A DNA stretch of 64,000 bases, taken from IMG/VR virus record IMGVR_UViG_3300045988_167206, positions 1 through 64,000 of that record, one strand, 5' to 3'. The translations under genes were made by a program, and so were the position numbers. This stretch comes from a virus. The notes beneath the pieces are model-generated. The model had not been told where the DNA came from. It saw only the letters and a program-made list of their open reading frames with translations, and searched no databases. Below are positions 1 through 64,000 of this stretch, piece after piece. Position 1 is the first letter of the stretch, and the number at the start of each line of letters is the position of its first letter.

Positions 1-32
1 CTTTTTTTTTTGCAGAAAATGAGGTCGATAAA

Positions 33-704
33 ATGAAAAAGGTAAAAAATAATATTTTAACTATTGAAGAAGCAGAAAAAGTTTCTGGAGTACATTATAC
101 ATTAAGACATACGGGCAAAATGGCTGGAATGATGAGTTTATCGACAAGCTGCACAATGAATAAAAATTGTTTATATAGATCAAAAAATCCTAAAACTGTG
201 TGTTCTCATTGTTATGCTCAAAGGCAGCTTAAGATCTATAAAACATTAGAGAAGTGTTTGATTAAGAATACTGAGATATTAACTGGCCGCGTCTTAGAAG
301 ATCGAGAGCTACCAATTATAAATGCATTATATTTTAGATTGGAATCTTTTGGAGATCTGAATAACACGACACAAGTTATTAATTACTTCAATTTATGTAA
401 GAAAAATAAAAATGTAAGATTTGCATTATGGACTAAAAACTTATGGCTCATTGAATCGGTGCTGAATGCCGGTGTTAAAAAGCCAAGTAACCTTCAAATT
501 ATTTATAGTTTGCCAATCTTAAATGATAAAAATGAAACCATTTTTGCGTGGTATCCATTTGTAGATAAGGTTTTTACAGTATTTACTAAGGATTATATTA
601 AAGAAAATAATATCGAGATTAATTGTGGAGCTGAAAGCTGTTTAAAATGTGCTAAATGTTATAAGAAGAATAACGTAAAATACATAAATGAACAGCTTAA
701 ATAG
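33..704 (+). CDS. Hypothetical Cys-rich protein (223 aa)
   Basis: Long ORF with purine-rich leader (aaaatgaggtcgataaaATG). Several cysteine clusters (STSCTMNKNC, CSHCYAQ, CLKCAKC). No family I can name confidently. Confidence 0.5.
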   Translation: MKKVKNNILTIEEAEKVSGVHYTLRHTGKMAGMMSLSTSCTMNKNCLYRSKNPKTVCSHCYAQRQLKIYKTLEKCLIKNTEILTGRVLEDRELPIINALYFRLESFGDLNNTTQVINYFNLCKKNKNVRFALWTKNLWLIESVLNAGVKKPSNLQIIYSLPILNDKNETIFAWYPFVDKVFTVFTKDYIKENNIEINCGAESCLKCAKCYKKNNVKYINEQLK

Positions 705-720
705 AAAACGAGGTGATATT

Positions 721-1290
721 ATGAGAACAGCAAAAGGTTATAAATTGTTTCGCGTATTAAAAACGCAGCCGGGTAAAATATTTCCTTTATATGTAAATGC
801 CTCTGAATCTATTCCAATTGGTAAATGGATTAAAGCAGAGTACGGTGAAATAAATGAAGACGGAAAAGTTAAAAGTAAACTTGGACCATTACGATTTCGA
901 CCAGGATTTCATATTAACGATCAGGTTCCTTATGTGTCTCACATTGGAAGGAAAGTAAACGGTAAAATTTGTTATATGAGGCCGGATACAGTATGGGCTG
1001 AGGTTGAGTATTGTATTGATCGTGATTATTCAGATGAAGCAAAACGTAATGGGATTATAAATGGAAGATTTAATCTTATGAAAGCAGATCTTGATTATAT
1101 CCCGGTGAATGGATTTTACAGATATAAAACAAATCCTGCGATGACTGGAGAATGGATTATAGCTGGAGAAATGAAGGTAAATCGGATCATGAATGATAAC
1201 GAAGTAAAAGAGTTGTGTCAGAAATACAATTCATCATATTTACCGAGAGAAAATGCGTTTCATTTAGAAGAATATGGTTTCGTTATTTAA
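721..1290 (+). CDS. Hypothetical protein (start moved to internal ATG)
   Basis: The ORF-track start at 688 overlaps the previous gene. ATG at 721 follows RBS aacGAGGTgatatt. No recognisable motif. Confidence 0.5.
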   Translation: MRTAKGYKLFRVLKTQPGKIFPLYVNASESIPIGKWIKAEYGEINEDGKVKSKLGPLRFRPGFHINDQVPYVSHIGRKVNGKICYMRPDTVWAEVEYCIDRDYSDEAKRNGIINGRFNLMKADLDYIPVNGFYRYKTNPAMTGEWIIAGEMKVNRIMNDNEVKELCQKYNSSYLPRENAFHLEEYGFVI

Positions 1291-1507
1291 TAATTATAAT
1301 ATGATTAAAAAATTATAAAGTACTAACAACAGTTTGTGGGGTATGATACAATGAGAGAGAAGAAAACAAAGATGAAGGAAATTTCAAGATTTGTAATAAA
1401 TGGCCGAAAATATATTACTGTGCAGTACAAAGGAAACGTTCATGTTCGTTCGATGTGTGAGTATAAACATTTTATGCGGATAGAAAAAGAACATAGAAGT
1501 CATTGAT

Positions 1508-1771
1508 ATGGTTGCATCGCATCTCGATTTCAACGAAAAAGTCAATATTATATGTGCAGATGTTTTTGAATGGAAACCTGAACGTGGTGTAAAATATGAC
1601 ATGGCATATATGGATATTTGGAATTGGGTTAATCAAGATGTATACAAAAAAGAAATGCAGCCATTGAAAAGAAAATATGCAAGATTTCTTAGGAGCAAAG
1701 ACATAAACCCAAACAGATTTAATGAATGTTGGGCTGAATATCAGGCAAAAAACGGATTAAGATTAGCATAA
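1508..1771 (+). CDS. Small hypothetical protein; possibly a remnant of a SAM-methyltransferase C-terminus
   Basis: 87-aa ORF. The segment ADVFEW..YDMAYMDIWN is reminiscent of class I methyltransferase motifs, but no GxGxG motif is present and the frame closes at a TAG at 1481-1483. Confidence 0.3.
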   Translation: MVASHLDFNEKVNIICADVFEWKPERGVKYDMAYMDIWNWVNQDVYKKEMQPLKRKYARFLRSKDINPNRFNECWAEYQAKNGLRLA

Positions 1772-1842
1772 TGAAAAATTACCATTTCATTAAAGAGAAT
1801 GTACCGAAATTCGTTACACAATAGTAATAATGGAGGAAGGAA

Positions 1843-2016
1843 ATGAAGCAAATGAGAAGTATAAGAATACCAGTGATAATAATTTCCTATTTATGTTTGT
1901 TCATGCAGCTGAGTAAAGATTATCCCCAAATTGATAAAATTGTAATAATACTTTTGATTCTTAGCTTATGCTTTGGAGTGGTTGGAATAATATTGAGCTT
2001 TTCTCCCAAAAGATGA
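1843..2016 (+). CDS. Small membrane peptide (57 aa, below ORF-track cutoff)
   Basis: ATG at 1843 after RBS tGGAGGAAGGaa. Two hydrophobic stretches (IPVIIISYLCLF, IVIILLILSLCFGVVGIILSF). Stop at 2014-2016. Confidence 0.35.
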   Translation: MKQMRSIRIPVIIISYLCLFMQLSKDYPQIDKIVIILLILSLCFGVVGIILSFSPKR

Positions 2017-2102
2017 AGATGCGAAAATCTATACTATAGAGGTATTCGTAGAAGAACAGGAATTCTCTAAGAGCAAAGCAGAAAGTGAAGCAAATAGCCA
2101 AA

Positions 2103-2261
2103 ATGGAGATAGAGGATTATGAGATCCAGACAAAGCGGCTTGAACGGGTCAATGACCTGATCAAAGAACTATGCCAGCAGATTAGGTATGCGGATAAGCT
2201 GCTTGAAATAAAAGGTATAGGAATAACAACAGTAGCTGATAACCTTAGTTCTATTCAATGA
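2103..2261 (+). pseudogene. Fragment resembling the C-terminal helix-hairpin-helix region of an IS110-family transposase
   Basis: The 52-aa reading frame MEIEDYEIQTKRLERVNDLIKELCQQIRYADKLLEIKGIGITTVADNLSSIQ matches the coiled-coil plus LL.I.GIG..TAA pattern of IS110/IS116/IS902 transposases. It is locally GC-richer and has no RBS and no remaining transposase body. Confidence 0.3.
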
Positions 2262-2331
2262 CAGGTATCAAAAGGTGTTGAATTTATTGAAAAAACACTT
2301 GATTATATGGAGAGTAGGAGAAAATAAAATT

Positions 2332-2727
2332 ATGAAATTTAAAGGAATTGAATTAAAAGATAACACAGAAGCAGAGTTATTAATAGAAATTGAAATCGTT
2401 GATATTAATGACGAAGATAATCTTGAAGAATATGGTGAAGAATTGGAAGGGAAATTAGAAGATATTTTAGACTATGATAATTGCTCTCCATATGTAGATT
2501 TTATAGATGATAATTTATTAAATATACGTTGTGACGAAATTACATTTGACGAAAAAGGTGTAGATCTTTTAACTGTTATCTATAAAAATATTCTAAATGC
2601 AAATTTACAGAATATAAAAATTATGATTGGAGTACGGGTGGATGGTTGGTTTAAAAATGAAGACGGAATCGAATACAATGAGGATGAAGTTACATTAGAA
2701 GATTTTTTAAATAATATCGAATATTAA
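2332..2727 (+). CDS. Acidic hypothetical protein
   Basis: ATG at 2332 after RBS gAGTAGGAGaaaa. Very D/E-rich. Confidence 0.5.
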   Translation: MKFKGIELKDNTEAELLIEIEIVDINDEDNLEEYGEELEGKLEDILDYDNCSPYVDFIDDNLLNIRCDEITFDEKGVDLLTVIYKNILNANLQNIKIMIGVRVDGWFKNEDGIEYNEDEVTLEDFLNNIEY

Positions 2728-2816
2728 TTTTAAATTTTTGAAAAACGATATGTAGTTAAAAAATCATTGCGACAGTAATTATAGATGAAAAATTGCTTTC
2801 AAGTGGAGGTTTGAAT

Positions 2817-3095
2817 ATGAACTACGGTAATTTGCTTCAAGAAAAAGGATTTATTTTAAATACTTATCCAGAAGGAAAATTCTGGGAATTAGTTATAACA
2901 AATGATGAAAGTAAAAAAGAGCATATTTGCAAAGTATTTAAAGCAGATATTGAATTATTTGATTCGGATACAACAGACATTGATACACTTATATTACAGT
3001 GTGCAGAAAATTTTACAAAATGTCTCTTTTATTACGACTGTAATCCGTTTGATATGGAAACCAAAACATTTATGAAATGCGTAGAGAATATATAG
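2817..3095 (+). CDS. Hypothetical protein
   Basis: ATG at 2817 after RBS aGTGGAGGtttgaat. Confidence 0.5.
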   Translation: MNYGNLLQEKGFILNTYPEGKFWELVITNDESKKEHICKVFKADIELFDSDTTDIDTLILQCAENFTKCLFYYDCNPFDMETKTFMKCVENI

Positions 3096-3128
3096 ATAAT
3101 TGAAAGATTGTTTTCATGGGAGGTATTT

Positions 3129-3332
3129 ATGAGTGAAAATAAAATGACAACTAATGAAGTTGTAAAATTATTATTAAATAAAGGAAATGAAATTGATAAT
3201 AAGATCATAAATGTAATATCTGAATTACTTCGATTAGGATACGATTCTAAAAGAGGTGAAGAGTATGTGCGTAATTTAATGGATTCTATAAGATATACTG
3301 TTGATGATATTGAAAGAATTTTAAACAGATAA
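3129..3332 (+). CDS. Hypothetical protein
   Basis: ATG at 3129 after RBS tGGGAGGtattt. Confidence 0.45.
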   Translation: MSENKMTTNEVVKLLLNKGNEIDNKIINVISELLRLGYDSKRGEEYVRNLMDSIRYTVDDIERILNR

Positions 3333-3385
3333 ATTAGATGCTTTAGAAATAAATAATAAGTATTTTCAATTAAGAGGTAATATTT

Positions 3386-3586
3386 ATGATTAGAGTAACA
3401 GGCAACAATATGAAATCTGAAATAGCATATGCAATTCAAGAATACAACGGAGCACCTATTTATTCTTATGGGGATTTAGCTCCGTTACATCCAGATGTTT
3501 ATTTAACAGACGATACCGAATGTGATCCATTAAGTTTCGGTAAATTTGTACTTAATGACATAGAAGAAAAAAGTAAAAGCAAATGA
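3386..3586 (+). CDS. Hypothetical protein
   Basis: 66-aa ORF after RBS tAAGAGGtaatattt. Confidence 0.45.
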   Translation: MIRVTGNNMKSEIAYAIQEYNGAPIYSYGDLAPLHPDVYLTDDTECDPLSFGKFVLNDIEEKSKSK

Positions 3587-3760
3587 ATATCTGCCAATCC
3601 CGATGATCATAATTTATACCAATTTAGATAGCTCGATTAGAATTGCAATTATAGCAAATTATATAAAAGAAATGGAAGATAAAGGTTTAGTCGGGAACGT
3701 AGTATTTATGACCAGATGAGCAAAATTTAAACTTAAATTCGAAAGGAGAGAAAATACGTT

Positions 3761-3973
3761 ATGTCAAAGAGAAGAAGATGGATGGTAACTTCAACATTTG
3801 TTTGCCCGGAGTGTGATACGGAGATTCCATTACCCCGGGAACATTGTACTCAGCGTGAAAAGGGACATATTAAAGATTTATATTGTCCAAAGTGCAAAAA
3901 GACACAGAAATTTAAAGAGTATACTTACAAAGAGTTTTATAAGACACTGGATGGAGAAGTGATTGGATTATAA
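3761..3973 (+). CDS. Zinc-ribbon protein (70 aa)
   Basis: CPEC..(24 aa)..CPKC four-cysteine ribbon. RBS gAAAGGAGAGaaaatacgtt. Confidence 0.55.
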   Translation: MSKRRRWMVTSTFVCPECDTEIPLPREHCTQREKGHIKDLYCPKCKKTQKFKEYTYKEFYKTLDGEVIGL

Positions 3974-3992
3974 AGAAAGTGTGGTAGAGATA

Positions 3993-4802
3993 ATGAGCGA
4001 AACAAATGAAGTAAAAAACAAACCAAAGTATTATGTTCCTGTGGATAGGGTTATTTCTAGTAGAATACAAAAAAGAATTAATTCTATGACTGATGAAGAA
4101 CGTAATAAAGTCGTTTATTTAGGCGGGATAAACGATGAGGTAACTACAGAGGAAAAAATAATGCATGATTTTTTGGAATTTGTAAAAGAAGAAGAGGAAA
4201 ATTATGCAAAAAGTCCACTGGCAAGAGAATGGAAGTATGAAAAAAAGCAGATGACAAAAGAGGAACGAATATATGATTGCAGTGTTTGGTGGATTAATGA
4301 TCGAATGGTTAGTTCTGGTTTCTGGCATAGTAGCATAGCATTTCCTTTGTTAAGAGAAATTGCTAGTGATTATGACCCCTCTTACCTACATCCAAGAAAT
4401 CACGTAGAAGAATACAACAAAAAATATAGAGATGCACAAAAGGAAGCAAAAGCGAAAGGAAAAACTGGAAAAGCTCTTGAGGGTAAAAAGGTTATGCAAG
4501 ATTATGAGAAAGCTCGAAAACCAGAAACTTCATTATCAGATGATTGGATTAAACATTTTGATGGAATAAGCGATAAATGGTTAAATAAATGGTGTAACTT
4601 TAGTGTTAATTGGGGTTGGGTACTTCCCTGTTTATTCTTGTGTTTATTCGTACAGAAGGGATTAAGCAGCGCGATCGGATTATTGGTGTTTATGGGTGTT
4701 GGAGAATGGTACTCTTGGAAAGCACAAGAATATTGTAGCGTAATTATACCATGGTATCAAAGAGCAGGACTTTTAATTGAAAGGAGATTACTGAGAAAAT
4801 GA
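3993..4802 (+). CDS. Hypothetical protein with hydrophobic C-terminal region
   Basis: ATG at 3993 after gtGGtAGAGataATG (an alternative start at 3963 overlaps the previous gene). C-terminal hydrophobic stretch WGWVLPCLFLCLFV..AIGLLVFMGV. Confidence 0.5.
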   Translation: MSETNEVKNKPKYYVPVDRVISSRIQKRINSMTDEERNKVVYLGGINDEVTTEEKIMHDFLEFVKEEEENYAKSPLAREWKYEKKQMTKEERIYDCSVWWINDRMVSSGFWHSSIAFPLLREIASDYDPSYLHPRNHVEEYNKKYRDAQKEAKAKGKTGKALEGKKVMQDYEKARKPETSLSDDWIKHFDGISDKWLNKWCNFSVNWGWVLPCLFLCLFVQKGLSSAIGLLVFMGVGEWYSWKAQEYCSVIIPWYQRAGLLIERRLLRK

Positions 4803-5782
4803 ATGGAAGATTAGAGCATGAACTTGAAATAAATAATCGTATTGAAAATATGATTTCGGGAATTCCAGAGTCGCAGTTGATAAATGATTTTTATCTGAGT
4901 ATTAAAACATCAAAAACTCCAACTACTTGTTACGATTATATAAAAGTAATACGTAGATTTAAAATGTTTCTAAATAATAAATCTTTTTTAGAAGTGACAG
5001 AAGAAGACGTACAAAGATATCTTGAAGAAAATAATTACAAAACGAATAAAAAAGGAGAAGTAAGAAAAGTCTCTGCACAATATATAAGACAAATCTGCAG
5101 CAGTCTAACTCAATTTTATAATTATTTAGAAAGAAAAAGAATTATTACAGAAAATCCATTGAGATATATTGAAAGACCATCAAGAAGAGATGTAATAGAG
5201 AGGCCAAAAGTAACATTTGATGATCTTGATTGTATTATAGATGCTGCGAAAGAGCAAAATAAATCGTTTAAATGGAGAAGAAAGGATCTTGCAATTCTCT
5301 ATTTACTTATGATAACCGGAATGAGAGAAACTGCATTAACAGAAATTAATGTATCTGATATTGACTGGGAGAATGAAACTCTTACTGTAGTAGATAAACG
5401 TGACAAAGAACAAGTGTATTATTTAAATTACAAACTTAAAAGAGCATTAAATTATTGGCTTCAGAGTAGAAAAGAATTACTTGAAGAAGCGGGTGTCACA
5501 GATATGGATGCGCTTTTCTTTTCTAGAAATTTCCAAAGAATAAGTGCTCAGGAAGTTTATCGAACAGTTAGAAGATGTTCATATAAAGGAATTGGAATTC
5601 GTTTGACTCCTCATCAATTAAGAGCTACATTTGTAACTTTGTATTATGAAAAAACAAAAGATATTGAAGCAACAAGACGGGCTGTTGGTCATGCAAATGT
5701 TGATACAACCGCTTTATATATCAAGAAAAATAATAAGGCAAGAAAAGATGCTATGGATTTCATGAGTGCCGGAATTATGTGA
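4799..5782 (+). CDS. Tyrosine recombinase / integrase (XerC/D-like)
   Basis: Catalytic signature TGMRETAL (Arg I), HQLRATF (H-x-x-R), GHANVDTTALYI (His..Tyr). N-terminal SAM-like core-binding region. ATGA overlap with the upstream gene. Confidence 0.85.
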   Translation: MNGRLEHELEINNRIENMISGIPESQLINDFYLSIKTSKTPTTCYDYIKVIRRFKMFLNNKSFLEVTEEDVQRYLEENNYKTNKKGEVRKVSAQYIRQICSSLTQFYNYLERKRIITENPLRYIERPSRRDVIERPKVTFDDLDCIIDAAKEQNKSFKWRRKDLAILYLLMITGMRETALTEINVSDIDWENETLTVVDKRDKEQVYYLNYKLKRALNYWLQSRKELLEEAGVTDMDALFFSRNFQRISAQEVYRTVRRCSYKGIGIRLTPHQLRATFVTLYYEKTKDIEATRRAVGHANVDTTALYIKKNNKARKDAMDFMSAGIM

Positions 5783-5800
5783 ATAATGTAAAATATGAAA
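5782..5800 (+). promoter_or_regulatory. Recurrent 19-nt intergenic element, copy 1
   Basis: aataatgtaaaatatgaaa, directly after the recombinase stop. Confidence 0.7.
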
Positions 5801-5871
5801 TATATTAAAATACAACTGGACATTTCTTATAAATTTTTGTATAATCAAAGATAGAGAGGTGAAATGACAAT

Positions 5872-7146
5872 ATGTTAATCAATAGGGATATACTTGAAAA
5901 TAAATTACATGAAAAATTTTGGAAGGTAGCTGTTGACACAGAATTCCAACAAAAGATGTTTGATTATGCAAAAAATGAATTTAATATGTCAGAAGAAGTA
6001 TTTTCGGATTTTGTAGCAGACAGAAAAGCATTACAAGAAGCAACGGAATATATGCTTTTTGTAATGCTAAAAAGCTATGAATATGTTAAAGAAACAAAAA
6101 CTTCTGCAATATCTGTTTATTTTAGTCAAAAGGAAATAGACACTTATAGTTTTTCAAAATTCGATAATGCAGATTTTGAATTTCCTATTGTATTTGAAAT
6201 GCTTCAGATTAATGATGATCAATGGATTGGGAAAATTGATGTAAATACATTAGATAAATTAAGAAAACATCAATTAATTAATTATAATCCAGATACACAG
6301 AGAACTATGCAAAAAGTTATTCGGAAAGGAAATGTAAATTATAAAATAACGGTAAACAAAAAAGCAGTTGCAGAAATCGCGGATAGCTTTGAAGAAGGAA
6401 CATATATCTCTGATGAATTAACTTTGAACATTAGACCTGATGATGAGAAAGCAGATTTTTATTATGATTTTAAAAAACGTATGTTGATTATAAATAATAT
6501 AACTGCGTTTGATATAAACGATGGATATCATAGATATTTAGGAATGTTTAGAGAAAAAATGGTTCATCCGGAATTTAACTACACTATGGAATTGAGAATT
6601 ACAAATTTTGATGTAGATAAATCGCAAAGATTTATTTATCAGAAAGATCAAAAAACAAAAATGGCTAAGGTTGATTCTCGAAGTTATAATGTGTATGATC
6701 CCGCTAATATTGTTATAAAAAAAATTAATGAAAGTGCTTCGTGCAATATCAGAGGATTTATTGGACGTAATGAAGCTAAAATTGATATGGGAACATTAAG
6801 CAGGATCATACATTTATTATATTTTAAAAATGTTCCAAAAGCAGAAGAAAGAAAAACAATTATTGAAGTTACAAAGGAGCTTATTGAAGACTTTAATATA
6901 TTAACTGAACAAAATATAGAATTTTTAGAAAAAACGTATTCTGCTTACGAGTTATTATGTATCATGTCTACATTCCACTATTTTAAAGGGAAAGATAATA
7001 AAGAAGATATTGGTGAGATAGTGAAATATTTAACTGATGCAGCTCAGGGTAATTCTGTTAAATTGAATAATAGAAGTGGTATAACTAGAAAAAAGATGGA
7101 ACAGTTAGAAGAAATTATAGAAAGGAGAAATAAAACATATGTATAA
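5872..7146 (+). CDS. Hypothetical protein with DGQHR-like (DndB/ParB-fold) motif
   Basis: The motif FDINDGYHRYLG resembles the DGQHR signature of DndB-type/ParB-like nuclease-fold domains. 8-nt overlap with the next gene. Confidence 0.35.
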   Translation: MLINRDILENKLHEKFWKVAVDTEFQQKMFDYAKNEFNMSEEVFSDFVADRKALQEATEYMLFVMLKSYEYVKETKTSAISVYFSQKEIDTYSFSKFDNADFEFPIVFEMLQINDDQWIGKIDVNTLDKLRKHQLINYNPDTQRTMQKVIRKGNVNYKITVNKKAVAEIADSFEEGTYISDELTLNIRPDDEKADFYYDFKKRMLIINNITAFDINDGYHRYLGMFREKMVHPEFNYTMELRITNFDVDKSQRFIYQKDQKTKMAKVDSRSYNVYDPANIVIKKINESASCNIRGFIGRNEAKIDMGTLSRIIHLLYFKNVPKAEERKTIIEVTKELIEDFNILTEQNIEFLEKTYSAYELLCIMSTFHYFKGKDNKEDIGEIVKYLTDAAQGNSVKLNNRSGITRKKMEQLEEIIERRNKTYV

Positions 7147-8035
7147 CCAGGAACGTAAACAGCGGTACATTAAATATAAAACAAGTAAAACTTCTGTAAA
7201 TAATTTAAACAGTATTTTTAATGCCGCTGAACATTTTGAAGTACAATCAAATAAAGACTTATGTGATTTTACAACTGATGAAATACGTAGGATGTATAAA
7301 TTGTCTAACATTAATTCAATTGATGTTTTAATAAATCGAAATAGTGTATATAAAAATTACACATCCTGGGCGCAAACAGAAGGACTGGTTATAGATAATC
7401 AAAATCATTACAGTGAATTTGATATTAATATGTTAGATTTATACTTAAATAAAAATGCATTAAAACAGACAATCGTTGATCGAGAAACTATTTTTTCATG
7501 GGCAGAGAGAATTGTAAATCCACGAGACGCTTTTGTATTGGTATGTATTTTTGAGTTTGGCAAAGGCGATTATTTTAATGATATTGTTTTGGCTAGAATG
7601 AAAGATATTGATTTAGAAGAGAAAACAATGAAGCTCACTTCCGGTAGAACCGTTAAAATTAGTGATCAATTAATTTATTTTGCAAAGAAAAGCAATGCAG
7701 CCGATTCTATAATTTCAGCGAATTCTGAACGAATTTTGTATGATGACGGAAGCATCATGAAAAGATATGGAAAAGCAAAAGGTACCGTAGATCCATATTA
7801 TTTAGGCAGGGCAGCTTATGCAGCATTGAAAAGAGCATTAGAATTTTTTGGCGTTAAAATATCAGCGACAAATATCATGTATTCTGGTATTATAGATATG
7901 ATAAAAAGAGAAAGTGAAAAATTATCTATTTCTGGTGAAGAATATTTGAAGAAATATTATTCTGATATTGAGTATCAATACGATGTAAAAATTAAACCAA
8001 CTATATTTATGAAAAAATATGGTGATTATATTTAA
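7139..8035 (+). CDS. Degenerate tyrosine-recombinase-fold protein; candidate MrpR/YopR-like repressor
   Basis: The N-terminus MYNQERKQRYIKYK.. and the layout resemble integrase SAM-like plus catalytic folds. However, the Arg-I position reads FGKGD and no HxxR...Y tail is present. Confidence 0.35.
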   Translation: MYNQERKQRYIKYKTSKTSVNNLNSIFNAAEHFEVQSNKDLCDFTTDEIRRMYKLSNINSIDVLINRNSVYKNYTSWAQTEGLVIDNQNHYSEFDINMLDLYLNKNALKQTIVDRETIFSWAERIVNPRDAFVLVCIFEFGKGDYFNDIVLARMKDIDLEEKTMKLTSGRTVKISDQLIYFAKKSNAADSIISANSERILYDDGSIMKRYGKAKGTVDPYYLGRAAYAALKRALEFFGVKISATNIMYSGIIDMIKRESEKLSISGEEYLKKYYSDIEYQYDVKIKPTIFMKKYGDYI

Positions 8036-8090
8036 TAATCACCATATTTAAAATACAATAAATATAAAATTTAAAAAGGAGATAAGAGAA

Positions 8091-8354
8091 ATGGAACTTT
8101 TAGAGAAAATGATAACCGGGGTTGATGATACAGAATTAATTGTACATATTACTACGCCAATTTGTAGAGCACATATAGAGTGTAATACAATGGATTTAAG
8201 TATAAAGAATGAAACTCTGTGCATTAATCCGGAAGATTTTGAAATGGAGATTGATTTAAATAAATGTAAGATTGAAGAAGGTTTACTGGAAGACATGCCA
8301 ACAATTGAGCTATCAAGAGGTGATACAGTATTGAATATTGACTTTATTCGATAA
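8091..8354 (+). CDS. Hypothetical protein
   Basis: 87-aa ORF after RBS aAAAGGAGAtaagagaa. Confidence 0.45.
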   Translation: MELLEKMITGVDDTELIVHITTPICRAHIECNTMDLSIKNETLCINPEDFEMEIDLNKCKIEEGLLEDMPTIELSRGDTVLNIDFIR

Positions 8355-8371
8355 TAATGTAAAATTTGAAA
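8353..8371 (+). promoter_or_regulatory. Recurrent 19-nt element, copy 2
   Basis: aataatgtaaaatttgaaa, 33 nt before the ligA ATG. Confidence 0.8.
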
Positions 8372-8385
8372 GGAATATAAAATAA

Positions 8386-10392
8386 ATGAAAAAAACGAAT
8401 GAGATGAAAGATCTTATTAAGAGATTAAATGTATATAGAGATGCTTATTATAATAGGTCGGAAAGCTTGATCTCTGATAAAGAATATGATCGAATGTTTG
8501 ATCGATTGATAGAACTGGAAAAAGAGACTGGTATTATTATGAGTAACTCTCCTACACAGAATATAGGATACGAAGTAAAAAGTGAGCTGCCTAAAATAAA
8601 ACATAGTCATTTGATGATGTCTTTGGACAAAACAAAAGATTATCATGAGCTGGTTGAATTTATAAATAATCACGGATGCATTCTGATGAATAAGATGGAC
8701 GGGCTGACTATTGGATTGACATATGAAAATGGTAAATTGATTAAAGCCGAAACTCGTGGAAATGGTGTTATAGGGGAAGATATTACTCATAATGCAAAAG
8801 TATTTGAGAATATTCCTTTGAATATTGAATGTATGCAGCATATGGAGTTTGAAGGTGAGGCTGTTATCACTTATGACGATCTTGAAAAGATTAATGCTAA
8901 AATAAAAGATCCGGATAAAAAATATAAAAATCCAAGAAACCTTGCTTCGGGATCAGCAAGACAGTTTGATAGTAAAATTGCAAAGGAAAGACATCTTAAG
9001 TTTGTTTTATGGAAAGTTCCGGCAGGGATGGAGAATGAAAATAGTTTCCTCGATCGCTTAGAAGACGCAAAGCAATTAGGTTTTGATATTGTCCCATATG
9101 TATATGTAGAAAAAAATACCACGGCAGAGCAGATAGAAAAGGTCATTGAATATTTAAAGGAGAAAGCAGAAGAATTATCATATCCTATTGATGGAATGGT
9201 GATTACTTATGATGATATCAATTATGGTATATCTCTTGGTATTACAGATCGATATCCAAAATATTCTCTTGCATTTAAGTTTAAAGATGATGAGTATGAT
9301 ACTGTTTTAATTGATATTGATTGGACTATTGGTAAAAGCGGGCAGCTTACGCCTACAGCAGTATTTGAGCCGGTTAAAATTGACGGAACGGAAGTTTCCA
9401 GGGCGAGCCTGCATAATGTAAGCATCTTTAAAGATCTGCAGTTACATCAGGGTGATACTGTTACTGTGTATAAGGCAAATCAGATCATCCCACAGATTGC
9501 AGAGAACCTGACTAGAGGATCTGAAGGTGGATATAAGTTTGAGGTTCCAGAAAAATGTAATTATTGTGGTGAACCTGCGGTGATTATTAAGGAAAATGAA
9601 TCAGAAGTGTTAACATGCATAAATGCTCAATGCGAAGGAAAACTTTTAGGAGAGTTATGTGCATTTGTAGGTAAGAAAGCGCATGATATAAAAGGTTTAT
9701 CTGAAGCTACGCTGTCATTAATGGTTCATACTAGAATGGTTAAATCACCAATTGATTTGTTTTCTTTATCAAACGAACGAAAAAAATTATCATATTTTCC
9801 AAGAATGGGAGCTAAGAAGGTAGACAATATCCTTAAGGCAATTGAAGACTGTCGAAATACAACATTAGAGAAATTTATTGTAGGACTGAATATTCCGCTG
9901 ATCGGAAGTCGTGCTGCCAAGGATATTGCAAAGCATGAAGAAATGAGAGCAAGAGAAAACGGAGAGAAATATTCTGTTACTCAGTTTGTTGCAGATGCAA
10001 ATAATAATTACGATTTTACATGTATTGAAGGATTGGGATCAGAACGAAATGATTTTATTCATAGGTATTTTAGAGAAAATGTTAGATATGTAATTGATCT
10101 TGCAGGAGAATTTAAATTTCCTGAAATAAATCTGGAAACAGAAAGTGTTTCAGCTGCAGCATCTTTAGAAGGGAAGAAATTCTGTATTACAGGGAAACTG
10201 CAGAAGTTTGCGAATCGAGATGCTCTTGTGGCCGATATTGAATCAAAGGGAGGTAAAGTTGTATCTGGAGTCACTAAGGCAACAGACTATTTGATTACGA
10301 ATGATAAAACAAGTGGATCAAGTAAAAATAAGAAAGCGGCAGATCTTGGAATACCCGTAATTACAGAAAAAGAGTATCTTGAAATAAAATAA
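8386..10392 (+). CDS. ligA: NAD+-dependent DNA ligase
   Basis: Adenylation motif NKMDG (KxDG), Cys4 zinc finger CNYCG..CINAQC, HhH region, and a C-terminal BRCT-like domain (GKKFCITGKL..GGKV..SVTKATDYL). 668 aa. Confidence 0.95.
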   Translation: MKKTNEMKDLIKRLNVYRDAYYNRSESLISDKEYDRMFDRLIELEKETGIIMSNSPTQNIGYEVKSELPKIKHSHLMMSLDKTKDYHELVEFINNHGCILMNKMDGLTIGLTYENGKLIKAETRGNGVIGEDITHNAKVFENIPLNIECMQHMEFEGEAVITYDDLEKINAKIKDPDKKYKNPRNLASGSARQFDSKIAKERHLKFVLWKVPAGMENENSFLDRLEDAKQLGFDIVPYVYVEKNTTAEQIEKVIEYLKEKAEELSYPIDGMVITYDDINYGISLGITDRYPKYSLAFKFKDDEYDTVLIDIDWTIGKSGQLTPTAVFEPVKIDGTEVSRASLHNVSIFKDLQLHQGDTVTVYKANQIIPQIAENLTRGSEGGYKFEVPEKCNYCGEPAVIIKENESEVLTCINAQCEGKLLGELCAFVGKKAHDIKGLSEATLSLMVHTRMVKSPIDLFSLSNERKKLSYFPRMGAKKVDNILKAIEDCRNTTLEKFIVGLNIPLIGSRAAKDIAKHEEMRARENGEKYSVTQFVADANNNYDFTCIEGLGSERNDFIHRYFRENVRYVIDLAGEFKFPEINLETESVSAAASLEGKKFCITGKLQKFANRDALVADIESKGGKVVSGVTKATDYLITNDKTSGSSKNKKAADLGIPVITEKEYLEIK

Positions 10393-10406
10393 TGTAAAAT
10401 TTAAAA
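10388..10406 (+). promoter_or_regulatory. Recurrent 19-nt element, copy 3
   Basis: aataatgtaaaatttaaaa overlaps the ligA stop, upstream of the sigma-A promoter. Confidence 0.8.
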
Positions 10407-10413
10407 ATATGTA

Positions 10414-10442
10414 TTGACATATAAGGAAATATAATGTATAGT
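10414..10442 (+). promoter_or_regulatory. Sigma-A (sigma-70) type promoter
   Basis: TTGACA-17 nt-TATAGT. Confidence 0.65.
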
Positions 10443-10455
10443 AAAGTGCATCAAG

Positions 10456-10474
10456 AATAATGTAAAAAATGAAA
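10456..10474 (+). promoter_or_regulatory. Recurrent 19-nt element, copy 4
   Basis: aataatgtaaaaaatgaaa lies downstream of the sigma-A promoter, 33 nt before the ATG at 10489. Confidence 0.7.
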
Positions 10475-10488
10475 GCGAATAAAGAGAA

Positions 10489-11100
10489 ATGAAATTTTGC
10501 GTTAAATCTAGAAATAATGAATACATAACAATATTATCAGATAGCTCTTTATGGCTAACATCTGATGTGAGTAAAGCATTTTTGTTTAAAAATAAAGAAA
10601 AAGCAAGAAATGTAGCGAGGCATGGTATTTCTAATAAATTCAGAAGACAACATGGTCCATTTTCGATATGTGCTGTTGAAGAAGAACCTGTAGCTATGCT
10701 ACCAGAAGGAAAACCAATACAAGTAGAAAATCAAGTACAGGAAATAGAAGTAGAAGTCCCTGTATTTGCCGAAAATTTCTTTATGGAAATGAAAAATTTA
10801 ATAGATGAAAACAAATCTGATATATCTGATAGATTATCAGAAATTGATCTTGAGTTATCAGATATGTTACATTATATTGAATTTCATAAATTTTCTGCTT
10901 GTGAGGGATATAAATTATGCAAGAAGTTACAAGAAATCTTGGATAGGAGGAGAGTGATAAAAAATGAAATGAAAGTTGTGCAAGAGACAGAGAGGATTTA
11001 TAATCCACTAAGTATTACTGATAAAGTTAAACATCAAATTTATGAACCAAGAGTTCTAAATACATTATTTGATGAAAACAAAGGTAAAATTCGCTCATAA
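10489..11100 (+). CDS. Hypothetical protein
   Basis: 203-aa ORF downstream of a sigma-A-type promoter and a copy of the 19-nt element. Confidence 0.5.
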   Translation: MKFCVKSRNNEYITILSDSSLWLTSDVSKAFLFKNKEKARNVARHGISNKFRRQHGPFSICAVEEEPVAMLPEGKPIQVENQVQEIEVEVPVFAENFFMEMKNLIDENKSDISDRLSEIDLELSDMLHYIEFHKFSACEGYKLCKKLQEILDRRRVIKNEMKVVQETERIYNPLSITDKVKHQIYEPRVLNTLFDENKGKIRS

Positions 11101-11119
11101 AATAATGTAAGATTTAAAA
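11101..11119 (+). promoter_or_regulatory. Recurrent 19-nt element, copy 5
   Basis: aataatgtaagatttaaaa. Confidence 0.75.
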
Positions 11120-11147
11120 TAATATCAATTAAAAGGAGATAAAAGAA

Positions 11148-13220
11148 ATGAGATTTGAAGAATTCAACAAAAAGCTGCAGAAACATTTTTCTGAAATGGT
11201 AAAAGGATCAGAGAGATTATTTGAAGTAGATTTTGATTATGAGGAGATGAATAATCTTTATCTTAACTCTTTCCCGGCAGGAACAAATGAAGTTTATCGT
11301 AAAAGAAGAGAGTATGATTGTAGTTGCTGCAGACATTTCATTAGAGACATCGGAAATGTCGTAGCCATTAAAAATGGGCAGCTGCATACACTTTGGGAAT
11401 TAAATCTCAATGATGAAGTATTCTCTATAGTAGCTAAAGCTCTTGACGAATATATTCGTGAAAAAGCTGTAAAAGGTGTGTACCTTAGAAAAGAGAAAAG
11501 AATTGGAACACAGTTTAGTAGAGAAATGCTTCCGACTGGTGAGGTTAATCGATACGATCATTACTTTATTGATCTTCCAGAAATTTGTATTTATGAAGAA
11601 AGTTGGAATACTACACTAGACGGAGAAAAAGGAAAGTTCAGAGATACAAGAAATGTGTTTAAACGTTCTCTTGATGAAATTGATTCTGAAGCTGTAGACA
11701 CTGTTCTTGAACTGATCAGCCAGAATTCATTGTATAAAGGTGCCGAATGGAAAGCGGTTTTACAGGAATTTAAAAAGTACCAGAAGGAATATAATAAACT
11801 TTCTCCAGAAGAAAAAGAACTTTGGACCTGGGAAAAATCGATTAGTGCCGGTATGTCAGTAGGCCGTATTAGAAATCATAGCATGGGAACATTACTTGTT
11901 AATCTTTCTGAAGGAATGGAGCTTGATACAGCAGTAAAGAAATATGAGCAGATTGTAGCCCCGGCAAATTATAAGAGACCGAAAGCAATCTTTACAAAGA
12001 AAATGCTTGAAGATGCAAAGAAAACTATTACAGAGCTTGGTTATATGGATGCTCTTCAGAGAAGATTTGCTACTCTTGATGACATCACAGTAAATAATAT
12101 CTTATTCTCAAATAAAGATGCTGCAAAGAGAATTACGGGTGCAGATGATCTGTTTGGAGAGATGGAAAAAGATGTTGCGATTAATCCTAAGAAATTCTCC
12201 AAGGTAGAAGAAATCAGTGTAAGAGATTTCATTAACAATGTTCTCCCTACAGCAAAAGAGCTTGAAGTATTCTTTGAGAATAAGCATGAGAAAAACATGG
12301 TATCACTTATTGCTCCGGAAAACAAAGAAGCAAAGACGATGTTCAAATGGAACAATCCATTTTCTTGGGCTTATACAGGAAATATTACAGATTCTGATAT
12401 TAAAGAAAATGTAAAGGCTGCTGGTGGATCTGTAACTGGTGTACTTAGATTTTCTATTCAGTGGAATGATGGAGGAAAAGATAATTCAGATCTTGATGCT
12501 CATTGCATTGAGCCAAATGGAACAGAAATTTATTATGCAACATTTAAAAAGCCACTAATGACTAATATGGGTGGCCAGCTTGATATTGATATAATGGAAC
12601 CGTTCGCACAGTGTGCGAATTCAAATGGAGTTGCGGTCGAAAATATCACATATGCTACAAAATCAAAAATGAAACCTGGCAGATATAAATTCTTTGTAAA
12701 TCAGTTTTGTTCAAGAGGATCAAAAGGATTTAAAGCTGAAGTTGAAGTAGATGGTGAAATTCACTCTTATGAATATGATCAGCCGGTACGAGGAGATGTT
12801 CATGTTGCTGAGGTAATTATGGATGATGATGGAAACTTTAAAGTTATTGATAGACTTAATGGAAATAGTGTAATGACAAGCAAAGAGGTTTGGAATGTTA
12901 AAACAAACCAGTTTATGCCGGTATCTGTTGTATGCTATTCTCCAAACTATTGGGACGAGCAGAAGGGAATTGGACATCAGCATTTGTTCTTTATGCTTAA
13001 AGATTGTGTGAATCCGGAAGAGCCAAATGGATACTACAATGAATTCCTTAAACCGGAACTTGAGCAGCACAAAAGAGTATTCGAAGCACTTGGTGCAAAG
13101 GCACATGTAAAAGATGTAGATGATCAGCTTTCTGGCATTGGATTTAGTCTAACTAAGAGAAATGATCTGATTGTTAAAGTCAAAGGTGCAACTGAAAGGG
13201 TATTGAAGATTAAATTTTAA
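11148..13220 (+). CDS. Large hypothetical protein (690 aa) with N-terminal Cys cluster and DUF2135-like C-terminal beta-sandwich
   Basis: RBS aAAAGGAGAtaaaagaa. N-terminal CSCCRH cluster. The C-terminal segment LRFSIQWNDGG.DNSDLDAHCIEPNGTEIYY....GGQLDIDI..PGRYKFFVNQF resembles the YfaP/DUF2135 pattern. Confidence 0.5.
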   Translation: MRFEEFNKKLQKHFSEMVKGSERLFEVDFDYEEMNNLYLNSFPAGTNEVYRKRREYDCSCCRHFIRDIGNVVAIKNGQLHTLWELNLNDEVFSIVAKALDEYIREKAVKGVYLRKEKRIGTQFSREMLPTGEVNRYDHYFIDLPEICIYEESWNTTLDGEKGKFRDTRNVFKRSLDEIDSEAVDTVLELISQNSLYKGAEWKAVLQEFKKYQKEYNKLSPEEKELWTWEKSISAGMSVGRIRNHSMGTLLVNLSEGMELDTAVKKYEQIVAPANYKRPKAIFTKKMLEDAKKTITELGYMDALQRRFATLDDITVNNILFSNKDAAKRITGADDLFGEMEKDVAINPKKFSKVEEISVRDFINNVLPTAKELEVFFENKHEKNMVSLIAPENKEAKTMFKWNNPFSWAYTGNITDSDIKENVKAAGGSVTGVLRFSIQWNDGGKDNSDLDAHCIEPNGTEIYYATFKKPLMTNMGGQLDIDIMEPFAQCANSNGVAVENITYATKSKMKPGRYKFFVNQFCSRGSKGFKAEVEVDGEIHSYEYDQPVRGDVHVAEVIMDDDGNFKVIDRLNGNSVMTSKEVWNVKTNQFMPVSVVCYSPNYWDEQKGIGHQHLFFMLKDCVNPEEPNGYYNEFLKPELEQHKRVFEALGAKAHVKDVDDQLSGIGFSLTKRNDLIVKVKGATERVLKIKF

Positions 13221-13262
13221 TCTTTAATAATAAATAATGATTTAATCAAAAGGAGTAGAAAA

Positions 13263-13640
13263 ATGGAATTAACAAACGTATTTGAAAGGGCAGCTATGAA
13301 TAAGTACAGATTTCCTTATAAGGGACAGATTTCTGTAGAAGATCTTTGGGATCTATCTCTTCCAGGACTTGATTCTGTATTCAAACATCTTAACAAGCTG
13401 AAAAAGGCAAATGAAGAGGAAAGTCTTCTTGAAGTGAAATCTGCAGCCGATGTAGAGCTGGAAGATAAGATTGCTATTGTGAAATTTATTGTTAAATACA
13501 AACAGGACGCAGCATTTGCAAGACTTACCGAAAAAGAAAATAAAGAATACAATCAGAAAATTATGGCTATTATTGAAAAGAAACAGGATCAGGCACTTGA
13601 AAATATGTCTGTAGAAGAACTTCAGAAACATTTAAGATAA
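13263..13640 (+). CDS. Hypothetical protein
   Basis: 125-aa ORF after RBS aAAAGGAGtagaaaa. Confidence 0.5.
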   Translation: MELTNVFERAAMNKYRFPYKGQISVEDLWDLSLPGLDSVFKHLNKLKKANEEESLLEVKSAADVELEDKIAIVKFIVKYKQDAAFARLTEKENKEYNQKIMAIIEKKQDQALENMSVEELQKHLR

Positions 13641-13657
13641 ATAAAGGAGAGAAACAA

Positions 13658-16282
13658 ATGAACGGATTGAGTAGTAAAGAAGTTTCTCAGAGTAGGGCTT
13701 TATATGGGAGCAATAAGCTCCCTGAGCCTAAAATGAAGAAATGGTATCATTTTGCAAAGGAAGCATTAACAGAGTCAATTACAATGATTCTTATTGCGAT
13801 TGCAGTATTTCAGATAATTCTTGGAGTTATTGGCGTAGCAGAAATTTCTGAACCAATTATGATTCTTGTGGTACTTTCAATTGTAACAGGAATTGCAATT
13901 AAAACAGGTCTTGGTGTACAGAAATCAGCGGCAGAATTAAAAGCGAAAACATCTCTTAGGTACTGTGATGTAATTCGAGATGGAAAATTACAGACAATTA
14001 ATAAAGATGATCTTGTAGTTGGTGATATTGTAATCATTAGAACTGGTCAGGAAATATTCGCTGATGGATATATTGTTGAAGGAAAAATTTCTGTAAACAA
14101 TGCAGCTATTAATGGAGAATCAAAGGAATGCAAAAAGACTCCGATTGATGGATATAAACATGTAAAAACTACATCAACAGATGCATATACAAATCAGAAC
14201 TGCTTATTTGCCGGCACCACTGTAATGTCTGGAGAAGGTAAGATGATTGTAACGGAAGTTGGTGTTAATACAGTAAATGGTGATACTCTTGTAAAGATGC
14301 AGACACTTGAAGCACCTAAAACAGCACTTGATATTGCTCTTGATAATCTGTGTGATTTTATTTCTAAATGGGGAACAATTGCAGCAGTATTAGCATTTGT
14401 GATCATGACAGTTTCTGGAATTATGCAGGCCGGTGGTATGTCTCAGTATTTCAATGGAGGTATCCTTGAAAATATCCAGAAGATTGCTACTAATTTCTCA
14501 ATTGCATTGACTATTATTGTTGCAGCTGTTCCGGAAGGATTACCGCTTATTGTAAAACTGGTAACGAAACAGAATGTAAGTACAATGGAAAAATTTAATA
14601 TCCTTGCTAAGAATCCAGGAAAAATTCCGGAGCTTGCATATGTAAATCTTATTTGTACTGATAAAACAGGGACACTTACAACAGGTATTATGACACCAAA
14701 AGTAATGGTGAATGGTGCTTGCGAAGATATTATGAATGATAAAGATTCTGTTGCTGCAGGTCTTATTAAGAATAATGTATGTTTAAATAATAGTGCTGAT
14801 TATGATGCTGACGGAAATATTACTGGTGGTAACTCAATTGATAGAGCAGTATTAGGATTATATTCAAATGGAAATTGTAGAATCGTTAAAGAATCATTTG
14901 CAGTAAAAAATAGACTTCCTTTTAGTAGCGAGAATAAGTATTCTGCTATAGAAGTTGCTAGTTTAACAGCTGATGCACAGATGACTTTATATAAAGGTGC
15001 TCCTGAAAAACTTATTCAGAGATGCTCTTACTACATTGCAAACAGTGGAGAAGTAAAACAGTTTACAGATTCTGATAGAAAAGCAATGGAAAGTTATATT
15101 AAAGGACTTACAGAAAAAGCAATGAGATGTATTGCTCTTACAATGTCTGATTTCTTTAAGGAAGACGAACTTCCGAAAGATATGACATTACTTGGAGTAA
15201 TCGGTGTTGTTGATCCACTTAGAGAAGAAGTTCCAGATGCTGTAAAGACTGCAAATGAAGCGGGGATCCAGGTAATTGAGATTACTGGTGATTGTCTTGA
15301 AACAGCAAAAGCAGTAGCAGCAGAAGCTGGTATTTATCATCCTTGGGATAAGGCAATTACAAATGATGAATTTGAAGCTATGTCAGATAACGAAGTAAAA
15401 GAAATCATTCCTAAATTAAGAGTTATTTCCAGATGTTCACCTAATACAAAACTTAGATTAGTAACTCTTGCTCAGGAAATTGGAATGTCTGTTGCTATGA
15501 CAGGCGATGGTGTTAATGATTCCCCAGCATTAAAGAAAGCTGATGTAGGATTTGGAATGGAATCTGGATCTGATGTTGCGAAAGAAGCAAGTGATATTAT
15601 TTTTACAGATAATAACTTTGCATCAACTGTAAAAGCAACGGAACTTGGTAGAACATTTATGCACAATATTATGATGTTCCTTGAGTTTCAGCTGCCAATT
15701 AACATTTCATTACTTATCTTAAGTATGATTTATCCGGTAATTTCTGGTGGAGCTGCGTTACTTGCATCAGTACAGATTCTGATTGTGAATATTATCATGG
15801 ACTCTCTCAACTCACTGAGTTTTGGTGGTGAGCCTCCAAAAGCGGAATATATGAAAGAAAAACCAATTAAAAAGGGATCTGGATTATTTATTCGTGGTGC
15901 TAAAAAGCGAATTGCTTTATCAACAATCGTATTTATTGTTTTGTTTGGTGCGATTACATATGGTCCAATTGCGGCGATATTTGCTACACCAGAACTGGCT
16001 ATTACAGCAAGATTTGCATTACTTTGTTTTATGGCTGTATTTAATGGATTTACAATTAGAACGGAAAGTATGAATCTTTTCAATGGCCTTGGTAAGAATA
16101 AAGCTTTTTCAGTAATTGCTGTTGGAATTATGATTATGACACTGCTCTTATGTAATATTGCAGGAAGTCTTGTTCAGACAACACCACTTGATTTAAAACA
16201 TTGGATTGTAGTGATTATTGTGGCATTTATGATTGTACCTGTTGATATTATTAGAAAAGGAATTAAAAAGATTAAAAAATAA
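13658..16282 (+). CDS. P-type (P2, Ca2+-type) cation-transporting ATPase
   Basis: Phosphorylation site CTDKTGTLT, actuator-like NGES, TM4 motif PEGLP, and hinge motifs TGD and MTGDGVNDSPALKKADVG. About 10 predicted TM helices. 874 aa. RBS AAAGGAGAGaaacaa. Confidence 0.9.
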   Translation: MNGLSSKEVSQSRALYGSNKLPEPKMKKWYHFAKEALTESITMILIAIAVFQIILGVIGVAEISEPIMILVVLSIVTGIAIKTGLGVQKSAAELKAKTSLRYCDVIRDGKLQTINKDDLVVGDIVIIRTGQEIFADGYIVEGKISVNNAAINGESKECKKTPIDGYKHVKTTSTDAYTNQNCLFAGTTVMSGEGKMIVTEVGVNTVNGDTLVKMQTLEAPKTALDIALDNLCDFISKWGTIAAVLAFVIMTVSGIMQAGGMSQYFNGGILENIQKIATNFSIALTIIVAAVPEGLPLIVKLVTKQNVSTMEKFNILAKNPGKIPELAYVNLICTDKTGTLTTGIMTPKVMVNGACEDIMNDKDSVAAGLIKNNVCLNNSADYDADGNITGGNSIDRAVLGLYSNGNCRIVKESFAVKNRLPFSSENKYSAIEVASLTADAQMTLYKGAPEKLIQRCSYYIANSGEVKQFTDSDRKAMESYIKGLTEKAMRCIALTMSDFFKEDELPKDMTLLGVIGVVDPLREEVPDAVKTANEAGIQVIEITGDCLETAKAVAAEAGIYHPWDKAITNDEFEAMSDNEVKEIIPKLRVISRCSPNTKLRLVTLAQEIGMSVAMTGDGVNDSPALKKADVGFGMESGSDVAKEASDIIFTDNNFASTVKATELGRTFMHNIMMFLEFQLPINISLLILSMIYPVISGGAALLASVQILIVNIIMDSLNSLSFGGEPPKAEYMKEKPIKKGSGLFIRGAKKRIALSTIVFIVLFGAITYGPIAAIFATPELAITARFALLCFMAVFNGFTIRTESMNLFNGLGKNKAFSVIAVGIMIMTLLLCNIAGSLVQTTPLDLKHWIVVIIVAFMIVPVDIIRKGIKKIKK

Positions 16283-16295
16283 AGGAGATTTTGAA

Positions 16296-17084
16296 ATGGG
16301 ACTGTTTAATAAACTTTTTGGAAATAAAGAGAAATCAGATGCTGTAGTCACACAGCAGCCATTTACAGGAGTAAAAGAAAGTACTCCTGTAATGACACTG
16401 AATTCATCTGCTGCGGCTGTAATTGATATGTCAAAATCAAAAGAAAACCTTAATACTGTTTTAATTGATATGTCAAAGGGAAGCAAAATTGACATGACAA
16501 AGCATGTTGCCAGGGTAGCACTTGCTATGGATTATTCTGGATCTATGGATCGTTTATTTGATAACGGGTCTGTACAGAAAACAATTTCAAGATTACTTCC
16601 TATTGCACTTAAATTTGATGATAATGGTGAGCTGGAATCCTGGTTATTCTCCACTGATTATAAACGTCTTGATGCTGTTACAGAAAAGAACTATGAAAAT
16701 TATGTAAAAAGAGTAATGCAGAGATCTGGAATGTATATGGGAGGTACATATTACGAACCGGTTTTAAGCGATATGGTTAATTATTATAAAAACATTGAAC
16801 CAAGCGAAATTCCAGCATTTATAATTTTTATTACTGACGGAGAGAATATGGATAAGAGTAATACAAACCGTATTATTCGAGAGTTATCTGAGTATAATAT
16901 TTTTGTTCAGTTTATTGGAATCGGAGATGAAGATTTTGATTATTTGAAATCACTTGATAAGCTTGAAGGAAGAAAGCATGACAATACTGGATTTACAGCT
17001 GTAAAAGATATGAATAAACTTGATGACCAGCAGCTTTATACGGAAATTCTTCGTCAGTATAAAGACTGGTTAAATAAGAAATGA
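16296..17084 (+). CDS. vWA-domain protein (TerF-C / TerY-like)
   Basis: MIDAS motif LAMDYSGSMD, with downstream FITDGEN. The start was moved to ATG 16296 (RBS AAAGGAGattttgaa) because the track start at 16233 lies inside the ATPase gene. Confidence 0.7.
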   Translation: MGLFNKLFGNKEKSDAVVTQQPFTGVKESTPVMTLNSSAAAVIDMSKSKENLNTVLIDMSKGSKIDMTKHVARVALAMDYSGSMDRLFDNGSVQKTISRLLPIALKFDDNGELESWLFSTDYKRLDAVTEKNYENYVKRVMQRSGMYMGGTYYEPVLSDMVNYYKNIEPSEIPAFIIFITDGENMDKSNTNRIIRELSEYNIFVQFIGIGDEDFDYLKSLDKLEGRKHDNTGFTAVKDMNKLDDQQLYTEILRQYKDWLNKK

Positions 17085-17135
17085 ATTGAAATGCATATAG
17101 TATATTGTTAAATAATTGTAAAAGGAGAACGAATA

Positions 17136-17774
17136 ATGGCAGTAATTAATATGAGTAAAAACCAGAAAATTAGTATGACAAAGGAAGATGGATCCGCAGT
17201 AAAGACTTTCTTTATTGGGGTTAATTGGGAAGAAAATAGATATGCAGGAGAGTCTGATATTGACTTTGATATTAATGGATTCATTACAAATTCTGATAGA
17301 AAAGTAATCTTTCCACAAGATGTTATTAATTATGCTACATATGGAAATGGATCTGATTATCCTTGGATTGAGTATTCTGGAGATAATAGAACCGGTGATG
17401 ATGCAGAAGGAATTACATTTAATGGAAAACATTTTGATGAATATTTTATTATTCATGCTGATACTTTCCCTACTGATCGAACTGATTTTACTATTTGCCT
17501 TACAATTTTCAGAGCTATTCAGAGAAAACAGAATTTTGGTATGGTTAGAAATGCTACGATGACTATTTGTGATTATGATAATCCGAATGGAGATAAGTAT
17601 GAGTTTGATCTTTCTGAGGATGAAAATTTTGAAAATCTGAATGCAGTTGAAATGGGTAGACTGTATAAATACGGAAATGGATTTAAGTTTCAGGCTCTTG
17701 GTACTGGTTATATGGGTGGAATGACAGAACTGTTTAAAAACTTTGGACTTGATATTGACGAAGGGAGAGATTGA
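17136..17774 (+). CDS. TerD-family (tellurite-resistance/Ca-binding) domain protein
   Basis: N-terminal L.KGQK..L-type opening (INMSKNQKISMTK), FFIGVNWE, and the Ca-binding signature GDNRTGDDAEG. Confidence 0.75.
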   Translation: MAVINMSKNQKISMTKEDGSAVKTFFIGVNWEENRYAGESDIDFDINGFITNSDRKVIFPQDVINYATYGNGSDYPWIEYSGDNRTGDDAEGITFNGKHFDEYFIIHADTFPTDRTDFTICLTIFRAIQRKQNFGMVRNATMTICDYDNPNGDKYEFDLSEDENFENLNAVEMGRLYKYGNGFKFQALGTGYMGGMTELFKNFGLDIDEGRD

Positions 17775-17777
17775 TTT

Positions 17778-18521
17778 ATGAATCTTACAGCAGGAGCAGT
17801 AATTGTTATTGCAGCGATTGTAATTGTTGGTATTTTAATCTTTTGTACTAAATCTGGAAAGCGTGTCAGACTGAGAATGTCTGGCACAGCTGACGAAGCG
17901 ATTTCAAAAGATGCATCTACCCCAGAAGGAGCAAAAGCATATTATAATGTTGCAATCGAAAAGAAACAGAATGATTATAGTGCAGCAAATAATCTGTTAA
18001 AACAAATTGAAGGTAAAAAGGCAGGATTTGAAGATCAGCTTCATCAGTTACAGAAAGATAGATTTGATTGTGTAGAAAAGCTCAATCAGTGTATTGATTC
18101 AAACAATGATGAAGGTGCAAAGCTTTACATTAAAGAACAGCAGAATATTGATGATAAAGTAAAAACTTTAAAAGCTGCGATTAAGGATCTTGAGAAAAAT
18201 GAACAGCTTCAGAAAGAAACTGTTGAATCATTAGAAGCAGAGTTAAATGATCTTAAGGCCGAAAAGGATAATGCTGTATTTACATTATCTACAGCACAGG
18301 TTACACAGTCACTTCAGGCGAACCCAGGAGCATCTTCAGCAGAAGAAGATAAAATGCTTGAAAAAGTTCGTGACGGGATTCAGAAGAAAAAAGAAGAAGC
18401 CGATGGAAATAGAATTATGTATGAGAATTCTACATATGTTCAGAAGCAGCGTCTTGAAAAGAAAATGAAGGATGATGAAGTTGATAGAAAACTGCAGGAA
18501 CTTAAGGCAAAGAGGAAATAA
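17778..18521 (+). CDS. Membrane-anchored coiled-coil protein, PspA/IM30-like
   Basis: N-terminal TM helix (AGAVIVIAAIVIVGILIF) followed by about 200 aa of heptad-rich sequence. The layout resembles PspA/LiaH (central ..DEGAKLYIKEQQ.., ELNDLKAEKDNA..). Assignment is tentative. Confidence 0.4.
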   Translation: MNLTAGAVIVIAAIVIVGILIFCTKSGKRVRLRMSGTADEAISKDASTPEGAKAYYNVAIEKKQNDYSAANNLLKQIEGKKAGFEDQLHQLQKDRFDCVEKLNQCIDSNNDEGAKLYIKEQQNIDDKVKTLKAAIKDLEKNEQLQKETVESLEAELNDLKAEKDNAVFTLSTAQVTQSLQANPGASSAEEDKMLEKVRDGIQKKKEEADGNRIMYENSTYVQKQRLEKKMKDDEVDRKLQELKAKRK

Positions 18522-18522
18522 T

Positions 18523-18606
18523 ATGATTACAATGAATCCAGGTATATTTATATTATGTCTTGCTGTCTTTATGACAGCAGGATTTATCTTAGGAAGGATG
18601 GAATAA
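18523..18606 (+). CDS. Possible 27-aa hydrophobic peptide
   Basis: ATG at 18523 encodes MITMNPGIFILCLAVFMTAGFILGRME. It fills the gap between neighbouring genes. Too short to be sure. Confidence 0.2.
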   Translation: MITMNPGIFILCLAVFMTAGFILGRME

Positions 18607-18608
18607 TT

Positions 18609-19121
18609 ATGTTACTTAAAGATGTTTTAGATTATTTTATGTTATATGAAAACTATAAAGATAAGGAAAAGGAAGAAAAAGAGATGCTTACTATTAAGGA
18701 TTTAAAAGTTGGAGATAAACTTAAGGTTAAAGGCGATAATATTATTTTAATTATTCGGTATATTGATCTGGAGAATAGATATATCCTTGTAAGTTTTGGA
18801 AGTGGAGAACCATATCTTATTCGAGATACCACATTAAGATTTTATGAAAAATACAAGGAATGTAAGAAATTAGAATGGACCGAGTGGAAAAAAGGAGTTA
18901 CTGTATATACAAATCCATTTAATGAAATGAAGGTAGGTCTTAATTATGAAATTAGGAATAATGGAAAGCGTGTGCAGGTTCGATCTGGATCTACAAAGGC
19001 TTTTGCGTCCTGTGATGAAACTAAGGGAGATAAATTTGATTATAAATTCGGAAAAAATCTTGCATTAAATAGGCTTATTATTAAGAGAATTGCTGAAGGA
19101 TTGGAATCTTCTGTAAAATAA
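18609..19121 (+). CDS. Hypothetical protein
   Basis: ATG at 18609 after RBS tAGGAAGGAtggaataatt. Confidence 0.5.
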   Translation: MLLKDVLDYFMLYENYKDKEKEEKEMLTIKDLKVGDKLKVKGDNIILIIRYIDLENRYILVSFGSGEPYLIRDTTLRFYEKYKECKKLEWTEWKKGVTVYTNPFNEMKVGLNYEIRNNGKRVQVRSGSTKAFASCDETKGDKFDYKFGKNLALNRLIIKRIAEGLESSVK

Positions 19122-19139
19122 ATAATGCAAAATTTGAAA
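19121..19139 (+). promoter_or_regulatory. Recurrent 19-nt element, copy 6
   Basis: aataatgcaaaatttgaaa, upstream of the sigma-A promoter. Confidence 0.75.
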
Positions 19140-19147
19140 AAATAACT

Positions 19148-19176
19148 GTTGACAAATTGATATACATGTGATATAA
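19148..19176 (+). promoter_or_regulatory. Sigma-A type promoter (consensus, extended -10)
   Basis: TTGACA-17 nt (ending TGA)-TATAAT. Confidence 0.8.
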
Positions 19177-19218
19177 TACATACATAGTCACAGAGGGAAA
19201 GAAATTTTTTTAGAAATA

Positions 19219-19237
19219 AATAATGTAAAATTTGAAA
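19219..19237 (+). promoter_or_regulatory. Recurrent 19-nt element, copy 7
   Basis: aataatgtaaaatttgaaa lies downstream of the sigma-A promoter, 38 nt before the ATG at 19257. Confidence 0.8.
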
Positions 19238-19256
19238 GATAAAAGGAGAAAGCAAA

Positions 19257-19901
19257 ATGACTACTGAGAGAATGACAATTCATAAAGCATTATCTGAATC
19301 AAAGATCCTTGATAGTAGAATTGATGGTGCGATTTATGAAGGAATTTATTGTTTAGCAAATAAACATTCCAATAATAAAATCAAAGGTGTTGGAATTGAA
19401 GATTATAAAAAAGTAATGCAGGGACATTACGATAAAGCAACCGATCTTATTGCAAGAAATAATGCGATCAAGAAAGCAGTAGTTCTTTCTAATGCAGTTA
19501 CAAAAGTAAAGATCGGTGACGTTGAATATACTGTTGCGGAAGCAATCTGGATGAAGAATCATGGAATTGAGCATAAAGAAGAGTTACTTGCAAAATTGAA
19601 GCAGCAGTATTCAAAAGCTCAGGTAGATATTGAGAAAAATAATGGAAAAGAGCTTGATGAACGAGCTGAGAAATATGCGATTGGGCTGTATGGTGGTACA
19701 AAGGATGTAAAAGTAGATCCGGAGGACATCGAGAAAACAAAGAAAGAATTCATCAAAGCAAACCAGTATGAACTTCTTGATCCGATTGGAATTCTTGCTA
19801 AGATCGAAGGCCTTGAAAAAGAAATTGATTCATTTAAGTCAGAAGTTGATTCGATCCTTTCTACAAGTAATGCTATTACAGAAATTGAAATTTCTTATTA
19901 A
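19257..19901 (+). CDS. Hypothetical protein (214 aa), probably highly expressed
   Basis: Preceded by a perfect TTGACA-N17-TATAAT promoter, a copy of the 19-nt element and a strong RBS AAAAGGAGAAAG. Confidence 0.55.
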   Translation: MTTERMTIHKALSESKILDSRIDGAIYEGIYCLANKHSNNKIKGVGIEDYKKVMQGHYDKATDLIARNNAIKKAVVLSNAVTKVKIGDVEYTVAEAIWMKNHGIEHKEELLAKLKQQYSKAQVDIEKNNGKELDERAEKYAIGLYGGTKDVKVDPEDIEKTKKEFIKANQYELLDPIGILAKIEGLEKEIDSFKSEVDSILSTSNAITEIEISY

Positions 19902-19907
19902 TAGTTA

Positions 19908-19926
19908 AATAATGTAAGATTTAAAA
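19908..19926 (+). promoter_or_regulatory. Recurrent 19-nt element, copy 8
   Basis: aataatgtaagatttaaaa, at the start of the 430-nt non-coding gap. Confidence 0.75.
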
Positions 19927-20145
19927 ATATATAAATAATATATTCACTGTTTGTCGAAAACTTTAAACTACAATTCATTAGACTTTTATAGGTATAGACT
20001 AATGTAAAAAAATAAAGAAACCTATATTCTAAAATCAAAAAATGGATTGGTTTGGTTTGATAGACATACTAATAATTTGAAAATGATTATTGTATTAAAT
20101 TCTAAAATATACAGATGATGATGTTTGCATAGAACATTAATAGGA

Positions 20146-20242
20146 CTGTAAAGTTTAAAGCTGTAAAGATCAAAGAGTAAAATTCAAAATTCAAAGTTTA
20201 TTTTCTGATCAAAGTTCAAACAGTAAAGGTTAAAGGTAAAAG
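20146..20242 (+). repeat. Degenerate A-rich tandem repeats (GTAAAG / TYAAAG units)
   Basis: ctgtaaagtttaaag / ctgtaaagatcaaag / agtaaaattcaaaattcaaag ... cagtaaaggttaaaggtaaaag, within an ORF-free gap. Confidence 0.5.
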
Positions 20243-20330
20243 TTTTACAAAATCCTTGATTCACAGTTTTGCGTATAATTGTACTTGACGTTAAGTATCT
20301 GCAAGGCTGACAAATGGTGAATATTCTTGA

Positions 20331-20404
20331 TGGGGTGTCGCCAAGAGGTAAGGCACAGCACTTTGACTGCTGCATTTTCGTGGGTTCGAATCCCACCACC
20401 TCAG
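20331..20404 (+). tRNA. tRNA-Gln (anticodon UUG)
   Basis: Hand-folded cloverleaf. Acceptor TGGGGTG/CACCTCA (U1-A72, as in E. coli tRNA-Gln), D arm GCC-AAGAGGTAA-GGC, anticodon arm CAGCA-CTTTGAC-TGCTG, T arm GTGGG-TTCGAAT-CCCAC. The variable region is about 2 nt longer than usual. Confidence 0.8.
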
Positions 20405-20431
20405 TTTAAACAAAATAAAAGGAGAAAAGAA

Positions 20432-21535
20432 ATGAAAATAATTAATTCAGGTAGTAGATATGAAATTTATGGAGATGATCTTAAAACACTTGATAAACTT
20501 CCAGCGCAGTTTTATTCTGTTGAATTTCATAAAATGATGGGATTCTTTCTTGATAAACATGCTGATATAGAAATTAAGGAAAGTAAAATCTATGGCGTAC
20601 ATATGAGCAAGGTTAAAAAAGTATTAAGAGCATTTCCTGAATTCGAAAGAAATCTTGGCGTGATTTTATCAGGTAATAAGGGAATTGGGAAATCATTATT
20701 CGCAAAAGAACTTGCGATTGAGTCTGTTAAAGTTGGATATCCAGTAATCATTGTTGATAGATATATTCCTGGTATTGCTGATTTTATTGAAAGTATTGAA
20801 CAGGAAGTAGTGATTTTATTCGATGAATTTGATAAAACATTTGGAGGAGTTAAAAAAGGAGACGGGATGATTGATCCACAAGATGAGATGCTTACATTGT
20901 TTGATGGTATTTCATGTGGAAAGAAAATGTTTGTGATTACATGTAATCGGATTAATAGTCTAAATGATTATCTTGTTAATCGACCAGGAAGATTCCATTA
21001 TCATTTTAGATTTGAATATCCTACTCCGGATGAAATTACAGAATATCTGAAAGATAAAATTGATGAAAAATATTATGAAGAGATTAGGGGAGTTATCGCA
21101 TTTTCACGAAAAGTCAATTTAAATTATGATTGTTTACGTGCGATTGCTTATGAACTAAATAATGGCGAGCCATTTAAAAATGCCATCAAGGATCTGAATA
21201 TTATTAATATGGATGATGTCAGATATGATGCTACAATTGTCATGGATGATGGTTCTACAGATATTGACTCTAGATGTATGGATTTGTTTGATAAAAATAA
21301 TGAGATTAGTTTAGATTTTATAGTACATAATGTATATTTTGAAGCAAACTTTAAAGTTTCAGCTTGTAAATTTGATATGGAAAAATGTATCAATATTGTA
21401 AATGGTGAGGATATTAAATTGAATATTGACAAGCATGACTTGGAAGAATTTAAGAAAAAAGGAAAAGAATTTCCAAAACCGAAATACATTACATTAACAC
21501 GTAAGGTTGATAAAAAACTGCATTATACTTTATAA
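20432..21535 (+). CDS. AAA+ ATPase (classical clade)
   Basis: Walker A GNKGIGKS, Walker B VILFDEFD, second region of homology NRPGRFHYHF. The start was moved to ATG 20432 (RBS AAAAGGAGAAAAG) because the track start overlaps tRNA-Gln. Confidence 0.75.
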   Translation: MKIINSGSRYEIYGDDLKTLDKLPAQFYSVEFHKMMGFFLDKHADIEIKESKIYGVHMSKVKKVLRAFPEFERNLGVILSGNKGIGKSLFAKELAIESVKVGYPVIIVDRYIPGIADFIESIEQEVVILFDEFDKTFGGVKKGDGMIDPQDEMLTLFDGISCGKKMFVITCNRINSLNDYLVNRPGRFHYHFRFEYPTPDEITEYLKDKIDEKYYEEIRGVIAFSRKVNLNYDCLRAIAYELNNGEPFKNAIKDLNIINMDDVRYDATIVMDDGSTDIDSRCMDLFDKNNEISLDFIVHNVYFEANFKVSACKFDMEKCINIVNGEDIKLNIDKHDLEEFKKKGKEFPKPKYITLTRKVDKKLHYTL

Positions 21536-21538
21536 TTA

Positions 21539-21557
21539 AATAATGTAAAATTTGACA
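21539..21557 (+). promoter_or_regulatory. Recurrent 19-nt element, copy 9
   Basis: aataatgtaaaatttgaca, 45 nt before tRNA-Leu. Confidence 0.75.
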
Positions 21558-21583
21558 AGCGTTCAAATTAAAACGAATGCTTG

Positions 21584-21664
21584 AGCGGATATGACGGAAT
21601 GGCAGACGTAGAAGACTCAAACTCTTCGGAAGAAATTCATGTGGGTTCGAATCCCATTATCCGC
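21584..21664 (+). tRNA. tRNA-Leu (anticodon CAA), type II
   Basis: Acceptor GCGGATA/TATCCGC, D arm ACG-GAATGGCAGA-CGT, anticodon arm GAAGA-CTCAAAC-TCTTC, long variable arm (GAA-GAAA-TTC), T arm GTGGG-TTCGAAT-CCCAT. Confidence 0.8.
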
Positions 21665-22097
21665 ATCAGGCAGATATATTGTGAAGAGTATGCTGGAGGC
21701 CAAGGCATTGACATAATAATTTGACCTGAAGGTTATAACCTATAAGCACTTCACGGCTTTGAGCGTGAACCATTATTGAAACTATTATTAAATCGAATTG
21801 AAATTGTTATGTTTGTACTGGAGCCTGTCGATGTTATAGGAAGACACAGTGTATTGGTTGTATGGTTTGGATACACAACACATTTATATAGATGATTGAT
21901 TATGATGAGGGAGAATTTGGAAGTGGTGAGGATAGTTATAAGAAGTAGCTGTGTAGTTGTAATCAATCGAAAATTATATCTTTCGTGGAGATTTCTGTAG
22001 TGAGGTAAGCGATTAAGCTAAATCAGTAGGTGATACGAAGCGGTAAGTTGGAAGATATTTACGGCATTGTGGTTGTGTGTAGCTGCAGAAATCAAAA
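21665..22097 (+). ncRNA. ORF-poor spacer between tRNAs; candidate structured RNA
   Basis: About 430 nt with no convincing ORF or RBS, and G-richer than the flanks. Local hairpins are present (AGGTTATAACCT; TTCACG..CGTGAA; GTGTAT..ATACAC), plus a 9-bp long-range complement GATTGATTA (21894-21902) / TAATCAATC (21960-21968). Confidence 0.3.
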
Positions 22098-22170
22098 GGG
22101 AACTTAGTTCAGCGGTTAGAGCAATCGCCTCATAAGCGATAAGTCCTGGGTTCGAATCCCAGAGTTCCCA
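22098..22170 (+). tRNA. tRNA with CAU anticodon (elongator Met or lysidine-Ile)
   Basis: Acceptor GGGAACT/AGTTCCC, D arm GTTC-AGCGGTTA-GAGC, anticodon arm ATCGC-CTCATAA-GCGAT, T arm CTGGG-TTCGAAT-CCCAG. It has a G1-C72 pair and lacks the initiator GGG/CCC stem, so it is not an initiator. Confidence 0.85.
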
Positions 22171-22223
22171 TCTCCTTGGAAATAATAAGGAGAGCTGCTT
22201 TCATTAAAATACCTTTCTAAAAG

Positions 22224-22301
22224 TGATATGTAGTTTAACTGGTAAAACAATCTAATGCGCCAACATTAGATAGATATTTGGTTCGAATCCAATCGTATCA
22301 C
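22224..22301 (+). tRNA. tRNA-like element with non-canonical anticodon arm
   Basis: Acceptor TGATATG/CGTATCA (one G-U pair), D arm GTTT-AACTGGTA-AAAC, T loop TTCGAAT. The anticodon arm is 22 nt (ATCTAATG-CGCCAA-CATTAGAT: 8-bp stem, 6-nt loop, no U33). No standard anticodon can be read. Confidence 0.4.
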
Positions 22302-22568
22302 ATTAGGGACCATAACCCTTTGATGTTTTACAAGGTAGCATCATAAATAAATGTGACTTTCTAGTGCTTAGAGTTTCAATACGAAAAATATAATAAGCCG
22401 TTGCAGTGAGGACGACAAACTGATGGAGATGTGGAAGAACATTGACGTTTTGAGATTGTTTTAAAATGAGATAAAACGTACTGCTTTAGAGAAAATGTAG
22501 GGAATTGAGTGAATCAAAGAACACATAATCCTTGGTGTATTGCAGATATTCAGGTAGGATCCTTAAGT

Positions 22569-22626
22569 TGATATGTTGAAGGCCAAAGTATAATAATACT
22601 TGCCGGTTCAATTCCGGCCATATCAA
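22569..22626 (+). ncRNA. Truncated tRNA-like element (acceptor stem plus T arm only)
   Basis: Perfect 7-bp acceptor TGATATG/CATATCA and T arm GCCGG-TTCAATT-CCGGC, but only 26 nt lie between them (about 42 expected). It has the same 5' acceptor strand as the element at 22224. Confidence 0.25.
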
Positions 22627-22671
22627 TTTGTAGCATAATTGCTGCGAAAATAAAATTTAAAGGAGAAGATA

Positions 22672-23064
22672 ATGAACTATTCAATGAATTATTTAGCAAT
22701 GTTAAAGACAGGAGATATTGTACTCTCTACAAAGGGAAGTTACGGCATTGTTTTAAAAGGAACTGCTGAAGGAGATCTTATTCGATGGTTTCTAAATAAA
22801 GAACGTCAGAGTATTAAGAAGTTTAGAACCTTCGGTATGATTAATTCAGATCTTACGTTTAAATTCGATGGAAAAGATAATCGAATTATTAAAGTATGGA
22901 GAACGAATGATAAGCATCATATCGGCACATTGTGTTCAGATACATTTACAAATTTTGAGTCTATGGGATTTAAACTTGTGTATGAAGAGAAAGTAAAAGA
23001 AGTAACGATGGATGAGATTGAAGCAAAATTTGGATGTAAAGTAAAAATCAAAAATGACGATTGA
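22672..23064 (+). CDS. Hypothetical protein
   Basis: 130-aa ORF after RBS tAAAGGAGAAGAtA. Confidence 0.5.
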   Translation: MNYSMNYLAMLKTGDIVLSTKGSYGIVLKGTAEGDLIRWFLNKERQSIKKFRTFGMINSDLTFKFDGKDNRIIKVWRTNDKHHIGTLCSDTFTNFESMGFKLVYEEKVKEVTMDEIEAKFGCKVKIKNDD

Positions 23065-23183
23065 TTAATAACTGTAATAAATGAATACAAAGAGAGGTAA
23101 ATATTGAGTCATCGCTTAATTGCGATGCAAAGTTGTCAGAGTGACATGCAATATTATTCTGCTTCGGAAAGTGAGGTGGAATA

Positions 23184-24101
23184 ATGGAGCGAAAGAGTTT
23201 TATGGATATTCAGAGATTGAAAGAAGGATTTGCTGATGATTTTAGACCTGGAGATGAAATTGTTATCCAGGAAAAATTCGATGGATCTAATGCATCTTTC
23301 AGATATGATGTAGAGACTGGTAAGTTAGTAGCCTTTTCAAGAAGACAAACACTTAATCCTCTCGATAATACATTGAGTGGTTTCTATAATTATATACAGT
23401 CTTTGAATGCAGATGAATTTAAGGATTATCCGGACTATGTAGTATTTGGAGAATGGTCTGGAGCAAGAAATGCAATTATTTATTATCCTGAATGCACTAA
23501 GAAATGGTATGTGTTCGATATTTATGATGTAAACGAGCAAGTATATTTACAACAATCTGAAGTAAAGAAATTTGCTGAAGAACATGGTTTAGATTACATC
23601 AATACATATTATGTTGGACCATTTATTAGTTGGGATCATGTAATGAGTTTTATGGGGACTTCTGCATATGGAGACATTCAAGAAGGAATTATTGTTAAAA
23701 ATCAAACAAAGCTTAATGATCCTAATACAAGATTACCATTTGTAGTAAAAATCGTTGGTGAAAAATTTCATGAGATTAAAAAGACAAATCACGCAAAAAA
23801 AGTTGTTGATCCAAAGAAATTACAAGAGAGGGCAGCAGCACAAGAACTAACTGAGTCTATTGTTACAAGACGAAGAGTAGAAAAAGAGTTATATAAAATG
23901 CGTGACGATGGCATTATTCCAGCTGACTGGTGTGAAAAAGATATGAAGACGGTCGCAAGAGAATTGCCTAGTAGAATTTATCAAGATTGTATAAAAGAAG
24001 AACCAGAAACTGTAACAGAAATCGGACAGTTTTTTGGAAAGTTTTGTTCTTCAACAGCCATGAAATATGCACGTAACATCATTCTTGGAGATCCGGCCTG
24101 A
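23184..24101 (+). CDS. ATP-dependent RNA ligase family protein
   Basis: Nucleotidyl-transferase motif I EKFDGSNAS (KxDGxN), with downstream FGEW and IIVK-type motifs. The size (305 aa) fits Rnl2/PF09414-like ligases. Confidence 0.6.
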   Translation: MERKSFMDIQRLKEGFADDFRPGDEIVIQEKFDGSNASFRYDVETGKLVAFSRRQTLNPLDNTLSGFYNYIQSLNADEFKDYPDYVVFGEWSGARNAIIYYPECTKKWYVFDIYDVNEQVYLQQSEVKKFAEEHGLDYINTYYVGPFISWDHVMSFMGTSAYGDIQEGIIVKNQTKLNDPNTRLPFVVKIVGEKFHEIKKTNHAKKVVDPKKLQERAAAQELTESIVTRRRVEKELYKMRDDGIIPADWCEKDMKTVARELPSRIYQDCIKEEPETVTEIGQFFGKFCSSTAMKYARNIILGDPA

Positions 24102-24137
24102 TTATTGAGACATAAGAAGAAAGGAGGACTTGAATGA

Positions 24138-24362
24138 GTGGAACAGTGGAAATACGAAGAATTAAAATGTGGCAGTTGCCATAAAACATTTTTATACAAT
24201 AAAGAAACAGATGTCCAGTTTGATGATCATGGATATGGTTATTCTACAAAACTTGTGAAATGTAAATGTTGCGGTAAATTGAATATAGTTCGTTATTACC
24301 AAGACAGAGCGATGAAATTAAATAATGACAGTAGATTTTATAATTACAGGAGAAATAAATAA
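24138..24362 (+). CDS. Zinc-ribbon protein (74 aa)
   Basis: CGSC..(about 34 aa)..CKCC four-Cys arrangement. Confidence 0.45.
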   Translation: MEQWKYEELKCGSCHKTFLYNKETDVQFDDHGYGYSTKLVKCKCCGKLNIVRYYQDRAMKLNNDSRFYNYRRNK

Positions 24363-25567
24363 TGGCAAAAGTAAAAGAAAAAAAACCGTTAGAGAAGAAA
24401 AATTGGGTTCAGAATTTTATCTTAATTGGAAAAGCATGTATTTCAGATTATACATTTAAGCTTGATGAACACTCAGAAAAAAGCGATTGGATTTATAATG
24501 TGATGAATCTCAATGTTGATTGCGGAGAGAAATACGGAAGAATCAGTTGCGAACTTAATGGTGGATATGGTGCAGGCAGAGATAATGTTTGTTATGTTCA
24601 TGGTAAAAAAGATGACAATACAGATGATTTTGATAATCGGTATACACTCGATTGGGATGACCGATTTAAAGAAGAGTATTTAAAAGACATTGGAGATCTT
24701 TGCTTTATTAATATTGGAATCGAAAAAGACACAAAAGGAAATACAGTAGTGTCTAAATTCCTTCAACCATATGACGCAGTTAAATATTTATCTGATTATC
24801 TTACTGATGACATGGAAATTAAGGTAAGAGGACAGCTTAGATATTCTGCATATCAGGGAAATGTACATGTAAAGAAAACAATTAATAGTATTTATCTTAA
24901 GAAAGATAACGAAAAATATACAGCTGCATTTACGCAGACGCTTCTTATTGATAAATATTCTGTTGGAAAACCAGATAAAGATAAATGTGTATTCCCTATT
25001 ACCGGTTGTGTGTTAGAGAAATTTAAAGAATATAACGGAAACGATCTGACTGAAGGCGGTAAGGTTAAAGGTGGAAAATTTGTACCGCTGAGAAAAGGAT
25101 TTGAATATGAATATGATCCTAGTGCAGATCCGGAACGTATTAAAAAAGGTGTTACATTAGCATTCAAAGCTAAAAAAGGTTATTCTCAGATTACATATGA
25201 AGGTGTATTTGTAGAAGGTGGAGCAGTTGTTCAGGCAACTGAAGCTGATCTTACAGATGAGATCAAAGAGCTTATTACTGCAGGATTATATAATCTTGAT
25301 GAAGCTCTTGCAAAATGTACTGAGAATAAAGGAAAAGAGAGAAGAATGATCATCAAACGCCCTCTGATTAAAATGGTTGGAGAAGAAGGATCTAAAGTTC
25401 CGCAGGTGCAGGTAACTGAGCAGAAATATTCTGAAGAAGATTTGCAGCTTGATTATCTTGTCGCTCACGAAGACGAGGATGAAGATATTGAGGAAGATGT
25501 GGATATTGAAGACCAGGAAGGAACTTCTGACGAAGATGAGGATTGGATGAAACAGTTAGGAATGTGA
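24362..25567 (+). CDS. Putative ssDNA-binding protein with acidic tail
   Basis: It heads the replication module and has an extremely acidic C-terminus (DEDEDIEEDVDIEDQEGTSDEDEDW), as in SSB protein-interaction tails. The OB fold was not verified. Confidence 0.35.
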   Translation: MAKVKEKKPLEKKNWVQNFILIGKACISDYTFKLDEHSEKSDWIYNVMNLNVDCGEKYGRISCELNGGYGAGRDNVCYVHGKKDDNTDDFDNRYTLDWDDRFKEEYLKDIGDLCFINIGIEKDTKGNTVVSKFLQPYDAVKYLSDYLTDDMEIKVRGQLRYSAYQGNVHVKKTINSIYLKKDNEKYTAAFTQTLLIDKYSVGKPDKDKCVFPITGCVLEKFKEYNGNDLTEGGKVKGGKFVPLRKGFEYEYDPSADPERIKKGVTLAFKAKKGYSQITYEGVFVEGGAVVQATEADLTDEIKELITAGLYNLDEALAKCTENKGKERRMIIKRPLIKMVGEEGSKVPQVQVTEQKYSEEDLQLDYLVAHEDEDEDIEEDVDIEDQEGTSDEDEDWMKQLGM

Positions 25568-25582
25568 TTTTTTTTAAGACTG

Positions 25583-25601
25583 AATAATGTAAAATTTGAA
25601 A
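25583..25601 (+). promoter_or_regulatory. Recurrent 19-nt element, copy 10
   Basis: aataatgtaaaatttgaaa. Confidence 0.8.
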
Positions 25602-25624
25602 ACACACAAAGAAAGAGAGCAGAA

Positions 25625-26770
25625 ATGGGATACGGTAAAAAGAATACAATTAAAATTGATCCACTTGCATATAATATTGGACTTATTGGAGAAAGTGGGA
25701 TCGGAAAGACAACTATCATTAAAGAGATGTGTGAGAAACTTGCAGGAGAAGATGGTTATATTTTCCTTGAATGTGGAAAAGAAGATGGAGCAGATGGAAT
25801 TAACGGTATCAACTATTTGAATTGTCCCGCATGGTCCATGGATTACGATGATGCAACGAACAGCATTGGATTTGAAGACTTTATTGATGATGTTGTTGAA
25901 AATAAAACTACAGAGTATCCAGATCTTAGGACTGTAGTAGTTGATACTTACGATCAGCTTTTAGAAATATCAAAACCAGAAGTAATTAGAATGCATAATG
26001 CAGAAAATCCAGATAAACCAGTAAAATCAATTAAAGCAGCTTTTGGTGGATATATGGCCGGCGAAGATAAAGCAACAGAAATTGTCCTGGATAAGTTATG
26101 GGAACTGAAAACAGTAGGCGTTCATTTTATTATCATCGGTCATGTTAAACAGCGTCAGCAGGATGATGTTGTAACAGGGCAGACATATACATCTTTAACT
26201 ACAAATATGTCAATGAGAGATTTTAATGCAATTAAAACTAAACTTCATTTTCTTGGAGTAGCTTCTATTGATAGAGAAATCGTTCAGGAGAAGACAGGTA
26301 AAACCAAAAAGGAAAAAGGCAAAGATGTTGATGTAATGAAAGGTGTTATTACTAAGGAAAGTCGAAAGATTACTTTCCGAGATGATTCATATTCTATTGA
26401 TTCAAAATCTAGATTTGCCGATATTGTTCCAGAGATTCCGTTTACTGTAGATGCATTTATTAATGCGCTTACGGATGCAATTAAAGCTGAAGCTTCTAAA
26501 GGTAGTAAATCTATTGAAGAACTCGCCAAAGAGCAGAAAGCAGCGGAAGAAGAGCGTATGAAACAGATTGCAGCAGTTGAGGCTGAAAATAAAGTAAAAA
26601 AGGAACTTGATGAGATTAACAGCAAGATAAAAGAGTTTTGCACTGAAAACAGAGGAAAGCAGACAATTTTAAAACCTCTTATGGATGTAGCGAAGAAACA
26701 TGGATTAAAGAATCCTCTTGCAGCGGAAGATATTGCTACCGCCAAAGAAATTCTTTCTGCAATTGCATAA
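25625..26770 (+). CDS. P-loop ATPase (AAA_24 / Sak4-like phage nucleotide-binding protein)
   Basis: Walker A GESGIGKTT and Walker B VVVDTYD. Coiled-coil C-terminal half. Confidence 0.55.
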   Translation: MGYGKKNTIKIDPLAYNIGLIGESGIGKTTIIKEMCEKLAGEDGYIFLECGKEDGADGINGINYLNCPAWSMDYDDATNSIGFEDFIDDVVENKTTEYPDLRTVVVDTYDQLLEISKPEVIRMHNAENPDKPVKSIKAAFGGYMAGEDKATEIVLDKLWELKTVGVHFIIIGHVKQRQQDDVVTGQTYTSLTTNMSMRDFNAIKTKLHFLGVASIDREIVQEKTGKTKKEKGKDVDVMKGVITKESRKITFRDDSYSIDSKSRFADIVPEIPFTVDAFINALTDAIKAEASKGSKSIEELAKEQKAAEEERMKQIAAVEAENKVKKELDEINSKIKEFCTENRGKQTILKPLMDVAKKHGLKNPLAAEDIATAKEILSAIA

Positions 26771-26780
26771 TTTAAATAAT

Positions 26781-26800
26781 CCCAGGGTTAACTCCCTGGG
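26781..26800 (+). terminator. Stem-loop after the AAA_24 gene
   Basis: CCCAGGG-ttaact-CCCTGGG perfect 7-bp GC-rich hairpin 11 nt after the stop codon. The U-tract is weak (aaaactttt). Confidence 0.35.
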
Positions 26801-26834
26801 AAAACTTTTAAGCATGTGAGGGAGGAATTAAACT

Positions 26835-27341
26835 TTGGCAAAAAAAATGACTAGACGGAAAACAAGTGATAAACCCAAAAAAGATACTACATTCACTAGA
26901 AAAGATGAAGAATTTATGAAAATGTGTGAATGGATCGAAGTTGAAATTTTTCATTATAATATTGCAAATAAAGAGAGACTTCATAGAATGGCCTGCTTGA
27001 GACTTCAGGGATTAAGAAAGGGTAAGCCAATTGGAAATAATAAAACTGAAGATTTTGGAGATTACTCTGTAGAATGCGTATTCAATACATTTAAGGCTTA
27101 TAAAGAAGAAATTTTGAAGGCAATCAAAGGTAAAAATTTTGCTGATGAAAGTAGAAAGATGGCTTATATTTGCAGGATCGTAGAAAATCACCTAAATGAT
27201 ATGGCTATTAGAATGAAAAATGCAAAAGCAAGTCAGGAAAAACAAGAGTATATAGATACACAAACGCAGAATAATGATACCGCTAAATACCAGAAACAGA
27301 CAACAGAAGTACAAAATGATACATTTGAAGGTATTTGGTAA
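26835..27341 (+). CDS. Hypothetical basic protein (TTG start, or ATG 12 nt downstream)
   Basis: 168-aa ORF after RBS GAGGGAGGaattaaac. Confidence 0.45.
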   Translation: MAKKMTRRKTSDKPKKDTTFTRKDEEFMKMCEWIEVEIFHYNIANKERLHRMACLRLQGLRKGKPIGNNKTEDFGDYSVECVFNTFKAYKEEILKAIKGKNFADESRKMAYICRIVENHLNDMAIRMKNAKASQEKQEYIDTQTQNNDTAKYQKQTTEVQNDTFEGIW

Positions 27342-28867
27342 TGAGTGGAGCCACTAAGAATGCAAACGTTCGCAGTGGTGCTGATAAGAAGACTGCTACT
27401 CCATTTCAAAAGGAGTGCATAGAGACATTTAAAAAAGTAAACGAGTATAAATTAATAGCTGAAGCTAATGCAGTTGCTTCTATATACAAGGATCCCGATT
27501 TAATCAGAGAAACTTCTTTGACGTTGGAAGATATAAGTAATAATGCATGGAGAGTTTATTTTTCGATCGCAAACGACATTATTAACATAGAACAGAAAAA
27601 TACTCTTGATGAGATTACGATAAATATGTATCTTTCGAAGCATTCTAAACTCAGTCTTAAGTATGATGAATACGGTGGATTCGAAAAGATTGACAGGGCT
27701 GCGGCGTACATACAGACGGAAAATTTTGAATCTTATGTAAATGAGATAAAAAAATGGAATGCAGTGATGAAGCTTGTCAAATATGGGTTCCCTGTAAAAG
27801 ATAAGCTGAGTCAATATGTAGATGCAAAAGCAGAAGATATTTATAATGAACTGGAAGCATTACTAAATCATACTTTTGTAAATGTTGAAACGGAAGTAAA
27901 AACATATAATGCTTGCGAAGGATTATTTGAACTCATTGATGAGTTAAACGCTGGAAGCCAAGTCGGAATGCCACTGGCAAACGCTGATATTTTGAATAGA
28001 GAGATTGGCGGTGTTAATTTTAACGGTAATATTTATGGGCTTGGAGCAAATTCTGGTGTTGGAAAATCCACAACTGCAATTAACTATCTAATGCCATCTG
28101 TATTACATTACGATGAAAAGATGGTCATGATGATAAATGAGGAAGACCAGACAAAGGTAAAAAAAGAGCTGCTTGTATGGACCGCGAATAATGTATTTGG
28201 TGGAAAAGTAAAGAAATTTATGCTTCGTGATGGTCATTTTGATGAAGAAACATTAGCTATATTAAGGAAAGCAGCAGGATGGCTAGAAGAACAAAAAGAA
28301 AAGAGAAACATAACGATCATTCCATTTGAAAAATATACTGTCAAGGCCGCCATAAAGATTATAAAAAAATATGCTTCTATGGGAGTGAGACTGTTTGTTC
28401 TTGATACATTAAAAGAGTCTGCTGATTCTAGAAATATAGAAACATGGAAATCAATGGAACGAGATATGGTAGATCTCTATGATGTTGTTAAGCCGGCCGC
28501 CAAGAATGTTGCATTGTTTGTTACATATCAGCTTGGAAAAGCATCTGTAAAATTAAGATATCTGACAAATAATGAAATTGGACAGGCAAAAAATATCCTT
28601 GATGTATTTAGCGTTAATTTGATGATGAGAAAACCATTTGAAGACGAATTTCCTGGTGGATCACATGAAATAAAAGCTTATAAACTTGGATCGAAAGCAA
28701 ATACTAAGATTCCATATATATTGCAGCGAGATAAGCATTATATGATTACATTTATTACAAAAAATAGATTTGGAGTAACAGATCAGTTTCAGATTATATC
28801 AGAATATGATTTAAGCATGAATAAACATCAAGATGTTGCGATCTGTAATATAGCACAAGATTTTTAA
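27341..28867 (+). CDS. DnaB-like replicative DNA helicase
   Basis: RecA-type C-terminal domain with Walker A GANSGVGKST and Walker B-like LFVLDTL. The ATG at 27341 overlaps the upstream stop (TAATG). Confidence 0.65.
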   Translation: MSGATKNANVRSGADKKTATPFQKECIETFKKVNEYKLIAEANAVASIYKDPDLIRETSLTLEDISNNAWRVYFSIANDIINIEQKNTLDEITINMYLSKHSKLSLKYDEYGGFEKIDRAAAYIQTENFESYVNEIKKWNAVMKLVKYGFPVKDKLSQYVDAKAEDIYNELEALLNHTFVNVETEVKTYNACEGLFELIDELNAGSQVGMPLANADILNREIGGVNFNGNIYGLGANSGVGKSTTAINYLMPSVLHYDEKMVMMINEEDQTKVKKELLVWTANNVFGGKVKKFMLRDGHFDEETLAILRKAAGWLEEQKEKRNITIIPFEKYTVKAAIKIIKKYASMGVRLFVLDTLKESADSRNIETWKSMERDMVDLYDVVKPAAKNVALFVTYQLGKASVKLRYLTNNEIGQAKNILDVFSVNLMMRKPFEDEFPGGSHEIKAYKLGSKANTKIPYILQRDKHYMITFITKNRFGVTDQFQIISEYDLSMNKHQDVAICNIAQDF

Positions 28868-28885
28868 GAAGCAGGTTAATAGAAA

Positions 28886-29965
28886 ATGACCGCATTAGAG
28901 TTAAAAACCTATATTTTCAAAAATCAAAAAATTCCATTTGTATTAGAGCAGATTGGATGTGGAAATATTTTATATCATGGCAATAAAGATTATTATAGTT
29001 GTTCAAATGCGAGAGGTGGAGACTGTAATAATCCTGCAGCCATTAATATAAGAAACAACTCTTACTTAAATTATAGAAATTATACCAGAAATGTCTCTTA
29101 CGATGACGGGCAAGATCTTATTTGTCTGGTTGAATATAATCTTCAAATGGATTTTGTTGATGCGGTTAAGTATCTTCATAAAATATTAGGGCTTCAATAT
29201 TCCTTTTATAAAAAAGAAGAAAAGAAAGAAAAAGATGATTCCTGGTTTATATTTTCTAGATTTGCAAAGAGAAGAGTAAAAAATAATGTAGATGATTTTG
29301 AACGAATGAACGAAGATGTTCTTACGGACTTTGTACCTTTCATTCATATAGATTTGTTTCGTGAAGGAATAATAGGCAAAACAATTAAAAAATTTGAACT
29401 TGGATATTCATATAAATGGAGAAGAACAATATTTCCAATTCGTTATTGGTTGGATGGATCTTTGATGGGATACAACGCCAGAAGCTCTGTAGAGAATTGT
29501 GAGGAGTTTGGAATTAAGAAATATTTTCTTACTCCAGGAATCAAAAAAGAAATAAATCTGTATGGATTATGGCAGAACTATAAAGATATTCAAAAGGCCG
29601 GGTACATTGTAGTTTATGAAGCGGAGAAATCAGTTCTTAAACGAGATAGTTTAAATGACCCTACGGGAGTTGCATTAGAAGGACATTTTATGTCAGATGA
29701 GCAGGTACGGATTATTTTGGGAGTCGGGGTGAAAGAAGTTGTTATTGCAATGGATAAAGATGTTCCGATCGAAGAGGTCTGGAGCATGTGTGAAAAGTTT
29801 TACGGGCTGCGTAAAGTTAGTTACATATATGATGAATATGGTGTTCTTGGTCCAAAAGATTCGCCTGCAGATGCAAAAAACAAAGTTTATAAAATTTTAT
29901 TCAAATACAGAAGAGTTTATGATGCAAAAATGCATCGAGAATATTTAAAGAGATTAAAGAAATAG
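28886..29965 (+). CDS. DNA primase (TOPRIM type)
   Basis: TOPRIM glutamate VVYEAEKS and DxD motif VIAMDKDV. The N-terminal Cys/His-rich region is a possible Zn-binding domain. Confidence 0.6.
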   Translation: MTALELKTYIFKNQKIPFVLEQIGCGNILYHGNKDYYSCSNARGGDCNNPAAINIRNNSYLNYRNYTRNVSYDDGQDLICLVEYNLQMDFVDAVKYLHKILGLQYSFYKKEEKKEKDDSWFIFSRFAKRRVKNNVDDFERMNEDVLTDFVPFIHIDLFREGIIGKTIKKFELGYSYKWRRTIFPIRYWLDGSLMGYNARSSVENCEEFGIKKYFLTPGIKKEINLYGLWQNYKDIQKAGYIVVYEAEKSVLKRDSLNDPTGVALEGHFMSDEQVRIILGVGVKEVVIAMDKDVPIEEVWSMCEKFYGLRKVSYIYDEYGVLGPKDSPADAKNKVYKILFKYRRVYDAKMHREYLKRLKK

Positions 29966-29966
29966 A

Positions 29967-31154
29967 TTGAGAGTAAATTATGAAGATTTAAAAAAGTTGT
30001 GCGAGGCACTTGGAACAGATAGATTAAATTCATGGAGCAGAGTTAACTGTGTACATAATTCTTTATATGAGTATTACCTTAAATATATTCTTCATAAAGA
30101 AGAAGATAGAGCTGATTCTATTTATGTAGTAACCGGAGGTCTTTCTCATAATACTTTAGAAGATTTTTATGGCAATAAAATTAAATATGAAGACATGGTT
30201 GACGAATTTGATGATGGCTGGACTTTGGCATTTGATGTATCTGAATTAAAATTTGTAAGAGGTGATGGAGAAAGAAATAAGAGTATTGCAGATAAATATT
30301 ATTATGATCTGCGAAATTTCTTTACAACACATGAAGTTATTACAGAACCGATTGATATTGAGCAGTTTGTAACTGTAAAAGTCGGGGATGAATATTATCA
30401 AGGTTACATTGATGCTTTGATTAAACATGAAGATGGTAGTTATACGATATTAGACTGGAAGACAAGTTCAATATATAAGGGAGATAAAGCAAAAAATGAA
30501 TGCGGGCAGTTAGTTATGTATTCTCTAGCTTTACATCAAAAAGGCATTCCATTTGAAAAAATCAAGATTGCTTGGAACTTTCTGAAATATCAGTGCGTAA
30601 CCGTACAGTCTAAAAAGGGCGTAAAAAAAGTCAGAGAGATCGAACGCTGCACTCTTGGAGAAAAGCTACAGGCTAATGCGAAGATGTGGCTAAGAGAATT
30701 TGGCTATACAGAAGATCAGGTGTTCGAATATCTTGATAAGCTGGTCCAGACAAATGATATTAAGGTTCTTCCAGAAGAAGTACAAGAGAAATATGAATTT
30801 CATGATTGTTATGTATATGTTGAACTTACTGAAGAACTAATTAAATATTGGACTAATTTTATTACAGATACAATGAAAGAGATCCGGAGTAAAGAAGCTC
30901 AATATAAAGATTTGATGGCAGCAGGTAAATATGAGGAAGCGGATAAACTTTGGTGGGAAGATGAAGAATCTATAAAGAAACAAAGTTATTATCTGTCTAA
31001 CCTTTGCAGCTACTCTCCTAAATTACATAAACCATACAAGGCATATTTGGATTCTCTTGAGGCAAAGAAAAATGGTGATATTTTCGGTGCGAAAAAGAAA
31101 CCAGAAGATGAAGAATATGCAGTTGATAACTTAGATTGGCTTAACGATCTGTAA
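29967..31154 (+). CDS. PD-(D/E)XK nuclease (RecB/Cas4-like exonuclease)
   Basis: The motif GYIDALIKHEDGSYTILDWKTS has the D...(D/E)xK architecture. TTG start as given in the track. Confidence 0.6.
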   Translation: MRVNYEDLKKLCEALGTDRLNSWSRVNCVHNSLYEYYLKYILHKEEDRADSIYVVTGGLSHNTLEDFYGNKIKYEDMVDEFDDGWTLAFDVSELKFVRGDGERNKSIADKYYYDLRNFFTTHEVITEPIDIEQFVTVKVGDEYYQGYIDALIKHEDGSYTILDWKTSSIYKGDKAKNECGQLVMYSLALHQKGIPFEKIKIAWNFLKYQCVTVQSKKGVKKVREIERCTLGEKLQANAKMWLREFGYTEDQVFEYLDKLVQTNDIKVLPEEVQEKYEFHDCYVYVELTEELIKYWTNFITDTMKEIRSKEAQYKDLMAAGKYEEADKLWWEDEESIKKQSYYLSNLCSYSPKLHKPYKAYLDSLEAKKNGDIFGAKKKPEDEEYAVDNLDWLNDL

Positions 31155-31169
31155 ATAGGAGAGAAGAAA

Positions 31170-34100
31170 ATGAAATATACCAATTACGTTGCATATCATG
31201 TTCATTCGTGGAATTCTCTTCTTGATAGTTGTACTGACTTTCGTGATTACGCAGATCGAGCAGCAGAATTAGGTCAGAAAGCATTAGCAATTACCGAACA
31301 TGGTAATATTTATAACTGGGTTGAAAAGAAAATGTATATTAACTCCAAAGGATTAAAATATATCCATGGAGTTGAGTGTTATCTTACAGCTTCACTAGAA
31401 GATAAAGTACGTGATAATTACCATACAATTCTTTTAGCGAAAAATTATAGAGGCGTTCAAGAGATTAATCTTCTGATTGATAAATCCACACAGCCGGATC
31501 ATCGCTATTATAAACCACGAATTACTTTTAATGAATTTTTTAATATTTCTGATAATGTAATTAAAATTTCTGCTTGTTTAGCTTCTCCATTGAATAAATA
31601 TCCTAATGATATTGGCAAATCGATTCAGGAACAAACATTTGAATTGAATAAAGAAATGGAAGAGAAAATTCAAGAAATTGAATGTTTAAAACAAGATAAG
31701 AAAAAGGAAGCTGAATGGATTAAGGAATATGATGAGGATCCAACGCCGCCATGGTACTACAACGGAACACCACATGAAGTATGGACAGACTATTTAGATA
31801 AAAAAATATTTTCGTATCGTCAAAGTTACGAAGAAAAAATAAACACCGTAAAAGAAATAAATGATTCGTCAAGAAAAATATTTTATAAATTACTTAACGC
31901 ATATGATTATTATGAAATTCAGCCGCATGATTCTCCAGAGCAGAAAAGATATAATGAATTCCTTTATCAAGCATCATTGCAAACCGGAGTACCTTTAATT
32001 GCCGGAACAGATACACATAGCATCAATTCATATAAAGCACAATGTCGTAGTATTCTTCAGAAAGCAAAAAAGATTGAATATGCTGATGAAGACAAATTTG
32101 ATCTTACATATAAGAGCTATAAAGAGCTTGTAAAAATGTTTCGAAAACAAGGTTGTAATATTCCTTTTGAAATTATTTTGGAAGCTATAGAAGAAACAAA
32201 TAGAATGGCAGATTCTATTGAAGATTTTATACTTGATACTTCTATAAAATATCCAAAAGCATACGACAATGAAGAAGAAGTTTTAAAAAAACGTATTCTT
32301 AGAATGCTTAAAGAGAAAGTTGATGCCGGAATTATTGATAAAAAGAAGATTCCAGAATATAAAAAGAGAATCGCAGAAGAAATGCGTGTTTTCAAAAAAA
32401 TTAATATGGTTGGTTTCATGCTTTTTATGTCTGAACTTGTTTGTTGGTGTTGGGATAATGGAATCCCAGTTGGTCCATGTAGAGGATCTGTAGGTGGTTC
32501 CGAGATTGCTTACATTACAGATATTATTGATGTAGACCCTATTGTATGGAACACAATTTTCTCACGATTTGCCAATGAAGATCGAGAAGAAGTTGGAGAT
32601 ATTGACCTTGATATTTCTCCTGATCAGAGAGAATTAGTATACAACCATATTATTGAATCATTTGGATATGATAAAACTGCGTATATCCTTGCTATCGGAA
32701 CAATATCTGATAAAGGTACCATTGATGAAATTGGTCGTGCTTTAAATATTCCACTTGATGAAGTTGCAAAAATCAAAGAATTATATAGCTCTTACAAGGA
32801 TTCAATTGATAATACTGCAAAACGTATTAAGGATATTGAAGGCAGAAATGATTTTGAAGAAATTAGGAATGCTGCAAAAGATTCTGAATTATATGGATTA
32901 AGAAGGGATTACGAAAATAAACTATCAGAACATAAAAACGCTCTTAAGAACATGAATAATTTAAAAGAAAATCAGTATAGAGAAGTATTTTATTATTTTG
33001 ATGGATTAAACGGAACCCCAATTTCACAATCAATTCATCCAGCTGGTATTGTTGTATCACCAGTAACGCTTCCGGATAATTATGGTACATTCTGGAGTGA
33101 CGGGAAAAGAATCCTCTGTATCAATATGGAAGAGATTCATGATGGTGCCGGTCTTGTAAAATACGATCTCCTTGGATTAAAGAACTTGCAGATTATTCGT
33201 AAGTGTTATGAGTATGTAGGAAAACCATACCCAAGATCACACCAGATTAACTGGAAAGATAAAAAAGTGTGGGATGATATTATTACTTCTCCTGCCGGGA
33301 TATTTCAGTTCGAGTCGCCATATGCGTTCGAAATGCTCAAAAATTACAAACCTCAATGTGTCAATGACTTATCTATGGTTAATGCATCATTAAGACCTTC
33401 TGGTGCATCATATAGAGATCGATTATTGGCAGGAGAAACAAACAAGAATCCATCACCTTTGATCGATGAGTTACTAAAGGATAATAGAGGATTTCTTATT
33501 TTCCAGGAAGATACAATTAAATTCCTTCAGAATATATGTGGGTTGAGCGGATCTGAGGCTGATAATGTAAGGCGAGCTATTGGACGTAAACAGATGGATC
33601 GACTTCAGAAAGCTCTTCCAAGCATTTTGGAAGGATATTGTAAAATGTCTCCGCAGCCGAAAGAAATTGCAGAACAAGAAGCAAAGACATTTTTACAGAT
33701 TATTGAGGACAGTGCAAACTATCAGTTCGGATTTAATCATTCGACAGGCTATTCAATGATTGGTTATATGTGTGCGTTTTGCAGATTTTATTATCCGGAA
33801 GAGTTCATAGCTGCTTATCTGAACTGTGCAAGCAATACAGACGATATTGTAATGGGGACAGAACTGGCAAAAATTAAACATATAACTATGAATAATATTA
33901 AATTCAGAAAGTCTGGACCAGAGTATACAGTAGATAAAAAGAACCATGCTTTATATAAAGGAATTGCTTCAATTAAATTCTGTAACGCTCAGATTGCAAC
34001 AGAGTTACTTAATTTATCTGATAATACCTATAAAACTTTTGTTGGTGTTCTAGCTGATGTTCATTCAAAAACATCGGTAAACTCCAGGCAGTTAACTATT

Positions 34101-34679
34101 CTTATGGGATTAAACTTTTTTTCAGAATTTGGTAATAATAAATATCTTATGCAGGTATCTGAGTTATATGATAAATTTGCTACATGCAAGATTATTAGTA
34201 AGAAGAAGATGGAAGAACTTGGATTATCAGAATATCTCATGAAAAAGTACGCCGGAAGAGAGACGGCTTCACAGTATAGAGAACTTGATAACAATGGACT
34301 TATCACAGAATTGTCATCAAGACTTGAAGATAAATCAATGTCTGTTGTGGATCAGGTTAAATTTGAAAAAGAATATCTGCAGTATGTAGTTTATACGAAT
34401 CCAAAAGTAAATAAAAGTTTTTATATTGTTACAGAGTATAAAACTTTTAAAGAAGCAAGAAAACCATATTGTACTTTACATAATATCAAGACTGGAGAAG
34501 ACATTAAGACTCGTGTGATCCAGGTTAAAGTATACGAGGATAACCCATTTGGAGAATATTCCGTATTGAAAGTAGATCATTTTGATCAGAAACATAAAAA
34601 GAAATGTGTAAATGGAACATGGCAGGAGACAGAAGAATTAGAAGATATCTTAAATGATTACGAGGTAATTAAAAAATAA
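31170..34679 (+). CDS. dnaE: DNA polymerase III alpha-type (DnaE-family) replicative polymerase
   Basis: PHP motifs HVHS and AITEHGN, palm motif PCRGSVGGSEIAY, catalytic DIDLDIS, finger motif IHPAGIVVSP. 1169 aa. Confidence 0.9.
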   Translation: MKYTNYVAYHVHSWNSLLDSCTDFRDYADRAAELGQKALAITEHGNIYNWVEKKMYINSKGLKYIHGVECYLTASLEDKVRDNYHTILLAKNYRGVQEINLLIDKSTQPDHRYYKPRITFNEFFNISDNVIKISACLASPLNKYPNDIGKSIQEQTFELNKEMEEKIQEIECLKQDKKKEAEWIKEYDEDPTPPWYYNGTPHEVWTDYLDKKIFSYRQSYEEKINTVKEINDSSRKIFYKLLNAYDYYEIQPHDSPEQKRYNEFLYQASLQTGVPLIAGTDTHSINSYKAQCRSILQKAKKIEYADEDKFDLTYKSYKELVKMFRKQGCNIPFEIILEAIEETNRMADSIEDFILDTSIKYPKAYDNEEEVLKKRILRMLKEKVDAGIIDKKKIPEYKKRIAEEMRVFKKINMVGFMLFMSELVCWCWDNGIPVGPCRGSVGGSEIAYITDIIDVDPIVWNTIFSRFANEDREEVGDIDLDISPDQRELVYNHIIESFGYDKTAYILAIGTISDKGTIDEIGRALNIPLDEVAKIKELYSSYKDSIDNTAKRIKDIEGRNDFEEIRNAAKDSELYGLRRDYENKLSEHKNALKNMNNLKENQYREVFYYFDGLNGTPISQSIHPAGIVVSPVTLPDNYGTFWSDGKRILCINMEEIHDGAGLVKYDLLGLKNLQIIRKCYEYVGKPYPRSHQINWKDKKVWDDIITSPAGIFQFESPYAFEMLKNYKPQCVNDLSMVNASLRPSGASYRDRLLAGETNKNPSPLIDELLKDNRGFLIFQEDTIKFLQNICGLSGSEADNVRRAIGRKQMDRLQKALPSILEGYCKMSPQPKEIAEQEAKTFLQIIEDSANYQFGFNHSTGYSMIGYMCAFCRFYYPEEFIAAYLNCASNTDDIVMGTELAKIKHITMNNIKFRKSGPEYTVDKKNHALYKGIASIKFCNAQIATELLNLSDNTYKTFVGVLADVHSKTSVNSRQLTILMGLNFFSEFGNNKYLMQVSELYDKFATCKIISKKKMEELGLSEYLMKKYAGRETASQYRELDNNGLITELSSRLEDKSMSVVDQVKFEKEYLQYVVYTNPKVNKSFYIVTEYKTFKEARKPYCTLHNIKTGEDIKTRVIQVKVYEDNPFGEYSVLKVDHFDQKHKKKCVNGTWQETEELEDILNDYEVIKK

Positions 34680-34680
34680 A

Positions 34681-36915
34681 ATGAACAATGAAAAACAAGT
34701 AAAATTTGTTGGAAAAGTTGCAAGATGTATATATAACAAACAAGGATCTGACTGGTCTATTTATGCAATGGAGGTTGATCCTAAAGAGTATCCGAATATT
34801 AAACAGAATCAATATGATAATGTATCGATAAGTGGAGAATTACCTGATTTAAGTGTGACACGGCCGTATTCAATTACGGCTGTGGAGCAAGAAAGTAAAT
34901 ATGGCCCAACATATAAAGTCGTTAAAATGAGCATTATGAGACCAAAAACTGGGGAAGAAGTATATTCTTTTCTGCGTGAAATTTTGACAGAAAATCAGGC
35001 AGCAGTATTGTATAAAGAATATCCTGATATTATTGAACTTGTAGAAAACGAAACAGCAGATGAAAAGGTTGATCTTTCTAAGCTGCCAGGAATTGGTGAA
35101 AAAACATTTGCAAAAATTAAAGATAAAATTAATACCAATATTAGATTACTTGATTTAGTAGTTGAATTTGGTGGAGTATTATCATTGACTGTAATCAAAA
35201 AGCTATATGAGGCATATCCTGCAATGGAGTTAGTTCGAAAGAAATTACGTACAGAACCATATAAATGTCTTACCAACATTTCTGGCATTGGGTTCATAAA
35301 AGCAGATAGTATGCTTCTGGAGCTTGAGAGAGAAAAAAAGATTGACTTTGGTTTTAATCTTAGAAAAAGTCCGCAGAGATGTGCAGCTTGTATGCAGTAT
35401 TATCTTGAAGAGAATCAAAAAGAAGGAAATACGAAAATGGATCTTCGCGATCTTCGTAAGCAAGTGCTTAAATTAGTCCCAGCGTGTGCAAATCATTATG
35501 TTGATTGTTTAAAAAATGGTGATTTTTATTATAGCAAAGATACATTTGAAGTGGCATTGAAGACTACTTATGAGACAGAAGAGTATATTGCAGAGAAAAT
35601 CAAACTTGCTAATCAGAAACCTAAGATTTGGGATATTAATTGGAAGAAATATCAGAATGAAGGCGAATATCCGTTGACAGATGAGCAGCTTAGTGCTCTT
35701 GAGTGTATATGCAATAATAATATTATGATATTAAATGGATTTGGTGGATCTGGAAAGTCAGCTACATCAGCGATGATCATTAAAATGTTGGAAGATAATG
35801 ATATTACATATAAATTATTTGCGCCTACAGGAAGAGCTGCTAAAGTTTTGGCTGATTATACAGAGAAGCCGGCTGCAACTATTCATCGAGGCTTAGGTTA
35901 TATGCCGCCTTCAAATTGGTGTTTTAACGAAGACAATAAGATCACAGTAAGAGTTATTTTGATTGACGAATTTTCAATGACGGATGTTTTCTTATTTAAA
36001 CATGTAATCGAAGCCATTGATTTTAATGTAACTAAATTAATTTTAGTTGGAGATTCGGCACAGCTTCCAAGTGTTGGACCAGGAAATCTACTTCATGATT
36101 TTGTACGATTAAGAAAGCTTCCAATAGTTACATTAAATAAGATATTTCGATATGGTGAAGGTGGCTTAATGACTGTTGCTACAGATATTAGGAATAGACA
36201 GAAGTATTTAACAGATGAAGATTGTCAGTTTTTTGGAGAGAAAAAAGATTATGTGTTTATACGTGCATCTAATGAAAAAATAGTAGGTCAAATACTCTTG
36301 TTATACGCAACATTATTGAAAAAATATAGGCCAGAAGATATTCTTGTTTTGTCTGCATATAACAAAGGAAGTTGTGGAACTGTTGAAATTAATAATAGAT
36401 TGCAGGTTATCGCAAATGAAAATTATGGATCTGAAAATTTCTTAAAAGTTGGAGAGGTAAAATATTTTGAAGGCGATATTGTAATTCAAACTTCAAATAA
36501 TTATCATGCACCAGTGTATTATGATGGCCTTGATATTGCTCATTTGGAATGGGCAGAAGATTTAGAAGAAACATTTGTTCCAAATGGTATGATTGGAAAA
36601 ATTACTTCTATACAAAAAAACGGAGTGATTATTGACTTTGATGGTGTAGAAGTAGTATATACTAAAACAGACATGCAGAATGTGGCATTAGGATATTCTA
36701 TCAGTATTCATAAATCTCAGGGCGGCAGTGCGAAGATTGTTATCTTGCTTTCACCTTCATCGCATGAATTCATGATGAATTCGAATTTACTTTACGTAGG
36801 CATTACCAGAACGAAAGAGAAGTGTTACCATTTTGGAAGCATTGAGTCTGTTAATAGATCAATCAGAAAGAAGGAGAATTTTAACAGAAAAACATTAATG
36901 TATAATTTTTTTTGA
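34681..36915 (+). CDS. RecD-like (SF1B) ATP-dependent DNA helicase
   Basis: Walker A GFGGSGKSAT, Walker B LIDEFSMTD, LVGDSAQLPSVGPG, and C-terminal SIHKSQGGSA. Confidence 0.85.
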   Translation: MNNEKQVKFVGKVARCIYNKQGSDWSIYAMEVDPKEYPNIKQNQYDNVSISGELPDLSVTRPYSITAVEQESKYGPTYKVVKMSIMRPKTGEEVYSFLREILTENQAAVLYKEYPDIIELVENETADEKVDLSKLPGIGEKTFAKIKDKINTNIRLLDLVVEFGGVLSLTVIKKLYEAYPAMELVRKKLRTEPYKCLTNISGIGFIKADSMLLELEREKKIDFGFNLRKSPQRCAACMQYYLEENQKEGNTKMDLRDLRKQVLKLVPACANHYVDCLKNGDFYYSKDTFEVALKTTYETEEYIAEKIKLANQKPKIWDINWKKYQNEGEYPLTDEQLSALECICNNNIMILNGFGGSGKSATSAMIIKMLEDNDITYKLFAPTGRAAKVLADYTEKPAATIHRGLGYMPPSNWCFNEDNKITVRVILIDEFSMTDVFLFKHVIEAIDFNVTKLILVGDSAQLPSVGPGNLLHDFVRLRKLPIVTLNKIFRYGEGGLMTVATDIRNRQKYLTDEDCQFFGEKKDYVFIRASNEKIVGQILLLYATLLKKYRPEDILVLSAYNKGSCGTVEINNRLQVIANENYGSENFLKVGEVKYFEGDIVIQTSNNYHAPVYYDGLDIAHLEWAEDLEETFVPNGMIGKITSIQKNGVIIDFDGVEVVYTKTDMQNVALGYSISIHKSQGGSAKIVILLSPSSHEFMMNSNLLYVGITRTKEKCYHFGSIESVNRSIRKKENFNRKTLMYNFF

Positions 36916-36918
36916 TTA

Positions 36919-36937
36919 AATAATGTAAAATTTGAAA
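36919..36937 (+). promoter_or_regulatory. Recurrent 19-nt element, copy 11
   Basis: aataatgtaaaatttgaaa, upstream of the sigma-A promoter. Confidence 0.8.
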
Positions 36938-36945
36938 ATTACATG

Positions 36946-36974
36946 TTGACATATGAAGCAAAGCATGATATGAT
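36946..36974 (+). promoter_or_regulatory. Sigma-A type promoter (extended -10)
   Basis: TTGACA-17 nt (ending TGA)-TATGAT. Confidence 0.7.
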
Positions 36975-36990
36975 ACTAACCGTAGCAAGC

Positions 36991-37009
36991 AATAATGTAA
37001 AGTTTAAAA
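36991..37009 (+). promoter_or_regulatory. Recurrent 19-nt element, copy 12
   Basis: aataatgtaaagtttaaaa lies downstream of the sigma-A promoter, 34 nt before the ATG at 37025. Confidence 0.75.
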
Positions 37010-37024
37010 AGGAGTAAAGAAGAT

Positions 37025-37795
37025 ATGAAAGTTTATTTAACAGAAATGCATTCGATCAGAGATGCAATCAGAACAATGTATATGAGTAAACGAAGTTGGA
37101 CACCTGAATTTGAAATCAAACTCAAAGAAACAGTAAATCATTGTACAAACAGAGATGGTAGGCCATATGTAAATCTAGATCTTAACAATGATGATCCAGT
37201 TAAAGTTGAATTTGAAGATATGGTTAATAAACTTTTTAAATGGGGCAAGCAGCATATAACAATGCTTCGGTTCTTAGATGTATCCGTTGTGGTAGAAGGA
37301 CTTCACAGAGGAGCTACAGATGACCTTGATGCTCATGCTAAGAGAATGGATAATCGTATTATTCGAAGCAGTACAAGACTTGCGAATTATCAGTCTTCAG
37401 AAATGTCTGATTGGTATAAAGGAAAAATTATTCCTACTGATATGGCATTAAAAATCTTACTCATGGATCTTCCGGAAGAAATTGAATATGAAGGAAATAC
37501 ATATGTAAGAGCCGAGAATGGATATATTCTTAAAGGGCAGGAAAACAACAAAGATGTAAAACGTGGATTATATATGCTTTCTCTTCCAATGAATTTTACT
37601 TTTAAAATTAATATTGTAGAATTTGCTCATGTTTACATTGAAAGAGGTAAAAGTAAAAAGAACGGCGGCCTTGCACATGGTACAGCGGCTCCAGAACTTC
37701 AAGATATGATTGAAAATCTTGTTGACCAGATCCATGAGTGGTATCCTCAGATCGATAGAGAATTCCTTCTGGAGGTAGAAAATAACAATGTATGA
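37025..37795 (+). CDS. ThyX-fold protein (divergent flavin-dependent thymidylate synthase homologue)
   Basis: HITMLRFLDVSVVVEGLHRGATDDLDAHAKR...IIRSSTR aligns with the ThyX core H.S.LEH.SF.F.I.G.SR....QL.RHR..S..Q.S.RY. The RHR triplet reads AHA. Confidence 0.55.
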   Translation: MKVYLTEMHSIRDAIRTMYMSKRSWTPEFEIKLKETVNHCTNRDGRPYVNLDLNNDDPVKVEFEDMVNKLFKWGKQHITMLRFLDVSVVVEGLHRGATDDLDAHAKRMDNRIIRSSTRLANYQSSEMSDWYKGKIIPTDMALKILLMDLPEEIEYEGNTYVRAENGYILKGQENNKDVKRGLYMLSLPMNFTFKINIVEFAHVYIERGKSKKNGGLAHGTAAPELQDMIENLVDQIHEWYPQIDREFLLEVENNNV

Positions 37796-38006
37796 TAATA
37801 TTTATTATTGTAGAAACGCTAATAACACATGTGAAAAAAGAGACACTTGCTTAAGATATCTTAATGCAGCAGATAATCCAACAGCTACATTATTTAAATG
37901 TGCATGCACATCAAATAATCAATATTTATTATACATTAATAAATCAAAAGAAACGGAGAGTGAAGATGGAAAAGAATCCGGAGATGACACAGAATCAACA
38001 GAATAA
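37788..38006 (+). CDS. Small Cys-rich hypothetical protein
   Basis: 72-aa ORF with an ATGTATGA overlap with the upstream gene. Its 3' end overlaps the kinase start by about 40 nt. Confidence 0.35.
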   Translation: MYDNIYYCRNANNTCEKRDTCLRYLNAADNPTATLFKCACTSNNQYLLYINKSKETESEDGKESGDDTESTE

Positions 38007-38565
38007 TCTTCCTGTAAAGTTTCTTGTTGTTGGCAGAACTGCTTCTGGAAAATCTTCAATTGTAAGAGAAGTATGTAAGAAACTTGAATTAAAACAGGTA
38101 AAAAGTCTAACAACAAGACCGCCACGAGATGTAGAGCTGAATAATCCTGATTCTGATCATTACTTTGTTACAGACGAAGAATTTGAATCTGAAAGAGACA
38201 AAGGATTTGTAGCTTACACTGAAATAAATGATTATAAATATGCTACAACGGTTGATGAGTTTGATAGATCAGATATTTATGTTATCGACCCAAAAGGTAT
38301 AGAATATCTTAAACAAACATGTGGTGATAAATATAAATTTGTCGAGATTTATATTCGAGTTCCATTTATAACTGCGATAAATAGATTTATTGAACGTGGT
38401 GGTATAGAGAGTGAATTTAAGGCAAGATTCAATCAGGAAAATTTACAATTTAAAGAATATGAAAAGAAACAAGGATTTGATTATCACGTATTAAATGATC
38501 AGGCATTAGAAGATGCGGTTGAAAAAGTATGCGAGATAATCAAAAAAAATAATTTGATAATGTAA
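37966..38565 (+). CDS. Guanylate-kinase-like nucleoside monophosphate kinase
   Basis: P-loop GRTASGKSS plus the guanylate-kinase hallmark TTRPPR..D..HYFV..EEF. The start was moved to ATG 37966 (RBS aaACGGAGAGtgaag). Confidence 0.7.
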   Translation: MEKNPEMTQNQQNNLPVKFLVVGRTASGKSSIVREVCKKLELKQVKSLTTRPPRDVELNNPDSDHYFVTDEEFESERDKGFVAYTEINDYKYATTVDEFDRSDIYVIDPKGIEYLKQTCGDKYKFVEIYIRVPFITAINRFIERGGIESEFKARFNQENLQFKEYEKKQGFDYHVLNDQALEDAVEKVCEIIKKNNLIM

Positions 38566-38574
38566 AATTTGGCA
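38556..38574 (+). promoter_or_regulatory. Recurrent 19-nt element, copy 13 (overlaps the kinase stop codon)
   Basis: gataatgtaaaatttggca. The TAA inside the element is the stop of the upstream gene. Confidence 0.65.
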
Positions 38575-38590
38575 GAATGGTGAAGAAAAA

Positions 38591-40861
38591 ATGAAAACAA
38601 AGGAATGGCTTGGAGAAAATAACACGCTTGGATTAGATATTTGGAAAAATAAATATCAGTACAATAATGAAACATTTGACGAATGGGTTGAGAGAATTTC
38701 TGCAGGAAATAAAGATATTGCTAAATTGATTAAAGAAAAGAAGTTTCTTTTTGGCGGGAGAATCTTAGCAAATAGAGGGCTAGAGAATAAAGGTAGAAAA
38801 ATTAGTCTTTCTAATTGCTATGTAATTGCTCCACCAGAAGATAATATTGAAAGTATCTTTGATTGTGCAAAAAAACTCGCTCGCACATATAGTTATGGTG
38901 GTGGCTGCGGAGTAGATATTAGCAAACTCTCTCCAAGAGGAGCAAGAGTTAATAATGCAGCAAAAGAAACAACAGGCTCTGTATCATTCATGGATTTATA
39001 TTCAATGGTAACAGGTTTAATCGGGCAGAGTGGACGTAGAGGTGCATTAATGCTTAGTATTTCTTGTGAACATCCGGATCTTGAAGAATTCATAGAAATC
39101 AAATCAGATCTTGATAGAGTTACTAAAGCAAATATTTCAATTCGTATTACAGATAAATTTATGGCCGCCGTAAGAAATAAACAGCCATTTGAATTATCTT
39201 TTACAAGAATTGAGACTGGAGAAACAATCACTAAAACAGTTGATGCATATTCAATCTTTCATAAGATGTGCGAAATGAACTGGGATTATGCAGAACCTGG
39301 AATGCTGTTTTGGGACAGAATTAATAACTGGAACTTACTTAGTTGTGATGATGAGTTTGAATATGCAGGGACAAATCCATGTGCAGAAGAACCTTTGCCA
39401 GCAGGCGGGTCGTGCCTTCTCGGTAGTATCAACTTATCAGAATTTGTAAAAGATAATAAAACGTTTGATTTCGATTCTTTTAGAGAATGTGTTGATAAAG
39501 CAGTAATTGCTTTAAATGAAGTATTAGATGAAGGGTTGCCACTCCACCCATTAAAGGAGCAGAGAGAATCTGTATATAATTGGAGACAGATTGGATTAGG
39601 AATTTTTGGCCTTGCAGATATGCTGATAAAAATGGAAATTAGATATGGTAGCGTTGAATCAATTAATTTATGTAATATGATCGGACATCTGATGGCTAAT
39701 CAGGCATTAAAAACATCTGCGTTACTTTCGAAAGAATATGGTCCATATCCTAAATATGATCCAGATGCAGTTGAAGGATCGGCATATTATAGTCTAAATG
39801 CTCTTGACGATACAAAAGATTTAATTAAAGCTTTTGGTCTTCGTAATTCTCAGCTTCTGACAATCGCTCCAACTGGATCACTTTCAACAATGTTTGGTGT
39901 GTCCGGTGGCATTGAACCTATTTTTGCAAATTACTATACAAGAAAGACGGAATCTTTAAAAGGACATGATGAATATTATAAAGTATATACTCCAATTGTA
40001 AAAGAATATATGGATGTACATTCAATTACAGATGATAAAAAATTACCAGATTTCTTTATTACCGCACAGACATTAGATTATAAACAGAGAATAACTATGC
40101 AAGGTATTTGGCAACGTCATATTGATGCATCTATCAGTTCTACTGTTAATTTACCAAATACAGCAACTATAGAAGACGTAGAAAATCTTTATATATACGC
40201 ATGGGATTTTGGATTAAAAGGAGTAACAATTTTTAGAGATGGTTGTAAAAGGGCTGGAATTTTAACTACTGATACTAAGAAAAAAGAAGAAGATAATAAT
40301 ACAAATTCAAAAAAATACACTCTTGAAAGAGGAATGATTATCAAAGCTGATGATAATTGCATTGGTAAGAAACGTACACTAAAGACTGGATGTGGAACTC
40401 TTCACTGTGAAGCATTCTTTGATCCTGAGACTGGACAGCTTTTAGAGACATATTTCAGTAAAGGTTCGTCAGGTGGATGTAATAATTTTATGATTGGATT
40501 ATCAAGAGCAATTTCGCTTTGTGCAAGAGGCGGTATTGATATTTATTCAATTGTTGATCAGCTTTTATCTTCTGGAACTTGCCCTTCTTACGCAGTAAGA
40601 AAAGCAACAAAACATGATACATCTAAAGGAAGTAGTTGTCCAGTAGCAATTGGCAATGCTTTACTTGATATGTATAAAGAAATTCAAAATGAATTAATCG
40701 ATTCTGATGATGGCGAAATATCTGAATTAATAGCAGAAAATAATAATTCTATATCAAAAGATAGTATTCCTAAGCCTAAATGCCCACAGTGTGGTGGAGA
40801 ATTAATTTTTGAAGGTGGATGTAATACCTGCAAATCTTGTGGCTGGAGTAAATGTGATTAA
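38591..40861 (+). CDS. nrdJ: Class II (adenosylcobalamin-dependent) ribonucleotide reductase
   Basis: Single 756-aa chain with the active-site region TNPCAEEPL. The C-terminal Cys-rich tail CPQCGG..GGCNTCKSCGWSKC is typical of monomeric NrdJ. Confidence 0.85.
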   Translation: MKTKEWLGENNTLGLDIWKNKYQYNNETFDEWVERISAGNKDIAKLIKEKKFLFGGRILANRGLENKGRKISLSNCYVIAPPEDNIESIFDCAKKLARTYSYGGGCGVDISKLSPRGARVNNAAKETTGSVSFMDLYSMVTGLIGQSGRRGALMLSISCEHPDLEEFIEIKSDLDRVTKANISIRITDKFMAAVRNKQPFELSFTRIETGETITKTVDAYSIFHKMCEMNWDYAEPGMLFWDRINNWNLLSCDDEFEYAGTNPCAEEPLPAGGSCLLGSINLSEFVKDNKTFDFDSFRECVDKAVIALNEVLDEGLPLHPLKEQRESVYNWRQIGLGIFGLADMLIKMEIRYGSVESINLCNMIGHLMANQALKTSALLSKEYGPYPKYDPDAVEGSAYYSLNALDDTKDLIKAFGLRNSQLLTIAPTGSLSTMFGVSGGIEPIFANYYTRKTESLKGHDEYYKVYTPIVKEYMDVHSITDDKKLPDFFITAQTLDYKQRITMQGIWQRHIDASISSTVNLPNTATIEDVENLYIYAWDFGLKGVTIFRDGCKRAGILTTDTKKKEEDNNTNSKKYTLERGMIIKADDNCIGKKRTLKTGCGTLHCEAFFDPETGQLLETYFSKGSSGGCNNFMIGLSRAISLCARGGIDIYSIVDQLLSSGTCPSYAVRKATKHDTSKGSSCPVAIGNALLDMYKEIQNELIDSDDGEISELIAENNNSISKDSIPKPKCPQCGGELIFEGGCNTCKSCGWSKCD

Positions 40862-40873
40862 TTTTTTTGAATT

Positions 40874-40892
40874 AATAATGTAAAATTTAAAA
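40874..40892 (+). promoter_or_regulatory. Recurrent 19-nt element, copy 14
   Basis: aataatgtaaaatttaaaa followed by tagcataaaggagaaaac. Confidence 0.8.
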
Positions 40893-40914
40893 TAGCATAA
40901 AGGAGAAAACAAAA

Positions 40915-41895
40915 ATGGCAAAAATTACAATGAAATCAACAAAACAGGAAATTATGGATGCTTATGAGGCAGCAAAGAGCAAGATTGAAGAAATTGAGTC
41001 TATTAAAGATGATCCGCTTGCATCTGCAAAAGCAGAAAAGTCAGCAGAAATTATTAAGTCTGCGGATGCGGTTGCAGAAAATGATATCCTAAATCCTGCT
41101 GTTATTGCTCAGTATAACGATCTGAAAGCAGCCATCCAGATGAAAAAAGAGGAACTTCAGAACCTTTATGGTATTGAAGCAAAAGCCAATTCTCTTGTGG
41201 CAATTATTAATGCTCATAAAGACAAAGAGGCTGAATTAAAAGAGAAATTTAAGGCAGAAGAGGCTACTCTTATGGCTGATATGGCAGCTCAGGAAGAGGC
41301 TTTAAATTCCGATATTAAAGAACTTGAGAAGAAAAAAGAGGATCTGATTGCAGCTACTAAAGCAGAACACGATGAACTGAAAAAAGAACTTGATAAACAG
41401 CGTAAACGTGAAGCAGAAGAGTATAATTATGATCTGAAACGTGCTCGTCAGCTTGAAGAAGACAAATGGACTGATGAAAAGAATGCTCGTGAAAAAGAAC
41501 TGACAGAACGTGAGGCAGCTGTAAGAGCAGATGAACAGGAATTAGCTGAAAAGACTGCTTATATTGAAGAACTGGAACAGAAAGTTGAAGAAATTCCTAC
41601 TCTTGTACAGGAAGCTACAGAAGAAGGTGTTAAAAAGGGTAAAGTAGATGCGGATAAATCAAATGCTTTTGAAGTGCGCGCTCTTAAACAGAAGAATGAT
41701 TATGATGTACAGATTCTCGAAGATAAAGTAAATAGACTTGAATTAGAGGTTGATTCTCTTAGAAATGAAAAAGCAGATTTACAGATGAAACTTGATGATG
41801 CTTATGCACAGATGAGAGATCTTGCGGCCGAGACAGTCAAATCTACAGGTGGGGTTAAAATTCTTAACGGACAGAATTCTCAGTTAAGCAAATAA
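40915..41895 (+). CDS. Long coiled-coil protein (326 aa)
   Basis: A/E/K-rich heptad sequence throughout. Preceded by the 19-nt element and strong RBS AAAGGAGAAAAC. Confidence 0.55.
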   Translation: MAKITMKSTKQEIMDAYEAAKSKIEEIESIKDDPLASAKAEKSAEIIKSADAVAENDILNPAVIAQYNDLKAAIQMKKEELQNLYGIEAKANSLVAIINAHKDKEAELKEKFKAEEATLMADMAAQEEALNSDIKELEKKKEDLIAATKAEHDELKKELDKQRKREAEEYNYDLKRARQLEEDKWTDEKNAREKELTEREAAVRADEQELAEKTAYIEELEQKVEEIPTLVQEATEEGVKKGKVDADKSNAFEVRALKQKNDYDVQILEDKVNRLELEVDSLRNEKADLQMKLDDAYAQMRDLAAETVKSTGGVKILNGQNSQLSK

Positions 41896-41909
41896 TGTAA
41901 AATTTAAAA
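41891..41909 (+). promoter_or_regulatory. Recurrent 19-nt element, copy 15
   Basis: aataatgtaaaatttaaaa followed by tagtataaaggagaaaat, a leader nearly identical to copy 14. Confidence 0.8.
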
Positions 41910-41931
41910 TAGTATAAAGGAGAAAATAAAA

Positions 41932-42096
41932 ATGCCGCCAGTATTTGTATTTTTAGTAATCTGTGGAGCTGTTGCGGTATGGTTCCTTCTTTCGGGAATC
42001 TTTCAGCCTCTTGGAAGATTCCTTGGAAGGATCTGGAGTGACGCATGTGATGAAATAGAGAAAGAAAATAAAGAAGAAGACAAGGAGAACAAATAA
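41932..42096 (+). CDS. Small membrane protein (54 aa, below track cutoff), coupled to the SPFH gene
   Basis: ATG at 41932 after AAAGGAGAAAAT. TM helix PPVFVFLVICGAVAVWFLL. Its stop overlaps the next start (TAATG). Confidence 0.45.
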   Translation: MPPVFVFLVICGAVAVWFLLSGIFQPLGRFLGRIWSDACDEIEKENKEEDKENK

Positions 42097-43046
42097 TGAA
42101 GAATGGTAAATTAGGAGCAATTGGATTAGCAGTATTTATTATCGCAGGATTAATTTGTGTAAATAAATGTACGATTCGAGTGCCGGCTGGTTATGTAGCG
42201 GTCGAGTATAAACCTAACGGGGGAATTGCAAAAGAAGCATTAGGTCAGGGATGGCATATTATTTCTCCGACTATTAAAACATCACTTTATTCTATTGGAA
42301 TTGAACAGTCTTATCTTACATCTGAGGATAAAGGTGATTCACCGAAGGACGAAAGTTTCAAGACACCTACAGCAGATGGTAAACAGCTTCTTGTAGATCT
42401 TGAGTTTTCTTATAAGTTTGATCAGGATACAGTCTCTGACGTATTTACAAGATTTAAAGGGCAGTCTGGAGAAGCTGTAAAAAATACTTTTATTAAACCT
42501 AAAATGAAAGCTTGGACTCAGGAAGTAACTGCAAAATATCCTGTTACAGATGTTTTTGGAGACAAACGACAGGAACTGAACGAAGCCCTTGATGCATACT
42601 TAAAACAGAAATTTGAACCATACGGAATTATTATTGATACTGTAAACTTTACTTCCATTTCTACAGATGATGAAACTCAGGCAGCAATTCAGAAGAAAGT
42701 AAATGCACAGCAGGAACTTGAGCTTGCAAATATTGAAGCTAAGACAGCAAAAGTACAGGCTGATAAAGATAAAGAAGTAGCTCTTATTGCAGCGGAGCAG
42801 GATAAAGAGAAAGCCGCTATTCAGGCAGAGCAGGCAAAAATTACAGCACAAGGACAGGCTGAAGCTGTAAAAATTAAAGCTCAGGCAGAAGCTCAGGCGA
42901 ATAAAGAAATTGCAGAATCGCTTACTCCAGAACTGATTGAGAAGCAGAAGATTGACAAATGGAATGGTGAGGTTCCGAAAATCCAGGGTGGAGATGCTTC
43001 TACAATTGTTGATACCAAGGATATGACTGAGGACGCAGCAGAATAA
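42096..43046 (+). CDS. SPFH / band-7 / prohibitin-family membrane protein
   Basis: N-terminal TM helix, then an SPFH-like core. The C-terminal A/Q/E/K-rich coiled coil (..AQQELELANIEAKTAKVQADKDKE..AEAQANKEIAES) is typical of HflC/prohibitin-type proteins. Confidence 0.8.
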   Translation: MKNGKLGAIGLAVFIIAGLICVNKCTIRVPAGYVAVEYKPNGGIAKEALGQGWHIISPTIKTSLYSIGIEQSYLTSEDKGDSPKDESFKTPTADGKQLLVDLEFSYKFDQDTVSDVFTRFKGQSGEAVKNTFIKPKMKAWTQEVTAKYPVTDVFGDKRQELNEALDAYLKQKFEPYGIIIDTVNFTSISTDDETQAAIQKKVNAQQELELANIEAKTAKVQADKDKEVALIAAEQDKEKAAIQAEQAKITAQGQAEAVKIKAQAEAQANKEIAESLTPELIEKQKIDKWNGEVPKIQGGDASTIVDTKDMTEDAAE

Positions 43047-43057
43047 TTTGAATTTGC

Positions 43058-43087
43058 CCTATGCACGACTTTAACATCGTGCATAGG
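43058..43087 (+). terminator. 11-bp perfect hairpin after the SPFH gene
   Basis: CCTATGCACGA-ctttaaca-TCGTGCATAGG. There is no clear U-tract, so it may be a terminator or an RNA-stability element. Confidence 0.4.
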
Positions 43088-43101
43088 AATTAGGAGAAAA
43101 T

Positions 43102-43509
43102 ATGACATTAGATGGAATTATTAAAACTCATAAAATATTTAAAGATAAACCATGGATCATATTGAAGAAGAGAGAGATTAATATTCCTTTTAAGAAGAAA
43201 TACATTGAAGTCTGTGAATATTATTATGACTTAGAAGACAGGCCGGAGTTCAATAACTGGATTGATGTTGAAGGTATTGGATATGGTTGGATGTGGTGTG
43301 CTAATAAACTTAGAAGTAAATTTGAATTTTTGCAGCGTAGAGCAGTTAAAAAATACGCTTTGGGTTTATTAAAAACGATCGATGATGATACAGACATGGT
43401 AGCTTTTTACTATAGAAATCTTTTTGTTTGTGGATTCATTCCTAAAGATAATCCAACGATTTATATTCAGATCAGATTGAGCAATGAAGAGTTACATTAT
43501 AGTTTTTGA
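43102..43509 (+). CDS. Hypothetical protein
   Basis: 135-aa ORF after RBS tAGGAGAAAAt. Confidence 0.5.
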   Translation: MTLDGIIKTHKIFKDKPWIILKKREINIPFKKKYIEVCEYYYDLEDRPEFNNWIDVEGIGYGWMWCANKLRSKFEFLQRRAVKKYALGLLKTIDDDTDMVAFYYRNLFVCGFIPKDNPTIYIQIRLSNEELHYSF

Positions 43510-43519
43510 GGTAGAAAAT

Positions 43520-43885
43520 ATGATTGTAGGAAAAATTGGAAAGTTTAATTCACATAAATGTAATAAATGTGGTAGCGACGTTATGTTTATAAAAGTAAAA
43601 GGAAATAACGTTGGATTATATTGTCATGAGTGTGGCACCTGGCAGAAATGGCTAAATAAAAGTGAAAGAAATCTATTTGAAGCCAGTCAAAATAGAACAA
43701 TTGAAGAGCGACTGAAAGACTTTATTGACGCAATTGAAAATAAAATTGATGTAGAAATGATGGAACTTCCAAAATCTGACGCAGATCAAATCAGAAAGAA
43801 TGCCTGCTGTTTAGCATTAGAACAATGTAAGACATCGCTTGAAAATATTTTGGCCGATAGGGAATTCAATGATTATGGGAAATAA
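43520..43885 (+). CDS. Zinc-ribbon protein
   Basis: CNKCGS..(about 16 aa)..CHECGT. The start was moved to ATG 43520 (RBS tGAGGTAGaaaat). Confidence 0.5.
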   Translation: MIVGKIGKFNSHKCNKCGSDVMFIKVKGNNVGLYCHECGTWQKWLNKSERNLFEASQNRTIEERLKDFIDAIENKIDVEMMELPKSDADQIRKNACCLALEQCKTSLENILADREFNDYGK

Positions 43886-43886
43886 G

Positions 43887-44588
43887 ATGGTTGAAGACAA
43901 AGTTTGTATTGTTTCTGCACCAAGTATATATGAGCCTTATGATTTGGTCGGAAGAATTGGGAAAATTATAAGGGCAGATATAACACTAAACAAAATAGTG
44001 TATGGAATAAAGCTTAATTGCGGATTAATAAATGCAGGAAGAGACGATGGATTATTTTACCTTAATAAAAATGATTTTTGTGTTATTTTTCCACCACAAA
44101 AACCATCTAGTCTTACAAATGATATTACATATGCAAATTTAAAAGAAGAAGAGGAGAGTAAAAATATGGCAGCATTAACAGGATTTAAAGCGGTAGCAGT
44201 AATTGAACAGGGTACAGGATATTATAAAAAAGATTATCATTATGCGATTTATGATGATGGAACAACATATATGCCAGGAGATAAAGTATATGTTTCTGGT
44301 ACTAGCAATACCTGTATTTTAAAAATTAAAGAAATTATTACGCCAAAAGAAGCTGCGGATAGATGTAAGAAAAATATTACCGCAGAGATTATTTGTAGAG
44401 TTAATACAGAAGCTTACGATACAAGGGTTAATCAGCGTAAAGAAGCTGCGGCTCTAAAAAAAGAAATGGATAAAATGATTAAACAAATGGACGAGACAAA
44501 GAAGTATGATATGTATGCAGCTGAAAACCCAGAATTAAAAGAAATGCTTGATAGATATAAAGAACTTAGAGGTGAGAAATATGAATAA
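43887..44588 (+). CDS. Hypothetical protein
   Basis: The ATG at 43887 lies directly after the upstream stop. Confidence 0.5.
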   Translation: MVEDKVCIVSAPSIYEPYDLVGRIGKIIRADITLNKIVYGIKLNCGLINAGRDDGLFYLNKNDFCVIFPPQKPSSLTNDITYANLKEEEESKNMAALTGFKAVAVIEQGTGYYKKDYHYAIYDDGTTYMPGDKVYVSGTSNTCILKIKEIITPKEAADRCKKNITAEIICRVNTEAYDTRVNQRKEAAALKKEMDKMIKQMDETKKYDMYAAENPELKEMLDRYKELRGEKYE

Positions 44589-44724
44589 AATAATCAAATT
44601 TATCATTTGTACTATATGCTACGCAGGGATATTAAGAATAGCTAATGTTGAGATTGCAAGTGCGGAATATTGGATTGTAGTAATATTATTAATTATTGAA
44701 AGTGTAGCGTGGGGTACATATTAA
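44581..44724 (+). CDS. Possible small membrane peptide (47 aa)
   Basis: MNKIIKFIICTICYAGIL...YWIVVILLIIESVAWGTY. It overlaps both neighbours (ATGAATAA upstream, TAATG downstream). Confidence 0.3.
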   Translation: MNKIIKFIICTICYAGILRIANVEIASAEYWIVVILLIIESVAWGTY

Positions 44725-45461
44725 TGATTTGGGTTACAGGTGATACTCATGGTGATTGGGTCCATAGATTAAATATGGATACCTTCCCGGAACAAAAAGA
44801 AATGACAAAAGAAGATTATGTGATTATCTGTGGTGACTTCGGAATTTGGAGAGATAGTGCCCAACAAAGATGGTATTTAAAATGGCTTGAAGAAAGAAAT
44901 TTTACCACACTATTTATAGACGGAAATCATAGTAACTTTGATGTACTTGATTCTTACCCGGTATCTGAATGGCATGGTGGAAAAGTACATTTTATAAATC
45001 CATCAGTAATTCATCTTATGAGAGGGCAAATATTTAATATAGAAGAAAAAATATTTTTTACTTTTGGTGGTGCTGCCAGTTACGATATTCAAGATGGAAT
45101 TCTTGAGATTGATGATCCAAGAATTAAATCCTGGAGAAAAGATCCATATAAAATGTATAGAGTCAACCATGTATCATGGTGGAAACAAGAGATGCCTGAC
45201 GAAGAAGAAATGGCTGAAGGAAGAGAGAATCTTGAATTAGCAGGTAATAAAGTGGATTTTGTTGTTACTCATTGTGCTCCATCATCTACTCAGGCCATAT
45301 TGAGCGGTGGATTTTATGAATCAGATAAGCTTACTAATTATTTGGAAACGATAAAATCTGGCATTGATTATAAAAGATGGTTTTTCGGCCATTATCATAT
45401 TAATCAAGCTGTTAGTGACAAAGACATTGCTCTATTTGAACAAATTGTGAGGATTAATTAA
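44724..45461 (+). CDS. Calcineurin-like metallophosphoesterase
   Basis: Motifs GDTHGD, CGDFG, DGNHSN, THCAP and GHYH, in canonical order. Confidence 0.8.
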   Translation: MIWVTGDTHGDWVHRLNMDTFPEQKEMTKEDYVIICGDFGIWRDSAQQRWYLKWLEERNFTTLFIDGNHSNFDVLDSYPVSEWHGGKVHFINPSVIHLMRGQIFNIEEKIFFTFGGAASYDIQDGILEIDDPRIKSWRKDPYKMYRVNHVSWWKQEMPDEEEMAEGRENLELAGNKVDFVVTHCAPSSTQAILSGGFYESDKLTNYLETIKSGIDYKRWFFGHYHINQAVSDKDIALFEQIVRIN

Positions 45462-45613
45462 TTTATTATTAGTAAATAAGGAATTAAATAATCGAAAAGG
45501 ACACGCTTCATATAGACATAAAGGTGCTTATGGTCCAGCAGATAATTATTCAAAACATGATAAGCAGCAAGTTGAAGATGGAATACAGCAAATTAAAGAA
45601 TGGGAGAATGAAG

Positions 45614-46165
45614 ATGAAAGAAGAGAAAAAGAAGGTTCTGATTGTAATTGATGTGCAGAATGATTTTGTGACAGGAGTTCTTGGAACACCGGAAGCACAA
45701 GCTATTGTACCAAATGTGAAAAAGAAATTTGATGAATATAAGAATAATAAGAGCTATGTAATTCTTACAAAGGATACTCATCATTCAGATTACGCAGATA
45801 CTTCAGAGGGCAGAAAACTTCCTGAACATTGTATGTATGGTACTAAAGGTTGGGAAATTATTGATGAACTTGATTATAAAAATCTCGATAGTTTTATGGT
45901 GTGTTGTAAACCTACATTTGGACTTGATAACTGGGATTGGGAAGAAATATTTAATACTACAGATGATTCTTTATTAGATATTGAAATTATTGGAGTATGC
46001 ACAGATATCTGTGTGATTACAAATGCTCTTCTTATTAAAACTTATTATCCAGAGGCAAAAATCACAGTGGATGCATCATGTTGCGCAGGATCAACACTGG
46101 AAAAGCATAAAGCGGCTCTTGATGTGATGGAAAGTTGCCAGATTAATGTAACCAATAGAAATTAA
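45614..46165 (+). CDS. Isochorismatase-family cysteine hydrolase (nicotinamidase PncA-like)
   Basis: VIDVQNDFV (catalytic Asp), a conserved Lys region, and the catalytic Cys in GVCTDICV. The start was moved to ATG 45614 (RBS tGGGAGaatgaag). Confidence 0.7.
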   Translation: MKEEKKKVLIVIDVQNDFVTGVLGTPEAQAIVPNVKKKFDEYKNNKSYVILTKDTHHSDYADTSEGRKLPEHCMYGTKGWEIIDELDYKNLDSFMVCCKPTFGLDNWDWEEIFNTTDDSLLDIEIIGVCTDICVITNALLIKTYYPEAKITVDASCCAGSTLEKHKAALDVMESCQINVTNRN

Positions 46166-46173
46166 ATTAAACA

Positions 46174-46797
46174 ATGGAGGAAATTAAAATGATGAATAAT
46201 TTTATGAATGGAATGTTTGGGAAAATTGGTAGTGGAATGTGTAAGTTATCCATGAGCGGTAATATTGCAGTAAAAACTTCCAATGGATATAAGAGCTACA
46301 ATGTTAAATCCGGAAAGCTCACAAACTGTGGCAATTTCGTATTTCCTGGAGTAGATGAAAACTTCTTCTTCGTCATTCCAACAAATAAGGTAGCTAAAGG
46401 AGACATCATCCTTGTAAATGGCAAGCCAAAATGTGTTATTGAGGCAGACAAAACCAAGATCACTGTAATTAATTATGAAGATTCAACAATTGAAACAATT
46501 TTACCAGAACGTCACGTATTTATGGGTAATACATATTTTTATGGAAAAATTGTTTCAATGTTTGGAAGTAATTTTGGCAAAGACAAAAATAGTGCAAATA
46601 AAATTTTTAAATATATGATGATGACTCAGATGATGGGCGGATCTTCTACATCTGGCATTGGGATAGATAGTAATCCAATGAATGCCATGATGCCATTTAT
46701 GATGATGAATGGCAATATTGGAGACATGTTTGATGGCATGCTTGATTTTGATATGGATGACACAGATGAAGAGGTTGATTTAGAGGAGGATGAATAA
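46174..46797 (+). CDS. Met-rich hypothetical protein with acidic tail
   Basis: 207-aa ORF with runs such as MMMTQMMGG and MMPFMMMNG. C-terminus DMDDTDEEVDLEEDE. Confidence 0.5.
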   Translation: MEEIKMMNNFMNGMFGKIGSGMCKLSMSGNIAVKTSNGYKSYNVKSGKLTNCGNFVFPGVDENFFFVIPTNKVAKGDIILVNGKPKCVIEADKTKITVINYEDSTIETILPERHVFMGNTYFYGKIVSMFGSNFGKDKNSANKIFKYMMMTQMMGGSSTSGIGIDSNPMNAMMPFMMMNGNIGDMFDGMLDFDMDDTDEEVDLEEDE

Positions 46798-46799
46798 TT

Positions 46800-47696
46800 A
46801 TGGGATGTGGAAATTGGGATACTAAAAGTTTTGTATCTTATGCATCATCAAGAGGATTTGATACTGATACGCGAGGAGTAATCAGAGGAGATTATTCTAA
46901 TCAGGAAATGTTTAAAGCTAAAAAACTTGATCCTGCGCTTGATCCTAAAAATGCAATTAGAGAATGCTGCGATAGTGAAGAACATCCGAACACCTTGCCG
47001 GTTATTCTTGCTTTAGATGTTACTGGATCAATGGGGCAAACAGCAGTAGAAATTGCAAAAAAGCTTAATGAAATTATGACAAAATTATATGAACAAATCA
47101 ATGATGTGGAATTTATGATTATGGGTATTGGTGATCTGGCATATGATGTCTATCCAATTCAGGCCTCACAGTTTGAATCGGATATTAGAATTGCAGAGCA
47201 GCTTGACAAAATTTATTTTGAATTTGGTGGCGGTAGCAATCCATATGAATCCTATACCGCAGCTTGGTATTTTGCTTCTCGTCATACAGAACTCGATTGT
47301 TGGAATAGAGGCAAAAAAGGTGTAATTATCACGATTGGAGATGAACAGCTTAATCCATATCTTCCAATATCAGGCGAATATAATGGTTTGTCTACTGCTA
47401 CAGGTGATAATCTTCAATCAAATGTCGAGACAAAAGATTTATATCTGGAAGTTGCTAAAAAATTTGATGTTTATCATATTAATGTGGACCATCGTAATTA
47501 TTATAGTACTGAACAAGAAAATATTAAAAAGTCTTTTATGGAATATCTTGATGCAGATCATTTTAGAACAATTAATAACATTGATGACATTACAGATGAA
47601 ATTGTAAAAATTGTTACAGCTGCAAATAACGAACAAACAGTAGTACTACCGATAATTTCTGCAAAAACCGATGAATCGGGAGATATTGTTTGGTAA
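46800..47696 (+). CDS. vWA-domain protein (second one in the window)
   Basis: MIDAS-type motif LALDVTGSMG, with later ITIGDEQ. Confidence 0.6.
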   Translation: MGCGNWDTKSFVSYASSRGFDTDTRGVIRGDYSNQEMFKAKKLDPALDPKNAIRECCDSEEHPNTLPVILALDVTGSMGQTAVEIAKKLNEIMTKLYEQINDVEFMIMGIGDLAYDVYPIQASQFESDIRIAEQLDKIYFEFGGGSNPYESYTAAWYFASRHTELDCWNRGKKGVIITIGDEQLNPYLPISGEYNGLSTATGDNLQSNVETKDLYLEVAKKFDVYHINVDHRNYYSTEQENIKKSFMEYLDADHFRTINNIDDITDEIVKIVTAANNEQTVVLPIISAKTDESGDIVW

Positions 47697-47705
47697 GGAG
47701 AAAAT

Positions 47706-48809
47706 ATGAAAGATATAAAAATTGTCATTGGAGCAAATTTCGGTGACGAGGGAAAGGGTAAACTTACAGATTATTATACTAAAGATAAAAATAATTGTAT
47801 TGTTGTTTGCTCAAATGGAGGAGCGCAGAGAGGACATACAGTATTGAAACCTAATGGGATACGTCATGTTTTTCATCATTTTGGTTCCGGGACATTAAAT
47901 GGAGCCGATACATATTTACCAGAGGATTTTATTTTAAATCCTCTGGTGTTTAAAGAAGAATGGGATGAATTAAAAAAAATGGGATTTGAACCGCATGTAT
48001 ATGCCAATAAAAAGTATATGATTACAAATCCTCTTGATATGATGGCTAATCAAATAATTGAAAGAAATCGCAAAGATAACAAACATGGTAGCTGCGGAAT
48101 GGGAATCTATAATACCATTCAAAGACATAAAAATGACATTATAGATTATTTGGATTCCTGGGCATATTATATGAATATGTTCAGAAGGATGAAAATTACT
48201 TTATCAGAAGAAGAAGCTGAATTATTCGACCAATATAAAAAAGGAAAAGAGATTCGTCTTCATTATTTTAAAGATTTGGATTTTATGATGGAACATATAA
48301 AAATTGTTCAGGATGATCAAATATTAAATAAATATGACACAATAGTATTCGAAAATGGCCAAGGATTGCTTCTCGATCAGAATAATATGGAATATTATCC
48401 ACATCTTACTCCGTCAAATACTGGTATAAAAAATCCTTCCAGGATTATAAAAGCAGTAAATTGGGACGCTGAAATTAACGTAGAGGCATGCTATGTAACC
48501 CGTTCATATATGACAAGACATGGAGCAGGTGCATTCCCAACTGAATGTAATAAGACAGAGATAAATACAGATATAACAGACTTAACTAATGTACCTAATC
48601 CACATCAGGACGTTTTAAGATATGGAACACTTGATGTAAATGAATTATACGATAGATGCCAAAGGGATGTAAAAGTCGCTGGCATTCCATGTCATAAAGT
48701 GTTAGCTATAACTCAAGTAAATGCATGTAAATCAATTATTCCATATATTTATAAAAAATTCAAAAAAAATAATTGGAATATAAAATTTTTTCATTTGGAG
48801 GAGAATTAA
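47706..48809 (+). CDS. Short adenylosuccinate-synthetase-family enzyme (PurA/PurZ-like)
   Basis: P-loop GDEGKGK, GGAQRGHT (versus PurA GGHNAGHT), GSCGMGI (versus TTGRGIGP), FENGQGLLLD..YPHLTPSNT (versus FEGAQGTLLD..YPYVTSSNT), TRHGAGAFPTE. Only 367 aa versus about 430 for cellular PurA, and the Asp-binding GATTGRxRR segment is not recognisable. Confidence 0.8.
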   Translation: MKDIKIVIGANFGDEGKGKLTDYYTKDKNNCIVVCSNGGAQRGHTVLKPNGIRHVFHHFGSGTLNGADTYLPEDFILNPLVFKEEWDELKKMGFEPHVYANKKYMITNPLDMMANQIIERNRKDNKHGSCGMGIYNTIQRHKNDIIDYLDSWAYYMNMFRRMKITLSEEEAELFDQYKKGKEIRLHYFKDLDFMMEHIKIVQDDQILNKYDTIVFENGQGLLLDQNNMEYYPHLTPSNTGIKNPSRIIKAVNWDAEINVEACYVTRSYMTRHGAGAFPTECNKTEINTDITDLTNVPNPHQDVLRYGTLDVNELYDRCQRDVKVAGIPCHKVLAITQVNACKSIIPYIYKKFKKNNWNIKFFHLEEN

Positions 48810-49063
48810 TGTATTTACATGATAGACTTATGGATTTATCTCAAAAAACAGAATGTATGGATGTAATATTACATAATGAGTTTAAAAATGATTATCCTTA
48901 TCGAGAAAATTTGCATGATGTAACATTTTTGATTGGCGAACTTATAGATATTTTACAACAATCAACTCTTACATATGATGATCTCATTCAATTAGAACAA
49001 CAATATAACGAAAGGTATGACAGCAAAATTAAACAAGAAAAAGATAATGAAATTATTTGGTAA
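48809..49063 (+). CDS. Hypothetical protein
   Basis: The ATG overlaps the upstream stop (TAATG). RBS tGGAGGAGaat. Confidence 0.4.
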   Translation: MYLHDRLMDLSQKTECMDVILHNEFKNDYPYRENLHDVTFLIGELIDILQQSTLTYDDLIQLEQQYNERYDSKIKQEKDNEIIW

Positions 49064-49075
49064 AGGAGTCTACAT

Positions 49076-49894
49076 ATGATTAAGATTAATAATAATGTAT
49101 TTAAGCCAGAATATTTTCCGGATGGAACGATGAAATTAAAACTTGATGGAGATATAAATTATTGGATTTATTGGCTTTATGATTCAGAAGATGAATTACT
49201 CCAGCTTTATTACATTATGAATTATATTGATGAAAATCATGCACAATCAAGTACATCATTATTTATGCCATATATTCCAAATGCTAGATTTGACCGAACT
49301 AAAAATTATTATGAAATTTTTACCTTAAAATATTTCGCTAAATTTATTAATTATCTTCATTTTGATGAAGTGATAGTATTTGATCCTCATTCACATGTAT
49401 CCGAAGCGTTAATTGATAGGCTTTGCATTCATAACCCTTTAAATTCAATTATTAAAACCATTAAAAAGATTACAAATACATCAAAAGAGTTACTTTTATT
49501 TTTTCCAGATGAAGGAAGCACAAAAAGATATGAGAATGTAATTAAAACATATTCAGAATCTCCATATACTTTCGGTATTAAAAACAGGGATTGGGTCACA
49601 GGAGAGATTAAAGGATTATCTGTAAACGGACAAGTTGATCAGATCAAAGATAGAGACGTACTTATTATTGATGATATTTGCAGCAAAGGTGGCACGTTTT
49701 ATCACAGTGCTAAAAAACTTAAAGAACTTGGCGCGAATAAGATTTATCTTTATGTAAGTCATTGTGAAAATACAATTTATGCTGGAGAATTGCTTAAAGA
49801 TAACGGATTGATTGAAAAAATTTTCACTACAGATAGCATTTTAACAGATCTTACAAGTCCTAAAATTGAATTAGTAGAGGAGTGGAGAAAATAA
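49076..49894 (+). CDS. Ribose-phosphate pyrophosphokinase (Prs)-family protein
   Basis: FPDGT.. (Prs FSDGE), MPYIPNARFDR (Prs IPYFGYARQDR), VFDPHS (DLHA), FPDEGS (SPDIGG), and the PRPP-loop LIIDDICSKGGT. 272 aa. Confidence 0.75.
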   Translation: MIKINNNVFKPEYFPDGTMKLKLDGDINYWIYWLYDSEDELLQLYYIMNYIDENHAQSSTSLFMPYIPNARFDRTKNYYEIFTLKYFAKFINYLHFDEVIVFDPHSHVSEALIDRLCIHNPLNSIIKTIKKITNTSKELLLFFPDEGSTKRYENVIKTYSESPYTFGIKNRDWVTGEIKGLSVNGQVDQIKDRDVLIIDDICSKGGTFYHSAKKLKELGANKIYLYVSHCENTIYAGELLKDNGLIEKIFTTDSILTDLTSPKIELVEEWRK

Positions 49895-50262
49895 TGAAAC
49901 CAATTATTAGTCCTTGGACGATTTATTTTGCCAGTAGAGTAGATTCTTTGAAAATTCTTGCTGGGTGTATTTTAGTATGTTGCATAATTGCGATATGCAT
50001 AGCATTCATTGAGGGCGATATAGACTACGGATCAGTATTAACTCATAGAAGTTTCATGAAGAAATGTGTAATAATATCTATTATCAGTGCGGTTGTTTTG
50101 GTAATCACGCCAAGTACAGAAACAGTTTATACAATGGTAGTAGCAAATGAAATTACACCAGACAATATTCAAGCATTTGGTAAAACTGGTAAGAATGTAG
50201 TTGATTACATTACAGATCAGATTGACAAAATTATAAATAAAGATGACGAAAAGGAGAAGTAG
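49894..50262 (+). CDS. Small membrane protein (2 TM)
   Basis: TAATG-coupled to the Prs-like gene. Hydrophobic helices ILAGCILVCCIIAICIAFI and VIISIISAVVLVI. Confidence 0.45.
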   Translation: MKPIISPWTIYFASRVDSLKILAGCILVCCIIAICIAFIEGDIDYGSVLTHRSFMKKCVIISIISAVVLVITPSTETVYTMVVANEITPDNIQAFGKTGKNVVDYITDQIDKIINKDDEKEK

Positions 50263-50265
50263 AAT

Positions 50266-51732
50266 ATGTACGATACATTAGCGATTTTATTATGCGACAC
50301 TTATAAAACATGCCATAACCGAATGTTTCCTAATAAACTTACAAAATTAGTATCTTATTGGACTCCAAGAAGATCTATGTTGAAATATCAAGATCATATG
50401 GTATTCTTTGGACTTCAAGCATTTATTAAAAAGTTTCTGATCGAAGATTTTAATAAAAATTTCTTTGATTTACCAGAAAGTGCAGTAATGTATGAATACT
50501 CCTACACAATGAATACGCAGTTAAAACCAGGAGATTACGATATTGGGCCAATCATTGAATTACATAGATTAGGATTTCTTCCTATTCAGATTCGTGCATT
50601 ACCGGAAGGAACACTGGTTCCAATGGGAGTTCCTTGTATTGAAATCTTTAATACAAAACCAGAATTTGCATGGGTAGTCCAGTGGATTGAGTGTATTCTG
50701 CAGGTGGAACTTTGGAAACCATGTTGTCATGCGACAATCGGGCATATGTATAGGGAATCTGCAAATTATTGGTATAAAAGAACAGTTGATAATGTAAAAC
50801 CATCAATGGCCGCCTCTGACTTTGGAATGAGAGGAATGTCTTGTATGGAAGAAGCAGAAAGATGCTCCGCTGCTTGGTTGCTTTCGTTTGATAAAACATC
50901 CACAATTCCAGCAATCGATTATATTTATAATTATTATTCTACGAACTGTCAAAAACTCAATATTGGACTTGGAGCAGTAAGTACAGAACATTCTGTAATG
51001 GCTTCAAATTTTGCAGTAGACGGTGACGAAATTACATTTGTAAAACGATTACTTACAGAATTATATCCAAATACTTCATTTAGTATGGTTTCTGATACCT
51101 ATGATTATTGGAATATGATCGATAATATTCTTCCGGCCTGCAAAGAAGAAATTATGAATCACAATGGTAAATTGCTTGTAAGACCAGATTCTGGAAATAT
51201 GGTTGATATCTCAGTAAAGACAGTAAAAAAACTTTGGGATATATTTGGTGGGACTATTAATAGTAAAGGTTATAAAGTACTCGATCCACATATTGGTATT
51301 ATTTATGGCGATGGTTGTAGCTTATACAATGTGAACGAGATTTGGAGTTTACTCGCAGATGAAAGATTTGCAGCAAATAATATTGTATTTGGTGTCGGAG
51401 CCTTTTGTTTCTCGGCAATTGTTGAGGGTGACGGTCATATGGCAGTAGTTACCAGAGATACATTTGGAATTGCAATGAAAGCCACATATGGTGTCGTGGA
51501 TGAAAAACCTATTATGATTTATAAAGATCCCAAAACAGATACTTCTCATCTTAAAAAATCCCATAAAGGTTGTTGCAAAATTTATCGTGATCAGAGCGGA
51601 GAATTAATCTGTGAAGATGGTTTTGATAAGCCACAGCATGGAGAGTTGCATATTGTATATTGCAATGGCGATATTATTGAAGAAGAAACATTTGAGGATA
51701 TTCGTAGAAGATTAAATACTCAGGAGAATTAA
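50266..51732 (+). CDS. Nicotinamide phosphoribosyltransferase (Nampt/NadV)-family protein
   Basis: N-terminal LLCDTYKTCH..SYWTPRR (NadV: L.TDSYK.SH...Y.E.R), FGMRGMS..EEAE, VRPDSGN, IIYGDG. 488 aa. Confidence 0.85.
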   Translation: MYDTLAILLCDTYKTCHNRMFPNKLTKLVSYWTPRRSMLKYQDHMVFFGLQAFIKKFLIEDFNKNFFDLPESAVMYEYSYTMNTQLKPGDYDIGPIIELHRLGFLPIQIRALPEGTLVPMGVPCIEIFNTKPEFAWVVQWIECILQVELWKPCCHATIGHMYRESANYWYKRTVDNVKPSMAASDFGMRGMSCMEEAERCSAAWLLSFDKTSTIPAIDYIYNYYSTNCQKLNIGLGAVSTEHSVMASNFAVDGDEITFVKRLLTELYPNTSFSMVSDTYDYWNMIDNILPACKEEIMNHNGKLLVRPDSGNMVDISVKTVKKLWDIFGGTINSKGYKVLDPHIGIIYGDGCSLYNVNEIWSLLADERFAANNIVFGVGAFCFSAIVEGDGHMAVVTRDTFGIAMKATYGVVDEKPIMIYKDPKTDTSHLKKSHKGCCKIYRDQSGELICEDGFDKPQHGELHIVYCNGDIIEEETFEDIRRRLNTQEN

Positions 51733-51734
51733 AT

Positions 51735-52172
51735 ATGAATAAATCAATGATTTATAAAAGAAATGTATATATGAGCAGAGACTCAAAAGATGTTGAAGAA
51801 ATGTTCAGTGAAATTTTAAATAATTATGAAGAAAAAGAAGAAACGATTAAGTATCTTCGGGAAGAAAATAAAAGAATTAAAGATGAAAAATATAAGGATT
51901 CTGAACTAACTTCTATGAAAAGAGAACTTGAAGGTGTAAAAGGAGACTTATATAGAGGATTTCCGATTTCAATAAAAGAAAAAAAAGCTATCGAAGAATG
52001 GCGATTAAAACATGAAGCTGAGGCTCACGGAAGAAAAACACTTGAACAAAGGTTATCGGCACACGGAGCAATTGGCGGCAGTTACACTTATGTTTTCACG
52101 CCGACAAGCATTGGTGTTGTTGGCGAGTTTAAGTGTAGTTGTGGCGAATCATTTACATTTCAAGATATTTAA
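51735..52172 (+). CDS. Hypothetical protein (coiled-coil N-terminus, Cys pair at C-terminus)
   Basis: 145-aa ORF tightly packed between the Nampt-like and nucleotidyltransferase genes. Confidence 0.5.
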   Translation: MNKSMIYKRNVYMSRDSKDVEEMFSEILNNYEEKEETIKYLREENKRIKDEKYKDSELTSMKRELEGVKGDLYRGFPISIKEKKAIEEWRLKHEAEAHGRKTLEQRLSAHGAIGGSYTYVFTPTSIGVVGEFKCSCGESFTFQDI

Positions 52173-52184
52173 TAAGGGGTATTT

Positions 52185-52952
52185 ATGACATTAAAAGAGA
52201 TTAAAGAAAAAATAAGGACAGATCCGGCATACGGGTTTCTTCGTACAGATCCTCATCTTGGAGATAATATCTGTCTTCTTTATTTAAGCGGTAGTTATGC
52301 TTACGGAACAAATGTTGAAGATAGTGATATTGATCTTCGTGGGGTTACTTTAAATAGCAAAGAAGAAATTCTTCTTGGACAGGATTTTAGAAGTGTTACA
52401 GATGGAAGTACCGATACAACAATTTATTCATTTAAAAGAATGGTCAAAATGCTTTGTAGTAATACTCCAACTGCTATTGAGATATTTGGTCTTAAACCGG
52501 AACATATTTTATACGCTAATTCAATAGGAAAAGAATTGTTGACTAAGCAAAATATGTTTCTTACAAAAAGAGTCGCTTCTGCTTTCAAAGGATATATTCA
52601 GGCTAGTTTAAAATTGCTTGAATCAGAAAAATGCCTAAATGATAAAACTATGATGTCCAAATATATGGTTCATCCATTTCGATTGTATTTTATGATTATT
52701 GATATTTTAACTGATCGGACAATAACGACATATCGTGAAGAAGAACACGAAATACTTATGGATATTCGTAATGGAAAATGGCTTGAAAATAATAAACCTT
52801 CTAATGATTATATGAATTTTATAAGAAATTATAACAGAGTGATTCCATTTCTTCTTAAAGAAAAAAGTAATCTTCCAGAAGATTTAAATTTGTGTAACAT
52901 TGATGATTATGTGATAGCAGTACATGAAAAAATTGTCAAAGGAGAAATTTAA
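52185..52952 (+). CDS. Pol-beta-superfamily nucleotidyltransferase (RlaP/YcgL-like)
   Basis: GS-x(10)-DxD signature YLSGSYAYGTNVEDSDIDLRG. Confidence 0.65.
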   Translation: MTLKEIKEKIRTDPAYGFLRTDPHLGDNICLLYLSGSYAYGTNVEDSDIDLRGVTLNSKEEILLGQDFRSVTDGSTDTTIYSFKRMVKMLCSNTPTAIEIFGLKPEHILYANSIGKELLTKQNMFLTKRVASAFKGYIQASLKLLESEKCLNDKTMMSKYMVHPFRLYFMIIDILTDRTITTYREEEHEILMDIRNGKWLENNKPSNDYMNFIRNYNRVIPFLLKEKSNLPEDLNLCNIDDYVIAVHEKIVKGEI

Positions 52953-53045
52953 TGATTAAAGTAATCAATGGAAGCATTTTAAATGCTAAAACAGATTTTA
53001 TTATTATTACAAGGAAAACTCAGTACCAAAAGAGGAGGAATAAAT

Positions 53046-53402
53046 ATGGATATTATTTATTTTGAGCTTAATAACTGGTTTTGTGGTAGAGATTATCCAA
53101 ATGATGAGCCATTTATTTCATGGATGAGTAATGATTTACAATTAAAATTCGATAACGAAGATTGGATTATTGAAAATAAATTATGTGTAGTAAAAACATT
53201 TGTAGACATGTCTTGTAATTTCTGTATTACTGCCACAAAGGAATGGGTAGAAGAGAATTGTCCTAAATTACTTACAGAATATAATGAGTTTTTAAGATAT
53301 CCTGATAAATATGGAGATACTTATGGAAAATTTGGAACATTATTTTTGGAATATTGTGTAGAAAATATTGGGTTGGAAGATAGAGAAGAAGATGATATTT
53401 AA
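53046..53402 (+). CDS. Hypothetical protein
   Basis: ATG at 53046 after RBS AGAGGAGGAataaat. Confidence 0.5.
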   Translation: MDIIYFELNNWFCGRDYPNDEPFISWMSNDLQLKFDNEDWIIENKLCVVKTFVDMSCNFCITATKEWVEENCPKLLTEYNEFLRYPDKYGDTYGKFGTLFLEYCVENIGLEDREEDDI

Positions 53403-53418
53403 TGAAAGGATATAAGAT

Positions 53419-54174
53419 ATGAATTATTATTTTGATGCTAAAAAAGTAAAAGATGATTGCGTACAGTGGATTAGAGATTATTTTACAAAGAATGGACTAG
53501 ATTGCAATGCAATTGTTGGAATTTCTGGAGGAAAAGATTCTTCTGTTGTGGCTGCACTTTGCGCAGAAGCACTTGGAAAAGATAGGGTTATTGGTATTCT
53601 AATGCCACAGGGAATACAGTCTGATATTGGATATGCTCAAGAACTTTGTGCCGAACTTGATATTGAGAATTATACTATTAATATTGAATCTGCTTATAAA
53701 GCAATTAGAAATCAAGTAAAAGAGACTCTTAATGGGCATTGGAGCCAGCAGAGTGCCATTAATTTACCGGCAAGATTAAGAATGAGCATATTATATGCTT
53801 ATGCACAGACATTAAATGGAAGAGTGGCAAATACATGTAATCTTAGTGAAGATTGGGTAGGATATGCAACACGATACGGAGACTCTGCAGGAGATTTTAG
53901 TCCGCTTGCAAACTTTACAGTTGAAGAAGTAAAAGCTATTGGTAGAGAATTAGGTCTGAATGAGCTTTTAATTGAAAAAGTGCCAACAGATGGTCTTTGC
54001 GGTAAAACAGACGAAGATAACCTTGGTTTTACATATGCAGTTCTTGATAGATATATTAGAACTGGTAAAATTGACGATTTGGAAACCAAGAAGAAAATTG
54101 ATTATCTTCATGAAAAAAATGCGTTTAAGTTAAGATCAATGCCTACATTCAAATATCCACCTTGTCCATTTTAA
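53419..54174 (+). CDS. nadE: NH3-dependent NAD+ synthetase
   Basis: PP-loop GISGGKDSSVVAAL, with downstream ..NLSE..GY.T.YGD and DE..LG..Y..LD motifs. 251 aa. Confidence 0.85.
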   Translation: MNYYFDAKKVKDDCVQWIRDYFTKNGLDCNAIVGISGGKDSSVVAALCAEALGKDRVIGILMPQGIQSDIGYAQELCAELDIENYTINIESAYKAIRNQVKETLNGHWSQQSAINLPARLRMSILYAYAQTLNGRVANTCNLSEDWVGYATRYGDSAGDFSPLANFTVEEVKAIGRELGLNELLIEKVPTDGLCGKTDEDNLGFTYAVLDRYIRTGKIDDLETKKKIDYLHEKNAFKLRSMPTFKYPPCPF

Positions 54175-54186
54175 GGAGAATTAGAT

Positions 54187-54312
54187 ATGAAGCATGATAA
54201 TATTACAAAATGCATAGCATGGATTACAATCTGTATAGCAGTACTCGCCGGCTTATATTGGACAAAATCTCCGTCATGCTTATGGGCGTTCTGGATCCTA
54301 TTACTTATATGA
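54187..54312 (+). CDS. Possible small membrane peptide (41 aa)
   Basis: RBS AAGGAGAattagat. Sequence MKHDNITKCIAWITICIAVLAGLYW...WAFWILLLI. Confidence 0.3.
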   Translation: MKHDNITKCIAWITICIAVLAGLYWTKSPSCLWAFWILLLI

Positions 54313-54320
54313 GGTGTAAA

Positions 54321-54671
54321 ATGAAAAATAAAGATCAAATTAAATATACGATTAACCATAGAAAAGCTTTTCGAAAAGTAGAAAAAGAACTTCTTGGACA
54401 CAACACAGTAAGAAGTTTGTTTCATGACTTAGATAAAGTATTTTTGTACATGGTGTTCGACCATGAGAAAGTACATAATTGGCATAGATATCATAGTAGA
54501 CATCATCTAAAAGCCAGAACTCATGATGATTATGTGCAGATGGCAATTGATTGGGAATGTGCAAGGTTTACTAAACCAGATAAGCCATTAAATGCGAGAG
54601 AAACATTAAAGAAGATTCACCCAGAAGTCACAGATGAAATGCTTCCTGTATTAGAAGAATTGGGACTATGA
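54321..54671 (+). CDS. Small His-rich protein with HD-like motif (DUF5662-like, tentative)
   Basis: The pattern H..(x)..FHDLDK...HRYHSRHH...IDWECA is reminiscent of small HD-like phage proteins. The start was moved to ATG 54321 (RBS tGAGGTGtaaa). Confidence 0.4.
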   Translation: MKNKDQIKYTINHRKAFRKVEKELLGHNTVRSLFHDLDKVFLYMVFDHEKVHNWHRYHSRHHLKARTHDDYVQMAIDWECARFTKPDKPLNARETLKKIHPEVTDEMLPVLEELGL

Positions 54672-54806
54672 ATGAATAAAGAAGATATTGTAGTATTATT
54701 TATTATATTAATTTTTATTGGATTCTTTTGTATGTATTTAATGGCGGCACGTATTTGGAAAGATATAGATAAAGAGATAGAAGAAGACAAACAAAGGAGA
54801 ATACAT

Positions 54807-55325
54807 ATGGCAAAACGAGTAGCAAAGTTCGAAAAAGTATCAAAACAGCAGTTTATTCAGGACTGGCAGCATGAATTTATGGGATCTGAAGAATGGGCTG
54901 GATTTATCTATGATCGAATTAAATTACCAGCAAGAGCAACAAAATTTTCAGCAGGATATGATTTCTTTGCACCAATGGACTTTACACTGAACCCGGGAGA
55001 AACTGTCAAGATCCCTACCGGTATCCGTTGTGGAATCAATACAGACTGGGTATTAATGATTTATCCTCGAAGCGGCCTTGGCTTTAAATATAGAGAAATG
55101 CTTGCAAATACAGTTGGAGTAGTAGATAGCGATTATTTTTATTCAGACAATGAAGGCCATATTTTTATCAAAGTTGTAAATGCCGGAGATAAAACACTTC
55201 ATATTGAAAGCGGGAATGGTTTTGCACAGGGGATTTTTACTGAATATGGTATCACAGAAGATGATCATGTTGAAGCAGAACGAAACGGTGGATTCGGAAG
55301 TACAGATAAAAAGGAACTTAAATAA
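54807..55325 (+). CDS. dut: dUTP diphosphatase (trimeric dUTPase)
   Basis: Motifs AGYDFFAP, IYPRSG, GVVDSDY and RNGGFGSTD. Strong RBS AAAGGAGAatacat before ATG 54807. The ORF also continues in frame upstream to 54672 (see findings). Confidence 0.85.
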   Translation: MAKRVAKFEKVSKQQFIQDWQHEFMGSEEWAGFIYDRIKLPARATKFSAGYDFFAPMDFTLNPGETVKIPTGIRCGINTDWVLMIYPRSGLGFKYREMLANTVGVVDSDYFYSDNEGHIFIKVVNAGDKTLHIESGNGFAQGIFTEYGITEDDHVEAERNGGFGSTDKKELK

Positions 55326-55741
55326 TGGAGAAATGGAAAGAAAAACAATTGAAGGAAGAAGGAATCACAGCAGATAAAATTGCAAAAAATGAATTAACCG
55401 ATGAACAATATAGATCGTTGGTAATGCTTGCAAAATGTATTAATGTTCATCGTCCTTTTAGACCTAAAAAAAGTAGTTCGTATGAAATTGATTATTACTC
55501 ACATATCGTTCAATTTGAAAATCGTTACTTTCATTTAACAGAAACAGTAACCACAGATTTTTGTAAAAGAACCTGTATATTTACTTATAGTGATGTATAT
55601 GAAATGGAACAATGGAAATACGAAGAGGTAGTTCCTGTGACTGAATATGTAAAAAAAGGAGAAATAACACTTTCTGATTTTGAAGCAGAAATTTCAGTAT
55701 TTGGAGGAAGGGTAGTGCCACATGTAAAAAACAAAGATTAG
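55325..55741 (+). CDS. Hypothetical protein
   Basis: TAATG-coupled to dut. 138 aa. Confidence 0.5.
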   Translation: MEKWKEKQLKEEGITADKIAKNELTDEQYRSLVMLAKCINVHRPFRPKKSSSYEIDYYSHIVQFENRYFHLTETVTTDFCKRTCIFTYSDVYEMEQWKYEEVVPVTEYVKKGEITLSDFEAEISVFGGRVVPHVKNKD

Positions 55742-55770
55742 TTTCTAAAAAAATTATGAAAGGATTATTT

Positions 55771-56004
55771 ATGAATATTAGAATTAATGATACAAATGCG
55801 GCCAGAAAGCTTGTTTCTATTGCCAGCAACAAAAAATATGCAGACTACGATATTGATTGCATCTGCGGACGTTATATCATTGATATGAAGTCAATTATGG
55901 GAATGCTTTCATTTGCGCTTCCCACGGATGTAGATATTGTGATCCGGGCAGATGGGGATATAGAAAAAGAGTTTTACGAACATGTTAAACGTATAGCGTC
56001 ATAG
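55771..56004 (+). CDS. HPr-fold protein lacking His15 (Crh-like)
   Basis: It aligns with HPr: DTNAARKLV.. (HPr GIHARPATLLV; His15 replaced by Asn), and the Ser46 region is retained as IIDMKSIMGMLSF (HPr VNLKSIMGVMSL). Confidence 0.45.
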   Translation: MNIRINDTNAARKLVSIASNKKYADYDIDCICGRYIIDMKSIMGMLSFALPTDVDIVIRADGDIEKEFYEHVKRIAS

Positions 56005-56096
56005 ATGTATTACATCTTTATTTGAAAAAAATATGTATATATGATAATATAATGATGAAGTTATCTCATTACATATTTTGAAAGGATAAAGATGTA

Positions 56097-57269
56097 ATGG
56101 GAAAAGATTTAAAAGGTAAAGAACTTGGAAAGGGGATTACACAAAGAAAAGATGGTAGATATCAAGCAAGATTTACTAATCGTTTTGGAAAAAGACAGAC
56201 GATATATGGTAAAACACTTAAAGAAATTAAAAATGCATTACATGAAGAAACTATAAAAGATTTACGAGAAGAAAATGTAAAAAATATTAAATTAACAGTA
56301 GATGAATGGTTTGAAATATGGTCCAAAACATATAAGGAAACTACAATTAAAAAAACTACATTTGCTAAAAATAAAAGAAATTATCAACATCAAATTAAAC
56401 CAGTTATAGGGAATAAAAAAGTCTCCGAAGTAACATCATTTGATATTGTTTCTTTAACCAGTAACATGGCAAAAAAATATACAAAAGGTTTTATAAGAGA
56501 TGTACATGGTATTTTATATGATATGTTCGAACAAGCGTACATAAATGAGCTATGCAAAAAAAATCCTGTTTATGGAACTAAATTTGGTGGAAAACCAAAT
56601 AGAAAAATACAAGCATTAAATATTGAAGATCAAAGTGAATTTTTAAAATCAAGTAAAGATAATTTTTATTATAATGCGTTTGTTGTACAATTAAATACCG
56701 GTTTAAGACTTGGAGAAATCATAGGTTTATGTGTTGAAGATATTGATTTAAAAAATAATATGCTTCATGTTAGACATAATATGATTATGGTTAGGAAAGA
56801 TGGAGATATTCCATCTTATTTAGAAATAAGTACACCAAAAACGAATGCTGGAATTAGAGATGTTCCAATAAATAAAGCATGTAGAAAAGCTTTGATCAAT
56901 CAACTTGAAATGCGATCTAATGTTATTTTTCCACATAAATTTCATCAATTAGTATTTTTTAGTAAAGATAATTTTTTACCAATAAGCCGATCAACATATT
57001 ATCGAAACATTAATAGTGTTGTTAAGAAAATTAATATTAAAAGAGCAAAAAATAATCAACCTCTTATAAAACAGTTTGGATCACATACTTTTAGACATAC
57101 ATTTGCAACGAGATGTTTTGAAGCTGGTATTCCACCTAAAACAGTACAGGTTTTACTAGGACATGCCAGCATACAAATGACATTAGATATTTATACATCT
57201 GTAATGCAAGATAAACGGGTTGAAGACTTAAAAAAATTTGACACTTTGATGGACACGTTATGTTTATAA
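56097..57269 (+). CDS. int: Tyrosine integrase (phage-type site-specific recombinase)
   Basis: N-terminal arm-binding-type region (KDGRYQARFTNRFGKRQTIYGKT), Arg I TGLRLGE, HTFRHTFAT (HxxR), GHASIQMTLDIYTSV (His..Tyr). Confidence 0.9.
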   Translation: MGKDLKGKELGKGITQRKDGRYQARFTNRFGKRQTIYGKTLKEIKNALHEETIKDLREENVKNIKLTVDEWFEIWSKTYKETTIKKTTFAKNKRNYQHQIKPVIGNKKVSEVTSFDIVSLTSNMAKKYTKGFIRDVHGILYDMFEQAYINELCKKNPVYGTKFGGKPNRKIQALNIEDQSEFLKSSKDNFYYNAFVVQLNTGLRLGEIIGLCVEDIDLKNNMLHVRHNMIMVRKDGDIPSYLEISTPKTNAGIRDVPINKACRKALINQLEMRSNVIFPHKFHQLVFFSKDNFLPISRSTYYRNINSVVKKINIKRAKNNQPLIKQFGSHTFRHTFATRCFEAGIPPKTVQVLLGHASIQMTLDIYTSVMQDKRVEDLKKFDTLMDTLCL

Positions 57270-57290
57270 ATGGTGTAAAAATGGTGTCAA
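57268..57290 (+). repeat. Direct repeat copy 1 (tandem AATGGTGTNAA half-sites)
   Basis: aaatggtgtaaaaatggtgtcaa overlaps the integrase stop. It matches 22/23 with the copy at 57656. Confidence 0.8.
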
Positions 57291-57329
57291 TTAAAAGTAA
57301 ACACTGTGGAATACTGTAAAAATAAGTAA

Positions 57330-57656
57330 AGAGTTTCCACCTGTATGTATTACACCGGTATCCATCCGCTTACAGGGGAGAAGGTTTACATTCCGCGTGA
57401 CCCGCATGAAAAAGCCATCCAGCGTGCGCTGATGCAGTATAAGAACCCGGCAAACAGAAGCCTTGTACTGGAGGGGCTCAAGATCGCAGGACGCATGGAT
57501 CTGGTCGGTTTCGGCCCGAAATGTCTGCTCCGCCCGGAGAGAGACCGAAGGAAAGAATCCGGCAGAAATCCATCAGGAGGAGACCGCAGGAAGCCACAGA
57601 ACCAGGGACGTAAGCCCGCAAAGAAAACGATCCGCAATACGCATAAGAAAAAATAA
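57330..57656 (+). pseudogene. 3'-terminal fragment of a host-type ygiQ (UPF0313 radical-SAM) gene
   Basis: The translation ..MYYTGIHPLTGEKVYIPRDPHEKAIQRALMQYKNPANRSLVLEGLKIAGRMDLVGFGPKCLLRP.. followed by a basic tail matches the conserved C-terminus of YgiQ-family proteins. The frame opens only at 57330, there is no radical-SAM core, and the segment is conspicuously GC-richer than the surroundings. Confidence 0.6.
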
Positions 57657-57678
57657 AATGGTGTCAAAATGGTGTCAA
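57656..57678 (+). repeat. Direct repeat copy 2
   Basis: aaatggtgtcaaaatggtgtcaa overlaps the stop of the ygiQ fragment. Confidence 0.8.
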
Positions 57679-57724
57679 AAAAAACTATAAATTACGTAAT
57701 GAGATAACTTTAAATACAATAAAT

Positions 57725-57758
57725 AAAAAGCAGAGGCTCTTTGTAACCTCTGCTTTTT
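57725..57758. terminator. Bidirectional rho-independent terminator
   Basis: AAAAA-GCAGAGG-ctctttgtaa-CCTCTGC-TTTTT. The A-run and T-run flank a GC-rich stem. Confidence 0.75.
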
Positions 57759-57888
57759 ATTGCAATACATCTTTTGGTTTTTGTCTGACCATTTCAGAAT
57801 ACATTTTTATTATACATCAAGTATAAGTGCATTGCAATTTCTAAATTTGTCGAGATTATTCGAAATAAGCATACTTGATGTTAAAAGT

Positions 57889-57921
57889 AAAAAAAGGGAT
57901 ATCACTTAATTGTGATATCCC
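57889..57921 (-). terminator. Rho-independent terminator of the minus-strand lysis operon
   Basis: GGGATATCAC-ttaatt-GTGATATCCC is preceded on the + strand by AAAAAAA, which is a U-tract on the - strand. It lies 134 nt beyond the holin stop. Confidence 0.7.
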
Positions 57922-58054
57922 AAATTTATAGAATAATAATTTAATGCAATGCGTATTTTGCTCTAAAATCGATCTCGTGTCAACTCCCTAAGAAGTTTAC
58001 ACTGAACTATCTAGAAACGATTCTAAGCCATACTACACGCCGTAGAAGCCGCTA

Positions 58055-58321
58055 TTATTCATCCTTTTTTGGCTCGGTATATTCAAGTGCCTGAGTACTA
58101 TCTGTAATACCTGCAGTAGTAGGGTCAGTAACGACTCCTAAGATTGCGAGGATCATAAATACTGCGTTTACAACATCAAGCAGCTTATTTCCGAGATCTC
58201 CAAGGTCAATCTGAATTCCAAATACAGCAGCTACAACCTGAATGAGTAGTAGGACAGCAGGAATTAGAGCAATCCAGAATGCTTTGTTTTTTACACGTAC
58301 TAACCAGTTAATGTTTCTCAT
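58055..58321 (-). CDS. Holin (phi-LC3-type)
   Basis: 88 aa: MRNINWLVRVKNKAFWIALIPAVLLLIQVVAAVF...AILGVVTDPTTAG..EPKKDE. It has two TM helices and a charged C-terminus, and lies adjacent to the endolysin. Confidence 0.8.
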   Translation of the reverse strand: MRNINWLVRVKNKAFWIALIPAVLLLIQVVAAVFGIQIDLGDLGNKLLDVVNAVFMILAILGVVTDPTTAGITDSTQALEYTEPKKDE

Positions 58322-58322
58322 A

Positions 58323-58925
58323 TTAAATTCCTTCTTTCTGTGAGTAAATACTTCCTTTTGGATAGCGAATTTCTAATTCTTCGATCTCTGGAAGCAATTT
58401 TTCATGATAAATATCATCTCCACCGGCAGCCTCATAAAGTTTTCCCATTTCCATAAATGTTTTTAGACCATCCGGGGTAATATATCCTTGAGAGGTAAAA
58501 ATTTTATGCATTTGCCATAATGAACTGCGAAATGATGCAACAGTACGATCATTTTGTATGTCGATGTACGAACTTACCATTTGAGCTAAATCTGATATTT
58601 GATTGCTTAAGCCTTTTTGATTTTGCTTTAATTCATTTCTAATCTGAATACTTTGTTCGTGATAACCCTGTTGCTTCTTATAAAGATTATCTTCTCGGTT
58701 ATCTATTTCTTGAGTAAGTTTTTTTACTGAATCTTCAAGATTTAAAATTTTTTGTTCTTGAGCTTTTTTATAAAGACTGGATTTTGTTTCAAATCCAAAT
58801 ATCTCCATCAACTTTTTCCCAATTGTATATAATGCAATAACAATAAGTGCTATGTACAAAAGGGATATGAGAGCATTAAACTCTCCAATTTCATGAATTT
58901 CTTTTATAGCATTGATTCCATCCAT
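58323..58925 (-). CDS. Membrane-anchored coiled-coil protein in the lysis cassette
   Basis: One TM helix (FNALISLLYIALIVIALYTI) followed by coiled coil. It sits between the endolysin and the holin. Function unknown. Confidence 0.45.
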   Translation of the reverse strand: MDGINAIKEIHEIGEFNALISLLYIALIVIALYTIGKKLMEIFGFETKSSLYKKAQEQKILNLEDSVKKLTQEIDNREDNLYKKQQGYHEQSIQIRNELKQNQKGLSNQISDLAQMVSSYIDIQNDRTVASFRSSLWQMHKIFTSQGYITPDGLKTFMEMGKLYEAAGGDDIYHEKLLPEIEELEIRYPKGSIYSQKEGI

Positions 58926-58944
58926 TCTATTCTCCCTTCGTTAT

Positions 58945-60642
58945 TTATTGTTTTGCAATATATTTTTTAGCAGCGTATCCATAGTACTTTCCTGCAATTC
59001 GGATATAATACCATTCGCTATTATCTTTAGCTTTTACTGTATCACATACATCTACAAGATTTCCTTTTTTAAGCATAGGATAGCTTTTGAGTTGCGTATT
59101 CTCAGTTCCTGCACCAGTACGAACATTTAAAGAATCAGCTGTTATCTTTCCGACAAATTTAGGTGTTTTTGATGGTGCTTTATTCGTAGTAGTATTTTTA
59201 TTCTGTGCAGCGATCACAGCATCAAGTTTTGCAATAGTGTTCTTTCCTGCAATGCCATCGATTTCAAGCTTATATTTAGTCTGGAATGATTTTACAGCAG
59301 ATCTGGTTGCATTACCATAAGAACCATCTACAGCTAATTTATATCCAACCTTATTAAGCTTAGTCTGAAGTGTCTTTACATCAGATCCTGTATCGCCATA
59401 CTGAAGATAATTTTTAGTGTTTGTAGGAGTAATAACAGAAGTGGTTACACCAGAAGTTCCAGATAAAATAGATGTGACAAGAGAATAGTTAGGAGTACAG
59501 AATTTAGTTCCTGGAAGCTGCGAATTATAATAAGATTTCTCGCATACACCGCCACCGTTGGCAACGATCCCAGACGCGCCGGAAGTATTCCCCTCGATAG
59601 TCCAAAATTTGTCTCCTTGAACTCTTGTAACCAAACCGGTATGAGCAAATGTTCCGTTACGATAGAAAATTACAATGTCACCGACTTTAGGATTTGCATT
59701 TTTAGTAAATAGTTCTCCAAGAGTAGGACAATATACATAAGGCCAGTGCTTTAATAATTTTTTGGCTGTTTCAAGTCCAAATACCTTCATGAATAACCAT
59801 GAAATGAAGCAAGCACACCATGGTTGTCCTTGATAAGCTGGATATACATCTCTCCAGTACTTTGTTATATTGTTGTATCCTGCATTAGCTGACTTACTAT
59901 CTAACTGAGCATTTGTTTTCTTTTCAAGATAACCGATCTCATCTGTGGCAATTTTAATCATAGCATTAATTGCCTGATCTTTTGTTACTTTATTTGCTGT
60001 GGTATTATTTGAGGAAGAATTGGTAGAATTACCAAGTAGTTTAGAATTATAACAGATATCTCCGTCAAAATTTTGATTGAATCCAGTTAATCTTGCGCGA
60101 CTAGAATACTGGAAAATATCACATGCAATTGGGGCTTCATGATAAGAGTAGTCAGATTTGTATTGAGCCAACCAAAATACATATCCTTTAGATTTCACAC
60201 GATCAGAATACATATTGTAATAATAATCGGTATTACAATAATATCCAGGTATTAATTTAGCAGCTTTTATTGTATCACAAAAAGCAATTGTAAAATCATT
60301 ACATTCTTTTGATCCAAGAGTAACCCCTTTCGCCTTTGCTTTTTTCACAGTGTCATATTCAAAATCATAAAAGATAATTGGAATATTATAAGGTTTACAA
60401 ATATCCATACATAATTTTGCTTCATTTTTAGCTTGAGTTGCATTTAATGCATATGTAAACCAATAAGCTCCAATAATTTTGATTCCTGTAGATTGACATG
60501 CTTTTGCATATTGATCAAACTTGGGATCTTTTGTTGTGCCATAGCCGGCACGTAAAATAATATAGTTAATTCCCGCAGATTTGAGTTTATTAAAATCGAG
60601 GTTTCCTTGCCAGTAACTAATATCAATTAATTTTGTGGACAT
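58945..60642 (-). CDS. Multidomain endolysin: GH25 muramidase + CHAP + PG_binding_1 + SH3-like
   Basis: GH25 opening IDISYWQG..ILRAGYG; CHAP Cys/His (GQPWCACFISW ... FAHTGLV ... EGN); PG-binding repeat GDTGSDVKTLQTKLN..DGSYGNATRSAV..FQ; C-terminal SH3-like LNVRTGAGT. The start was set at the ATG (60642) behind RBS GGAGGG. Confidence 0.9.
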   Translation of the reverse strand: MSTKLIDISYWQGNLDFNKLKSAGINYIILRAGYGTTKDPKFDQYAKACQSTGIKIIGAYWFTYALNATQAKNEAKLCMDICKPYNIPIIFYDFEYDTVKKAKAKGVTLGSKECNDFTIAFCDTIKAAKLIPGYYCNTDYYYNMYSDRVKSKGYVFWLAQYKSDYSYHEAPIACDIFQYSSRARLTGFNQNFDGDICYNSKLLGNSTNSSSNNTTANKVTKDQAINAMIKIATDEIGYLEKKTNAQLDSKSANAGYNNITKYWRDVYPAYQGQPWCACFISWLFMKVFGLETAKKLLKHWPYVYCPTLGELFTKNANPKVGDIVIFYRNGTFAHTGLVTRVQGDKFWTIEGNTSGASGIVANGGGVCEKSYYNSQLPGTKFCTPNYSLVTSILSGTSGVTTSVITPTNTKNYLQYGDTGSDVKTLQTKLNKVGYKLAVDGSYGNATRSAVKSFQTKYKLEIDGIAGKNTIAKLDAVIAAQNKNTTTNKAPSKTPKFVGKITADSLNVRTGAGTENTQLKSYPMLKKGNLVDVCDTVKAKDNSEWYYIRIAGKYYGYAAKKYIAKQ

Positions 60643-60744
60643 ATAAATCCCTCCTTGTATTTTTAGAACGCGAATATATTTCACGATATAAGAAAAAATA
60701 GAAATGTAAGATTAGAATATTGTATATAGATTATGTGTCAATGT

Positions 60745-61449
60745 TTAAGCAATTCTTTGCCAAATATAAACACAAAAGAATGGAGGCATATTGTTATGTG
60801 CTGTACCACTTCCATTTGTACCAGTAGTTGATGCTTTTGTCGTAATGGTATGAGTATGAGCACCATTAGAGTTGGCAGTACCAACTGTACCACTTACTTC
60901 ACCAGCTCCAGAATATGGAATTGCTGGATATGAATCATCATTTGCAAAAGTTGTATTAATGCATTTTTTTTTAATTGTTACATTGTGAGTATGAGCACCA
61001 TTATGAGCTGCACTACCACTTAAAGCAGGAATACTATGTGAATGAGATGGAAGATTGGCAGTTTTAAGAGATACCGAAGTTGAGCCGCCAGTTGCCCCAA
61101 CAGCATAAGTATCAGTTCCTGAATATCCATATAAAAATTTTCCATCAATTCTTTGCCAAGTTCCTCCAAAATAAACATGCATTTTTTCGGCAGTGCTTAA
61201 ATCTGGTGCGTTTGTAAGAACCGTTCCGTCTGGCTCGTAATTACACCATGTAAATATGTAACCAATAGGATAGGTGGCTTCAATTTTTTTATTTAATACA
61301 TTACCTTGATTTGCAGAAAGTGGAACTTTAGCAGACGTACTACTGCAATTATCTACGATATTAGCATTTTTAACAAATACCTGTCGTATTGTGATATAAA
61401 AATTTTCAAAACTTTGCAAAATTAATTCTCTTGGAGATTTCATTGCCAT
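60745..61449 (-). CDS. Tail-fibre protein with phage tail-collar domain
   Basis: Motifs LPSHSHS, GAHTHN, GAHTHT and the terminal HNNMPPF. Confidence 0.7.
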   Translation of the reverse strand: MAMKSPRELILQSFENFYITIRQVFVKNANIVDNCSSTSAKVPLSANQGNVLNKKIEATYPIGYIFTWCNYEPDGTVLTNAPDLSTAEKMHVYFGGTWQRIDGKFLYGYSGTDTYAVGATGGSTSVSLKTANLPSHSHSIPALSGSAAHNGAHTHNVTIKKKCINTTFANDDSYPAIPYSGAGEVSGTVGTANSNGAHTHTITTKASTTGTNGSGTAHNNMPPFFCVYIWQRIA

Positions 61450-62267
61450 TATAATTCCTCCTTGTGTTCATTAAAATCAACATCATTATTATTTTTAGAA
61501 GTTAAAGCCTCAAGATATTTCTGCACAACAAGCTGTGACTGTTCCATAATCATATTATAAGTTTCAAGATATTCTCCTGATAATTCAAAACCATAATTTA
61601 TAGATTCAACAGACTCTTTATCATCAAGAGTTTTGATATACATTTTGAGCTGATTTGTATAAGTTTGATTATGTGTAAGATTAGTCATTTCCTTAATGTA
61701 TAAAGTCGTGATTTCTTCTGGTGTAAACAATCTACAATTCTCCCCATCAGCATGATATGGCATATTCATTTGTGTAGCAATTGCAAGTTGAACGGCATTA
61801 AGTAAATTAGATTGATCTTCTGTTTTATAGGAAAATAATTTTACATCTCCATCAAGCTCCATATAAACTCCATGAATGATATTGAAATTACAAGCATTTG
61901 TTATTTCTTCGATCTTTTGTGCTTTTAATTCATCAAGAGTAAGTTCTCGTGAATCATCAGGTTCAATAGGAACGACAGGTTCTATAAGTTCAGATGATTT
62001 AAATATGCTGCCATCATTACTAAGTGAAAGAGTATTAGTTGTAATATCTTTTTGATAAACAGTATTAAATCCTTTGTATTTTCCTGATATTGAACCACCG
62101 CGTGTTAAAATATAAATAGTATCAAATGTAGACATATCTTCTAAAAGCAAAGATATGTCTACATTTTTATCGAATACAATCGTCATAATGTTAGAAAATA
62201 GTGAAATATTATCAAAATCATATATTTTATCATTTGACAGTTTGATTTTTTCTTTTAATATCGGCAT
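61449..62267 (-). CDS. Tail-fibre-associated protein (DUF4376-like; possible fibre assembly/chaperone)
   Basis: It lies between two fibre genes with a 1-nt overlap. The central segment KAQKIEEITNACNFNI..G....DG....FSYKTEDQSNLLNAV resembles DUF4376. Confidence 0.4.
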   Translation of the reverse strand: MPILKEKIKLSNDKIYDFDNISLFSNIMTIVFDKNVDISLLLEDMSTFDTIYILTRGGSISGKYKGFNTVYQKDITTNTLSLSNDGSIFKSSELIEPVVPIEPDDSRELTLDELKAQKIEEITNACNFNIIHGVYMELDGDVKLFSYKTEDQSNLLNAVQLAIATQMNMPYHADGENCRLFTPEEITTLYIKEMTNLTHNQTYTNQLKMYIKTLDDKESVESINYGFELSGEYLETYNMIMEQSQLVVQKYLEALTSKNNNDVDFNEHKEEL

Positions 62268-62301
62268 GTAAATAGCTCCTTTCTTTATTAATAAACACCG
62301 C

Positions 62302-64000
62302 CTATTCTATTATATCTATATCTGGAAGATCATCTTTTTCTATTTTAGTGATCATTTTTAAAAAATCATCTTTTGTAATTGTTACACTATCATCAAAATA
62401 TTTTACTAAAGTATCAAGATTGGATTTATCGTTTGTAGACATAAAGCCAGAAGTAGATGTGGTAACATTATTGTGATTATGACCAGAAGCAGCAGCACCT
62501 ATTTCATTCAACGACCATGAAACATCTGCAGAACCATTTACGGATTTTTTTGCATTACCAATAGTAATATTTCGTGCTGTTCCCCAATTCACGGTAGTAA
62601 TATCTGCAGATCCATTAAATGAAGTTCCATTGATTTTATGAGAATCTTTTAGAACAGTAGTTGTCCTGGCATTACCATTTAAAGAACCGTAAAAATTTGA
62701 AGCTACTACAGCGGCAGGAAATGTAACATTTTGGTTACTATCATATGAATAAATAGAACCATATCGGGCCATATTTGATGGAATTGTCCATCCAACACCG
62801 CCAAATCCCATTATACGTAAAACCTGTAAACCAAAATATTTTCCATCATTCCCAGAAGTACATCCAAATGTAAAACGAATTAAACCATATTGGCTACTAG
62901 GTGTATTTGCATAAGATCTAAATTTAGTTACATTAATAATATTCCAACCACTCCAACCAGAAATTTTTACCTTGTCTGCAAACGATACAAATGTACTAGG
63001 GGCTGATTCTAAAGAAGCATCAATCGTACAATAACATCCAGAGCTACCATTTGTAGAAACGTATAATGCAAATTTATTGAATTCAGTATAAACAGGAATT
63101 TTATCAGTATCTAATATAATTCTAAGCATGCATTTTTCATTAGCCATATTTTTACTATCTGACTTTCCAATTGCAAAACCAAAATCACCAGTACTTAATA
63201 TCGAACACTTTTGAGCATCAGTTGCTTCATAATTAAGCCAAGTTTTACCGCTATCACGAGAATATTCAATAGTTATTCCAGCAGGTTTACCAAAAGCTAA
63301 TCTATTCGCCCCTAAATCAGGAACCATAGCGGCATCAATACAACCAAAATCTCCAGAAAAATTTTTACCTCCCCATGATAAATAACTTTCTTTTACAGAA
63401 TCAATAGGAATACTTATATTTCCTGAACCATCGAAATTAGCTCCATTATTGGATATAGCCCCGCCAGATACTTTAATATTACGAGTAGTTGTTAATTTGT
63501 CTGCACGAACGGCTGCTAATGCACTTGTTGCAGTTTTTACAGATGCATTAGAAATATCTGAAATCTGTGAAATAGAATGAGTATGGGTAGAAGGTGTATA
63601 ACTTGTAGGTTTTCCAGTAATGTTTGTCCAATCAATACTTTCTGGTATTGCTACAATTTCTTCTGTAGCATTTGTTGGAAAATTTTCTTGGCGAGAAAAT
63701 AATGACATCCATGTAAGTTTTCCGCTTCTATCATTTAATGTTTTTTCAAAAAATTTTACTTCGTTCCATGGGACAACATGATACCATACTTCTAATTTAG
63801 AACATTTATTTACTTCGTCTTTATAAATGAACCCTTTAAGATTATCCTTTATAAAATCAGGACATAAACTATTAATTTTATACGAAATTTTAACATTATA
63901 AAAATAGGAATCACCATTATTTTGAATGTAAAATTTAATATAAGCAAATCCGTTATCTCTTTGAGCTATAGCAATTTCATAATTAAAATTTGCCCAGGCA
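62302..64000 (-). CDS. Tail fibre / receptor-binding protein, 5'-partial (continues beyond the window)
   Basis: The reading frame stays open upstream of the Met listed at 63708 all the way to the window edge (..AWANFNYEIAIAQRDNGFAYIKFY..TWMSLFSRQ..). Fibre-type repeats are present (NGTSFNGSADIT, VNGSADVS, HTHSISQISD, GFMS.NDKSNLD). Confidence 0.7.
   Translation of the reverse strand, partial: AWANFNYEIAIAQRDNGFAYIKFYIQNNGDSYFYNVKISYKINSLCPDFIKDNLKGFIYKDEVNKCSKLEVWYHVVPWNEVKFFEKTLNDRSGKLTWMSLFSRQENFPTNATEEIVAIPESIDWTNITGKPTSYTPSTHTHSISQISDISNASVKTATSALAAVRADKLTTTRNIKVSGGAISNNGANFDGSGNISIPIDSVKESYLSWGGKNFSGDFGCIDAAMVPDLGANRLAFGKPAGITIEYSRDSGKTWLNYEATDAQKCSILSTGDFGFAIGKSDSKNMANEKCMLRIILDTDKIPVYTEFNKFALYVSTNGSSGCYCTIDASLESAPSTFVSFADKVKISGWSGWNIINVTKFRSYANTPSSQYGLIRFTFGCTSGNDGKYFGLQVLRIMGFGGVGWTIPSNMARYGSIYSYDSNQNVTFPAAVVASNFYGSLNGNARTTTVLKDSHKINGTSFNGSADITTVNWGTARNITIGNAKKSVNGSADVSWSLNEIGAAASGHNHNNVTTSTSGFMSTNDKSNLDTLVKYFDDSVTITKDDFLKMITKIEKDDLPDIDIIE

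Follow-up and report, generated by a model that had tools for sequence, protein, structure and literature searches.

The 64,000-nucleotide stretch of viral DNA that we analysed (referred to as the window) encodes a short homologue of adenylosuccinate synthetase that belongs to a third, phage-borne clade of this superfamily and is neither PurA nor PurZ/PurZ0. As judged from its sequence, the protein would be an NTP-dependent ligase that joins C6 of a purine to an amine other than aspartate and that works with partner proteins as an accessory phage module, not in a Z-genome pathway, a reading that we hold with moderate confidence. The genes that bear on it are listed in Table 1.

Table 1 Positions of the PurA-like gene, its cassette neighbors and genes of nucleotide metabolism and replication in the window.
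Feature	Position	Strand	Remarks
PurA-like gene (putative ligase)	47706..48809	+	367 aa, ATG start; PF00709 match, AF2 fold, residue mapping
vWA/MIDAS partner	46800..47696	+	298 aa; PHROG 2971 at 8e-69; N-terminus MGCGNW
Met/Gly-rich protein with central beta-rich domain and acidic C-terminus	46174..46797	+	First gene of the cassette
Guanylate-kinase-like ORF	37864-38565		PF00625
RNR barrel + TSCPD	38591-40861		
DnaE-type polymerase	31170-34679		

The PurA-like gene is a real phage member of the PurA superfamily. An AGGAG sequence lies 6-7 nt 5′ of its start, and its homologues make up more than 5000 clusters at 90% identity and, among those below 1e-30, 2087 clusters at 50% identity, which argues that the gene is real and under selection. 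Direct reading of the translation yields the motifs GDEGKGK (residues 13-19), GHT (43-45), GSCGMGI (128-134), FENGQGLLLD (215-224) and AFPTE (276-280), and TTGRxRR is missing. The original prediction, made from the DNA sequence alone, had described a 367-aa protein with GDEGKGK, GHT, FE.GQG..LD and GSCGMGI but without TTGRxRR, and all of this is found in the translation; only its PFPTE motif has to be corrected to AFPTE. It had also put the protein at about 60 aa shorter than cellular PurA, and relative to E. coli PurA (432 aa) the difference is 65 aa. The Pfam family PF00709 matches at 4.6e-36, covering only positions 1-285 of the 416 in the profile.

In both sequence and fold the protein resembles bacterial PurA more than it does PurZ. 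A PDB sequence search returned bacterial PurA at 1e-15, with PurZ not among the matches, and the AF2 model (pLDDT 81.5) had bacterial PurA 4m9d as its best fold match (E 6.8e-15, TM 0.66), the matches to PurZ (2e-11) and PurZ0 (5e-11) being weaker. The fold is that of PurA (EC 6.3.4.4; PF00709; E. coli structures PDB 1ade and 1cg0) over the whole chain, with TM values of 0.62-0.66, but sequence identity is only 23% and the scores stay below all equivalog cutoffs (103.7 bits vs 402 for NF002223 and 90.7 vs 395.55 for TIGR00184). The NCBIfam PurZ model NF038379 gave 39.1 bits vs a cutoff of 300. When the window was searched by tblastn, E. coli PurA matched at 1e-16 vs an E value of 0.015 for phiVC8 PurZ, and PurZ0 gave no match. 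In a neighbor-joining tree of 61 sequences (a distance method with 100 bootstraps, archaeal PurA left out), the clade of the window protein was split off in 100/100 bootstraps, and PurZ together with PurZ0 formed a separate split, also in 100/100. The phylogeny that the original prediction had proposed as a check thus places the protein outside PurZ+PurZ0, to which it is 16-19% identical, and in a clade of its own, which is confined to phages and prophages.

The residue that tells PurZ from PurA gives the same answer. In a recent survey, Ser replaces PurA Asp13 in 100% of 147 phage PurZ/PurZ0 (PMC12884076). We found Ser at this position in 6/6 reference proteins (PurZ of phiVC8, S-2L and Acinetobacter phage pB23; PurZ0 of Litotes, Benry and Galactica), and Asp in the window protein (Asp14) and in 98/98 of its relatives. 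The original prediction had recognized the retained P-loop Asp and contrasted it with the replacement of this residue in PurZ of the S-2L type, and both points hold. A second difference is Ile in PurZ/PurZ0 in place of Thr271.

Gene content also sets the window apart from Z-genome phages. PurZ and PurZ0 (PDB 6FM1, 7ODX and 7VF6) resemble the window protein in being short phage proteins of the PurA superfamily that match PHROG 1211, but their genes adjoin DatZ/MazZ or DutZ/DmtZ and DpoZ. Searches of the 64-kb window by tblastn with DatZ, MazZ, DutZ/DmtZ, DpoZ and PrimPol yielded nothing below E 0.1, and Pfam detected no HD or MazG domain in the ~56 ORFs scanned, in agreement with the earlier remark that DatZ and MazZ homologues were not evident. 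The guanylate-kinase-like gene, the RNR and the DnaE-type polymerase that had been cited in favor of PurZ are all present (Table 1). Among other phages, DatZ matched 94 records by tblastn, and no Mycobacterium or Rhizobium phage appeared in their organism tally, although ~210 genomes of phages of these two hosts carry the PurA-like clade; S-2L MazZ matched S-2L alone and is uninformative for other genomes. The label of PHROG 1211, "2-aminooxy adenylosuccinate synthetase", is likewise uninformative on this question, since the family matches not only the window protein, PurZ, PurZ0 and gp250 of mycobacteriophage Bxz1 but also E. coli PurA (2e-146).

We further explored the active site by aligning 98 clade members to E. 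coli PurA numbering and comparing them with the six reference PurZ/PurZ0. In E. coli PurA, Asp13 is the catalytic base and His41 the catalytic acid, Arg143 is contributed by the other subunit of the homodimer, Thr300, Thr301, Arg303 and Arg305 belong to the aspartate-binding loop, and the TKxD motif (Lys331 and Asp333) determines guanine specificity. Gly12, Asp13, Lys16, His41, Glu221, Gln224 and Thr271 were kept in 98/98 clade members, and Thr239 and Arg143 in 96/98 each. The window protein has the counterparts of the catalytic and IMP-phosphate residues of PurA in D14, K17, H44, Q219, T235 and R140. In PurA, the residues kept here serve the binding of a 6-oxopurine nucleoside 5′-monophosphate and its NTP-dependent O6-phosphorylation. 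Since the trans-acting Arg143 is among them, the PurA-like protein is probably a homodimer.

Other positions have changed throughout the clade, namely V273 to His and T301 to Gln (98/98 each), G298 to Asn (95/98), T129 to Cys (92/98), Q34 to Asn, N38 to Gln and T300 to an aromatic residue. Arg303 is missing in 98/98 members and Arg305 is replaced by Leu, Ile or Phe, so that the aspartate loop, TTGRRR in PurA, reads N-P-[FYHW]-Q-[GD] in the clade. Around residues 298-306 the register of the alignment could be off by one position, but the window loop, N298-P-H-Q-D-V-L, lacks Arg at the positions of Arg303 and Arg305 also when shifted by one residue. Without gaps, the window segment NPHQDVLRYGTLD aligns to E. 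coli ATTGRRRRTGWLD, and a single Arg of the loop survives, window R305 being the equivalent of E. coli Arg306. Three short signatures of the clade (GSCG, TRHG and N-x-aromatic-Q) are present in the window protein as G128-S-C-G131, T270-R-H-G273 and N298-P-H-Q301. The TKxD motif is T-Q-V-N in the window protein and T[HCQ]xN/D in the clade, where Lys331 is replaced by His in 78/98 members and by Cys in 17/98 and position 333 holds Asn in 58/98 and Asp in 37/98; the C-terminal 80 residues align poorly, which makes the NTP base a weak conclusion from this motif.

Measured against canonical PurA, the protein thus has the P-loop, the three catalytic residues (Asp, His and Gln) and the ligands of the IMP 5′-phosphate, with the exception of N38 (Gln) and T129 (Cys), and it departs in the aspartate loop and the (N/T)KxD motif. 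As far as the residue mapping allows, the residues predicted for phosphotransfer and IMP binding are retained in the clade and the predicted aspartate site is replaced. The loss of Arg303 and Arg305 is no strict proof that aspartate use has been lost, since aspartate is the substrate of PurZ and of the short archaeal PurA even though their aspartate loops diverge as well.

A tightly packed operon ends with the PurA-like gene. Within the three-gene cassette of Table 1, only 2 nt separate the first gene from the vWA gene and 9 nt the vWA gene from the PurA-like gene, and there is a Shine-Dalgarno sequence at each, which for the vWA gene is GAGGAGG. Translation of the Met/Gly-rich gene probably starts at the ATG at 46189, which follows a GGAGG. 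A scan for promoters and terminators returned fewer sites than in shuffled sequence and carries no evidence on the operon boundaries. A known defense system was ruled out for the cassette, since the PADLOC models had no match to any of its three proteins.

The protein encoded by the middle gene has no Pfam family, and PDB searches with the single sequence and with a profile gave no match. Its AF2 model matches integrin I-domain/vWA folds (E 7e-5), and the vWA assignment comes solely from this predicted fold, which is of moderate confidence (pLDDT 71, pTM 0.74). A MIDAS motif, D73-x-T-G-S...T178-x-G-D-E, is invariant in 20 divergent homologues. Furthermore, we noticed that 52 of 54 distinct homologues, among them those of Bxz1, Vibrio and Rhizobium phages, have Met-Gly (MGxGxW) at the N-terminus, and that a Shine-Dalgarno sequence lies 6-10 nt 5′ of the Met-Gly ATG in each of them. 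An N-terminal Met is removed before Gly. Residues 1-4 are predicted by AF2 to be disordered; that a disordered N-terminus is invariant at 30% overall identity suggests that the vWA partner has a free glycine with a function at its N-terminus.

Wherever a locus includes upstream sequence (~57 loci), a vWA homologue is found directly 5′ of the PurA-like gene, and it is on this genomic adjacency that the link between the two genes is based. The loci include 8 metagenome contigs and 34 loci from bacterial assemblies (isolates and MAGs), all of the latter from Lachnospiraceae, Eubacterium, Ruminococcus or other Clostridia, as well as IMG/VR contigs, some of them distant, and the phages Vibrio pv27, Rhizobium RHph_TM21B and mycobacteriophage Bxz1. 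Identity of the vWA protein to the window partner is 37% in pv27, 35% in RHph_TM21B and 32% in Bxz1 (gp248). The vWA protein matches 219 phage records (~200 from Mycobacterium, 10 from Rhizobium and 6 from Vibrio), and the PurA-like gene matches the same phage groups, corresponding to ~219 complete phage genomes from hosts of three bacterial phyla. A scan of IMG/VR with P0187 returned no match.

The slot 5′ of the vWA gene is occupied by one of two kinds of gene. In the phages of Clostridia, in pv27 and in the Rhizobium phage it encodes the Met/Gly-rich protein, which in Lachnospiraceae-type loci shows 62-97% identity and is more conserved there than the PurA-like gene, and which is homologous to pv27 CDS0142 and Rhizobium EVB61_017 (hhalign probability 90%, E 1.5e-6). 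The alternative is a J-domain and protein-kinase-like protein with an HPD motif (PF00226 at 1e-7 in the locus L138; PF00069 at 8.7e-9 in Bxz1 gp247), which often has another residue in place of the catalytic Asp in its kinase HxD motif. The arrangement in the window resembles those of pv27 (CDS0142-0145) and RHph_TM21B (EVB61_017-020), where the order is also Met/Gly-rich, vWA, PurA-like, but these two have Gram-negative hosts, other flanking genes and 34-39% identity, and in the Rhizobium phage a further small gene separates the first cassette gene from the second. Bxz1, which belongs to mycobacteriophage cluster C, is more distant: gp250 falls basal in the same clade at 27% identity and keeps the P-loop Asp, and the vWA homologue lies upstream, but gp250 is 442 aa long, a small gp249 is inserted, and the third gene is the J-domain/kinase-like gp247 instead of a Met/Gly-rich one. 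We found no reported function for a Bxz1-type PurA-like synthetase in the literature.

Taken with the obligate partner gene, which the original prediction had not noted, the kept phosphotransfer and IMP residues and the replaced aspartate site fit the fallback of the original prediction, a novel purine-modifying ligase, and its preferred interpretation as PurZ/PurZ0 has no support. We propose that the enzyme would activate C6 of IMP or GMP, or of one of their deoxy forms, in the manner of PurA, via a 6-phosphoryl purine nucleotide, and would pass the activated carbon to an amine other than L-aspartate. This amine might be small and neutral, or the partner protein might present it. The three cassette proteins may act jointly, as an accessory module of large phages for host takeover or counter-defense. 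The genes 3′ of the cassette vary and include Gad1, DNA methyltransferases or, in the window, NAD genes, and such variable flanks with anti-defense genes resemble an accessory or anti-defense region.

A simpler scheme, which we consider unlikely though ahead of the other alternatives, is that of a direct aminase, in which ammonia or a small neutral amine such as glycine would be the nucleophile and the reaction would take one step without a lyase, giving AMP from IMP, or 2,6-diaminopurine or an N6-substituted nucleotide from GMP. The replacement of the carboxylate-binding Args by neutral polar residues that are invariant in the clade (Asn298, Gln301 and His273) would suit such an enzyme, as would an O6-phosphorylation machinery that is intact by its residues. 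However, the scheme leaves the strict pairing with the vWA protein or the third gene unexplained, an amidotransferase or ammonia-channel partner is missing, and the superfamily offers no precedent.

Less likely again is an ordinary auxiliary PurA that converts IMP and aspartate to adenylosuccinate and boosts AMP/ATP during infection, for instance for NAD-rebuilding genes. Its catalytic Asp, His and Gln and its IMP-phosphate ligands are those of PurA, its nearest relatives in sequence and structure are bacterial PurA, and one Arg of the RRRR stretch persists. Genes of nucleotide and NAD metabolism surround it in this phage and in its closest relative (L019), in both of which a NAD-rebuilding cluster (Prs-like, NAMPT-like, NadE and nicotinamidase-like) adjoins the cassette. 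It is only in this closest relative that the adjacency recurs, whereas the vWA partner is universal, and we therefore rejected a link to the NAD cluster as a general explanation; the papers on NARP make no mention of PurA. Against an auxiliary PurA, moreover, stand scores of 104 and 91 bits where the equivalog models demand 402 and 396, the clade-wide replacement of Thr300, Thr301, Arg303 and Arg305 together with the changed TKxD, and an obligate vWA partner for which a housekeeping-type PurA has no explanation.

One specific version of the partner-presented amine is a long shot, less probable than either of these two schemes. PurA takes the alpha-amine of aspartate, and the clade has lost the carboxylate-binding Args and has a neighbor with a candidate free glycine, which makes the amine of that glycine a candidate nucleophile. 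The N-terminal Gly of the vWA protein, after excision of Met, would then replace L-aspartate and be joined to C6 of IMP or GMP, a "purinylation" that would be a new post-translational modification, adding ~330 Da in the case of IMP. The modified vWA protein and its Met/Gly-rich or J-domain partner might in turn act on a host target or a defense system.

Loss of the chemistry altogether, with the PurA fold serving as a non-enzymatic NTPase subunit and nucleotide-dependent switch in a vWA/co-chaperone-like complex that manipulates host proteins, seems to us more improbable still. It would accommodate a third gene that encodes a J-domain and (pseudo)kinase protein in several lineages and a Gly/Met-rich protein in others, and vWA/MIDAS domains usually mediate protein-protein contacts. 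The residues of purine chemistry (Asp13, His41, Gln224, Thr239 and Arg143) are nonetheless kept across a divergent clade whose members are 26-48% identical to the window protein, which argues for retained catalysis. Finally, a PurZ or PurZ0 that feeds dGMP and aspartate into a dZTP route, in a phage with a 2-aminoadenine (Z) genome, is scarcely credible, because what speaks for it (a short PurA homologue encoded by a phage, the PHROG 1211 match, a guanylate-kinase-like protein and a polymerase of the phage's own) is set against the retained Asp, the scores, the tree and the gene content given above, and this polymerase is DnaE-type, not family A.

"PurA-like" genes in cluster C mycobacteriophages are already annotated (PMC9476963). 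The recent PurZ phylogeny describes PurA and PurZ groups only; by its own counts several hundred sequences belong to neither of the two, and on these the main text is silent (PMC12884076). Our literature search on PurA-like proteins in combination with phage, anti-defense and vWA retrieved genome announcements and PurZ papers only, and no paper on the clade signature, the vWA partner or the function was found. What is new here is the strict placement of the PurA-like gene directly after a vWA/MIDAS gene with a Met-Gly N-terminus.

The distinction matters for surveys of modified genomes, as short phage PurA homologues currently serve as a marker of Z-genome phages and annotators based on PHROG apply one and the same label to PurZ and to this clade, a label that stands in the Bxz1 RefSeq and pv27 records. 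The clade, whose members among phages of gut, rumen, soil and marine origin number in the thousands, is something other than PurZ, and surveys of Z genomes should therefore use the Asp/Ser position and the gene context as filters. Conserved from mycobacteriophages to prophages of Clostridia, with a site for the second substrate that is altered but conserved and with a vWA gene as its obligate partner, the clade is a tractable candidate for a new chemistry of nucleotide or protein modification in the conflict between phage and host. Two systems are ready for experiments, Bxz1 on M. smegmatis and the Vibrio phage pv27.

The window comes from a large temperate phage whose hosts are gut Clostridia. 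Its structural and lysis genes encode a GH25/CHAP endolysin and baseplate and fiber proteins, and there are also two tyrosine recombinases and replication genes of the SPbeta type. Among genomic relatives, a scaffold of Ruminococcus sp. AM36-2AA is nearest (74% identity), and it has the whole neighborhood in common with the window.

The adenylosuccinate synthetase homologues of mycobacteriophage Bxz1 (NC_004687.1; L011 5992-7320, RefSeq record) and Vibrio phage pv27 (OR413349.1; L010 6001-7113) both belong to the Asp-retaining clade of the PurA-like gene, and both retain the Asp, while being labelled '2-aminooxy adenylosuccinate synthetase' in their records. True PurZ carries the same PHROG 1211 name, and since this family matches E. 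coli PurA equally well, the label on the Bxz1 and pv27 proteins is likely a misannotation, one that could falsely raise counts of Z-genome phages.

Within the cassette, the ATG at 46174, listed as the start of the Met/Gly-rich gene, probably belongs to that gene's ribosome-binding site (ATGGAGG). Translation from the ATG at 46189 yields a protein beginning MMNNFMNG..., and the Vibrio and Rhizobium homologues begin in a similar way. In the lineages of five relatives (L047-L051), a J-domain/kinase-like gene takes the place of the Met/Gly-rich gene; a domain related to the Met/Gly-rich protein then reappears near the cassette, downstream and on the minus strand (e.g., L047 9534-11102), where a protein of ~520 aa combines it in one fusion with multiple zinc ribbons.

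Directly 3' of the PurA-like gene, some of the relatives L005, L006 and L008 encode a homologue of the anti-Gabija protein Gad1 (PF25705; e.g., L005 11149-12036) and others an N6/N4 DNA methyltransferase, so that the variable region in which the cassette lies is of an anti-defence type. In the window, this position is occupied by a 96-aa ORF that is conserved only in the closest relative, L019 (43% identity); the widespread cassette does not include it.

On both sides the cassette is flanked by an NAD-rebuilding gene cluster (45524-54174, plus strand), shared, among the loci compared, by the window and L019 only. The Prs-like and NAMPT/NAPRTase-family genes of this cluster possibly correspond to Adps of NARP1 and to Namat, respectively. 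Among the phage's other genes is one for an NAD-dependent DNA ligase (8386-10392).

Genes of the window discussed in this section
Feature	Position	Strand	Remark
Two tyrosine recombinases (PF00589) and an ORF with MrpR N-terminal core-binding domain	4799-5782, 7139-8035, 56097-57269	+	
P-type cation ATPase	13658-16282	+	Ter-like cluster
vWA-TerF-like protein	16233-17084	+	PF10138, 1e-59
TerD	17136-17774	+	Ter-like cluster
PspA/IM30-like protein	17778-18521	+	Ter-like cluster
RNA ligase	23184-24101	+	PF09414
Isochorismatase/nicotinamidase-like	45524-46165	+	NAD-rebuilding cluster
96-aa ORF	48773-49063	+	overlaps last 37 nt of PurA-like gene
Prs-like	49076-49894	+	PHROG 619
NAMPT/NAPRTase-family	50266-51732	+	NAD-rebuilding cluster
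RlaP-type nucleotidyltransferase	52185-52952	+	PF10127; RNA repair pathway
NAD synthase NadE	53419-54174	+	NAD-rebuilding cluster
dUTPase-domain protein	54672-55325	+	N-terminal extension ~80 aa

The RNA ligase together with the RlaP-type nucleotidyltransferase suggests a phage capable of RNA repair, possibly aimed at tRNA-cleaving defences. The dUTPase-domain protein showed no similarity in tblastn to the DmtZ-DutZ fusion of the PurZ0 phage Litotes. Elsewhere, the window holds a Ter-like stress cluster (13658-18521, plus strand), one of the two tyrosine recombinases has a Tn916-type DNA-binding domain, and near 58 kb the coding strand changes, leading into lysis and tail genes.
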